Both the position numbers and the translations under genes were made by a program. From NCBI GenBank assembly GCA_024137785.1, contig JAHRHZ010000084.1:7155573-7219572 (forward strand): DNA of 64,000 nt, in the 5' to 3' direction. The DNA comes from Ginglymostoma cirratum (lineage: Eukaryota). Each line of letters starts with the position of its first letter. Within the stretch, counting starts at the first letter, position 1. The notes below the pieces were generated by a model. The model saw nothing but the letters and a program-made list of their open reading frames with translations, was not told where the DNA came from and did not search any database. Shown here in pieces: positions 1 to 64,000 of the stretch.

Positions 1-738
1 AGCTAAACATTGACAAAATCTGGTCTTACTTTCACAAAATTCTCTATTTCTTTCCAGTCGGTTAAATGGGCGTTGACCAAGCTTGTTTCTCCTCGCGATT
101 CCATTCCGGGTATCAACAAACACAATATCGTAACTATTTCTTGTGTATAGTGTGGACTAATAGCCCCAACAGGAAACTATTTAGAAATAAGTCTTTTCTC
201 TTTATTTCCGGCTAAAATAAAGCTCAAACATTAGCTCTGAAATAATGAAATGGAGATGAATATAATTTTCAATCCAGTGGTTCCTGCTGGAAACTGGTGT
301 GTTCGAAGGTCGTTAAAGATTAAGGTGGCATAAAACTCAGAGTTCTCAGGGTGAAGAGGAATCGCTTAAATAATGGAGCTGAGTACTGCGGCCTGAAGAG
401 ATATTTTCAGCATTAAGATAACGCTAAAAAATAAGTGTTGACAAAAAAGCTATTTTTGAATGCAATGTCCCTCTGGTGACGGAAAATAAAACAAAACCGT
501 TAATCTTCAGACGGAAACGTTTCAGCAAAGAGTTAGAAGGGGATCTTCGACCTCACAGGCTCCCACAGAGAAGTACAAGCACATCCAATTGGCCTTATTA
601 GTCATGTGATTTCTTACGTCATGGTCTCACGTTTAATATGTTTATTTCTGAAACCTATTTGTTATCCTCATCCCCCAAGCACTCAGAATACTGCCCTCCT
701 TTGCAGCAAAGAGTTCACTCTTTTATTTCATTTGCAAT

Positions 739-793
739 ATGTCGCTGAGTGTAGCGGTTCTGATCGTAGCGTTTCTGTGTATGGCCTGGCCAG
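739..793 (+). pseudogene. Copy A leader exon (MSLSVAVLIVAFLCMAWP, phase 1)
   Basis: ATG at 739, hydrophobic signal peptide, donor CCAG|GTACTC; same 55-nt length as the B leader. Confidence 0.85.
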
Positions 794-1009
794 GTACTCT
801 TTAAAGTTACGAGCTGCACTTTTAGAATACCTTAGATTGTACTTCATATTTACAACTACGATGCATTGCAAAGTTAAATTCCCTGCTTCTCCAAGCCTAT
901 TCGTGTGCTTGTTCTTAATTGTTCTTGTATTTTACGCCTCTGTTGTTTTCTTTTTTCCTTCTCTTTCTGCAATTGGTACCACGGATTTTACTTGTTTTCT
1001 TTTGTTTAG

Positions 1010-1318
1010 TAGCCACTAAAGTGACTTCGAGCAAAGTAAATCAGTTCCCCAAACTCTTGAAGGCGGCCAGAGGTAGCAATGTTTCCATGTTTTGCACATT
1101 TCCCGTAATTCAAGATGTTTCCGAAGTATTTTAGTGGAGACTCAATGAGGAATCGTTTCTGGAAGCGGACAAGAGAAAGCGATTCCATGTCCAGAAATGA
1201 ATAGGCTCATTTCATATTCTCGATGTCACTGCTGCAGACTCCGGATTGTATTATTGTAAAATAAAGCATCAGCAAACCATCATCGGAACTGAAAACGTCT
1301 CGTTGCTGACAGTGTGCG
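1010..1318 (+). pseudogene. Copy A V-set exon with two premature stops
   Basis: Acceptor TTTGTTTAG, donor G|GTAAGT. Translation VATKVTSSKVNQFPK...VSMFCTF...VF*WR...DSGLYYCK...SLLTVC. 309 nt with no indels relative to B. Confidence 0.93.
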
Positions 1319-1811
1319 GTAAGTGACACTGCACTAGGGACAGACCACTCTTCAGATGTATTGGTTGACTTATGTGATCTGAACTTTTATAACTAACATA
1401 TTAGCTTCACACTGTCGTGGGATCACTCCCCCATTGACCTCACTGTACATCGACCGTTGATTCACTTTCGCTCATTTTGCGTTATTTCCTAAGATCGATT
1501 CCACTGCTTATTATGATCACGGCATTGTACTGCGTTGTTAATGCAATGAGTATATTTTTTTGTGCAGGAAACGTTGATATTACGCCAGGATAGTGAAGCA
1601 GGGTAACTGTTTACATCTTGGGATGAATTAAGTTAATGGAATAAGATAAAGAACTGCGGGTGCTGGAATCTGAAACGAAAATGGAAATTGGTGGACAAAC
1701 TCAGCGCGTCTGGTGGTACTTGTGTGTGTTAACGTTTACAGGTCAGCGATCCTTCTTCAGGATGGTTCTGATCAAAGGTCATTTGGCTGGCAACTTTAAC
1801 TCACTTTTCGC

Positions 1812-2107
1812 TTTTCAAAATAAGGGGCAACAGATTTAGGACTGAGTTGAGGAGGAACTTCTTCACGCAAAGGGTTGTGAATCTGTGGAATTCCCTGCCC
1901 ACTGAAGCAGCTGAGGTTACCCCAGTGAGAGTTATATAGGCAACAATAGATAGATTTTTGAACATCAAAGAAATTAAGGGCTTTTGTGAGCGGGTCGGCA
2001 ATTGGAGCTGAGTCCATGAAAAGAACAGCTATGATCTTATTGAACGGCGGAGAAGGCTCGATGGGCCACATGGCATACTGCTGCTCCTGTTTCTTATGTT
2101 CTTATGT
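1812..2107 (+). mobile_element. CR1 LINE 3' end fragment (pre-duplication; paralog about 43840-44130)
   Basis: Encodes RFRTELRRNFFTQRVVNLWNSLP; ends in a TTCTTATG-repeat tail. Confidence 0.85.
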
Positions 2108-2294
2108 TGGCAGTCCTGTTGAGTTTCTCCAGTAATTTCTATTGTTGTATCATGTGCTAAAATGCTCGGTTTACCTCTCAAGTGGTGACAAGAAAATGCT
2201 ACAAAGGAAACAACGTTAATACAAAAAACAAAATACTACTGTGACTGAAAGTGTGAAATGCTAACAGCAATTACTTGTAAGGTGTCTGAGCATC

Positions 2295-2880
2295 TCTGCA
2301 GAAAACTGTCATTCTGTCCTCAAAAATGGACTCGAGCTTCCAGGTGCCTGGCATTTCAATGCATCACCATGTTTCCTGGCCAGTATTTCTGTCCTGGGTC
2401 TGCTGCAGTGTGTCAGCAAGAATCAGAGCAGCTTGAAAGAAGAGCATCTCATTTTCTGCTTGGATACCTTGTAACCTTCAGGACTCATAATATCGAATTC
2501 AATAATTTTAGGCCCTCAACACTTTCTTCCATGTCCTTTAACCAACTTCACACCCCAGGTCCCGCTAATGACATGAACCACAAACAGCACAGTCAACCCA
2601 TTTTCAACCAGTTATGGTCTCCATTGCAAGCTTTTCTTTCTTTCTAGTATGTTGTCATCCATCCCTTTGTCTGTCCAAATGTTGTTCTCCCTCTGTCGGC
2701 TCCACCTCTGCATATCAGCTCCCTCCTTTCACCAACGCCACAGCCCCCACATTCAAACTATATCTTTGGCACATATACCACTTTTTGCTAGCTGGTATCA
2801 GTTCTAAAGAAGGGGCTTTGTTTCTGTCTCCACAGGAGCTGCCAAACCGGCTGAGTCTCTCTTGCAATTTCCGTTTCTGA
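2295..2880 (+). mobile_element. Penelope-like element 3' remnant, truncated at the copy A deletion junction
   Basis: Degenerate ...HFLLG...NIEFNNFR C-terminus; aligns to about 55455-56040. Confidence 0.65.
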
Positions 2881-3386
2881 TCCACGTGCTATATAATGTG
2901 CTTTATGTGACTGGATTGTGTTTGATAACGGTCCTCTGGAGTGCGTTGAACACTTCGTCAGGTTAAAGGAGTTGCACAAATGCAAGATGCGAGTATTAAT
3001 TGCCAAAAGTCACAGTAGAGGCTCTGCATTAAATCTGATGCAGGTAGGAATTTGAAGATTTGGCAGCCAGTGCTGACTTAACAAGGCAAGCTTAATAACA
3101 TAAGCTTTTCCTCTTAAGAAACAACCAGAGTGAAGATTCCCGAGTCTCTACACAACAGTTCCTTCTCTAACTTATATTAGTGATGTGTCATTTTATGCAT
3201 ATTATAAACATTGAAAGCATTAAATACAGTAAAGTAAATGGGATCAGCCCCTATTCACATTTATTTGACATGATCATCCTCCGATATTCTTTTGCAGCTT
3301 GTGCTCCTACACCTGATCCACAATTCTCTGTGTCTAAATCTCTCTGTGCTCTCCAGTTTCTTATTCAAATATTATTTATCCTGTAG

Positions 3387-3503
3387 ATAAAGATTATCTA
3401 TTAGTCTATAGATGGGCAGCTGGCATTCTGGCAATTTAATTATTGATAATCATTTCCTCGAGAAATGATCAAAAATCAAAACTCGAGATAAAGACATCAG
3501 GTG
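3387..3503 (+). pseudogene. Copy A transmembrane exon (DKDYLLVYRWAAGILAI*LLIIISSRNDQKSKLEIKTSG)
   Basis: Acceptor ATCCTGTAG, donor G|GTAAG, phase 1-1; homologous to 56307-56405 with 18 extra nt and one stop. Confidence 0.82.
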
Positions 3504-4568
3504 GTAAGAACTTCTGTTATTTCATTGAATATTTTTATTTCCAAGACCAAATCATCTTCTTCAAATACATACAGATCAGATGAATGATTAACTGTAGAGG
3601 AATAGGCAGCACTTTCCTACATCTTTAAAGAATGAAGTTCATGTCACAGACGCTTATGTGATAGGCAATTCAACATGACAATATAAACCGGATTTACTTC
3701 ACACCCTCATTCTACCCATTTATTCGATTTATACTCGACTTCCCAGATCTATAAATAGCAGTGCAAGTGTGTTCATTCCGAAGAGATGTCAGACGAGCCA
3801 ACTTATTTCACTTTACTCGCAGATCTCCAAACTAGTTTCACAATACAAACAAGACTGTCAATTCGCGGTCCCACAAGAGGAAAAATCTACGCATGTGTGA
3901 GTAGACGCAAGGCAGGATTTGAAAGATAATATAACTCTTAGTAATTCAGGTCTGTGGTATTGCTCGAGCACTCTGTTAATTATTACCACAAACATATACA
4001 TGAATTAAAAGCACAAGTAGACCATTCAACTCTTTCAGCTTTTCCGTATTTGAATAAGCTTATGGCTGAACTGATAGTGTTTAGAATTCCACATTCCCAA
4101 CTACAGAAGCTTTTCATTCCCCTTGTCTAACAGGAATTTAGGTACTTCTACAATTAAAACAGTCAATCACGATACCACCACCACCTACTGCAACAGAGAG
4201 TTCCAAACTGTCACAATCATCAGAGACAAAAAGAACCCTCTCACCTCTGTCCTTAAAGGACAATGTCTAATTGGTTGACTTTATCCCATGGTTCAGGATA
4301 CATTCACGAAGAAAGCATTTGTTCTATGTCCACCTTGTTAAAATGATTCAGGATCTCATGCACTGCAATCAAAACACCCCTCACTCTTGTAAATTCCAGT
4401 TGAAAGAAGCCTAGCCTAGTCAACTTATTTTCATAAAACAACCCATTCATTCCAGATGTCAATCGATTAAACCTCATTTGAATCAGCTCAAACGTTTTTA
4501 TATAGATTATGGTTACATTTGTGTTTTCGTAACTTACATTCAATGTAGGCTTATTTTCCTTGCTTCAG

Positions 4569-4612
4569 GTGTTAGGAGACATTCTATGGAAGTGAATAAT
4601 TCTTTACAGCCG
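4569..4612 (+). pseudogene. Copy A short cytoplasmic exon (GVRRHSMEVNNSLQP)
   Basis: Acceptor TTGCTTCAG, donor CCG|GTAAG; 44 nt, conserved with 57493-57536. Confidence 0.75.
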
Positions 4613-5049
4613 GTAAGGTGATCATGTTTCTTCACATGAACATCAATTAGGACGGAATAGCACGAAATATTGCAATCATCTGAGAAGATTAATTAAATTA
4701 TAGACTACGGGAGACTACTACAGCAGTATAAGTCATTGAACACAACAATTCAATCAACCCACTTCATTACTCTTAGTCCCTATCCCTACATATTTGCATT
4801 TTTAAGGAAATGTCTCCTCCCTTTGTGAAATTTCCACTGACTCCGTTTCTGCCACATATTATGGAAGTGCGGTTTAAAGTACAGCAGAGGTTCCCAGAAA
4901 ATAAATCCTCATCCTCCTGTGATTTTCTTCGTTCAGAATTTTAAGTGTATCATTTGGATATTGACAGATGCACAATTGAAAACATGCTTTCTAAAAACCG
5001 AAAGAACTATTGATGCTGTAAAATTAGAAAGAAAATATGCAACATATTC

Positions 5050-5910
5050 TATTCTGCTGCCTTGTCCGCCTCCCTGAAGGAAATTTCCCTCTGGGACATT
5101 CTGGTCCACTCTTCCTTCACTCCTAACACACCCCGCCCCGCACAACCCCACGGCACCTTCGCCTGCAACTGCCTATTGTGTATCACCGGCCCATTTACCT
5201 CCTCTCTCCTCAGTATCCAAGGGTCGACACCTACCTCCCATGCGAGGCAGCACTTTACTTGCACTTCTTATAACCTACTCTACTGCATGCACTGCTCACC
5301 ATATGGTATCCTCTACAGTGGGGAAACAAAGCATAGACTGCATAACCACTTCGCAGCACATCTACATTCTGCCCGCAAAAAGACCCTGAGCTTCCAGTTG
5401 CCTGCGACTTTAACACACAACCCTGTTCCGACATCTCTGTCTCAGGCTTGCTGCAGTGCTCCAGCGAAGCTCAGTGCACGTTGGAGGAAAAACACCTCAT
5501 TCTCTGCTTGGGGAGCCTGCAGCCCTCAAGGATCAATATCAAGTTAAATAAATTTAAAGCTTGAACTCCCACTTGTCCTACCCCCAACCACAAACATCAG
5601 GTCCTGTTATCACATAGTCTACCAGGGCACACTACCTGGAGCAATCAACTGTCTCCATTAACAGCAATGCACCCTCTCAGCCAGATTGTTATCGACTCAT
5701 TTGTCTGTCCAACTGTTCTCCTCTCTCTTCGGGCTCTATCCCCAGCTATCACTTACACTTTAGACTCTCCCTCACCCTAGCTGCAGCATATAAACCGACA
5801 TTTTCCTGGCTGCCAGCAATTCTGAGGAAGGGCCGCCTGACCCAAAATGTGAGCTTTGATTTCTCTTCACCGATGCTACCAAACCTGCTGAGCTTTTCCA
5901 GCATCTTCTG
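5050..5910 (+). mobile_element. Penelope-like retroelement remnant (GIY-YIG endonuclease region plus terminal repeat)
   Basis: ORF 5062-5547 has FTCTSYNLLYCMHC...LYSGETKHRLHNHFAAH, a PLE GIY-YIG signature; paralog 57980-59420. Confidence 0.8.
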
Positions 5911-6534
5911 TTTTTTTTTTCTGAAAACATACTTTACTGATTTACTTCATTGAAATTTCTCATTATTGTGAACAACTTTAACCAACCGTCCATTGTCTTC
6001 CTCTGCCCTGTGAAAAACAATCATAAATTGTCTAGTGTACTCAGGGTACATGAAGCTCCTCATTCCTGATACTATTCCACGAAATCTTTCCTGCACTCTT
6101 TTCTAGCTGTTACATTCTTCCTGTCTAAACATTCTGAATGAGGAAAAGTCGGCACCTACTTCCTTGCCTTGCCCATAGTTTAAGAATTAATCACAGCTGT
6201 TTGCTGTGCTTTGACACGTAACTAGGGCTTTCATTTAGACTGATAAATAGAAAGGAGGAGACACTTTTGATTCTGCAAACTAATAATTCACACTGTTCAA
6301 AAAATTGGACATTTCCTGGTGCCCAGTTGCTAAATGGAAGCACTTTTACAGCACAGTCAGAGAAAGTATGATCACCATTGACAGATGACGGTGGGAACCC
6401 CAAATGCTATGCTTTATGTCCAGTTCCAAGTTTCAGCACATATTGTCATGACTGAGAAGGAACCTGGAGTGGGAGGGAAGAATGTAGCTGTCATGGGAAC
6501 AAATGACATAGGTTCAACAAGGAATGATATTCTG

Positions 6535-6629
6535 AGATAACAAGCATGGGGCTGGATGAACACAGCAGGTCAAGCAGCATCATAGGAGCAGGAAAACTTG
6601 ACGTTTCGGGCCTAAACCCTTCATCAGAA
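6535..6629 (-). mobile_element. 95-bp non-autonomous element with hammerhead-like core and 16-bp TSD
   Basis: Flanked by AAGGAATGATATTCTG at 6519-6534 and 6630-6645; absent at the paralogous site about 60010-60040; minus strand reads CTGATGA-AGGGTTTAGGCCC-GAAACGTC. Confidence 0.85.
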
Positions 6630-7834
6630 AAGGAATGATATTCTGCTGAGTTTCAGTTTTAATGTCCAAAAAATGCGACAAAAACATCAGATCATACTTC
6701 TGGATTGTTTCTTGAGCCCTGTGCAAGTTGGCATAGGATACAGTTGATTAGAAACTTCCACACAGGGCTCAAACTATGCTGTTCAGAGAATGGATGTTGA
6801 TAATTTGGTGGAAAGGATGCCATTTCATTTTGATGGGCACTACTTAAACTGAATGGGACCAGTGTCCTGGATAATTGTACAACAAGAGCTGCAGTCAGGT
6901 ATTAAAATAGGGGAGAGAAGAATATAATGAAGCAAGATTTTGCAATCCAGAGAAAGAGAATAAGACGTCAAGCCAATAGAACAATACAATGATGTGAGTT
7001 AAAAGATAAGCACAATGGGATTGTGAGGTTAGCATTTTTTCTGCAGTTTGTAGGACATATAACCGAACGTATACTGTGGACCAGGTAATGAACTAAGAGT
7101 TTGGAGCTTATCAAAAAGAAAATATAGTAATTATGGTTGATTGTAACCTTCATGTAAGCTCCATCAATTAAACTGATAAGGATGAACTAGAAGACAAATT
7201 TGTTGAAAGTTTATTTTTGTGATGTTTTCATGCAGCGAAACATTCCCCAGCTGCCTCTGAATGAAGTTATCAGAGATTTAACTTATATAATCAGATATTA
7301 TTAATTAATAATGTCACTATGTATGACCTACTGTGAAGTAGTGATCTTAAGACCATTGAATTCTGTGTTAGGTTTCAAAGTTGAAATCACGAACAAGAAT
7401 CATCAATCTAAAGAAAGTAAATTACATCAGTATGAGGTGAAAATAGGTTGATTATATAATTGGACTGATAATTCAGTGCACAGTGGGAAAGATTTAAAGA
7501 CACAATTCAAAATACCCAATAAATTTCAATTTGTTGAATATTAAAAACTCAGCAAAAAAAAGTCCTCTATGGCTCACTAAGGAATTTAAATTTTAAAAAG
7601 AGGCTCATAATTTGCAAAGAATGTAAACGAGACTGGGAACTGGGGGTGCCTCAAGATCTAACGAGAAAGCATGCAAAGTTGGTAAAGAGGGACGAAATTA
7701 TAGTAAAATAGCTAAAAATATAAAAACAGATTGTAAGATCATTATCAATTATACAAAAAGAAATGTGCTTGCTAAAGTAAATATCGGTGTCTCAGAAGAA
7801 GAATTAATAAAATTACACTTGGAATGAAGAAAGT

Positions 7835-9045
7835 CGAGAGTGCGAGGGGACTGCTCCTTTTCACTTTGAGGGACTTGCCTCGTGGAGTCGGCGGCCTCCC
7901 TTTGTTCAGCGGCGGGATCCGGGAGAGAGTGTGAAGGGACTGCTAGGAAGATGAGCTTTTAAAAGGCTTACTTAGTGGAGTCGGCGGCCTCCGTTTGTTC
8001 AGCGGCGGGAGTCGGGAGAGAGTGCGAGGGGACTGCTGGGAAGGTTTAGTAGGAGCGGACACAGGACGGCTGAGTAAGTGAGGTAATATATTTGGGCAGT
8101 TGCTTTACCCAAAACACTACTTAGGTAGTGTCTCCCACCCATCCTCCTCCTCTAAATAAAAACAAAAGGTTCGGAGCGCCGACCTGGTAAAGTTACTAGT
8201 TTATTTTTCTCTCAACCGTCTGTTTGGGAATTCAGAACAGTGGGAATGGATGTAAGAGCAGTTGTATATTCCTCCTGTAGAATTTTGGAGGTAAGGCTCA
8301 CCACTAGTGTCCCCACTGACTTCATCTGCGGGAATTGCACCCAACTCCAACTCCTTGGAACCCGCATTAGGGAACTGGAACTGGAGCTGGATGAACTTCG
8401 GATCATTCGGGAGGCCCAGGGGGTAATTGGGTGGAGTTACAGGGAGGTAGTCACACCTCAGGTACAGGCAAAAGGTAGATGGGTTACAGTCAGGGGATGG
8501 AAAGGAAACAAGCAGACAGTGCAGCGATCCCCTGTGGCCATTCCCCTCAATAACTAGTGTACCGTTTTGGATAGTGTTGTGGGGGACGACTTACCAGGTG
8601 TAAGCCATGGGGTACAGGTATCTGGCACAGAGTCTGTCCCTGTTGCTCAAAAGGGAAAGGGGGAGAGGAGATCATTAGTCATTGGGGACTCCATAGTTAG
8701 GGAGACAGATAGGAGATTATGTGGGAACGAGAGAGCCACGCGGTTGGTGCGTTTCCTCCTAGGTGCCAGGGTCCGTGATGTCTCGGATAGTGTTTTCGGG
8801 ATCCTTAAAGGGGAGGGGGAGCAGCCCCAAGTCGTGGTCCAAATAGGCACCAAAGAAATAGGTAGGAAAAGGGATGGGGATGAAAGGCAGAAATTCAAGG
8901 AGCAAGGTCGAAGCTTAGGGCCAGAACAAGCAGAGTTGGAAAATCTGGTTTGTTACCCGTGCCACGTGTTAGTGAGGCGAGGAATAGGAAGAGAGAGCAG
9001 TTGAACACATGGTTACAGGGATGGTGCAGGAGGGAAGGATTCAGA
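7835..9045 (+). mobile_element. CR1 LINE 5' part: 5'UTR and ORF1 (Cys motif, leucine-zipper-like segment, SGNH esterase)
   Basis: GC-rich repeated 5'UTR; ORF1 from about 8246 with FICGNC, IRELELELDELR and LVIGDSIVR; ends at WCRREGFR. Confidence 0.9.
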
Positions 9046-12000
9046 GACATAGAACATAGAACATTACGGCACAGTACAGGCTCTTTGGCCCTCGATGTTG
9101 TGCCGACCTGTGAAACCAATCTGAAGCCCACCTAACCTACACTATTCCATTATCATCCATATGTTTATCCAAAGACCATTGAAATTCCCTTAAAGTTGAC
9201 GAGTCTACTACTGTTGCAGGCAGGGCATTACATGGCCTTACTACTGTCTGAGTAAAGAATCTACCTTTGACATCTGTCCTATATCAATCACCCCTCAATT
9301 TAAAGCTATGTCCCCTCATGCTAGCCATCACCATCCGAGGAAAAAGGCTCTCACAATCCACCCTATCTAAACCTCTGATCATCTTGTATGTCTCTATTAA
9401 GTCACCTCTTAACCTTCTTCTCTCTAACAAAAACAGCCTCAAGTCCCTCAACCTTTCCTCATAAAACCTTCCTTCCATACCAGGCAACATCTTGGTAAAT
9501 CTCCTCTGCACCCTTTCCATAGCTTCCACGTCCTTCCCATAATGCGGTGACCAGAACTGTACGCAATACAGTTTTGTACAGCTGCAACATGACCTCATGG
9601 CTCCAAAACTCAATCTCTCTACCAATAAAACCTAACACACTGTACGCTTTCCTAACAATCCTACCAACCTGGGTGTCAACTTTCAGGGATCTATGCACAT
9701 GGACACCGAGATCTCTCTGCTCGTCCACACTACCAAGAATCTTATCATTAGCCCAGTACTCTGTACTCCTGTTACCCTTCCAAAGTGAATCACCTCACAC
9801 TTTTCCGCATTAAACTCCATTTGCCACCTCTCAGACCAGCTCTGCAGCTTATCTATTTCCCTCTGTAACCTGCAACATCCCTCCACACTATCCACAACTC
9901 CCCCGACTTTAGCGTCATTCGCAAATTTACTAACCCATCCTTCTATGCCCTCATCCAGGTCATTTATAAAAATGACAAACAGCAATTGCCCCAAAACAGA
10001 TCCTTGCAGTACACCACTAGTAACTGAACTCCAGGATGAACATTTCCCATCAACCACCACCCTCTGTCTTCTTACAGTTAGCCAATTTCTGATCCAAACC
10101 GCTAAATCACCCTCAATCCCATGCCTCTGATTTTTCTGCAACAGCCTACCTTGGGGAACCTTATCAAACGCTTTACTGAAATCCATATACATAACATCAA
10201 CTGCTTTACCCTCATCCACCTGTTTAGTCACCTTCTCAAAGAACTCAGTAAGGTTTGTGAGGAACGACCTACTCTTCACAAAACCGTGTTGACTATCGCT
10301 AATCACATTATTCCTTTCTAGATGATTATAGATCCTAGCTCTTATAATCCTTTCCAACACTTTACCCACAACCGAAGTAAGGCTCACTGGTATATAATTA
10401 CTACCGTTGTCTCTACTCCCATTCTTGAACAAGGAGACAACATTTGCTATCCTCCAGTGTTCTGGCACTATTCCTGGAGACAATGACGACATAAAGATCA
10501 AAGCCAAAGGCTCTGCAATCTCCTCCCTAGCTTCCCAGAGAATCCTAGGATAAATCCCATCCGGTCCAGGGGACCTATCAATTTTCACACCTTCCAGAAT
10601 TGCTAACATCGCCTCCTCATGAATCTCAATCCCGTCTAGTCTGATAGCCTATACCTCAGCATTCTCCTCAACAACATTGTCTTCTTCATGTATGAATACC
10701 GACGAAAAATATTTCATTTAGCGCCTCTCTTACGTCTTCAGACTCCACGCGCACATTCCCATGACTGTTATTGACTGGCTCTAATCTTACTCTAGTCATT
10801 CTTTTATTCCTGACATACCTATAGAAAGCTTTAGGGTTTTCCTTGATCCTATCTGCCAAAGACTTCTCATGTCCCCTCCTGGCTCTTCTTATCTCTCTCT
10901 TTAGGTCCTTCCTGGCTAACTTGTAGCTCTCAAGCGCCCGAACTGAGCCTTCACGCCTCATCTTTACATAAGCCTCCTTCTTCTTCTCGACAAGAGATTC
11001 AACTTTTTTAGTAAATCATGGTTCCCTCGCTCGACCACTTCCTCCCTGTCTGACAGGTACATATTTATCAAGGACACGCAGTAGCTGTTCCTTGGACAAG
11101 CTCCACATTTCAATTGTACCCAGCCTTGCAGTTTCCTTCCCCATCCCATGCATCCTAAATCTTGCCTAATCGCCTCATAATTGCCTTTCCCCCAGCTATA
11201 ACTCTTGCCCTGCAGTATATACCTATCCCTTTCCATCGCTAAAGTAAACGTAACCAAATAGTGGTCACTATCACCGAAGTGCTCACCTATCTCCAATTCT
11301 GACACCTGGCCTGGTTCATTACCCAGTACCAAATCCAATGTTGCCTCGCCCCTTGTTGGCCTATCTACATACTGTGTCAGAAAACCCTCCTGCACACATT
11401 GGACAAAAACTTACCCATCTGAACTTACCCAGCACGGTGGCTCAGTGGTGAGCACTGCAGCCTCACAGTGCCAGCAACTCGGGTTCTATTCCAGCTTCAG
11501 TTGACTGTCTGTGTGGAGATTGCACATTCTCCCTGTGTCTGCGTGGGTTTCCTCCAGGTGCTCCGCTTTCCCCCCACAGTCCAAAGATGTGTAGACTATG
11601 TGGATGGGCCGTGCTAAATTGCCCATAGTGTTCAGGGGTGTGTGGGTTATAGGGGGATGGGTCTGGGTGGGATGCTCCATGGTCAGTGTGGACTTGTTGG
11701 GCCGAAGGGCCTGTTCCCACACTGTAGGAATTCTAATTCTAAAGTACTCGAACTCTAGCGTTTCCAGTCAATATTTGGAAAGTTAAAGTCCCCCATAACA
11801 ACTAACCTGTTACTTTCGCTCCTATTCAGAATCACCTTTGCAATCCTTTCCTCTACATCTCTGGAACTTTTCGGAGGCCTGTAGAAAACTCCCGACAGGG
11901 TGACCTCCCCTTTCCTGTTTCTAACCTCAGTCCATACTACCTCAGTGGACGAGTCCACATCAAACGTCCTTTCTGCCACCGTAAAACTGTCCTTGACTAA

Positions 12001-12452
12001 CAATGCCACACCTCCCCCTCTTTTACCTCCTTCACTGATCTTACTGAAACATCTAAACCCCGGAACCTGCAACAATCATTCCGGTCCCTGCTCTATCCAT
12101 GTCTCCGCAATGGCCACAACATCGAAGTCCCAGGTACCAACCCATGCTGCAACTTCACCCACCTTATTCCGGATGCTCCTGGCTTTGAAATAGACACATT
12201 TCAAACCACCTACCTGTCTGCTGGTACACTCCTGCGACCTTGACACCTCATTCATGACCTCACTACTCTCAACCTCCTGATCACTGGAGCTACAATTCAG
12301 GTTCTCAACCCCCTGCTGAATTAGTTTAAACCGCCCTGAAGAGCATTAGCAAATTTCCCCCCCAGGATATTGATACCCCTCTGGTTCAGGTGTCGACCAT
12401 CCCATTTGTAGAGATTCCACCTACCCCAGAATGAACCCGAATTGTCCAGGTA
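9046..12452 (-). mobile_element. CR1 LINE 3' part (ORF1 C-terminus, APE endonuclease, RT, 3' tail), inverted relative to its 5' part
   Basis: Minus-strand ORFs YLDNSGSFWGRW..., VMGDFNFPNIDW, HFGDSDH, SPGPDG, DFSKAFDKVP, KFAND; TTCTATG-repeat tail at about 9047-9063; frameshifted. Confidence 0.92.
11431..11741 (+). mobile_element. HE1-type tRNA-derived SINE nested in the CR1
   Basis: Pol III box A TGGCTCAGTGG and box B GGTTCTATTCC, V-SINE-like central domain, LINE-like tail ending ATTCTAATTCTA. Confidence 0.85.
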
Positions 12453-12457
12453 TAACA

Positions 12458-12612
12458 AATGGAGGATATCAAATGTTGTCCCCTTGTTCAAGAGGGGGAG
12501 TAGAGACAACCCTGGTAATTATAGACCAGTGAGACTTACTTCGGTTGGGGTAAAGTGTTGGAAAGGATTATAAGAGATAGGATTTATAATCATCTAGAAA
12601 GGAATAATTTGA
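12458..12612 (+). mobile_element. Short CR1 ORF2 fragment
   Basis: Encodes WRISNVVPLFKRGSRDNPGNYRPV...RIIRDRIYNHLERNN; similar but not identical to the reverse complement of about 10310-10460. Confidence 0.85.
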
Positions 12613-15160
12613 GCAGCGTTGACCAGCCACAGCTAAGTAAAGAAATTAAAAAGTCCTTATGAAATTCTTCTGCCTGCTATTTTCATTTAAGCATTAACAG
12701 ATATTTTTGTTGTTGTATGTAAATAACTTGGATATTGGAAGACAGAATCAAATGTTAGAATTTGATGATTAAGCCAAACTTCGAGTGGCCAACAGAAGAT
12801 GATAATAATGATTTCTAATAGGATGTAGGCATGTGAGTGGCGAGTGTAATTTAGAAAATTGGAGATGGTTACTTGTCGAAAATGGGTAAGGAGAAACAAC
12901 ATGCCCTTATTGGCACTTTTCTGAAGATTGCACAAGAACAGAGAGGCAAAGAAGTTGCTTATGAATTAACCTTTGAATTTGGCAGGACATAACCAGAATA
13001 TAGTTGAAATTCGTCAATGGAGGCACTGAGTACTAAAGTAGGGAAGTAATGTTGAACCTTTATATATCTGGTTAGGTCACCACCAGAACAGTGAACATAG
13101 TTCTGGTCATCAAAGTTTGGGAAAAGTGAGTCGTGGAAAGGATTCATGTGAGATATATTGGGAAGGTACTCGAAGTCGGAGATGGTAGATCTGAGATCCG
13201 GTTGGAAAAGCTTCGGTTGTTGGGGTGGACAAAGAAAATTGAGGGGATGACATAACAGAACTATACAAGATTATCAAAAGTTCAGATAAGGTAGACAAGG
13301 AAAACTGTCCCCATTCACTGACAACACAAAATCTAGAGAACATAGAGTTAAGGTTTTAGAAAAGAGATGCAGAGGAAATGCAAAGAAGCATTTTTAACGT
13401 GAGTGATATTGGCCTGGAAATGCATCCCATTAGGAATGGAAGCACAGACCATCAATGATTTCAAACAGAAAATCAATGGGCTCATGAACAAAGTAAACCT
13501 GCGGGCTACAGTTATCAAAAGACGGGGTGCGACTGAGTTGCCTAAAGAAAAGCCTTCAGACTTGATAGGCCATATGTTGTCTTTAGTGTTTCTAAATTGC
13601 TCTAATTTAAAGTTGTTTTCATTTATTCACTGACGGAAAACGGGTAGCACGGACTAGGCCAACAGTTCTTGTCTATCCTAATTGATCTTGAGAAGGTGAA
13701 GGTGAGTTGAATTCTTGAACTATTACAGTCCATCTGCGTTGGTCACCCACAAAACTATGAGGAAAATAGTTTGATTACTTTGACAAGCAAAAGCGAAACG
13801 ACAGTGGTAAAGTTCCTTGTCAGCATAGAAATGGTGACACTCCAAAGCATCTACAGCTCTTGCCCTCCTGGGTGGTAGACGTCATAAGTTTATGAAATAT
13901 TGGAAACTAATGGGAGGAAACTTCATGCCAGCTTTTATTTACAAGCTCAATTATCTCAAGCAGTGACTGACAAGTGATTAACAAGTCGTATTAAACATTA
14001 CTTTCACAGATTGAACAAAGAGGTGGAGATGACAAGCTGGCTTGTGCAACTTGAAGCTCGCTGATTCCAAAAAAAAGTCATCAAAACCGATATTGCAATA
14101 CAAATGTGCAGGATATGCACATATAAAGCTGATAAGAGAGATGCTGAAAACCAGAAAAGCAGTCTGACGTTGTGAATTATTTATAGATGGAAGCCGAGGA
14201 TATCCAATCATATACCATAAAATCGATGTCAATCACTGTTCCATAGCTCAATAGGGAATAATGATCTGGAACACCACAGGTAACTCATGTGCATGATGGG
14301 GGGAGAAGGTGAAACGTTTATTTTCAGCTTCAGTGTTGAGTATTATATCCAAACATAATGGGTTGCCAAATACAGGTCTTCAGTTTACTGTATAAGACTC
14401 TCCGTTCATCTGCTTATTCTCGACTGGTATCTTCTCTCTTACATGACTCACATGAATCACATTACAGCACATTTATCACAGTCTGTGGGAGAACTAGTCC
14501 AGAGCTTGTCATCAGAAGACGGCTTGGTTTTCAAGCAAAAATTCAAAAGTTGCTGCAGGCCCTATATACAACAAAGGAATGAAGAACAGCATCAGTGCAA
14601 GAGACAAGGCTGATGCATTTGTGTCCATTTTCAAATAGAGGAATGCAAAACACATTGCTATATCGTCCGCAGCATCTCAGATGCCAGTCATCAATGAACA
14701 TTATTCCATTCATGTGATATCAATAAACAAATGAAGACTCTGGTTTCTGCAAAGGGCATAGGCTCTGACAACAATGAGTAAGCTGAAGACTTCTAATCCA
14801 GACTAGATTTGTCCCAGCCAACCTTTTCTAACGCAGTTACACCGCTGGCATCTGACTGGCAATCTGTAAAATTGCCCAGATATGACCTCAAAAAGCAGAA
14901 CACATCCACTAATGCCAATTGCCACCATTTCAATCTACTCTGAAATATTGGAAAGTTTATGGAAGGGGCCAGAGTTATGAAAAGACACTTGCTCAGAAGT
15001 AATCTACCCACCGCGGCTCATTTTGGATTCTTCCCGAGACTTTCAAGTCCTAATCTCATTTCAGATTTTGTTCCAAAAAAAAAACCTGAACTCCAAAGGT
15101 ATGGTGAGAGTGAGTGCCCTGAACATCAAATAAACATTTGATTAAACACAAACGAGGTTT

Positions 15161-15560
15161 NNNNNNNNNNNNNNNNNNNNNNNNNNNNNNNNNNNNNNNN
15201 NNNNNNNNNNNNNNNNNNNNNNNNNNNNNNNNNNNNNNNNNNNNNNNNNNNNNNNNNNNNNNNNNNNNNNNNNNNNNNNNNNNNNNNNNNNNNNNNNNNN
15301 NNNNNNNNNNNNNNNNNNNNNNNNNNNNNNNNNNNNNNNNNNNNNNNNNNNNNNNNNNNNNNNNNNNNNNNNNNNNNNNNNNNNNNNNNNNNNNNNNNNN
15401 NNNNNNNNNNNNNNNNNNNNNNNNNNNNNNNNNNNNNNNNNNNNNNNNNNNNNNNNNNNNNNNNNNNNNNNNNNNNNNNNNNNNNNNNNNNNNNNNNNNN
15501 NNNNNNNNNNNNNNNNNNNNNNNNNNNNNNNNNNNNNNNNNNNNNNNNNNNNNNNNNNNN
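15161..15560. other. Assembly gap (400 N)
   Basis: Run of N characters. Confidence 1.
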
Positions 15561-15659
15561 ACAGACCCAACGTTGATGCAGCATCTGATCACTTATGGTT
15601 TGCAAAGCATGCAATGTCTGAGTGCTGTAGTGGAAACTCAGATGGAGGTCATGTGAGAA

Positions 15660-15812
15660 AACAAGGTGTGGGGCTGGATGAACACAGCAGGCCAAGCAGC
15701 ATCATAGGAGCAGGAAAGCTTGACGTTTCGGGGTCTAGGCCCGAAACGTCAAACTTTCCTGCTCCTATGATGCTGCTTGGCCTGCTGTGTTCATCCAGCT
15801 CCACACCTTGTT
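15660..15812. repeat. Near-perfect palindrome of about 150 bp made of two arms of the short PLE-type element
   Basis: AACAAGGTGTGG...GACGTTTCGG / CCGAAACGTC...CCACACCTTGTT. Confidence 0.9.
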
Positions 15813-16982
15813 AAATAAAAATGTAAGTGGCTTGAATAGCGCAGGAGGGAAGAGCAGATTCAAAACGTTAACTCTGATATTTTCTTCGCCCATGCTACCA
15901 GACCTGCTGAGCTTTTCAAGCCACTTCTGTTTCTGCTCCAAGACAGTAGGATCTCTTCAGGGTAGTGTCTTAGCCCAACCATCTTCAAATTATTCGATTA
16001 TTTTGTCACATAATAGTCAGAATTTAATGTATTCCTTGGTGTTTGCACAATGTCCAAAGTGATCCACAAATCATACTGCACATGTTCCATATGCAACAAG
16101 ACCTGACTTGTACTAGACTTGGACTGGTGAATGGCAAGTAACATTCGTGCCACGAAACTGCCAGTCAACGCGAATCTCAAACAATAGAGAATTAAACATT
16201 GCCCTGTAGCATTTATTGGCACTGCCATCATTGAAAGTTACACTTCCAAAATTCTGGTGTTGTTGTTAGCCTGAAACTGAAATTGAACAATTAAATTAAT
16301 ACTGGCATTGCATGAACAACTGAGGGCAATAGTTTCTGCAGTGAGTAGTTTGCCTCCTGACATGCCAATTCCTTTCCACCATCTACAAGGCATAAGTCAG
16401 TAGCACCATAGAATACTCTCCATTTGCCTGAATACGTGCACATCTGAAAGCAAACAAGAAGCTCAACGTCATCCAAAGAAAAGTAGCCGATGTCACTGGC
16501 ATTCAATCCAACTCCTTCCACATTCAATTCATCCACAGTTGACATACAGGAACAACAGTGTTTGCTATCTGCAAGTTGCACTGTAGCAAATCTCTAAGGC
16601 CCCCCCAACTGCGAATTCCAATTTCATGACGTCTACCATCTGGAAGGAAAAGGGCTGCAGATGTTGGGGCCATCTGCAGGTTCCTCTCCAAGCCACATAC
16701 CGTCCTACATTACATTTCTCATAGTACCCACACTTGTTCCTGAATCAAAATCCTTGAACTTCGTCTGAACAATAATACGGGAGCATTTACATACAAAGGA
16801 CTGCGGCATTCAAAAGGCAGCTCAACACAATCAGCAAGGGTGATGTGGAATGCATGAGGGAAAAAAAAACAGTAATGTCCATACCCCAGGAATAAAGCTA
16901 ACGTAATACATTCTCAAACCTCTTGCTAAGAATGAATTCAACTCATTCCCTGCATTGTGCAAAATAAATATCGAGTGAACTA

Positions 16983-17781
16983 TGTCCGACTGTGAGGTTC
17001 GTTTTTGGAGACCCTCACGGACTTGATGCAATAATAAGACACTGACCTGTTTGGAAAAACATAAATCCTTTATTACAAAGCAAGTACAAGCTGTGGAGGA
17101 TCACTGTACTCAACCCGGCGCAGAGTGCAGAGTCTCGTAAGCGATTCTCCCCGAGCAGCGGACAGTCCCCACTTTTTATACCTTATCGAGTGCATAGTAC
17201 ATAAAGCAATTTTACATCTCACAATGGCATATTACATGAAACAATCACTACATCAGACAATGACATGATAACACAAACAATTTCTACATCGAAAACATAA
17301 AGAAAGCAGGATACAGTATTGATTGCTCGCAAAGTGACTGCTAACGGCAGGAGGCGATTTCAAGTTGCCGAAGTGACAGAATGTAATTTCAAGATTCCGA
17401 AGTGTCTGGCTTGAACAAAGGCCAGTGTCCTGGCCCCTTTAGCAGAAACAGAAATTACATTCTTTACAGGATTTCAGAAGTCTCACACCTTTACAAATAT
17501 TGCCACCTAATCTTATTTGAGACAGCTTCCACATACCCCTGTGCAGGAAAATAAAGATTTGCAAAGTTTATACCTAATTCTATTCAGGCAGGAGGGTTAC
17601 GGAAGTGTCTTTTCTACTTATGTATAGGAAGATAAGGATTTACAAAGTTTTACACCTAATTCTAGTTGGGCAGGAAGTTTTAAGGCAGTGCCTGCGTACT
17701 TCTGTGTAAGCAGATAAAGAGCGTTAATTTATAGAGAATATAGAAATCAATGGGATGTTATCCCAATAACATCTCACTACA
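16983..17781 (-). mobile_element. Solo LTR (799 bp) of an ERV or LTR retrotransposon
   Basis: TG...CA termini; ACTA TSD at 16979-16982 and 17782-17785; on the minus strand, about 80-bp tandem repeats (17549-17720), TATAAAAA (17180-17173), then AATAAA (17074-17069). Confidence 0.8.
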
Positions 17782-18024
17782 ACTAAAGAAGGCACAAACT
17801 GGTGAAACTTCTTTGTGATTCATTACTTTTCAAGACCATAATTTTCTCAAGACAGTCAAACTCAATCGCCGAAGTCCAAATCAAATGGCATGTTTCCTTT
17901 GTAAATATAATGTTCTCAACTACATTTTGATACTATTTCAAGAATATGTGCATGCGACCTTGTGACTGACTGCTTGCGACACTATGACTTACCTGTATCT
18001 CTGTCAACTTGTATACATTTTAAT

Positions 18025-18345
18025 TTTATTCATTCATGGGATGATGGTATCACCGACTAGGCAACATTTATTGGCCAGAGTGTAGTTCAGAGTCAACCCC
18101 ATTGCTGTAGGTTTGGAGTCATGGAGGCAAGACAAAGATAAGGATGGCATTTTCCTTCCCTCTAGGACATTAGTGAACCAGACGGGATTTTCCTGATAAT
18201 TGATGATGGGTTTATAGACATCATAGGACTCTTTTTGTTAGTTACAAATTCCACCATCTGCCATGGTGGGATTTGAATCCAGATCACCAGAACATTTTCC
18301 AAATCTCTAGCCTAACAGCCCAAAGATAATACCACTCGGCCATGG
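18025..18345 (-). mobile_element. Degenerate tRNA-derived SINE (resembles SacSINE1/DeuSINE type)
   Basis: Reverse-complement similarity to 49290-49625; tail CATCCCATGAATGAATAAAA on the minus strand. Family name is from recall. Confidence 0.5.
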
Positions 18346-18499
18346 CATTCTGTTGCTGCTTACGACGTGGACTTTTCAGTACTTGGAAAGCCAAACATGG
18401 AATGTTTGACGATTCTGCGGAATTTCTCCACCCTCTCTGCAGTTTTGCTGTTTCCTACGCCAAAAGATTAAAGTCAACGTTGTAATTCATCTCCGTTAA

Positions 18500-19290
18500 T
18501 CACGCTAGAATAGACACACATCGGAGGGAAGAAACTCCATTTAAGATGTGTACAGAGTAGGAATCTCCCGGCGGAACTCCTTTGCTCTGCTTCTTCTTTT
18601 TCTTATGCTTTCTTTTTTCTCTACATTTTATTCCTTCCCTCCCCCGTCTACCTTCAGCACCGGAGGCGAATATCGGCAGGTTTCGGCAGCAAGTCCCCGG
18701 AGCAGCAAGTCCCGGAGTTTGGGCCCAGTGAACAAGCCAGAACACCGCGTGAAGTTGCGTGACCTGGAGTAGCGTGGAGAACGAGCAACTGCGAAACCAG
18801 AGCACCGCAGGACCTGCGAGCCCCGGAGCACCGCGTGGGCTGCAAGCCCTGCAGCATGCGGGGAACGAGCCGGTGCAGCGCGGGGAACAAGCTGGTATAG
18901 CGCGAGGAATGAGCGGTACAGCGAGGCCTGCTAATCCACGAGTATCTCATGGGGAATCCTAAGACCTGGAGCGGCGTGAGGGACACGAATCCCGGTAAAG
19001 CGCCACTTACATCGTGCCTGCTGAGTGACGGAGACGATACGAGTGAAGGCTGGTGTGATGCAGGATAGTTGTTGCACTTGAGCCTGGCGCCAGCCACTGC
19101 TGTTTGGTATTCTTACAGCACTGTAATGTAAATCCTTACCTTTTAATCCTCTTGTATAACAACATTTTCCTTTTACTCTATATCATTTGTACCTCGGTAA
19201 TTGTATCTAAAAGAGTGCCATTAAAAGGCAGCCATTGTAAAAACTTTTCACTCCTGTACTTCTCTGCTGGCGTATAAGTGACAATACAGG
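18500..19290 (+). mobile_element. GC/CpG-rich putative non-autonomous retroelement with a Rex1/Babar-like 3' tail
   Basis: CpG-rich body with internal short repeats (GAGCACCGC, GCAGCAAGTCCC) and no credible ORF; ends ...CTTTTCACTC...GTGACAATACA. Confidence 0.45.
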
Positions 19291-19785
19291 ATCTTCTAGT
19301 CTATTGGTGGGAAGCTTAAATAAACATTGATTCAGACTCACCTGTTCATTTCAGTGACAATGCGTTTCCCAAATGTCATGTCTGAAAGTAATAACATACC
19401 ACATCCTATAATGCTGCGGTTGCACTGACCTCTACCAATATCAGGTTCCAAAATGCTTGCCCCGAGAAGACTTTGACGTTCTGTCAATGACTGTTGACCA
19501 CGTCCAACATGTGTAATGACGGCGTCAAGACACCTAACAGCTTACACTGCTCCATATTGCATCAATGACGCCACATCGTTTAGTCTTAAGGGCGGGTGAG
19601 AAGAACGACGTTTCAAGATTAAAGATTCATTTAATAGCATTAATGTAATCCTATTCAAGTTTGCACTCAGAGTTGGGTTTGGGGCTCGATGCTTTAGGAA
19701 TAAGGATTGGATTGTTAGAATCAATGTAAGTCTGTTTACACTTGAACGTAGCATTGAATTTGGGGCACCGAGTTGGGCGACTGTT

Positions 19786-22700
19786 ATAAGAACATAGGAA
19801 CATAAGAACTAGGAGCAGGAGTAGGCCATCTGGCCCCTCGAGCCTGCCCCGCCATTTAATGAGATCATGGCTGAACTTTTTGAGACTCAGCTCCACTTAC
19901 CCGCCCACTCACCATAACCCTTAATTCCTTTACTGTTCAAAAATTTCTCTAGCCTTGTCTTAAAAACATTCAGCGAGGTAGCTTCGGCCGCTTCACTGGG
20001 CAGGGAATTCCACAGATTCACAATCCTTTGGGTGAAGAAGTTCCTCCTGACCTCAGTCCTACATCTGCTTCCCTCTATTTTGAGGCGATGCCCTCGAGTC
20101 CTAGTTTCACCTGCTGGCAGAAACAACCTTCCTGCCCCCACCTTATCTATTTCCTTCATAATCTTATATGTTTCTATAAGATCTCCCCTCATTCTTCTGA
20201 ATTCCAATGAGTATTTTCCCAGTCTACTCAGTTTTTCCTCATAATCCAACCCTCTCAACTCTGGAATCAACAGAGTGAATCTCCTCTGCACCCCCTCCAG
20301 TGCTAGTACATCTCTTCTCAAGTAAGGAGACCAAAGCTGCACACAGTACTCCAGGTGCGGCCTCACCATGACCCTATACAGCTGCAGCAGAGCCTCCCTG
20401 TTTTTAAACTCCATCCCTCCAACAATGGCAGACAAAATTCCATTTGCCTTTTTAATCACCTGCCGCACCTGCAATCCTACTTTTTAGCGATTCATGCACA
20501 GGAACACCCAAATCCCTTTGCACAACAGCGTGCTGCAATTTTAACCATTTAAAACATAGTCCATATTGGTGTTATTCCTACCAAAATGGATGACCTCGCA
20601 CTTATCAACATTGTACTCCATCTGCCAGACCTTTGCCCACTCACTTTGACTATCTCTATCCCTCTGCAGACTTACAGTGTCTTCTGCACACTTTGCTCTA
20701 CCATTCATCTTAGTGTCATCCGCAAATTTTGACACACCACACTTAGTCCCCATCTCCAAATAATCTATGTAAATTGTAAACAATTGCGGTCCCAACACTG
20801 ATCCCTGAGGCACACCACTAGCCACTGACTGCCAACCAGAATAATACCCATTTACCCTTACTCTTTGCTTTCTACTGGTCAACCAATCCTCTGTCCATGC
20901 CAAAACATTACCTGTAATACCGTGCAACTTTATCTTATGTAGCAGCCTTTGGTGTAGGACTTTGTCAAATGCCTGCTGGAAATCCAGATTCACCACATCC
21001 ACAGGTTCCCCAGTTTTCCACAATGCAAGTAATGTCCTCAAAGAATTCTACAAAATTAGTTAAACATTACCTACCCTTCATGAACCCATGCTGGGTGTTC
21101 CCAATGGGACAATTTATATCCAGACGTCTTGCTATTTCTTCCTTCATGATAGATTCAAGTGTTTTCCCCACTACCGAAGTTAAGCTAAGTGGCCTATGGT
21201 TACCTGCTTTTTGTCTACTTCATTTTTTTAAACAGTGGCTTCACATTGGCTGTTTTCCAAACTGCAGGAACCACCCCAGAGTCCTGTGAATGTTGGTAAA
21301 TAATTACTAGTGCATTTGCTATTTCCCCCGTCACCTCTTTTAGTACACTGGAATGCATTTCATCAGGGCGAGGAGACTTGTCTACCTTTAGCCCCCATTA
21401 GCTTGCCCAGCACTGCCTCCTTAGTGACAATGATAGTTTTTAGGTCCTCACCTGCTATAAACTTCTTGCCAATAGCTTTTGGCATGTTATTTGTGTCTTC
21501 CACTCTGAAGACCGACACAAAATAATTGTTTAATGTCTCGGCTATTTCCTCATTCCCAGTTATTAAATTGGCCTTCTGATCGTCTAAAGGACCAATGTTT
21601 ACCTTCGCCACTTTCTTTTACGATTTACATGTTTATAGAAAATTTTGCTGCCTTTTTTTGATATTCTGAGCTAGTTTACTCTCATAATCTATCTTACTTT
21701 TCCTTATAACTTTTTTTTGTGGCTTTCTGTTAGCCTTTAAAGATTGCCCAGTCTACTAGTTTCCCACTACTCTTTGCTTTTTTGTATGTGTTTTTTTTCA
21801 ATCTGATACTTTCCTTTATTTCCTTAGACATTCATGGCTGTCTCTTTCTTTTCCGACAGTTCTTCCTTATCACTGGAATATACTTCTGCTCAGCACTATA
21901 AAAATCGTTTTGAAAGTCCTCCACTGTTCCTCAAGTGACCCACCATAAACTTTTTGCTCCCATTCTACCTTAGCAAACTCCTCCCTCATTCCTTCATAGT
22001 TTCTATTGTTTAAGCACAGGACATAGGTACTGGATTTAACCTTCTCACGCTCCATCTGTATTTTAAATTCAACCATACTGTGATCGCTCCTTCCGAGAGC
22101 ATCCCTGACTGTGAGATCATTAATTATTCCTGTCTCATTACACAGGACTAGATCTAGGATAGCTAGGTTCCTTTATATATTGTTCAAGGAAATTGTTGCG
22201 GATGCATTCTGTGAACCCCATTCTCAAGGCTGCCATGACCGACCTGATTTGACCGATCGATATGTTGTTTAAAATCCCCCATGATAACTGCTGTACCATT
22301 TTTACATGCATTAGCTATTTCTATGTTTATTGCCCGCCCCACCAGGATGTCATTATTTGTTGGCCTGTACACCACACTTATCAGTGACTTCTTCTCCCTG
22401 CCATTCCTAATTTCCACCCAAATGGGTTCAACGTTTTGTTCAGTAGAACCTATATCATCTCTCACTACCGCCCTGATATCATCCTTAAAAATCAGAGCAA
22501 CACCACCTCCCTTACCTTCCTGTCTGTCCTTCGAACAGTTTGATATCCCTGGATATTTAACTCCCAGTCATGACCATCCTGTAACCATATCTCTGTAATG
22601 GCCATTAAATCACACCCATTTGCCATGATTTGCACTGTCAACTCATCCACCTTGTTTAGAATGCTCCGAGCATTCAGATAAAGTACCCTTATGCCAGTTT

Positions 22701-24190
22701 TTGCGCTTTCTTTTTGGGTGCTATTATCTCCATTACTAACAGCTCTTGAGTTCTCCTTCCCTTTAATATTTTTCCTAATGTTCAATGGAGTTGAAGCTTC
22801 CTCGTCACTTGCTAACCTTCTGCTTTGTCTTGCATTAATTGTTATTCTCCCTCTACGCTTTCTTCTCCCTTCCCCCCTACTTAATAGTTTATAGTCCTAT
22901 TAACCACCCTATTTACCCTTTTCGCCAGAACACAGGGTCCGGCCCTGTTCAGGTGGAGTCCATCCCAGCGGTATATATCCCTCCTGTCCCAGAACTGATG
23001 CAAGTGCCCCATGAAAAGCAAACCCTCTTTCCCACACCACTCTTTTATCCACCTGTTTACTTCCCTGATCCTCGCCTCCCTATGCCAATTTGCACGTAGC
23101 TTAGGCAGCAATCCAGAGATTATGACCCTTGAAGACCTGTTATTTTTTAAATTTTGTTCTTAGCTCTTTATACAGGTCTTTTTTCCTAGTCCTTCCTATG
23201 TTGTGCCTACGTGGACCACAACAACTGAATCCTCCCCCTCCCTCTCTGATATCCTCTCAAGCCAGTCAGAGACGTCTCGCATCCTGGCACTAAGCAGGCA
23301 ACACACCATGTGGGATTCTCTATCCTGCTCGCAAAGGATAATGTCTATCCCCCTGATGATGCAATCCCTTACGACTACAATCTGTCTTTTTGCTCCCCCC
23401 TCTTGAATGGCCTCCTGGGCCATGGCACCATGGTCAGTTGATTCATCCATCCTGCAGCCCTGTTCAACGCAGGGAGCGAGTGCCTCATACCTGTTGGACA
23501 ATGTCAAGGGCTGCGGCTCCTGTGTTCCTGTCTGCAGGGTCCCTCTACCTGCCTCACTCGTAGTCACACTTTGCTGTCCCTGCCTGCCGATCGAATTAAC
23601 ATTAGTTAATCTACCAGGTGTGACTGCCTCCTGGAACACAGCATCCAGTTATTACTCCCCGTCCCGGATGTGCCGCAGTGTTTGGAGTCCAGATTCTGGC
23701 TCATCAATTTTAAGCCGGAGCTCCTCAAGCAGCCAACACTTGCTACAGATGTGGTCACTGCCGTTCTCAATGGGATCAGCTAGCTCCCACATCATACAGC
23801 TACAACACATCACCTGGCCTGCCATCTCTACTTAGTTAATTATTTAAAATTGATTAGGTTTTTTTTTAGTTTTGCAGTATACTCTGCACCAGTAAGTTTA
23901 CTCCATTATATACTCAAACAGACACCGGTTTTGCCTTCTGACCCGCTCCAGGAGGATTTGGCGTCTAGGTAACCACCCCGAAAGATAACAAAGAGATGAG
24001 GGAAAACAATGCAAGTAGATTACCTGCTCTCCACACTTTGTCGTTATTATTAGGTTAGAGGAGGTGGAAGGGTGGGAGAAACTATGCGTGTAGTGTCTCA
24101 GGTATTAGTTAACTCCCAAATTTATTGGGTGGAAGCTTAGCTTCCCAGGCTGCCCTCGCACTTTCTCCCGGACTCCCGCCGCTGAAACAA
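19786..24190 (-). mobile_element. Near-full-length CR1 LINE (about 4.4 kb), frameshifted
   Basis: Minus strand: ORF1 MAGQVMCCSC...ICSKC and esterase, ORF2 LYLNARS, IMGDF, QGSVLGP, KFADD, RNFFTQRIVNLWNSLP; tail repeats at 19786-19810. Confidence 0.92.
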
Positions 24191-24329
24191 CTGAAAGCAT
24201 GAAAGTTATGATAGCAGCTGACAGTAATACTGTACAATTCAGTACTCAAAGTGAAGCCTGGCTTGACAGATCCTCAGTTTTTCACTTTTCTACCTATTTC
24301 GTCAATCATTCTAAATAATTATCTTCTTC

Positions 24330-26350
24330 TGAGTATCATTCCTGCATTATGTTATTCAGCTTACCTCATGCTAATTGCCCTGGACACCATGAACTCTTAG
24401 CTTTTCAACTATTCTTCAATGTGAAAGCTTGTAAAACACCATTCTGAAGTGCATGGAGACATCACCTGTATTACCCTCATTTACACCGCTCGTCATGTAC
24501 TCGATAAATTGAATCAAATTTGTTCGACATGGTCTCCTCCAAATAAAACTCTGAAGGCTTTCATTAATTAATCCTTGCCTCCACAATTGAAGATTAATTC
24601 CCAGCCCGCATGTCACTGGCCTGTTGTTTCCTGGTTTATCCCATGACCCTTCTTGAATGAAGCCGCCCTCCAGTTCACTGACATAATTGTTCTGGTCATG
24701 AGGATTGAATGTTAATGTCAGAGCCCATGAAACCTCCTTGCTTGCCTCCCACAGCAGCTTTACATACATCTGGGCCTGGAGGTTAATCTGCTTTCAAGCC
24801 AGCTAAAACTACTAATACCTTCTTCCTATCAGTTCCAATACGTTCGAGACTAACTTAGTTAATATTATTGTCCTTCCCTCAGTTCAGAACCTTTATTACC
24901 AGTCCATCTCAGTCCTTATCCATATTTTATTTAAATCTTTCTGAATTGTGGTCATTATCACTGAAATGCTGCCCCACCGCCATACCTTCCATGGCCGGAT
25001 CTACCCAACATTGTTCCTGAAAATTAAGTGAAACAGGACAGCAGCGGCAACAGCATCCCGTCTCCCCACTTGCCCCAACCATCCCAAATCAGACGTGTTG
25101 GTTTCAAAAGCTCTCATGAACACACTTGATGAATTCCACCTCCTCTAAGTAATTCATATTTTATCGACCCAAGCTAACTTTGGGGAAGTTGAAATCCCTT
25201 ACTCTTATTTCCCAAATATTTTCACAATTCTCTCCAAATTGTCTATATATCTGTCTTTCTACCTCTCCCTGACTGATTGGGATTTACAGTACAAACGTGC
25301 AAAGAGATACGCACATTTTGTCTTTTACTACGACCCCTAAATGGACACATTTGTCTGTATGCACGACCTGTATGGAGACACTTTAGTGATGTTTTAAGAC
25401 ATTGTCCCTCCTTATTGCAGTAATTCACTCTGATTAATATTGTGATATTACCTCTTCTTTTGCAGCTTCTTCCTCCACTTGGCTTAATGATTCTATATCC
25501 TGGAATGTTGAGGAGTCAGTCTCTTTCTTCCCTCAACAGTGTCTCCACAATAACAATGATATCACATTCTCATGCTTTAATCAAAACTCTCAAGTCATTG
25601 CTTTAAAATAAATGCCATCCATCCTTTCCATGTTTCCACGTGCATTTACTCGATTATGTTTACACTGCCTTCTATACCAACTCGATTACCCTTCTACACT
25701 TATCTGTGCCTCCGCCTACTGTACTTCCACTCTATATATTGACCACCCTACCACATTAGCGTAAACACGCATCAACCACACTCTTAAGCGGCCCCATAAG
25801 TATGTTTGTCGTATTGTCATTCAAGTGACATTCCTGACCCTGTCCCCAGGGAGGAAAAGCACCATTTTAAAAGTTACTTCCGTGGTTGCCGAATTGCCTG
25901 TCTGTAACTGTCACTATTGAATATCCTATTACCATTGTTATCTCTATCTCCTTTCTTGCGCAGCTTTCTTGGGCACTGGCTGCGCTCTCACCGTTTTCCA
26001 GTACATAAAATGCATACTTGGGTGAGAAGCACTCTGGTGCTTTCCGAATCAGCCACCGTTCGACTGACTGATGACCACCCATTGCCTCCCTGACTATTTT
26101 TTTTTTGTCTAAGCTGCGTGGTGATCACGTCCTGAAGTGCTACCCACATAATTCTCAGCCTCACTGGTGCGTTGTAGTGGCTCCAAAAACAGGCTTTCAA
26201 GCTTATCAAACTCGTGGCACTTTCTGCAGATGCTTTCATTCAGATTGCCAGGAGCATTCATGACTTCCCATACACTGCAGATGGTGCAACATACAGAGCT
26301 GAACTCCCCTGCTGAATTGGACGATTTGTTATTCACCACAACCCACGAAA
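24330..26350 (-). mobile_element. Older degraded CR1 LINE (ORF1 and part of ORF2)
   Basis: CCTICSVWE...ICRKC, VIGYSIV, DKPGNNRPV in minus-strand ORFs. Confidence 0.7.
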
Positions 26351-29300
26351 CAAAATGGAAGCTTTTGGAAGTTTCATGCCAATGCAAGGGAGACAAACGC
26401 CTATCATAAAGAAAGATGGATCTCGAGCTGCTGTTACAAACTTTGGTTATCATACTGCTTCTAAGTGGGCATTAAATTATTTGAATGTACTGATTACCTG
26501 TAATACATGTCATTATATTCATCTAATCATGGTCCAATTCCATCTGTGACGTTTACAGAGTAAAGTAGCACGAGGGCACATGCGCAGGAAGGAGGGGAGA
26601 TAAACGGACGCCGAATGACGACATGTTTAAGCTCTTCATGGGACACTTAATCTTTATATTTTGAAATATCCTATCTGTTAATTGCTCCAGTACGATGGCT
26701 TAATATCTCAGTATGACGCTTTTAGCCTTCTTCTCATGGGAAAGGGGCCAGATGCTGTCTGCCTCGCATCGTTCGCATGTCAAGAAAAGTATCGTTTCAC
26801 TGTCCTGTAGGAGTCTCTACAACTCTGGTACATAACCACTTATTTTAACTTTCTCCTATGTTTGTGCCACGTTTGTTCTGCTAACCAGTCTGTTCTTGTG
26901 CAATGTTAACATGCTGGATTAATTGAACTTATTTTCTTGTCCGAAGCAATTTTACTTGCTTCAAATAAAAAGGTTCAGAAGACTTATTTTTCTTTTCAAT
27001 TGATTTTCTCCCCACTCACCTGCTATACATTGCCTCAGTCTTAATCCTACTTCCCTTATTATAGCATTAAACTATTCCTCGTGTGTTTACAACCCTACAA
27101 TGGTCTTATTATTATTACTTATTTCCATTGCTTCTAACTTACCCTTATTTCTGGTACTTAATAACATAATTTACAGATAGCTCCTAACAACAAATAAATT
27201 TACCTAATTTATCTGGTATCACTCTTATTGTTTATCATTCATTCTACTCTTTCAGCTGCATTGTTTGGCATTGTTGTATCAGCTTCTGGAACCTGCTGAC
27301 TTTTCAATCCCAACAATTTCTATTTCTCTACTATTCTTGTGCATTCCCATATGACCAACTCCCCACAATTAACTGTAGATATGTGATATCATAGGTGCCT
27401 GCCAGAAGTGCAACTACTTAGATTTAATTTCACACTTGATACTTTTTAAAATCAGTCTTAAGAGTTGGAATTCTTGTCCAAATATGATTTCCTTCATGCT
27501 CTCAGGGTTTTCCACTAACTTTAGTGATCAAAATCAATTCGCCCTTGTAAATTCTTCATATACCTGGTTAGTTTTCTTTATTATCACAATAAAATCTGCA
27601 CTGACACCTTTAAGGCCAAGTTGTACGCATTTACTATTGCTTTTAACGTTGAAGTTTCATAGTCTGCAGGTGGTTCCTTTTGCAAACAGCTATACATGTT
27701 CATCATTGTACATGTCGAAACATCCTATAAAATTCTAATGCAACTATAATTACCAGGATGTCTTCACAAATCCAGTTAAATATCCTTCCACTCAATTTTC
27801 TATCATAATAATTAATAATAACTAACGTTTCAAACACAAAATAATTTCAGTTCTGAAAAAGCATCTCTGGACCAGAAACGTTAACCACCCTTTTCTCCAC
27901 AGATGCTGACAGACCTGCTGAGGCTTTCCAACAGTTTCTGTTTTTGTTTCTGATTTCCAACATCCGCAGTTTTTTTATTTACAAAATATTTTCGCTTTCT
28001 TTCATATTTTGACCTAATCATCTCGGGATTAACTTGATTGAGTGAATACACCGTCCACCTGCTTCGCTAATTTTTCTGTGCAGAACAGTATGGTTTTACC
28101 TCTAAAATCTCAAGGTGTCTCGATTGCGCACGGACAACGCGAAAACTGGAGATGGGATTTCTCTTCAAGAGGGAGCCTCGAAAGTAAGTTAAATGTTAAA
28201 ATTGTTTTCCAGCGCTTTTCATTCCGAAGCAGAGAGACAGACAACTACCAGTTGACATTCTTCTGACTCCAAAGTCAACTTCATTTATTGGCTTTTTAAA
28301 AGTACTTTTTCAACATGTTTGTCTGTTAAGCTTGAAAGTGGTGACATTTCCGCCGACAGACGGACACCATCTTGGAAGGAAATAGCGACCTCATCTGGTC
28401 AGTCTGCTTCGGCATTGAGCGAAGGTGTTTCAAGAATTTCCAAATTTGGGGGAAATGAGGAGATCACCAAATTTCACTAGAAGTAACAGTCAAAGGAAAT
28501 TTTCGAATTTTCCTTGATGTCGAGATGACGTTTCATTGAAGAAAACATTTTCATATCACACTCTTCATACTCACTGGACTTCCCAAAGTGGTTACAGCCA
28601 ACTTTTTAGGTGTAGTGATAGTTTTTTTAACTTTAGTGACAGTTGTGATGTAGGAGAAGCCACAGCCAATTCGCACGATTAAAACTTCCCAAATTAGACT
28701 CTCGATTAACTCTTTCGTTCTACTTAAAAGAAGTGATCATGCACCCTACACGTGCACGCAGGATGGGGACTTGAGTTAACGTTGCATGCGTAACACAGTG
28801 CTTCCGACAGCGTTACTTGCTCAGTCCTGCGCTGTAATGTCAACTTAGATATCTGCTGCTGTAGCCTTGAAGTAGGTTGAAGTAGGTTGCTCTCGCCAAC
28901 CTACACCTTAGACGGACGTGAGGGTGCTACCATCTGATCACCAGCTGGTATTCAAATCAATTTATGAGAATAAAAAATTGCGCGTGACCTAATCGAAGCA
29001 ATTGGTAATATGAAAGGATCTGACCGGGGTTTATCATTCAGAGAAAATGTTTCCACTTGTGATCGAATGGTAAAATAGATGACATAAGCTTAAATAGACA
29101 TCGTAAAATCGAAAATAGAGTTTAAGCATACGAAACAGGAATAAATTAAAGGATATGCAAACTGGACTACACAAGGCTAGTGCGAGGAGGGGAGCAAAAA
29201 TGCCAGAATGTATCAGATGGCCTGAATTCTCAATGCCTATGCTATGAATTGCTAGTGATTGTGTGTCATGAAAACGAAACATGGCCAGGTCACACAATTG

Positions 29301-32300
29301 CCTGACCAACACTTGCCAAGAAAAGATAAATTAACGGTAAGTCATAACCCTTCATCGCACCTGGAAAAGTAAAAAAATTGATCTCAAACGACAACTTACA
29401 TTTATATAAATGATTTGTACACGAAGAAGTACCAGTGTTTCCTGAAGGATTAAACAAAATCACACTCTGTCAAAGAAATAGGGATACATAGAGTGATGAA
29501 AGATCGATTCTTGATGTGGATTTAAAGAAGAATTCTGTTTGAAAAGGAAGAATAAAGTAGCAGTGACGTTTAGGGAGAGAATGTTTGGAGCAGGGACGCT
29601 AGGAAATGATGGTAAAGCGCCTGTAAGATGCAAAATTCCACAGATATTAGAATGGAGAGTGGAGTTACTGGAAGGAGGCATACTGAGGTCGGGAATGACA
29701 AGGCCAAAAGGAAACTTATACGAGTATCAGAATTTTAAATTTGAGCCGATAAAGCATAGAAAATAATTGGAGGTCAACGGGGACTGCGGAGAAGGGTGAG
29801 CACGACTTTGTGCAGGGTAGCCTATGGACGGCAAAGTTTTGGAATCAACACATTTTCTATAATTTGGAAGGTGGTGGCACAGTGACTGCATTTGGTGAAA
29901 ACGGTTAAAATGTGGCTTGTCAGGTTGTATAACTTTGTCAACGTTCTGTTTTTCTTTTCTTTTATATTATTGATTCTGTTCATTTCTATGTATTAATGTT
30001 GAACTTGAAGGATTGAGGTGGGATGAATACAGTTAACGTTGCAGATGTAGAAGGAAACAATGTTTCCAAAGAAGATAATTCAGTGTCGCCCTACAGAAGT
30101 AATTTGTGAGTTTAACTGAGTCATTGTGCTGGGATAGAAACCGGAATTACTCGACAGTTGCAGAAGGATATAGCGTGGAATAAACGAAACAGAAATGGGA
30201 AAATAGCCACATTATATGAGCGAGGAAATACAACGATCCCTGCATTCCCTTTCATATCTCACCATCGCTCCATTTGTATGTACATGTGTGTGAACGTGCG
30301 CACAGCACAAAGACAAGACAGTTGAGAAGTGGAGCGGCTGTGGTAGAGGAAGGTTGAAGGAAGGTAATCCGGAGCTGCGAATTCTATTTCTCTTTGAAAC
30401 AAAGTGCTCCCATTGCAGAAAACCGAGTGGATCCGGAACTCGGTGTCTTAGTCATCTGAGGTCACATGCTCGATTCCAAAAGACTGCCCACAATGACGAT
30501 GCGAGTGTCTGCGGATATGTATGCGATGTCTATTGGTGTTTGTATGCATATGACTATGTGTGTGCCTGTGATTTTTACAACATAACAGGGCCCTTCCCTC
30601 ATTGGCTTGAAAGTGCTTTAATACCACGTGACTCCCACGGTTAAAAGTAAATGTCCCTTTATTTGTGTGTGTACGCGTCTTTATTTTCATGTGATTTCGT
30701 TTTCAGTCCATGCTAAAGTCTATGTATGTATAATTCATTCCAACACCACTTCAGTCATCATTTCATATGCATTGTGCCACATTGCCTTCTGATTCTGCAA
30801 CGTTTTTCGTTTGAAATCCTCTTTAGTATTTTAAATATCAATGCATAATATTTTAAATTCCTCCAGTTCGGAACATTGTTTCTGTTCCAATTTTGATCTC
30901 TAATCACAAGTCCAGTTTTCTCCATTCCATATTTGGCAGTCATGTCTTGAACTACAAGGGTATATATGCCCGGAGGCTCATCCTGAATTAAGCCTGTTTA
31001 TGTCTCCTCTTTTAAAACCTGTGTCTTTGACCAAGCTGTTTTCATCAACAAATTACTTTGGTCCGTCCATAATGCTCCTTGCCAAGCGTCTTCGTTTTTT
31101 CACTATCTTTGTGGGCGCAATATAAATGTAACTTGCCGAACGCGTGTGTCCTGTGGTTTTGCTTGTGCGTCCTCCGTTACCATTTGTTCCCTTCATAAAT
31201 GTTATTTTTATCTGTAACACATTCTACGTTGACGGAGAGTTCAGACCACACAGGCGCTATTTTCGATTTATGCTTCGGATGAGCTAGTTTCGCTGCTCAA
31301 GTTTGAACGATTTCAACCCATTTATTTTTTTCAAGATAAGTTCAGTACAGTTGAAGAGAATGGAAACACTTGTGGTTAGATGTTCAGCCCGTTTCAGGAC
31401 CTGCAAGTTTAGCAATACTTGCATTTCTGTCTTAGAATTTAAACGAGCGTATTTTTTTTTAAAAATGCATTTCAAGCCAGGCAGCTGTGAAACAAGCTTC
31501 TCCGAACACATCCTGCAAGTTTTATATTTAGCAAAGTCCCAGTACGTGAACAGTGAAAAATGAATGAAATCCGAAGCAATCGTATTGACATCGCTTATAT
31601 TTGAACGCTATCTACAACTAACTTTAGACACGTGTAGCTGTTTGTCTGAGAGCGTCCTATTGAGGAGAACATGAGAGAGGCGGTAATCTCTGTAAATTAT
31701 GGAGCGACATCATTCTGCGCGTCGATCTTGTCATTATTTTTAGCTGTATCATCCAGCAAGTTCTCATTGTGCATAAAGTCATCCATCACGTTAAATTATA
31801 TATTTGAACTGAGAGATGTCCTTACTGTACACTGGAAGTAACAATGGTGAATCGGTGAATTGAAACAAAATATGTATTTGTGGTCAGACAGCACAGTTAT
31901 TGTTTCGAGTCCAGTGACCCTTTAGAAAAACAATGTATTTACATGGGTCATTTCATGACCTCTTGAGATTCTAATAAACTTACAAGAAATGAAGCGCTTT
32001 CGTTGTGTTGCTCGTATTCTCATGTAATCATGCTACACGCATCAAAGTGCCAAAACAGAAGCATCGCAATTAGCGGTACAAAAAAAAAGGCACAAAGGAC
32101 TGCAGATGTTGGAAATCAGTAACAAAAGCAGAAATTGCTGGGGGGAGAAAATCAGCAGGTCTGCAGTATCGTTTGATAGAAGGCTGAGTCGACGTTCTGA
32201 ACAAGGGCCACTGGACGGAAATGTCAACTCCGCTTCCTCTCCACAGCTATTGCTAGACCTGCTGAGTTTTTCCAGCAATTTCAAATTCTTATTTGTAATT

Positions 32301-32619
32301 TGTACTTTGGTTTTCATGAAATCGGCTGAGGGAGGAGCTCAGGGATGACCAGGCAACAACAACAACATTACGGTTTAACATGCCGCGAGGAACCCCATCC
32401 ATTCTGTTTATTCACATAGGTACTTCCAGAAAAGGAAAACTTGTAGTTGTGACTGTCAATGTCCCTTTGTATCATGACTGTCTTCCATAGCCCTGTAAAC
32501 GGTGTATAGTGATATCAGATCAATATGAACTCAAGACCCAGAAAAGGAAGTCGCAGCCGCGATTTTAGGTTCCGGAAAATTCCTGGTTCTGGAGTTACAT
32601 TGGCAACCCCCAACTATCA

Positions 32620-33370
32620 TAATCGAAAGGGAGCCCCTAGACAAATGTTCTATACCTCAACAGCCTCCCTTTGTTGCGAGCATTGTGGAAGAAATCTAAA
32701 ATCGACTCCAATGCGCAGTCATAGCCGACAAACAACTGAGGAACAGTGTTAGAAGTCCGAGATCTCAAACTCATCACCGAGCTCATTGTCTGCAGAGCAA
32801 GAGTGGGCCCCACTGTCTGACACGCCTCAAAAACATAGTCCAAAAACAGCAGAAACCTCAAATCCCTGTAGATTTTTCATCAGCGCTGTCTTCGTAAAAT
32901 CCGGCAAACCTATTAGCAGGAAAGGCATAGCAACGTGAACGTCCTCTCCCAGGCCAATGTCCTCAGTGTCGAGGCACTGGTCACACGCCACCAGCTGTGG
33001 TGAACGGCCAAGTTGGTAACATGTCTCACACATATCTCTCTGAACAAGTGTTCTTCTCCGAGGGGCAAATGGGACTCTCTTGCCCTGGAATGTACATACT
33101 GGGGAAGAAGCATCTACCAAGTTTACGCCATTTGCAAGTGGAGCACATAGAGGCAAATCCGAAGCGACACAAATAGAGCGCAGAACCCAGAGAATTCCAC
33201 CTACCCATCACCAAACACCACGTACCCCGCCAGAGGCATTATTTGTGAACGCAGTTTTGGAGTATTCCGGTACAGCAAAACACCACCACACCAACCACCA
33301 TCACACTTCCCAAGCCGTGACCCCTTCCAACATGAAGTAAATTACCCTCAGTCCTGTGGGACTGCCAAAG
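32620..33370 (+). mobile_element. Degraded RTE-clade LINE 3' region
   Basis: Near 32950-33060 the + strand reads ANVLSVEALVTRHQLW, then across a stop and frameshift MSHTYLSEQVFFSE, resembling an RTE ORF2 C-terminus. Confidence 0.5.
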
Positions 33371-33969
33371 GAAAACACAGGGAAGTGAGAATAACAGTCA
33401 GTGCAAGAGAGCAATTTAAAAGCATAGTCCATCATCAACGTAACTTCTACCGATCATAACACCAGGAGGGTAATGTATGTATAACTCCCAGACGTCCAAG
33501 AATGCTTCCTCAATTCCAACTTCCATTAACTTTGCAGGTTTTCATATATGCCACTTTGATGAAAAACTGACCTACCTGCATTCATGTGGAGCACATCATT
33601 ACCTCTCTAATGAAATATTCCAATATCTGTCACACTGATTAGCACAGGCAAATGTGAAAGAAATGGTGCGCACAATATGCTCTATTCACAACAACAGAAA
33701 ATACATAAGGCTTTTAACTACCACAAAATTCTCCAATAGCTCTTCTTGAATTGCTTTCACTGTCACAACGCAGGGAAAGATTGCAGGCAATTAGCAGACT
33801 GAAAGAAATGACCCACAATTGGCAATGATGTATTAGACCAAACACTCTGAAGGTTATTTTCGCTTCAAAAATATTGGCCAGACACTGTGAGATCTTGACA
33901 TGACAGCGCTCTAACTGACAAGGCAGAGATCCATGGTATTTCATCTGTTGATCAGAAAAACAAGTCCAG

Positions 33970-34122
33970 GGACATGTCCATTCGGTGGATTAGCTACGGG
34001 ACGCGCAAGGTTATAGGATTAGCGTAGGGAGGTGGGTCTGGGTGGGAGCTCTTCGGAGAGTTTGTGTGGACAGATAGGCCAAATGGCTTTCTTCCACACT
34101 GTAGGAATTTTATCATTCTATG
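33970..34122 (+). mobile_element. HE1 SINE 3' fragment
   Basis: Matches the 3' half of 11431-11741 (GGTCTGGGTGGGA...CCACACTGTAGGAATT). Confidence 0.7.
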
Positions 34123-37100
34123 ACATTTTCGTGTAACTTCTTGATTTTGTTTAACACACAGCAAACATTACATAGAAAACTAATTGAGTTTACAGTCTTA
34201 CAATCCTCCCGATCATCAGTAAGTAGCACTAAAACTGTCTTCTCTCGAAAATAAAGCCGCAGTACATGTCATTGGTCGCCACCAACTCTTCTTCCAAACA
34301 ACCTATAATGTTCTTTATCCCATCACCAGCCCACACCATACTGCACCCCACAAATTATCTTCCCCAGTTGTGTGAATAATAAAACTCAGCGGTAGTGGCA
34401 GGAGCAAGTAGTTTAGATGCATTTAACTGCAAGCTAGACAAAAGGTAGAATGATAACTTTAGTTCAATAAAGATGCGAGGAAGATGGAGGGGAATGAAGA
34501 AATCAGGACTGTTTGTGCGAGAAGATCTGTCTACATAATTTCGGTTTACACAAGAAAACAATGTGATTGGTGTTAAAAAAAACTTTTTTTTTCACATTTG
34601 ATCATTGTCCCTCAATTGAATGTTATCTACAAAGAAACTATACCTCTGACACAAGTCTGGAATTAAAACAAAGCTCCCAAAGTCAAACATGCAAAGTCGA
34701 TTTTCATCAAAACAAGCAAGCAATAGACCCCATTTCAAAGGGCAGTTGAGAATCAAACATATTGCTGTGAATATGAAGTCACGTTTTGGCCAGACCAGAA
34801 AAAAATAAGAAGATTTCCTTCTCAGAAGGATATTAGTGACCTATATGGTACTTCTGTGTTAGAAATGTTACTTGCCACTTATGAGCCCAATAATGAATGG
34901 TGTTTTGGTTTTGCTGCATTTTTACATGTCCGAATTCTGTTCCTGAGAAAGTGTAACTGGGAATGAGGATTCTGCAATTATCACTAAGGATGTGCACGTT
35001 TAACTTTATGCTGAAGGGAAGCTTATTAAGAAGCAGGTGAGATGGTTGGGCCAGAAGACCGCCCTATCCTGCAGCAATGTCCTGGGTTTCGAAATAATTC
35101 AGAGACAAAAAAAAATTATCTTCCCTGTGCCAGGTATAATTCCAATCAGTGGAGATTTATATCTACTTCTATCCCAACTCCACTCTATCGGATTCCCACT
35201 GACTTTGCTGCCTAGGTTTCCAGATTTGATTTCTCCTGTTTTTGTTGTTTTTTTATCAGCAAAGGATATTTAAGTGTGTTACCTTTCAAATTGTGAAGTA
35301 AATACAACTGATCTGGGCGTGTTGAAACAGTTTAGCAAGGGGCCTTCCATATTCTGGAACCCAACTCTTTCGTGACAATGTGAAGAGGTTGCCAGACCCC
35401 ATTATTTTGTGCACTAGCTGTGACAAGGTATGCTTCAAACAACTGACATACTCATACCCCGGCATTTTGGAATAGCAGTTCTGTTCCAAGATAATTATCC
35501 TGAGCTTCTCCCATTCTTTTGTTCATGAAATTCCCTGGAGTGAATAATCGAATTTTATTTACGGCCCACAGCTGGCCACTTACAGGCGTTCATTGAGGAG
35601 TCAGTTCAGGGTTGGGAGATTTGAGTTGGACAGTCATTCTTCATGGTCAAAATGTCACTGCACTGTCGCTTTTTCAGAATATATTGTCTCAAATTCATTG
35701 CATTACCATAGACTTCAGGAAAGCCTAAACTTGTGTTCATATTTTTTATCCAAGAATAGACCTGAACGCAGTTTAATTCTATGACATCCTGTAGCGTTGT
35801 TAATTAGTTCGTGTCTTAGGGCTTATACATTTGTCCTTCCGAAAGAGCTGCCGTCTTAACTAACCCTCTTGAAGATGGCACTGTGAGGAAAAAAATGAAA
35901 TAACCGATTTACTCGCATTTTACTGTTGCACGAAAATCGGAGATTTCAATGAAAGTAAAGACCTGGGGTGTATGTGCATTTTTTTGAGGATGGCAGGATA
36001 AATGAAATAGCAACGGGGATTCTAGATGTATTAATAAAAAGATGGTGCATAAAGCAAGGAAGTGGCACGAAGTAAGAGTTATTTAGGTCTCAGCTGGAGA
36101 GCTGCCACACCATTGATGGAGAGTTAAACGAAAATGGAAACATCACAGCAGATGTTTGCCAGAATGAAAACGGGGTCGTGGGATTTACCCCTGTGGAGAG
36201 AATGGAGAAGCTCAGATATTTCTCGTTAGAGTCGAGAAGGATGAGGCGAATGATGTTGGAGTTCAGAGTTCACAACAGTATTAAAAGGCACTTTTTTAAA
36301 AAAAAACTGTTCCTAGTTCGAGAATGTTCGGAAAACAACTAACAAAGAGTAAAGGCAACTGATAAGAACACTACAGGCTACTGAGAAGAAGCGGGGTACA
36401 AAGCAGTACTGCTCCATCGTTGCTGATTTCCAAAATATGCATAGATCAAATGGATGGCAGTGGCGAGCAGAACTCCTGAATGATACGCACCTACAGGTTT
36501 AGGGCTAAACCGATAAAAGACTGAACAGATTTGTAAACTACAAGAAACTGGACACTTTTAATAACCAAAGTCCCACTTCTGGCTGTTGGGGTTCTGATAA
36601 GAGTCACCGAAACTCGAAATTCGAAACTGTTTTCTTCCCACAAGATGCTATTAGATCTTGAGCTTCCCCAGGAATTTCTGTTCTTGTTCCCACTTGCATT
36701 GTGCTTTTTTCTTATAACTGTTACCAGCAAAATAATGATCATTTTATTCGGCTTCTCGCACTTCCATCTGGAAATGCCAACAAACATCGTGAATAATACT
36801 TGCTGCTTTTCTGGCTGCTAGATTAATAGCTATATCTGTGAAACATGAGAACAGAGATCTGGAGTTTCACATCTGTCCTGAGGAAATAAAAATATTGTCC
36901 TCGACCGCCCTGGACTGAAGAAAGCGAAATGAGCAGGATTATTAATTCTAGTTGCGGTTCCAATGATTTCAGCTTCATATCATAATGTACTTAAAGTTCG
37001 CAGCCGAAACATTTTCCCAAACTCACTGCCCTGCATGTAAATGAACACTTTAGGTGAATTACTGAAGAAATGGTGATGCCTGCAATCTGAATCATTATTG

Positions 37101-37699
37101 ACAGACCGAGTCAAGGCTTGAAAATTGTTGCTGATAAATTATTCGAAGGCAGTGTGCCAGTAGTGTCAGAAGAAAGTTGTGCTCAGACGGAAACAGTTCA
37201 ACCAGCAGTGAGCAAAAAACCTCCCACTTCCTGCACTTCTGAGTCTCACTACATATCGTGTGATATCTCAGCTCATGCACGTACGCTTGATAAAGTTTTC
37301 CAGCCAAACCACTCACGACACCATCAAGTCTGGCAGCATGTGTGAAGGAGAAAACAGAGTTAACATTTTGGGTCCGGTGACCCTTCCTCAGAACTAAGTT
37401 CTGTTATCCATCTCTCACGAAAGAGCAGCCATATGGCCTGGTAAGACAAGGGTGAGTTTACATTCAGGTCTTAATCTGTTCAGACAGCAGAGGCTATGGC
37501 ACACCACTTTTGATGATCGAAATTGAAATCCGTCACCCAGAGTATAGACTGTGCCCCTACCACCCATAGTACACCGAAAAAATGACATCTAAAATGGAGA
37601 AAAAATGTTTCAAATGCTGAGAGAAGAGACAGGTCACAGTCCGTAAGCAGCACGAGGTTTCCTGACCCAGGTATGGCCTGATGGCGTGAGACTTCATGA

Positions 37700-37933
37700 G
37701 ATAAAAGGTACTGCAGATGCTGGAGAATCCGAGATAACAAGGAATGGGGCTGGATGAACACAGCAGGCCAAGCAGCATCAGAGGAGCAGGAAAGCTTGAC
37801 GTTTCGGGCCTAGACCCTTCATCAGAAATCTGATGAATTTCTGATGAAGGGTCTAGGTTCGAAACGTCAATCTTTCCTGCTCCTCTGATGCTGCTTGTCC
37901 TGCTGTGTTCATCCAGCCCCACACCTTGTTATC
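37700..37933. mobile_element. Palindromic dimer of the short PLE-type element with 13-bp TSD
   Basis: TGAGACTTCATGA at 37687-37699 and 37934-37946; inverted arms about 37732-37828 and 37838-37934. Confidence 0.88.
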
Positions 37934-40900
37934 TGAGACTTCATGATGTGCATTATCCATATTGAGTTCTTCCCCCGAAATATATATCATTATTTCCACC
38001 AAATCTACTGAGGTGAGGCATCACAGACATAGGGTAAGATGCTGGCTGGAGCATTTTAAATTATGATTCCATGTGAATGAATATTTCACCATGTTTATGG
38101 GTTGGATCTTCCCAATTTTGGCACAAAATATGTTGCACGGCGCTGATGTTGTTATTGCCCTTGTTTTGGTGCCTTAGTTGATGCGGGCTGTTCCATCCAT
38201 TTCTTTCCTTTTATCAGAGTTTGTCGTGGTGAGATACGACCAAGTGGATCGCAAAACCATTTCAAAGACTGACAAACGCTATTTATTAATCAAAAATATT
38301 ACTCGAAGACAGGCCAGGTTGGGAAGGTTTTCTTCCCAAGAAGGAACAATGAAGCAAATGCGGTTTTAAAACAATTGAAAAAGGTTACAATTTGCCTAGA
38401 TTTTAATTTCAGGTTGAACTTAATTCGAAAACGCTATCAGATACGAGTTCAAGCTCCTGTCCCAGTTACGAGGTTGCGAGGGCAGTGATAATACAAAGCG
38501 CCACAGGCTTCTCTTTGGTAGAGAAATGTCAAGCAATATATTACGGTTTGAAAAACAAGAAAAGTGGCGCCAACAGATGCAAAGTCGTTAAAGATGACAG
38601 TGCATATTGAGACAATTGTTGAAAGGCATAAATGATCCTGCGCAATTAGGACAGAAACACGACAGTAATATTTCCAATTGGAGCGTTACACGTTTGGTTG
38701 TGATCTGCTGTGCACCGCCTCAGAGGGTGTTGGAGGCAGATACATTTGTGGAATTCCAACGGGAATTTCATAATGATCTCAGGGTAACGATAAAATCGTA
38801 AACGTGAGACTAGCTGAGTAGCTAGTGAGCCCGTAATGTCAGTTTGAGTGGACTTTTTTTTCGTAGCGTATCTATTCTATTGACACTTTCAGACGAGGAC
38901 AATCAGCGTATTAAGTCTAGTCCACCATTCAATGAACTCACCATTGATCTGATCATTTATGCAGTGATAACAATAAAACCCAGTCATGGCATTTTAAAAA
39001 AAGTGTCAGTCCTCAGTTCTTCCATTTGAAAAGATTATTTGGCTAAAAAGCTGCAGAATCCGAAACCTCTGGAAAGTGACAATGTGTAGAGTATTCTGAT
39101 GCAGGATATCTTGTCTGTGCCCGTAACGACACCTGGCTGGAATCTGTACAGACGCGAGACATATTCTGGTTATGGGTGTCTTCTTAATTTTTATTCATAA
39201 AACAGATATCTTTTGAAATATTCGCAATATGATCTATTTGGAAATACACATAAAATATTCAGTTCGAGAAAAAATTCATAATTGCAGTCGGGGGCGGGTC
39301 TTCAGTAACAGACAGGGGTCTATCCTGTCTCCAATAGATTTGCCCAGGAATCCGACAGCGGCTAAACCTAATTCCGCTCCATGATCTCATTCAGAACATT
39401 TGTGCCTGCCTCCATTTACGTTACCAGGCCTGGGAGATTCAGCCTCTTTGCTTATCGGTTCATGTATTCCATCTATTTTGTTGTGGGAATGAAACATTTC
39501 AGCGTTACATTTGAAGAGCAGAGAGCACAAGTATTGTCACTGCATGAATATAACAGCATCATGGATGTAGTCAGTGAGGCTGTACGCTCTTAAAAATTAT
39601 CGCCATGCCCTTTACTGCTCAGTAACAATTAGCTCTTGTAAATTGTCATCACCTTGGAAATTTCTGTAGCAGTTGTGGGAAGTACAACAAGAAGTTGTGG
39701 CACCCATTTGCGCCTGTGTGTGTGCGGATTCATTTCTGTTGTGATATCTGTATCTACTCCTTCCGAAGGTCTGTTTTGTAAGTCCACATAGGGGTACCAT
39801 TGTCATACGTAAATGTGAAAAAACTCGTAAATAACTGGGATTTAATGACGGAAAACGGTTGAGCTGACCAATCATTCCACAACAATCAAATCACCAGCCG
39901 AAATTTGCTGCGTCAGAACAAGCCAATGCCAATAGCAATTTCAACTGTCCATTACAATATTAAAGTTTTCACAGCTATTGTTAGTGCTTATAATGGACCA
40001 TTTATTAATATAATTTCCAGAACTCTACAGAATTAGCTAACATGTTAACTGAATAAAAACCGAAAGAACTGCAGATGTTGTAATCAGGAACACTACAAAG
40101 TTGTTGGAAAAGCTCAGCAGGTCTGGCAGCATCTGTGAAGCTCAGACCTGCTGCGATTTTCCACCAACTTTGTTTTGAAGCTAAAATTTCATGTCACATC
40201 GTGTTTCAGAGCAACACCTGTCGCCTCAGGAGTTCTTGTGCTCTAATGATAGTGTCCCCACTTCCAAGCCAACAGACTACAGTCCAAATCTTAAAGGTTC
40301 ATGTAGTCTATCGTAGCATCTCTAACCAGGCTGATAAGAAAATAGCAAGACTTTCCAGCTTTCCCATTCCACGTAAAATGAACAATGAGGATTCCCTCAA
40401 GGGTAATTAGGGATCGACAACAATCCTCCCTTGCCCGTAATCCTCATAAACTATTTATAAAAGGCAAACAGAGGGACTACATCACATTTTAGTCATTACC
40501 AAGAGACGAGAGATTTAATTGTAAAAGTCTGGGGTGTGTTTACAGTATTTTGAAGGTGGGGGACAAGTGGGACATAAAACACAAGGCAAGTAAGTTATAC
40601 TAAACTATCCTGAGTTATACTGAACTATCCTCAGCCTGGAGTCTTATGCTCAACCCTGAGGGATGTCAAGACTATGGATGGTCTTTATTGGAATGGTATT
40701 GGGGCTGAGGAACTTCAGTGATGTGGAGGAAGTAGTGTTATTCTCCTTAACAGAGCCATAGGCATAGAGTCATACAGCACGGAAACAGGTCATTAGGTCC
40801 AACCAGTCCATGTCGAACATAATTCTAAACTAATGTCGTCCCACCTGCCCACACATAGCCCATTTCCCTCCAAACCTTGCCTATTCATATACTTATCCAA

Positions 40901-42219
40901 ATATCTTTTAGACATTGTAATTGTATCCACATCCAACACTTCCCTCATGAAGTTCCCTCCACATTAAACCAACCGTCGCGTAAAAATGAAGTTGTCCCTG
41001 GTGTCTTTTTGTTTTAAATCTCTCTCCTCTCACCTTAAAAATGTCCCACCCAATTTGCAATTCTTCCATCCTAATGAAAAGACTAATACCGTTAATTCTA
41101 TCTCTCCTTTCATTATTTTATACATTTCCTTTGCGTCGCTTCTCAATCAAGAACGTTAGCTGCATTCATGATTGTGAAAAGATTTGACGGCATAAACTAC
41201 CGTAAATATATAGATTGCACAAATTACTGGGATAACCTGCGTCTTTTCAGAAGAGGCAGTTGTTAGGCAGATTGCTTTTAAAACAAACCCAGAGGCATTT
41301 GAATTTCTCAGTGGCAACGAGTTTTGGCCTAGCCATTCCTGCTGAGGAACTACTTCTCTGATGATAGTTGCCAGCAGGATTCCTGAATGCGTTTTGTCTA
41401 CTCATTCAGGTCAAATAATTCATTCAGAAAACTGCCACATGCAATAAGCTGAACGTTAACAAAATCTAGCCTTGCTCTCACAAAAAATCCCTTTCTCCTT
41501 CCAATTGGTTAAATGCGCCTTGTCTAAGCTTATTTCTCCTCGCAGTTCTATCTCCAGTTATCACCAAACACAGTGTGGGTATTATATCTTGTGTATCGTG
41601 TGGATTAATAGCTCAAACAGAAATCGAACTGGAAATGTCTTTTCTTTCCCTATTTCCAGACAAACTAAAGCCCAAGCTGTCCTCATTAGCAGAAGATGAA
41701 TATAATTATCAATCTAATGGTTCTTGCTGGAAACTTTTGTGTTCGGCGCTTGTTAATGATGACGGTGGCATGAAACTCGAAGCTCTCAGAATAAACAGTT
41801 GCTTATGTGAAGAGGAATCGCTTGGGTAATGCAACTGGAGTACTGTAGCCTGAAGCAATATTTTCAGCAGTAAGCCAAATAAAAGGAAGGTGTTGACAGA
41901 AGAGGTTTTTGGATTACAATGACCGTGTGGTGACTGAGCACAAAAGAAAAACTGCTGATCTTCATTTGGAAATATTTCAGCAGGGAGTTTGGTTGGGATC
42001 TGCGAATAACGAACTCCCAAAGAGTAGTACAAGCCATCCAATACGCCACATTTGTCATGTAATATTACATATTACAGTCTCATGTTTAATATTTCTACCT
42101 ATGAAACTTATTTGTTCCTCTTCCCAACCGCTCCCACACCCCACCCCTAACCACCACACAGCCACTGAGAATACTGCCTTCGTTTACATCAAGCAGACTT
42201 CTTTTATCTCATTTGCAAT

Positions 42220-42274
42220 ATGTTGCTGAGGGCAGCAGTTCTGTTCATGGCTTTCCTGAGTTTGGCTTGGCCAG
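42220..42274 (+). CDS. Copy B exon 1: signal peptide MLLRAAVLFMAFLSLAWP
   Basis: ATG at 42220, hydrophobic leader, phase-1 donor CCAG|GTACTC. Confidence 0.88.
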
Positions 42275-42486
42275 GTACTCTTAAACGTTACAAACTGCCC
42301 TTTTACAATAACTAAGAATGTATTTCAAACTTATAGCTTCTACGTATTGCAAAATTAGATGCCTTGATTCTGCAACTCGATGCACGTCACTGTTCTCAAT
42401 TGTTCTTGTATTTTATTTCTCCGGTGTTTTTTCCATGTCTGCTATCTACAACTAGTATCATGTTCTTTACTTGTTTTTTTTTTCAG

Positions 42487-42795
42487 TTGTCACTAAAGTA
42501 ACATCGAACAAAGTAGCTCAGTTTCCCAAACTCTTGAAGGCGGCCAGAGGTGACAATGTTTCCATGTTCTGTACTTTTCCCATATTTGAAGATGTCCCTG
42601 AAGTATTTTGGTGGAGACACAACGAGGAATCGTTCCTGGAACCAGACAACAGAAAACGTTTTCGTGTCCAGAAAGGAAGGAGCTCACTTCATGTTCTCAA
42701 TGTCACTCTTCCAGACTCTGGAATGTATCATTGTAAAATAAAGCATCAGCAAACCATCCTTAGTTCTGAAAGTGGATCATTGCTGACAGTGTGCG
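42487..42795 (+). CDS. Copy B exon 2: V-set Ig domain with J-like G strand
   Basis: Polypyrimidine-CAG acceptor, G|GTAAGT donor, open frame; VAQFP, VSMFC, FWWR, LHVLNVTLPDSGMYHC, SGSLLTV. Confidence 0.95.
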
Positions 42796-43333
42796 GTAAG
42801 TGACACTGCACTGCACCAGATGCAGGCAACTTATGTAATCTGATCTTTTATAATTAGAAGAAAATCCAATGATAGTGTATTCACTTCACACTGTCGGGTA
42901 GATCTCGTCCCTGTTGACCTCGCAGTACAACAGCCATTGATTCCCTTTCGCTCGTTTGCGTCATTTCTTCAGGAAAAAAAATACACTGCTCATTGTGATC
43001 ATGATGTGGAGGTGCCGGTGTCGGACTAGGGTGGGAAAGGTCAGAAATCACACGACACCAGGTGATAATCTAAGACGTTTATTTGAAAACACGGCTTTTG
43101 GAGCCTCGGTCTGAAGGACTGGGTCTCCGAAAGCTTACGTCTTCAACTGAACCTGTTGGACTATAACCTGGTCTCGTGTGATTTCTGACATTGTCACGAT
43201 GACATAGTACTGCGCTGTTAATGTAACGAGTGCCTTTTTGGCGCCGGAACACCAATATCATTTTGGTGATATTGCACCAAAACAGTGAAAAAGGATAACT
43301 GTTGAAATCTTGGGATGAAGTTAATTCGTGGAA

Positions 43334-44893
43334 TCATTTTTACATGGTTATATAGAGTACCAAAGCAGAACCTACAATATGTAATAACAAGGTGTAGAGC
43401 TGGATGAACACAGCAGGCCAAGCAGCATTAGAGGATCAGGAAAGCTGACGTTTCGGGTCTAGACCCTTCTTCAAAAATCATTTCTCCGGCATCTGCAGTT
43501 CCTACTATCTCACCTAAAATATGCATTCGTTTTAAATTAAGGTGAATGATAATATACCACAGCCATCAATATTCAATAAACACAAGATATCTTTTCCACC
43601 TCCAAATTGCCGATCAAAACATTCTGTAACAAATCCTTTAAACTTTTAGATGGATATCAAGGAAAAGTAACACTGAGGAACAAGTTAAAATAAAGAACTG
43701 CAAATGCTGGAATTCTGAAACAAAGATGGAAATTGCTAGATAAACTCAGGGTGTCTAGCAGTATCTGTGCGAGCTGATGTTTAAAGTCCAGCGAAGTCAC
43801 TGGACTGGAAACGTTAACTCATTTTTCCCTGCACAGATAGCCTCAAAGTGAGAGGAAGCAGATTTAGGACTGAGTTGATGAAGAACCTCTTCACGCAAAG
43901 GATTGTGAATCTGTGGAATTCCCTGCCCAGTGAAGCAGTGGAGGCAACCAACCGCGATGGATGTTTTACAGCAAAGATGGGTAGATTTTTGATCAGTAAA
44001 GAAATTCAGGGTTATGACGAGCGGTTTGTTAAGTGGAGCTGAGTCCACTAAAGGATGAGCCATGATCTTATTGATTGCCAGAGCAGGCTCGGCGGATCAG
44101 ATGGCCGACTGTTGCAATTATTTCTTATCTTGGAATGCTGCCAGATCTACCCAGTTTCTCCCGCAATTTCTGTCTTTGTGTCGTGGGGTAAATGTTCGAT
44201 TACCTCTCACCAAAATAACGGTGCTAAAATGTGACAATAGATACGATGTTAATACAAATGCAACTTACTGAGGATATTTTGTAATTTAGAATGCTAACAG
44301 AAACTAATTGAAATGTGTCTGAGCATCGACGGAAGTAATACGCGCATAACAATTGGAAACAAGAGTGGCCATTCGTCCCGCCAGTTTACTCAGCTCCTCA
44401 GTAAAATTATGGTTGATCTGATTCTGGTCTCAACTGCACTTTCCTGTCCACCTTGATATCCTTGGACTTCCTCGTTAATCAAAAACGCAATTGACGTTTC
44501 AGGTCATAATCTTTCGTCAGAACATTTTTAATACCTCCTACATCAATTCATTTTTACATGGCTAAATAGAGAACGAAAGCAGAACCTGCAATATGTAATA
44601 ACAAGGTGTAGAGCTGGATGAACACAGCAGGCCATCAGCATTAGAGGAACAGGAAAGTTGACGTTTCAGGTCTGGACGCTTCTTCAAAAATCATTTCTCC
44701 GGCATTTGCAGTTCCTGCTATTTCACTTAAAATATGCATTCGTTTTAAATTAAGGTGAATGATAATATACCACGGCCATCAATATTCAATAAACACAAGA
44801 TGTCTTTTCCTCCAAATTGCCGATCAAAACATTCCGTATCAAATCCTTCAAACTTTGAGATGGATATCAAGGAAAATTAACACTGAGGATCAA
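43334..44893 (+). repeat. Local direct duplication of about 350 bp (43334-43683 and 44548-44893)
   Basis: Both copies run CATTTTTACATGG...CACTGAGGA and contain the same short PLE-type insert. Confidence 0.85.
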
Positions 44894-45921
44894 TGGAATA
44901 GAATAAAACCGGACAAACGGATTTGAGGTACAGTAAGTGAATGCCTGACTAACTTGAAGGATAGTATTTGCTTAGTGTTTTGGCTACGTATTTTCCCAAT
45001 TCTAACATGCTTGAAACGTCAATTGTTTCTTAAACAAACGAATCACAATCGCCAATGAGATGGCAAGTGTTGATGTTGCTCTCAGGTTTGGATTCCATCC
45101 CAAATCTTAAAACTTGCAGGGCTCCAACAATACCCGTAGGCTCTGTTTGACGCCATGCAGTTCGGCAACTGGATCGTCTCAGATGTAGGCAAAGCAGGCA
45201 AAGTGAATTAAGGATAGTGCCAAACATATCTAAAAACCTTTGTGTTCCTGCGTTTGTAATTTATTATCTCGATGCAATGGTACCTACAACAGAAGGCCAA
45301 GATGATATTTCTTTTCTTTCTCTCCACGAGTATTCCGTGATATCTGAAGCAGATCCATGGGGAACATAAAACGTTTCTCAGCGTTTGCTGGCAATAACAG
45401 TTAGCACACATTTGGAAGTGAATCAAATATCTAATTTTATCATTCCCTCGCATTAAAAATCCAGGAGCCATAAACGTGCAGAGACGTTAAGGCTATTGAT
45501 TGTAATAAACATGAGAACAATGCAAACCCACTAGTATTACCCCAGGTAAGCACTGGCTGCAGATTAAGAGGGCACGAGTTCACTTTAGTAACTGGTGAAT
45601 ATAATTCTACCTATGAATCTAATTTCTACAAGTAAGCTTCAGAGGTAGAATGGTAATACAGAGTACGTAATACCTGCACTTTATTACAGATTTTCTTCCC
45701 AGGTTCCTTCTTGTTGTGCATCATTTGCAAAATATCGCAACATTTTGCCATGCATTTCTTTTAAAATAAACGCAAAGACAACGTTTAAAATACGATAACA
45801 ATGAAAACTGTTGTCACTTTAGAAATGGAACAGCATCGATGCAGAAGGGCGCAGATTAGAAAGGGTGAAAGAAGAAAATGTAACTTAAACTTCTTAAAAA
45901 ATGTTTTACTTTCTGTTATAG

Positions 45922-46218
45922 TTCCTCCGACCCTCCTGAAAATCATTCCCGTAGAAGAGGTTTCAGGGAATTACTTGAAATTCAAGTGTAAAACGACTGC
46001 CTTTTATCCAGAGGATTTAGGAATCTCTTGGTTAAGAGATGGTGTCAAAATTCAGGCCAGAATAGAAACTGTGAAAAACAAGACCGTGGATGGTATTTAT
46101 GAAGTTACCAGTTCTTTGGAAGATGCACAGCCTTTGTGGAATGGCGTAGTATATACTTGCCTGGTATCTCATTCCTGTCTTAAGGTGCCCACAAGCGTCA
46201 GCTACACCTTCAATCGAG
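45922..46218 (+). CDS. Copy B exon 3: C1-set Ig domain
   Basis: Acceptor TTTCTGTTATAG, donor GAG|GTAAGA, 297 nt, phase 1-1; C1 hallmarks CKTTAFYPEDLGISW, DGIYEVTSSL, YTCLVSH. Confidence 0.95.
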
Positions 46219-49200
46219 GTAAGATTGAAAATTTTCCGAAGAGAGTTGGGAGGTGTAGTGGGAATAAGATCTTAATTGAGAATTTCAAGTCGTTGGGGAG
46301 CTGTTCTAACTCAAATATAACATGTGAATGCGACCGGTGTTCGTTCACAAAGCCACAGGGATGGAAACATTGTGAAATATTCTAAGTTGACTTGCAGGTG
46401 CAGGTTGGCGAATAGCTCCCTGCCATTACGGAAATGGAATGTTCACGTGACAAACTTCTAAGAAATTGAAAAATCGACTTTTTTTTGCTTAAATTAAGCG
46501 AATATGCCAATAAAATGGATTCTTTCCATGCAAGTAACTTCTACGAGCTCTACATGTGCATTGTTTATGCTGCCCAGTAGATCTCCACCAACAATGTCTG
46601 TACCCTACACTTGGAAAATTCTGTCCTCTCCACCTCCCACTGTGTATTTCCTTCTTTAAGACTCTTCTTGAACCTTATTTGTCTCTGTCCTAAAATCACG
46701 AAATCTCTGGATGATAATACTCTGTGAAGTGCCTGAGAATTATTTTAACCCGGTTAAAGGTGCAATATAATTGCAAGTTATTCTTGTTATACACACCAAA
46801 ATTTGCAGCAGATGCCGCTTGGGAAGGCCTGAGAAAGGTGTCATAACGTATACAAAGCCTTACAGGTCTTGGTCGGGCAAATGAGGGAAGGATGTTTCCG
46901 GCAGTGAAAGGTCTAGAACCAGAGAACACAGTTTCAGAATAATGGGCAGTTCGTTTTGGACTGGATGAACAAGAAGTTCTTCAACCACAGGGTGGTGAAA
47001 CGTTGGAATTCTCCACCCCAAAATGCTGAGAAAACTCAGTCACTCTGAGTATGGAATACTGTGATTGACAAAGTCCCAGAGGTTATGTAAATAGTGCAGA
47101 AAATCGCGCCAATGCAGATCAGCAATAATCTAGTTGATTGGCGAAGCATGGTCGAGGGCTCCAATGTCCCTACTCTAACTGATTATGTTGCTTTTCAACC
47201 CACGGTTAGGAAGCGACATCTGCGCCAGATCTTGTAACTGTTGTACATCAGTCTGGTTTAAGACAGTGAAGGAATGGGTGCTCATTCCTTTAATGTAGCA
47301 AACAACCCTCGGAAGCTGAGAAGAGTTTGCCGTGCCTTTAAATCATGAAATGCCATCTCTCCATAAAATGCATTGCAGGTACTCAGTTGATGTCCGCTGA
47401 TGCACATTAAGGCACGTGTACGGCTGTTCCCCACGAAACTGAAATGGGTAGAAATTGAAACGGTCTAACTTAGCTAACAGACGGGTTATCCTGGGCGACA
47501 CCTTTGCAAATTATCATCTTGTGCATGAAGCTCTGCGCATGTGACTCGCTGTGTTCCACACTTATAGATGTATATCAATCGTAGCAACATGTGCATAATA
47601 TGCATCTAAATACCAGGCTTCCAGGAAAGTTCCGTAAATGAACAGTAGGCTGGATTCAACTCCTATTCTCTGCCAGAGATATGTCATGACATCTGGAAGC
47701 AGGTTGATTAGAAAATAACGAAGGGAGAATTGATGAGTAAGCCGTCGAAGAGAAGTCTCTCCACTTGTCTGCTGGGATGGTTGTGAGGTTAGAGTGGGTT
47801 TTTATTCAATGTTTTATTCAATGTTACAGCGTTCCTTTACGGTTTGCAGCAGAACGTCGGCTGGAAATATGTCTTGAAGGCACTTCGTTGGGACTGGACC
47901 ACATGTACTCCGAACTCATAAAAAGAGTGCTACCGCTGAACCAATGCTGACATATATGCGTTGTTGTCATTATTTAAATCTATGTTACATGAAGTTTGAG
48001 TCTAAAACTTTCCAAGACAGCCAGCATTCTTATGTGAAACATTAACACTAAAGACTGCAGTTATGGTGCCACTCTTTCACTCCCCGTTCTGAGTAGCATC
48101 GATCAAGAGTCAGAATTCATGCTGCAACGTCCCTGGCAATGGAAGCGTGTTTTGGCAATGTAACATGTGTAACCGTTTCCAATAACTTCAGGATCAGATG
48201 TTAAAATTTCGCTTAAGAGAGTAAATATATATTGTAACGCAATTTTACTTCTATTGTAATTACAACCACTAGTTGAGGGACAATGCTAAAATATTGCTGC
48301 TCCTCACTAGTGTAGCGCACTGGAAACCAATTATTCTCACAGTCCTCACAAAAGAAAAAAAAGTTTTATAAAAGGACTCAAAACCTTCTTCATTCAACTG
48401 CCGTTTTGAGGTGGGCTGATAGAAAGCTCTGGTTGGGTTTCTGTGCTGAAAAAAGATTATTTATTATGAAGTGTTTCAAGCTACAGGCAGACAATTGTGA
48501 ACTGTTCACATATGACTACTAGTTAAAACCGTAACCCTCTTTTAAAATTGCTCTGACACACCATTCAGAGAACCACTAGAAAGTACGCGTAGACAGGTCG
48601 ATGGAAAGACTGGTAAAACAGTTCATTGGCTCCTGTCCACCTGGTTGCTGAAATGATCATTTTGGCTTATCGGGGTTTGGTGATCTGCCATGTTCTTTCC
48701 TCAAGTACTTTCAGATTTTTTTTTCACAAGGCACACGCCGACTGATAATTCATAAAGTCTCTGACTGATTGGATTGTCACGAGAGCTTGCAACAACTAAT
48801 AAGGGAAAGCACGTGGCTTTATTCAGTTTTCAACTGTTTTTCTAAGGGCGAATGTAAGGGCAGCTCCTTCAAATCGGAGGTCCAATGGTTTCTCATCAAA
48901 CGTTCACTCCCATAAGCTGTTTGGCCACTTGGGAGACTATCCAATAGGCAGACGATATTGTCATCGACAAATGCTCACCATTCCAGACCCTCTTCAGCAA
49001 CTTGCTATCAGTCGACTGCCATTTATACTCTCGTTGTCTGCAGCTGAACTTCCTCACTGCAGACATCATGACACCCAAAGATATGCACTAATGCTTGACG
49101 TGAGGGAAGCAGTCAGTTTTAGCACTGCGTCCCAATGATTCAGCAATCAAGGATTAGCAGCAGCAAACTAAACTGGCTTTTCTTTTTGTTTCATTTAATA

Positions 49201-49289
49201 CTTGCTGCGTGGTATACAAAGTCACAAGATTACAAAATTACGTCAAACGTCACTTGATAGTTTTCATATTAATTGTGATATTGTTAAAA

Positions 49290-49625
49290 AATAGGCGATA
49301 GCCTAGTGCTCTTGTCACTGGATTTTTAATCCAGAGAACCAGATAATGTTCTGGGGACCCGTGTGCAATTTGAATTCAATGAAAAAAAACGTCTGTAATA
49401 AAGAATCTAATGATGATCATGAATGTATTGCCCTGTTGGAAAAACCCGTCTTGTTCATTAATGTCCATTAGGCGTGGAAACCACCATCTTTACCTGGTCC
49501 GGCTTACATGTGACCCCAGGCCCACAGCAATATGGTGGACACTGAACTGCCCTCTGGGCAATTGGGGATGGTCGATTAATACTGCCTAGCCAGTGATGCC
49601 CTCATCCCGTCCATGAATTTTTTTT
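49290..49625 (+). mobile_element. tRNA-derived SINE (resembles SacSINE1/DeuSINE type)
   Basis: Head ...GTCACTGGA...AATCCAGAG and tail GATGCCCTCATCCC...ATGAAT. Family name is from recall. Confidence 0.5.
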
Positions 49626-52374
49626 TTAATGGTATTTGCTCGTGCTCACTCGAAATTGTTGGCATCATAGAAAAGCCACAGAAGTAGCTTTTGGTTAAAC
49701 GTTGAAACAATTAATTCTTTTTATCTTTGCCAGTATGTTCCTTGAATTATGAATTAAGTAGTTTATCTCACTAAAAATCCAAAATTTCAAGTGCATTATA
49801 TTGAGCTTGGTTACATACAGAAACTCAGCTACACAATTTGGGAACAGAGTAGCATGATCCAGCCAGAGCTCCTCTGCTCCACTCGGTATTTTTCTTCTTT
49901 TTCCTTATATTTCTCCTCCTCTTAATCTCTTTTCTCAACCTCGCACTCCCAGCCCAGCTTCCAAAGTGAGGTTGGTGGTCAGCAGAGATGATAACCGCCA
50001 GAGCAAGAATGCCAGCGACCAGTGATCAGAGTGGGGACACAGGCCAAAGTAGGGACACGGGTGTCCCGTGACTGGAGTGTGAACACCAGCAGCTAGAGAG
50101 GCAATGCTGTCGAGCAGCAGACAATGTGGACACACTGTCATCTAGTGACACGAGTGGGAACGCCAGCAAGCACTGGCGTGAATCAAGGAAGCCAGTAATC
50201 TGTTGTCAGAGTAGATGGTACACACTACTGCCATGTGAATGTGTGGTGGAGGTGATGAAAATTTGAGAAGGTGAATTGGTTTAAAATCATGTGGGCTTCT
50301 TTTCCTCAGGTGACATCCAGCTTCTTGATTGTTGTTAAAAATATATTAATTTAAGGAAGTGGTGAATATCCCATCAAATTCCACAAATCTGCTTTGCTGG
50401 TAATGGATAGATTTTCAGGAATTAAGAGGATGTAGAATTCCTGGACTCTGCCTTAGTCAAGTATATGTCTGGTCCAATTCAGCTTCTGGCCAGTGGGCGT
50501 TATGGGTGATAGTTAGATTCTCTCTTGTTGGAAATGTTCATTGCCTGGTATTGATGAGGTGTGAATGTTACTTGTCACTTTTCAGATCAATATGGGATTG
50601 TGGTTTGGTTTTACTGCACTTAATCAAGAACTATTTCATTTTCTGAGGAGCTGCAAATAGTATTCCAGATTGTATGATCATCCGTGAACATGCACACTGT
50701 TGACTTTGTGCTGGTGTTAAGTTCAGGAAGAAGCAGGCAAGATAGATGGGACTGATACATGGTAACATCCAGTACTGTAATAATTGACATGCAAATAAAA
50801 AAACACAAATCTCCCAATCTGCTCGATATAACTCCCACCAGTGGTAAGTTCTAACAACGTCCATCACCACCAGCCCTCCACCTCCACATCCCACCATATT
50901 CCCATTGACTGCAGTTTCTTCAGGGCTCCCTAACAACACAGTCGGTCAAATCCTTAGTCCTAATGGCAGACGCATTCACATCACATCTGGAGATCAACTC
51001 TTCACTGGATGCTTGAACCTATAACACGATTCAGCCAGAAGGTCCTTCAGTCACTTCGTCAAAATCGTTGAATTCCCCCCTTAACACTATTGTGGGACAA
51101 CCTATATCACTGCATATGGACTGCAATGGTTCAACAAGACAGCTTTCCATCACATTTCTAAAGGAATCTAGTGATGGACAATAAACACTGGTCCGTTAAG
51201 GATGCCCATGTCCCACAGGTGAACACAATAAGACCTAGTGGAACTCAAATCAAGCCGCAGTGAGCTAGTTATTGTTGTGCAAGTTTTGGCTGATGGAGCT
51301 GTCCCTGACAATTTCCATCTGCTTGCAGAAACCAAACAATAGGGTATTGGGACCTTAATTGCCCATGTTTCCTTTGAGTGTTTTTTTGTGGCTAAGGCAT
51401 ACATAGATCACTTTTCATTGTTGTTGGACGCCAGTATTCTAACTTAAAAGAAAAGGCTTGTCTAGGTTGCCTGCATGGTTCAGGGAGACAAGTCTGCAGT
51501 GTTACTGCACAGATATCATCAGGACAAAACCCTTTTCATTAGCAATCACAGTGCACACATGAAACAACTGATATACTCACAGTCTGTTGATATGAAGCGC
51601 CCTCCCTGCTCCGGGAATGGATATCATGGGCTCCTTATGAGTTTTGAAGAAAAAATCTTTGTGTGAATAACAAATTCGTATATAATGGAGAAGGCTAGCA
51701 AATGATTGGGATTCATTGAGGAGATATAATTGAGGTGGACAATCTTGATTACCGAACTTCTGCCACGAAGTAGCTCCTTCAGATCATGTTGCACCCAAGT
51801 GGAATAGCATCTAATTTATTACACTATCACATATTTCACAAGAAGAGTGAACTTGTATGCACGGTTGTCACAAATTCACAGTTGGGAGCATGTTTTCACA
51901 CTATAAAATCCAGTATTGTGCTGCTAACTAATTCACATGTCATGTCTTCAGCATTTATAGTTCCTAAAATGACGCAATAATCACTCACTTCTTGGGGGCA
52001 GAACTGTGAAGTGGAGCTGAAAGTATTACTCACATTTTACTGGGTTGTAGGGAGTGTAGGCTGGAGAGCATGGTGGTCTGTTGATGTAGTTCAGGAGACA
52101 TTTTTGCAGCCAGAACACAGGTGGTCGGCAAAGCAACCAGTCGGCCTATGTTTTGTCTACCGAGTATAGAGGGGACAATATTATGAACAATGAATACAGT
52201 TGGGCACCGGGGAATCCTTGGTTGAGAAAAAGTTGGACATTTCTGACACCCCACCCCCACAACACCCCACCTACAGAAGGTGATATAATCAGAACAGAGG
52301 TGATATAGGTGGAAAAAGTGGGAGAATAGAATCGAGTTTCCTGCAGGAATTGTGGTGTGATGATTTATAGACCA

Positions 52375-54513
52375 AGTAGGGATGGCAGTGGAACAACAAT
52401 GGCAGGTATTTCTGGATATAATGCAGAAGGTGCAGTAATCAGTTCACGCCAAAGAGGCAGAAAGATACTAAGGGGAGGCAGGGGCGGCCGTGGCTAACGA
52501 GGGAATTTAAGCATTGTATAAAGATAAAGGGGAAGTATAACATAGCAAAGATGAGCGGGAAGCCGGAGGTCTGGGAAACTTTTGAAGAGCAACAGAAGAT
52601 AACTAAAAAGGCAATATGCAAAGAAAAAATGAGGTACCAAGGCAAACTAGCCAAAAATATAAAGGAGGATAGTAAAATCTTTTTTAGGTATGTGAAAAGA
52701 AATAAAATGGTTAAGACTAAAATTAGGCCCTTGAAGACAGAAATGGGTGAATTTATTATGGGGAACAAGGAAATGGCTGAAGAGTTGAATAGGTACTTTG
52801 GATCTGTCTTCACTAAGGAAGACACAAACAATCTCCCAGATGTAATAGTGGCTGAAGGACCTAGGGTAATGGATGAACTGAAGGGAATTTATATTAGGCA
52901 GGAAATGGTGTTGAACAGACTGTTAGGTCTGAAGGCTGATAAGTCCCCAGGACCTGATGGTCTGCATCCCAGGGTACTTAAGGAGGTGACTCTAGAAATC
53001 GTGGACGCATTGGTAATTATTTTCCAATGTTCTATAGATTCAGCATCAGTTCCTGCGGATTGGAGGGTGGCTAATGTTGTCCCACTTTTCAAGAAAGTAG
53101 GGAGAGAGAAAACAAGGAACTATAGACTGGTTAGCCTGACGTCAGTGGTGGGAAAGATGCTGGAGTCAATTATAAAAGAAGAAATTTCCACTCATTTGGA
53201 TAGCAGTAGTAGGATAGGTCAGAGTCAGCATGGATTTACAAAGGGGAAATCGTGCTTGACTAATCTTCTGGAATTTTTTGAGGATGTAACTATGAAGATG
53301 GACAAGGGAGAGCCAGTGGATGTAGTGTACCTGGACTTTCAGAAAGCCTTTGATAAAGTCCCACATAGGAGATTAGTGAGCGAAATTAGGGCACATGGTA
53401 TTGGGGGCAAAATACTGACTTGGATTGAAAATTGGCTGGCTGACAGGAAGCAAAGAGTTGTGATAAATGGGTCCCTTTCGGAATGGCAGGCGGTGACCAG
53501 TGGGGTACCGCAAGGATCGGTGCTGGGACCGCAGCTGTTTACAATATACATTAATGATATAGATGAAGGCATTAAAAGTAATATTGCCAAATTTGCTGAT
53601 GACACAAATCTGGGTGGCAGTGTAATATGTGAGGAGGATGTTATGAGAATACAGGGTGACTTGGACAGGCTAGGTGAGTGGGCAGATGCATGGCAGATGC
53701 AGTTTAACGTGGACAAATGTGAGGTTATCCACTTTGGTGGCAAGAACAGGAAGGGAGATGACTACCTAAATGGATTCAAGTTAGGTAAAGGGGAAGTACA
53801 ACAAGATCTAGGTGTTCTTGTACATCAGTCTATGAAAGCAAGCATGCGGGCACAGCAGGCAGTGAAGAAAGCTAATGGCATGCTGGCCTTCATAACAAGA
53901 GGAATTGAGAATAGGAGCAAAGAAGTCCTTCCGCATCTGTACAGGGCCCTGGTGAGACCGCACCTGGAGTATTGTGTGCAGTTTTGGTCTCCAAATTTGA
54001 GGAAGGACATTCTTGCTATTGAGGGAGTGCAGCGTAGGTTCACGAGGTTAATTCCCGGAATGGTGGGACTATCATATGTTGAAAGATTGGAGCGACTGGG
54101 CTTGTATACACTTGAGTTTAGAAGTATGAGAAGGGATCTGATTGAGACATATAAGATTATTAAGGGATTGGACACTGTGGAGGCAGGGAGCATGTTTCCG
54201 CTGATGGTTGAGTCCAGAACCGGAGGACACAGTTTAAAAGTAAGGGGTAGGCCATTTAGAACAGAGTTGAGGAAAAACTTCTTCACCCAGAGAGTGGTGG
54301 AGAGATGGAATGCTCTGCCCAAGAAGGCAGTGGAGGACAAGTCTCTGGATACTTTCAAGAAAGAGATGGATAGAGCTCTTATAGATAATGGAATCAAGGG
54401 TTATGGGGATAAGGCAGAAACAGGATACTGATTGTGGATGATCAGCCATGATCATAATGAATGGTGGTGCTGGCTCGAAGGGCCGAATGGCCTACTCCTG
54501 CACCTATTGTCTA
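52375..54513 (+). mobile_element. Young 5'-truncated CR1 LINE with an uninterrupted 626-aa RT ORF (52551-54431)
   Basis: KSPGPDG, SQHGF, LDFQKAFDKVPH, VPQGSVLGP, KFADD; no endonuclease domain; 3'UTR ends CCTATTGTCTA. Confidence 0.95.
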
Positions 54514-55250
54514 CAAGTAATTGTGGGAGTCGGTGGACTTGTAAAGAATATCATTGTTTAGCGTATGCCCAGAAATAGAAACAGACATGTCAAGAAAGGG
54601 AAGGCAGGAGTCAGAGATGGAGTAGGGAAAGATGACAGCATGATGGAAATTGAAAGTGAAATTGATCTTTTTTTTTCCAATTTTGGATGCAGCACCAATG
54701 AAGGCATTGATGAAACAGAGAAAAGATTGTTGGCACAAACCTGATTGGGATCGGTGCAAGGAATTTTCCAAGTACCCTAGCCTGGTATAACAAAACACCA
54801 TGCAGGTATACTTGGACAAATGTATGATCTGAACAATGTGAGAGGTTTTAAAGGAGAAGTTGTTCAAACTGAGGGTCAGTTTGGCCAGGCAAAGAAGGGT
54901 GGTGGTGCAGGGGAACAGTTCTGGCTTTTTTTTTTTCTCGAGAAAGAAGTGGAGAATCCAAAAATGATCCAAATGGGGGATGAACAGGTAAAGGGATTTC
55001 ATGTCCATGGTGAATATTAGGCGTTTGCTGCCATAAAGTGGAAATTCTGAAACTGATGTAAAGTGTCGCATGACTCATGGATGTAAGTTGGAAGGGACCC
55101 GAGAAGTGGAGAAAACATTGAGTCAAGGTAGGAAGAGATGAGGTCTGTTTGGCAGGATCAGTCAGAAACAATGGGTAAGCCTTGGTAGTACTTTTGATGG
55201 CTTTAGGGAAGAAGGTAGAAGAAATGTCCAAAGGTTGGTAGACTGTGAGT
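54514..55250 (-). mobile_element. Penelope-like RT remnant
   Basis: IFTMDMKSLYLFIPH, LSLNNFSF, LPFLD and YKSTDSHNYL in ORF 54511-55071. Confidence 0.8.
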
Positions 55251-55269
55251 TAGATGGCTGTGGGGCAGT

Positions 55270-56040
55270 GGTGTTGGTTACCATATCCCCAGCCCATTGA
55301 CTTCCTCCCTCTTCACTATTCAAGCCTCCAGACATTCCTTCAAAATAGATCAGTGATGTACTTATGCTTCACTCATTCCACTATACTCTCTTCACTGTTC
55401 ACAATGTGGGTTCCTGTACAATGGGGAGTCAAAACATAGAATGGGCAAACTGCTTTGCATAAAACCCTAATTGTGTCCTCAAAAATGGCGTTGAGCTTCC
55501 AATTGCCTGCCACTAAAATGCACCACCATGTTCCCTGGCCAGAATTTCTGTCTTGGGCCCGTTGCAGTGTTTCTGCGGGCCTCAGTGCAAGACAGAAGAT
55601 GAGCATCTCATTTTCTGCTTGGGAATCTTGTAGCCGTCAGGCCTCATAATATAGTGTTCAATAATTTTAGACCATGAACACCTTCTTCCATGTCATTTTC
55701 CCACCCTCACACCCCAGGTCCTACTGATGACGTGAGCCACTAATAGCACAGTCAATCCACTTCCATCGAGTTATGATCTCTGTTGTCAGCTTTTCTTTCT
55801 TCTTGGCATGTTGTCATCCATTTCTTCATATGTCTAAATGTTGTTCTCGCTCTGACGGCTCGATCCCTGCATATCCATTCACACCTTTCACCACCCGACA
55901 CCCCATACCTTCAATCTCTGTCTTGGACATATATACCACTTTTTCCGAGCTGCTATCGGTTCTAAAGAAGGCTCTCGGCTTCTGTCTCCACGCTGCTGCC
56001 AGACTGACTGAGTTTCTCTTGCAATTTCTTTTTCTGATCC
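55270..56040 (+). mobile_element. Penelope-like GIY-YIG and 3' remnant
   Basis: Degenerate similarity to 5170-5900; its 3' portion is paralogous to 2295-2880. Confidence 0.7.
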
Positions 56041-56306
56041 ATGTGTTCTTATGTGCTTTATGTGGCTGGATTGTGTTTGATAATGGTCCTCGGGAGCGCA
56101 TTGAACACTTTGTCATATCCATTGTAATTCTCATAAGCATATGATACATTAAAATAAAAGGGATCAGTCCCTATTCACATTTGTTTGACATGATCATCGT
56201 CATTTACTCTTTGGCAGCTCGTCCTCCTGCGCCTGATCCATGATTCTTTGTGTCTAAATATCGCTGTGTTCTGCAGTTTCTTATTGAAATGTTATTGTTC
56301 TTGTAG

Positions 56307-56405
56307 GTAAAGAATATCTACTGATCTGTAGATGGGCAGGTGGCATGCTGGTAATTTTACTATTGATAATCATTTTGACAAGACTCGAGTTAAAGACATC
56401 TGCTG
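56307..56405 (+). CDS. Copy B exon 4: transmembrane exon (GKEYLLICRWAGGMLVILLLIIILTRLELKTSA)
   Basis: Acceptor TTGTTCTTGTAG, donor CTG|GTAAG, 99 nt, phase 1-1, hydrophobic stretch, conserved in copy A. Confidence 0.85.
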
Positions 56406-57492
56406 GTAAGAACTACGGTTATTTCATTGAATATTTTTAATTGCCCATGAACAACCAATTATCCTTCTTTAAAGACATACAGAGCATAAGAATTGTGATG
56501 AACAGTCGAGGATTAGTCAGCACTTGCCTACATCTTTAAAAAATGAAATTGGCATCACAGACCGTTATGTGAAAGGCAATTTAACATGACAATATAAACC
56601 AGATTTACTTTACCACCTCGTTCTAACAATTTATTCGATTTATACACGAAGTACCAGATCTAAAAATAGCAGTGCAAGTGTGTTCATTCCTAACGAATAT
56701 CAAGGGGGTTAACCTGTTTATCTTTACCCTCAGAACTCCCAACCAATTTCACAATACAAACAAGACTGTAAATTCGTCGTCCCACAAGAGGAAAAGTCTT
56801 CAGGTGTGATTAGCACCAAGGCAGGATGGGTAAAATTAATAAACTCCATTCTGAGCTGTAACACTTCGTATTTCAATTCACTCGTCTTGCTTGTGCACTC
56901 AATTCATTATTGCCACAAACATTTATATGAGTTAAAAGCACAAGGAGTCCATTCAACTCCTCCAGATTTTCCATCATTTAATAAGCCTATGGCTGACCTG
57001 ACAGTGTTTGGAATTCCACATTCCCAACTCACCATAAAAACTTTTTATTTCCCCTGTCTAACGGGAATCTAGATACTTGTACTTTTAAAATATTCAATAA
57101 TGCTACCACCACCATCTTGTGGATCACAGATTTCCAATCTGTCACAATCATCTGAGTCAATAAAAAAAACCTCCGCAACTCTGTCCATAAATGTTAACCT
57201 CTAAATGGTACACTGTATCCCTTGGTTTGGGATGCATTCATGAAAGAAAGCATTCATTCTACGTCCATCAGGTCAAAATGGTTCAGGATCTCATACACTG
57301 CAATCTAGATACCCCACACTCTTATAAACTCCAGTAGAAAGAATCCTAGACTATTCAACTTATCTTCATAAGACTACCCGCTCATTCCAGGTGTCAATCA
57401 AATAAAACCTCCTCTCAATCAGGTCAAACATTTTTAAATTGTCATATCTGCGTTTTTATAACATACATTCAATGTAAGTTTATTTCTTTCAG

Positions 57493-57536
57493 GTGTTAGG
57501 AGACATTCTGTGGAAGTGGATGAATCTCAGCAGCCG
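57493..57536 (+). CDS. Copy B exon 5: cytoplasmic exon (GVRRHSVEVDESQQP); gene continues downstream
   Basis: Acceptor TTTCTTTCAG, donor CCG|GTAAGT; length and splice sites conserved in copy A. Confidence 0.78.
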
Positions 57537-57979
57537 GTAAGTTGACCATATTTCTTCACATGAAGATCAGTTAGGATGGAATAGCAAGAAATACTGCAAT
57601 CATCTAAGAGGATTAATTAAATCATAGACTAAGGGAGGCTATTAAGGCTGTATAGGTTTTTGAAAACAGTTATTCAATCAGACCAGTTCTTCATTCTTTG
57701 TCCACATTCCTATATTTCGGCGTTTTTAAGGAAATGTCTCCTTCCTAATTGAAATTTCCATTAACTCTGCTTCTTCCATAGATTCAGGAAGTGAATATTA
57801 AAGTACTGCAGACGTTCCAACAAAAGCTTTCCTTATCTTCCCATGATTTTCTATATAGAATTTTAAATGTGTCCTCTAGATACTGGCAGATAAACAATTG
57901 AAAACATACTTAATAAAAAGAACCAAAAGAACCGTTGATTCTGTAAATCAGAAAAAAAAAGACAGATATTTCAGTATCC

Positions 57980-58520
57980 TCCATTGTCTGTCTTCAGCAG
58001 TGAAAATTCATACCAGGACATCCTGGTTCACTCTTTCTTCAGTCCCAATACACCCCGCCCCTCACAGCCCCATAGCACCTTGCACCTGCAACCACCGAAG
58101 GTGCATTGCCTGCCTATTTGCCTCATCCCTCCTCAGTATCCAGGGGCTGAAACATACCTTCCAGGTGATGCAGCACTTTACCTGCACTTCTCACAATCTA
58201 GTCTGCTGCATGTGCCACTCACGGTTTGGTCTCCTGTGCATTAGGGAAATAAAGCTTAGACTGGGTGACGGCTTCACAGGACAACTACAGTGGGACCACA
58301 AAAAAGACCCTGAGATTCCAGTTGCCTGTTACTTAAACAGACCACCCTGCTCCTGGGTCAGCATCTCTGTCTCAGGCTTGCTGCAGCGAAGCTCAAAGCA
58401 AGCTGGAAGAACAACATCTCATTTTCTGCTGTGGAACCTGCAGCCGTTAAAAATAAATATTGAGTTCAATAATTTTATGGCATGAACTCTCCCATGTCCT
58501 AGATCCCCACCACAAACATA
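57980..58520 (+). mobile_element. Penelope-like GIY-YIG remnant (paralog of 5050-5600)
   Basis: FTCTSHNLVCCMCHSRFGLLCIREIKLRLGDGF...NIEFNNF. Confidence 0.8.
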
Positions 58521-58525
58521 AGGTC

Positions 58526-58800
58526 TTTTTTGAATCCCTGCAGTGTGTAAAGAGGCGCTTTCGCCCAACAAGTCTGTACTGACCCTCAGAGTATCGCACC
58601 AAGACCAATCCCCCTATAACCCACATAGTCTACGCATTCCTGAACGCTATTAGCAGTTTAGCGTGCCCAATCCCCCTATCCTGTACATCTTTGATCTGGG
58701 GAGAATGTGCAAAAGCCGCACAGACTTTCGTTCAAGACAGGAATCGAATCCAGGTTCTTGGCGCTGTGAGGCAGCAGTGCAATACAGTGAACCACCATGA
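58526..58800 (-). mobile_element. HE1-type SINE specific to copy B
   Basis: Minus strand reads TGGTTCACTG...CTGCCTCACAGCGCC...GGATTCGATTCC; absent at the paralogous site about 5600. Confidence 0.75.
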
Positions 58801-59064
58801 CTTGTTATCACACAGTCTGCAATTGCACACAAACTAATGTTAGCCACTAACAGTCTCTGTTAAGGCTATTCATCCTGCCTGCCAGATGATAGCCTTTGTT
58901 TGTCCAACTGTTCCCCTCTCTCTTTGGGCACTGTCACCACCTATTGTTTACTATTTACCCCCTCACCACCCTTTTTATAGTATTTAAAACAGCATTTTCC
59001 GAGCTGCCATCAGTTCCGAGGAAGGACCAACAGCCCCAAAACATCAATTTTGATTTCTCTCTAA

Positions 59065-59369
59065 ACACAGTTTAAAAATAAGAGGTGGGCCATTTAGAAC
59101 AGAGTTGAGAAAAAACTTCTTCACCCAGAGAGTGGTGGAGAGATGGAATGCTCTGCCCCAGAAGGCAGTGGAGGCCAAGTCGCTGGATACTTTCAAGAAA
59201 GAGATGGATAGTGCTCTTATAGATAATGGAATCAAGGGTTATGGGGATAAGGCAGGAACAGGATACTGATTGTGGATGATCAGTCATGATCATAATGAAT
59301 GGTGGTGCTGGCTTGAAGGGCCGAATGGCCTACTCCTGCACCTATCGTCTATTGTCTATTGTCTATTGT
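59065..59369 (+). mobile_element. Short 5'-truncated CR1 copy with CTATTGT-repeat tail, specific to copy B
   Basis: About 96% identical to 54227-54513 by manual count; the empty site is visible at about 5860 in copy A. Confidence 0.92.
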
Positions 59370-59939
59370 CTTCACAGATGCTACCAGACCTGCTGAGCTT
59401 TTCCAGCAACTTCTGTTCTTGTTTCTTCAAACATACTTTTTCACTTTATTGAAACTCCTCATTATTGTGAACAACTTTAACAAGCCACCATTGTCTTTCT
59501 CTGTCCTGGGCAAAACAATCATAAATTGTCTATTGTACTCAGGGTAAATAAAGTTCCTCATACCTGATACTGTTCTAGGAAATCTCTTCTGCACTCTCTT
59601 CTGGCTGTTAAATTGTTCCTGTCTAAAGATTCTGAATGAGGTAAACGCAGTCCCTACTTCTTTACCCTGCCCATAGTTTAAGAAATAAGTACAACACTTT
59701 GCAGTGCTTTGGTAATTAACTCGGACTTTCATTCGAACTATTAAATTATAAAGGAAGACGCACTTTTGACTCTGAACCTTTATAATTCAAACTGTTCAAA
59801 ATATTGAACTTTTCCGCGTGCCTAGTTGCTAATTGGAAACACTTGTACAGCACAATCTGAGAAAGTATGATAACCGTCGATAACTGACGCTGGGAACTCC
59901 AAATGCTATGCTCTATGTCTAGTTTCAAGTTTAAGCACA

Positions 59940-62830
59940 TATCCTCAAAACTGAGAAGAAACCTGGCGTGGTTGGAGAGAATGAAGTTGTCATGGGATCC
60001 AATGATATAGGTTCAACAATGATTGATGCTTTGCTGAGAGCGTTTTAGTTTTAATGCCCAAATGCAAACGCCAAAAATATCAGGTCATATCTCTGGATTG
60101 TTCCCGGAGCATGTGCCATTTGGCACAGGACGCAGCGGAATAAACATATCAGCACACGACTCAAACTATGCTGTTTAAAGAAGGGCTGTTGATACTTTGT
60201 GAGAAAGAAAGCCGTTTAGTTTTGATGGATACTGCTTAAGCTGAGTGGGACTAGTGTCCTGGGCAATTGTATAACAAGAGTTGTAGTCAGGTATTAAAAT
60301 AGTGGAGAGAGGAAACAAGATTTGTCTATCCAAAGAAATAGAATAAGACATCAAGACAATAGAACAACGCAGTGATATGGGATAAAATAAAAACACAATG
60401 CGACTGTGAGTTTAACATTTGTTCTGTGAGTTTAGCATTTGTTCCGTCTGTGAATAAAGTCATTGCAGGGGTGAGAAGTACAGCAGTGAAATTAAAGGCT
60501 CTTTTCTTCTAAGTGCATGAAGCAGCTTTTAAAAATTGTGTTAATAACACAAATATAGGTATTGTAAAAAGTTTTGACTTGATCATGATGAGTAAGATAT
60601 GTCTACAAGGTAATAAAGATTGGGAACTAAATAATCCAGGGTACATGAATTTGAAAAGGAATTCAGAATTACAAAAGAGGAGGAAGGTTGTGATAATAAG
60701 GGAATACAATAACATAAGTAAGAAAATCACAAAACAGAATCACTCTCCGTGGTAAATGGAAGCATCATGAGTCAGAAAATGGCAACGGGAGCAGTTTGTA
60801 GGATCCATAACTGAAAGTATATTGTGGACCAAGAAATGAACTAAGAGTTTGGAGTTGCTCAAAAACAAGAGATACTAAGCACGGGTGAGTTTAACCATTA
60901 TATAAGTTCCATCAATTAAACTGGTAAGGAAGATCTGGAAGAGAATTTTGTAGAAGTCTTTCTTGTGGCAGTTTCATGCAGCAATACAGTTTATAGCTGA
61001 GTCTGAATGAAGTCATCATAGATTTAATGTTGTATAATTAGATATTATTAATTAATAATGTCACAATGTAAGGTCTGCTGTAAAGTAATGATCTTAAACA
61101 CATTGAATTCTGTGTTAGGTTGCAAAATTGTAGTCACAAGCAAGAATTATAAACATAAATAAAATCAATTAATCAGCATGAGGCGAAAATAAGTTAATTA
61201 TATAATTAGACTGACAATTAAATGCGCAGTTGAAAGGATTTAAAGACACAATTCAAAATACGAAATGAAATTTAATTCCTTCAATAATAAAAACTGAGCA
61301 AAAACTTCATCCATGGATTACTCAGGAACGTAAATTTTGTTTTAGATTTTAAAAGGAGTTTCATATTTTGCAAACAATGTAAATGAAACTGAAAACTGAG
61401 GGTTCCTCAAAAACTAAGAAGAAACCATCAAAAAGTTGGTAAAGTGGGAAATAATGAAAATAAAATAGCTAAACCTATAAAAGCAGGTTGTAAATCATTA
61501 TTAATTATACAAAAACAAATAAGCTTGCAGAAGTAAATATTGGTATCTCAGGAGAGGAAATAACAGAAATTTTCACAGATAAAGAAGAAATCTATGCTAG
61601 CTATGTTCCAACAAAATTTCTTATTTGCAAAAGCTTTCACAGCAGATTTGGAGCTGGAAAATGTTAGATCAATTTCAAAGATAAAGAAAGAAAAAAGATG
61701 GAACTGAAGGGCAGTTAGCCCAACATTCCTTAATAAAATTCTGCAAAATATACCTAAAAGCCTGAACAATGCAGTTAGAAATGTGCAGTATGATTAGAAT
61801 AAGTCAACATAGTTTGACAAAAGACAAGGCATGTTTGACAAACATTTTAGAGAGTTTGGAGGCTTTATCTGGCAAGGTAGAAAAAATGGTGTATCAGGAT
61901 TTCGAAAAGGCACGCAAGAAGGTCAAGGTAAAGCTAAGAAGTGATGGAATTCAGGTTATTATATTAGCATCGATTGTTTAACGTACAAGAAGCAAAGAGT
62001 GTGTGCAAATTAACATTCTCAAGTTGGCAGGCTGTCATTAATGCATTCAAGGATGTGTGCCACTTACAATCTATTGAAATTCTTCAGATTAGGAGACATA
62101 AAGTATCATATGCACATTTCCTGTCGATACAAGCTAGATGAGAAGGTATATAATCGAATGAAGGGTTCTTCAGTTGAATGTAGCAAAATTTGGACACAGG
62201 TTTGATGTATTCATGATATGAAGACGAAGAAACAGCTATGATGTAATAGACATTACGGAGATATGGTTACAAGGTAACCAAGACTAGATTTTGAATGCTA
62301 AAAGTTGTGTGATATTACAATATGATAGCAAAAAAAGCAAAAGCGTATTGTTGGCTCTGTTAATAAATGAGTGATCTGTAAAGTCATGAGAAATCACCTC
62401 TGTTCTGAAAATAAATATGCAATAATTGTGTGGATGCACATAAGAAATGGCAAGGAGAAGTTACAAATGAAAATAGCTTAGAGCTCACTGAACAATAGCT
62501 ACTTTTCAAAAAAAGAACTCGTTAAATGCTGTGAATGGAAAGAAGAGTACTGCAATAGTTATGGGTGATTTTAATCTTAATACAGAATGGACGCGTCAAA
62601 TTTTCAGATTTAAATACTAATGATCAGAGAGACGTGGCTACACATCTACAAGCAACAAAGAAAGTTAACATGCTGATACCACAAGGTGTTAGGAAGTTTA
62701 ATGACACGTTGAATTTTATTTTGAGAGGCTTAGAGGAAAAGGAATAAAAAAGAAATATTTCTCCAATTAGGCCAGGCTTTGGTGAGGAAAGTCTATAAAT
62801 AGTGTGCTCTTTGCTTTCAACATTTAAGGA
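59940..62830 (+). mobile_element. Very old degraded CR1 (partly shared with 6440-7830)
   Basis: Degenerate WELNNPGY, SQHSLTKDKACLTN and YQDFEKA motifs. Confidence 0.6.
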
Positions 62831-64000
62831 AGGATGAAATAAGAAGAGGAATTGCTAGAGAAACATTTCAGAAGAAAGCTAACCCTACTTTCGCTCTACA
62901 ATGCTGGCAGACCTACTGAGTTTCCCCAGCAATTTCTGTTTGGTTTCAGAATTCCAGCATCGACATTTCTTCTTTTTTTTTGTTTAAGGTAGAATGCATT
63001 TAAATTGAAGAATGCACAGTGAACTTTCAGTAAGTTTAAGCTTGAGACGAGGTTGGCGTCCAAGGATGAGTAGCTGAATAAATTCAGGCCTTATTCTTGG
63101 ACGTTTCAAGGAATGGGGGGCTATTGGACTTGGTAAGCAGTTCATAGACTGTTCTACGAACAATATTTTGTGGAACAGAATAATTTAGTACAGGCATTTG
63201 TTGAATGAGAGCAGCTGTTTGATGATGTTGCAATAATCAAAGCCAGCAGGGAAATTAATCATAACTAAAAGGATTTTCACATTCTGCTAGAAACTGAAAA
63301 AAAGATGTGTCTAAAACTTAAAGAAATGACAATTGCAACAATTCGAAGACAGAATTGGCTAAGTTGTACTGTTAAGATATCTCAGACGGAAAGACTGTGA
63401 AAAGCAGTAAAACACATTGAAACTCTTAATAAAGGTATATTCCATCGAGAATGAACGCGAACAGCATAGATCAACCGCAGCGAAGTAAAGAAATGAATAG
63501 GTCCTTACGAAATTCTTCTGCTTGCTATTTTCATTTAAGCATTAACCTACTTCTTTAAATAGGTAACAATAGCAGACAAGCATCTTTCATGTCAAGATTC
63601 AACCAGAAAATTATCATCATATAAAGGTGGAGAAGGTCAAAACACGGAGAGAAACCAAACCATGAAGTAAATTCGTTAAAACGGATATTTTTGTTGTTGT
63701 GTGCAAACGGCTTGGGTATTGGAATACAGAATCAAATTTCAGAACTTGTTGATGAAACCTGACTTGGAAACAAAATATGATAGCAACGTTTTATAACAGG
63801 ATATAGGCTAGTGTGTGACGAGTGTAATTTAGCAAAATGGAGATGATGAATTGTCGCGTATTGGGAAATAGAGAAAACAACACAGGCTTATTGGTGCCCT
63901 TCTAAAGAGGGTGCAAGAACAGAAATGTGCAGAAGGTGCTTATGAAGCAATCTTCAAAAGTGGCAGGACATAATATTTGTCAAACCTTATGTTTTCTTGA

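What the first reader, a model, noticed from the sequence alone, without database searches (positions are those of the whole stretch)
42220..57536. Intact non-rearranging antigen-receptor-like gene: leader-VJ-C1-TM-cytoplasmic
Seen: five phase-compatible GT-AG exons (55, 309, 297, 99, 44 nt) join into one open frame. The V exon already contains its G strand (SESGSLLTV, a degenerate GxGTxLTV J motif), no heptamer/nonamer RSS lies beside it, and a true C1 domain follows. Known: C1 domains are largely limited to Ig/TCR/MHC/beta2m, tapasin, SIRP and some B7-family members. Germline-joined VJ(-C1) genes such as NKp30 and PRARP-type genes are discussed as relatives of the pre-RAG antigen-receptor ancestor. 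Inference: this is a TCR-chain-shaped innate receptor of a shark family that I cannot match to a named gene.
Basis: partly seen in the sequence, partly recalled or inferred. Interest (0 to 1): 0.85.

Follow-up and report, generated by a model that had tools for sequence, protein, structure and literature searches.

The report
Shark SIRP-like V-C1 receptor gene
This is a real, apparently intact shark gene for a membrane receptor built like one pre-joined antibody or T-cell-receptor chain. It is not an orphan: it belongs to a large, uncharacterised family found in all cartilaginous fishes, whose closest named relatives are the SIRP receptors, and its 3' end lies outside the window.

Summary
The five exons are real: 55, 309, 297, 99 and 44 nt, all GT-AG, phases 1-1-1-1-0, no internal stop. 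Exon 2 is a short V domain that carries its own G strand and has no RSS beside it. Exon 3 is a true C1-set domain. Exon 4 is a transmembrane segment confirmed by homology.

The gene belongs to a tandemly expanded family found from chimaeras to sharks and rays. NCBI names its members inconsistently: SIRP-alpha-like, SIRP-beta-like, B7H6-like, TAPBPR-like, Ig-lambda-like. Many members carry a four-tyrosine tail like that of SIRP-alpha. The ectodomain scores higher against Ig lambda chains than against SIRP-alpha.

"Intact" is not proven:
- Exon 5 ends at a strong donor.
- The frame closes only by read-through (…QQPVS*), as in the catshark model P0167.
- Otherwise it needs a terminal tyrosine-motif exon, expected about 1 kb past the window end. 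This follows from the decayed copy of that exon behind the upstream pseudogene paralogue.
- No RNA evidence was obtainable.
- This copy has lost one near-invariant Gly of the J-like GxG motif.
- The transmembrane Arg is not conserved and does not prove an activating role.

The scan had already flagged this family elsewhere in this genome.

The parts
42220..42274 (+). Leader exon, 55 nt: MLLRAAVLFMAFLSLAWP plus 1 nt. It is a split leader, so the signal peptide ends in the V exon, as in antigen-receptor genes.
   Evidence: ATG and gt donor read directly. Paralogue A has the same exon at 739-793. Family leaders align with it.
42487..42795 (+). V exon, 309 nt. A short V domain with its G strand included (…SSESGSLLTVC); the J-like motif is degenerate (ExGSxLxV).
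   Evidence: Pfam V-set 5e-10, I-set 2e-8. AlphaFold pLDDT 91. Foldseek top matches are shark VNAR and TCR V-alpha. VIA Z 13-15 to NCAM Ig1, VNAR, TCR V and CD79b. Best homologue is 68% identical.
45922..46218 (+). C1-set constant-domain exon, 297 nt. It opens with the family hinge PPTLLKI.
   Evidence: Pfam C1-set 1.2e-9. Model pLDDT 85. Foldseek matches MHC class II beta-2 and Ig CL at TM 0.82-0.87, rmsd 1.7-2.0. Up to 66% identical to family members.
56307..56405 (+). Connecting-peptide and transmembrane exon, 99 nt: G-KEYLLICRWAGGMLVILLLIIILTRLELKTSA. It has an Arg and a Cys at the outer edge of the membrane span.
   Evidence: tblastn to P0164 1.8e-8 and to P0038 4e-8, 71% identity. Family TM HMM 1e-9.
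57493..57545 (+). Cytoplasmic exon: 44 nt up to the donor at 57536 (G-VRRHSVEVDESQQP). If the donor is not used, the frame runs on as VS and stops at TGA 57543-57545.
   Evidence: It matches the family exon G[VN][KR]RNSVEAxQxEEP in P0201, P0200 and P0167. Catshark model P0167 ends …REEPVG* at the same place. ATTAAA lies at 57616.
739..4612 (+). Context: upstream paralogue A, a pseudogene from the same duplication (1-7814 matches 41447-61571). Its V exon has two stops, its C1 exon is deleted and its TM exon is truncated. Its exon-5 copy lies at 4571-4612.
   Evidence: blastn collinearity at 70-82% identity. tblastn V match at 1015-1317, 73% identical with two stops. It is sister to the gene in the V tree, support 99.
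14010..14170 (+). Context: decayed terminal tyrosine-motif exon of paralogue A (IEQRGGDDKLACA / LKLADSKKKSSKPILQYKCAGYAHIKLIRE). The Tyr of LTYAAL is now Cys and there is a frameshift. It predicts where the gene's own terminal exon should lie, about 1 kb past the window end.
   Evidence: Tail HMM best hits in the window, E 0.09 and 1.5. Collinearity 12611-12992 with 63459-63973.

Best explanation
Window 42220-57545 (+) holds at least the first five exons of a germline-joined V(J)-C1 type I membrane receptor gene. It is one copy of a tandemly duplicated multigene family restricted, as far as the searches reached, to cartilaginous fishes.

Shown:
- The exon structure.
- A short V domain that carries its own G strand.
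- A genuine C1 domain.
- A homologous transmembrane exon.
- A homologous first cytoplasmic exon.

Family traits, shown in homologues:
- An invariant GxG in the G strand.
- The hinge VPPTPLKI.
- Three kinds of membrane or tail region: (i) long tails with two to four tyrosine motifs (xAYAxLNL, TVYAQT, LTYAALQL, xVYAEV); (ii) short tails, some with an Arg at the outer edge of the membrane span; (iii) spans ending in IIVDH with short tails.

Inferred: the family works as paired innate immune receptors in the manner of SIRPs. Long-tailed members would recruit SH2-domain phosphatases and inhibit. Short-tailed members would signal through an adaptor or act as decoys.

For this copy the tail is unresolved. 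One option is that the message ends by read-through of the exon-5 donor (…RRHSVEVDESQQPVS*, no tyrosine). The other is that the donor splices to a terminal tyrosine-motif exon expected about 1 kb beyond the window.
For: - Exons and phases.
- Domain identities.
- Family: one search lists 17 short proteins that match the V exon in one or two stretches at 32-64% identity. All 16 of them with a species on record are chondrichthyan. The species are Heterodontus, Scyliorhinus, Heptranchias, Mustelus, Hemiscyllium, Chiloscyllium, Carcharodon, Pristis, Mobula, Narcine, Hypanus and Callorhinchus.
- The TM exon and exon 5 are homologous to the family.
- The V and C1 trees place the gene in an elasmobranch clade with catshark P0167/P0168 and horn-shark P0151/P0164.
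- Tail types.
- SIRP link: public names are PTPNS1-like and SIRP-beta-1-like. The nearest language-model clusters of the full-length inhibitory homologue are SIRP-alpha clusters, score 0.96. The family profile aligns SIRP-alpha d1-d2 at 53 bits and d3 at 43 bits, including the shared VPPT-LE hinge.
- 3' end: P0167 ends at the same read-through. Paralogue A's decayed terminal exon and the collinearity that runs to 63973 are.
Against: - No transcript evidence. No listed run is on record as RNA, and the two good holders are DNA of a relative.
- The ectodomain is not specifically SIRP-like. The family profile scores Ig lambda chains at 87 bits against 53 bits for SIRP-alpha d1-d2. With the ectodomain alone, the language-model neighbours are unnamed V/C1 clusters, CD200-like, CD200R-like and TAPBPR-like, not SIRP.
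- There is one C1 domain, not two.
- Position 94 is Glu in this copy, where 90% or more of the family have the first Gly of GxG.
- Its C1 branch is three times the median length.
- The Arg at the membrane edge is Gly/Cys in most members, and it also occurs in Mobula P0160, which has a tyrosine-motif tail.
Confidence: 0.8

Rival explanations
1. The family is a relic of the pre-RAG antigen-receptor lineage, of the PRARP or UrIg type. On this reading it is closer to IgL/TCR chains than to SIRPs, and the SIRP-like tail is a shared or convergent signalling module.
For: - The family profile scores Ig lambda V-J-C at 87 bits, against 53 for SIRP-alpha d1-d2 and 48 for UrIg2 V-C1.
- The V model's best Foldseek hits are shark VNAR and TCR V-alpha.
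- The gene has a split leader, one-exon VJ, an invariant GxG in the family and a single C1, which is the two-domain form postulated as ancestral (PMC12227049 Fig. 2 legend; PMC2785349).
- The only non-chondrichthyan hit is a coelacanth V-J-C1 fragment, P0202, at 3e-10.
- The ectodomain alone is not SIRP-like by language-model features.
Against: - No tree with outgroups could be built, because the tools returned no SIRP, PRARP, IgL or TCR sequence as a usable record.
- PDB holds thousands of light chains, so the best light-chain score is inflated by choice.
- The tail motifs and their order resemble SIRP-alpha. That comparison is from memory of the human sequence, so it is a lead only.
- This reading and the SIRP reading are not exclusive, because SIRPs are themselves held to be antigen-receptor relatives.
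Confidence: 0.3
2. This copy is an activating receptor. The Arg in its membrane span pairs with an ITAM adaptor of the FcR-gamma, CD3-zeta or DAP12 type, and its tail is short.
For: - The Arg lies five residues into the hydrophobic span (LLICRWAGG…), and the tail encoded in the window has no tyrosine.
- Catshark P0167 has Arg in the same column (IIGRVGG) and a short tail ending at the same read-through. Its near-twin P0200 has Cys there and a long tyrosine tail.
- Paired inhibitory neighbours are reported by earlier notes.
Against: - The Arg is not conserved in the family.
- Mobula P0160 has Glu-Arg there together with a long tyrosine-motif tail.
- Paralogue A shares the Arg-Trp yet kept a remnant of the terminal tyrosine exon.
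- The exon-5 donor CCG|gtaagt is a strong site, which suggests it is used.
- No adaptor was tested.
Confidence: 0.35
3. The copy is silent or on its way to becoming a pseudogene, despite its open exons.
For: - The neighbouring paralogue from the same duplication is a pseudogene.
- The first Gly of the otherwise near-invariant GxG is lost.
- The C1 end branch is long, 0.36 against a median of 0.12.
- A 10-kb intron carries a LINE with an intact RT ORF.
- There is no RNA evidence.
Against: - About 800 nt of coding sequence in five exons is open, with consensus splice sites and long pyrimidine tracts.
- All fold-defining Cys and Trp residues and YxCxVxH are kept.
- Both domains fold with high confidence.
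- A relative's DNA contigs cover the V exon at about 97% identity, against about 94% in the introns.
Confidence: 0.2
4. It is the shark orthologue of B7H6 (NCR3LG1) or of TAPBPR, as some automatic names say.
For: NCBI names several family members NCR3LG1-like or tapasin-related protein-like.
Against: - The same family also carries SIRP-alpha-like, Ig-lambda-like, TCR-beta-like and HLA-DO-beta-like names, so the names only reflect weak best hits.
- The leader is followed directly by the V exon, and the whole product is about 270 aa. There is no room for the large N-terminal tapasin domain.
- Pfam prefers C1-set (1.2e-9) to CD80-like C2-set_2 (0.012).
- Neither B7H6 nor TAPBPR is among the 60 best PDB matches of the family profile.
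Confidence: 0.03

Closest known systems
SIRP family (SIRP-alpha/PTPNS1, SIRP-beta, SIRP-gamma)
   Same: - A non-rearranging V domain with a J-like G strand, followed by C1-set domain(s), a membrane span, and paired long-tail and short-tail members in gene clusters.
- Family tails with four tyrosine motifs in an order like SIRP-alpha's.
- The hinge VPPT-LE is shared with SIRP-alpha d3.
- Public annotation and language-model features point to SIRP for long-tailed members.
   Different: - One C1 domain instead of two.
- A short V with 54 residues between its Cys and no C'' strand.
- The ectodomain scores lower against SIRP-alpha (53 bits) than against Ig lambda (87 bits).
- Arg, not Lys, at the edge rather than the middle of the span.
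- CD47 binding and synteny are unknown.
PRARP genes (Fu et al. 2019, J Immunol 202:1992; cited in PMC10751288)
   Same: By that paper's description as I recall it: non-rearranging VJ in one exon, a V-C1 ectodomain in bony fish to reptiles, a membrane span and a cytoplasmic ITIM. This is the same two-domain layout as the shark family.
   Different: No PRARP sequence or text was available through the tools, so relatedness is untested. As far as I recall, PRARP was not reported from cartilaginous fishes and is a small family, not a large tandem one.
UrIg / UrIg2 (Flajnik et al. 2023, 2025; PDB 9dmx)
   Same: Elasmobranch, non-rearranging, with a split leader, one-exon VJ and C1-type domains. UrIg2 is the best single PDB hit of the C1 exon (3e-18, summed over three domains).
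   Different: UrIg and UrIg2 have three or more C domains; nurse shark UrIg2 has nine. They have no tyrosine-motif tail and are single genes in the MHC or the antigen-receptor complex. The profile score over V-C1 is only 48 bits.
Ig light chains and TCR chains
   Same: The V-J-C1 order, the split leader, phase-1 exons and the GxG[ST]xLxV core in the family. They give the highest two-domain profile score (lambda, 87 bits) and VNAR and TCR V-alpha are the top structural neighbours.
   Different: No RSS and no separate J segment. The V is truncated. The signalling tails are of ITIM type. The gene sits in a tandem family with pseudogenes.

Membership tests
SIRP family | N-terminal V-set domain with a J-like G strand encoded in the V exon, no rearrangement | tested here: met
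   The V exon contains the G strand. The family consensus is GxG[ST]xLxV with both Gly invariant in 24 members. This copy reads ExGSxLxV. There is no RSS beside the V exon.
SIRP family | Two membrane-proximal C1-set domains (three Ig domains in all) | tested here: not met
   The gene has a single C1 exon. tblastn with the C1 exon finds no second copy between V and TM. Family proteins are V-C1-TM.
SIRP family | Either a four-tyrosine ITIM tail (alpha type), or a short tail with a basic residue in the membrane span (beta type) | tested here: inconclusive
   The tail inside the window has no tyrosine and the span has an Arg at its outer edge. However, exon 5 ends at a donor, and a terminal tyrosine exon is expected beyond the window.
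SIRP family | Sequence closer to SIRPs than to other C1-bearing families | tested here: inconclusive
   The family profile scores SIRP-alpha d1-d2 at 53 bits and Ig lambda at 87 bits. Language-model neighbours are SIRP-alpha for the full-length homologue but not for the ectodomain alone. No outgroup tree was possible.
SIRP family | CD47 binding; location in the SIRP gene cluster region | not testable with these tools
   No binding assay is available.
PRARP | One-exon VJ, one C1, a membrane span and a cytoplasmic ITIM | tested here: inconclusive
   The layout is met by long-tailed family members. For this copy the ITIM part is not inside the window.
PRARP | Sequence relatedness to chicken, fish or reptile PRARP | not testable with these tools
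   The paper is not held and no PRARP sequence was returned by any search.
UrIg / UrIg2 | VJ followed by three or more C1-type domains | tested here: not met
   There is one C1 exon only. UrIg2 has 9-11 C domains.
Rearranging Ig/TCR genes | V segment ending in an RSS, with separate J (and D) segments | tested here: not met
   The G strand is in the V exon, which ends at a splice donor. No heptamer-spacer-nonamer lies beside it.
Tapasin / TAPBPR | Large N-terminal tapasin domain ahead of the IgC1 domain | tested here: not met
   The leader exon is followed 212 nt later by the V exon and then by C1. Catshark homologue P0167, which has the same layout, is 271 aa.
B7H6 / B7 family | B7-type IgV-IgC ligand that binds NKp30 | not tested
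   Only automatic names point this way. No B7H6 sequence was available. B7H6 is not among the 60 best PDB matches.

The most novel reading that the evidence does not exclude
The family is the surviving two-domain VJ-C1 form of the ancestor shared by SIRPs and the rearranging antigen receptors. It would sit nearer to IgL/TCR than SIRPs do, and still be expanding as a paired inhibitory/activating receptor family at the base of the jawed vertebrates. This copy would be an Arg-bearing, adaptor-coupled activating member.
Probability: 0.15. Interest if true: 0.8.

Novelty: new variant of a known kind. Interest (0 to 1): 0.55.

Why it matters
C1-set domains are almost confined to the adaptive immune system. 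Non-rearranging V(J)-C1 genes such as SIRP, PRARP and UrIg are the main candidates for relatives of the gene that the RAG transposon invaded.

This family is large and spans all cartilaginous fishes. It has exactly the two-domain V-C1 layout, SIRP-alpha-like tails and short-tailed partners. It would therefore:
- push SIRP-like paired receptors back to the oldest living jawed vertebrates;
- offer a testable outgroup for antigen-receptor V and C1 trees.

For annotation, it shows that the present public names for these genes (SIRP-alpha-like, B7H6-like, TAPBPR-like, Ig-lambda-like, TCR-beta-like) are inconsistent. The single gene in this window adds little beyond one more member.

Tried and rejected
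- **RNA evidence.** The look-up of sequencing runs found no run on record as RNA. Read laying showed that X2 and X3 are DNA contigs of a relative that run through the introns. One 193-nt contig of X1 (guessed RNA, another organism) begins 3 nt before the V-exon acceptor with 29 unplaced letters. That is suggestive only.
- **Named outgroups for trees.** Two profile searches returned only chondrichthyan proteins, one coelacanth fragment and four chance-level hits. V and C1 trees against SIRP, IgL, TCR, PRARP, B7H6 and tapasin therefore could not be built.
- **Homodimer of the catshark ectodomain** (complex prediction): no verdict. This is not evidence either way.
- **UrIg/UrIg2 identity:** rejected on domain number.
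- **CD28-family reading:** rejected. Those genes are V-only.
- **Possible alternative terminal exon at 60124-60175.** It has an AG acceptor and reads GRSGINISAHDSNYAV*, resembling the GKxRLxISA… ends of P0166, P0168 and P0169. A small HMM of that exon did not pick it up, so I dropped it.
- **Tyrosine-motif exons inside 57537-64000:** none found.
- **The bacterial promoter/terminator scan** was irrelevant.
- **Joined model.** Phases and split codons were checked on the DNA.
- **N run 15161-15560:** left untouched.

Full report
**Observation**

- The leader (42220-42274) starts at an ATG and ends CAG|gtactc.
- The V exon (42487-42795) follows a run of T and cag, and ends GCG|gtaagt.
- The C1 exon (45922-46218), the TM exon (56307-56405) and a 44-nt cytoplasmic exon (57493-57536) all have AG acceptors behind pyrimidine tracts and gtaag donors.

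The split codons read V, V, G, G. The phases are 1-1-1-1, then 0. No exon has an in-frame stop.

**What the exons encode**

- *V exon, sequence.* It scores V-set 5e-10 and I-set 2e-8 in Pfam.
- *V exon, structure.* Its AlphaFold model (pLDDT 91) has nine strands, and the last one (residues 97-101) is SLLTV, so the G strand lies inside the V exon. Only 54 residues separate the two Cys, and no C'' strand is modelled. The structural neighbours are tied: shark VNAR, TCR V-alpha and V-delta, CD79b, NCAM Ig1 and titin I-set (Foldseek; VIA Z 13-15). It is therefore a short V/I-type domain with a J-like end, not a full TCR-type V.
- *C1 exon.* It is a genuine C1-set domain: Pfam 1.2e-9 against 0.012 for CD80-like C2-set, and its model superposes on MHC class II beta-2 and Ig CL at TM 0.82-0.87, rmsd 1.7-2.0 Å.
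- *RSS.* A scan found nothing beside the V exon. The one weak heptamer-23-nonamer match lies on the other strand, in the intron after C1.

**The gene is one of a family**

An exhaustive HMMER search with the V exon listed 17 short proteins that match it in one or two stretches at 32-64% identity, set apart from giant multi-Ig proteins. All 16 of these with a species on record are chondrichthyan. The species are Heterodontus, Scyliorhinus, Heptranchias, Mustelus, Hemiscyllium, Chiloscyllium, Carcharodon, Pristis, Mobula, Narcine, Hypanus and the chimaera Callorhinchus.

Their automatic names disagree: SIRP-alpha (PTPNS1)-like, SIRP-beta-1-like, NCR3LG1 (B7H6)-like, tapasin-related-like, Ig lambda-like, TCR-beta-like and HLA-DO-beta-like. 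This shows that none is a clear orthologue of a named gene.

The family alignment has these conserved features:
- invariant Cys, Trp and DxGxYxC;
- an invariant GxG in G[ST]G[ST]xLxV;
- the hinge VPPTPLKI;
- C1 hallmarks CKTAAFYPE and YTCLVSH.

The window's V and C1 exons are 60-68% identical to catshark and horn-shark members. In both trees they fall in an elasmobranch clade. Earlier notes of this scan list many more copies in this genome, and one follow-up reached the same SIRP-like reading.

**Membrane and tail**

The TM exon is homologous to the family (P0164 1.8e-8; HMM 1e-9). Exon 5 (G-VRRHSVEVDESQQP) is the family's G[VN][KR]RNSVEAxQxEEP exon.

In long-tailed members that exon is spliced to exons carrying xAYAxLNL, TVYAQT, LTYAALQL and xVYAEV. 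As far as I recall the human sequence, this order and spacing mirror SIRP-alpha's four tyrosines. That recollection is a lead, not a test.

In catshark P0167, which has Arg in the same TM column (IIGRVGG), the model ends …REEPVG* by reading through the same donor. In the window the read-through gives …QQPVS*, with TGA at 57543-57545 and ATTAAA at 57616.

The Arg (LLICRWAGG) is not conserved. It also occurs in Mobula P0160, which has a long tyrosine tail. It therefore does not by itself show an activating receptor.

**The 3' end is outside the window**

The window holds a segmental duplication: 1-7814 corresponds to 41447-61571. The upstream copy is a pseudogene:
- its V exon has two stops;
- the C1 exon is lost in an 11-kb deletion;
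- its TM exon is truncated.

A tail HMM finds its best hits in the whole window at 13995-14164, 9.4 kb behind that copy's exon 5. This is a decayed terminal exon, with Tyr changed to Cys in LTYAAL and a frameshift. Collinearity between the two copies continues to 12992 and 63973. The equivalent exon of the gene under study should therefore lie about 1 kb beyond the window end.

No tyrosine-motif exon is present in 57537-64000. 'Intact' therefore cannot be asserted from this window.

**Relation to known families**

The family profile against PDB scores as follows.

| PDB target | Score |
|---|---|
| Ig lambda chains, V-J-C | 87 bits |
| SIRP-alpha d1-d2 | 53 bits |
| SIRP-alpha d3 (shared VPPT-LE hinge) | 43 bits |
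| UrIg2 V-C1 | 48 bits |

- Language-model neighbours of the full-length inhibitory homologue are SIRP-alpha clusters (0.96).
- With the ectodomain alone they are unnamed V/C1 clusters, CD200-like and TAPBPR-like.
- So the tail looks SIRP-like, while the ectodomain is a generic antigen-receptor-type V(J)-C1.
- UrIg and UrIg2 are excluded by domain number.
- TAPBPR is excluded because there is no N-terminal domain.
- PRARP (Fu et al. 2019, cited in PMC10751288) has the same layout by description, but it could not be tested.
- I found no paper on this shark family in the held library. Much of the relevant literature is not held.

**Weaknesses**

- No RNA evidence could be obtained.
- This copy has Glu at the first Gly of GxG.
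- Its C1 branch is long.
- Its neighbour is a pseudogene.
- No outgroup tree or synteny could be done.
- The homodimer job gave no verdict.

**Verdict**

The gene is real, and over five exons it is apparently intact. It is a non-rearranging V(J)-C1-TM gene, one member of an uncharacterised, SIRP-like paired-receptor family of cartilaginous fishes. Its tail, and hence whether it inhibits or activates, remains open.

Noticed in passing
window 739-4612 and 14010-14170: The upstream paralogue from the same segmental duplication is a pseudogene. Its V exon has two stops. The C1 exon is missing because about 11 kb (equivalent to 44327-55453) is absent. The TM exon is truncated. The terminal tyrosine-motif exon is decayed (Tyr to Cys, frameshift).
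   Followed up: yes
window 52551-54431 (+); also 9686-10609 (-) and 20544-21041 (-): There is a 626-aa open reverse-transcriptase ORF (RVT_1, 2e-33) of a LINE-like element inside the 10-kb C1-TM intron, on the gene's strand. Two further RT fragments lie elsewhere in the window.
   Followed up: partly
window 43000-44700 (e.g. 43384-43478, 44598-44690; also 6537-6630): Short interspersed repeats sit in the V-C1 intron. Summed contig depth in a relative's DNA runs reaches millions there, so the repeat family is very abundant.
   Followed up: no
window 46336-46374 (-): This is the only RSS-like match in the gene region: CACAATG, 23-nt spacer, ACGAACACC (1 + 2 mismatches). It lies on the opposite strand in the intron after the C1 exon, next to no V or J segment, and is most likely chance.
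   Followed up: partly
window 60124-60175 (+): After an AG, this stretch reads GRSGINISAHDSNYAV*. It faintly recalls the alternative terminal exon GKxRLxISA… of short family isoforms (P0166, P0168, P0169). A small HMM did not support it.
   Followed up: partly
homologues P0030, P0168, P0169, P0123, P0125, P0178 (no locus held): A third kind of family member has a membrane span with a basic residue near its start, an acidic IIVDH/IIVEH/IIMDH end and a short tail. The layout suggests pairing with another membrane protein.
   Followed up: no
window 45922-46218: In the family C1 tree the end branch of this copy is 0.36 against a median of 0.12. Either no close orthologue was sampled, or constraint on this copy is relaxed.
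   Followed up: partly
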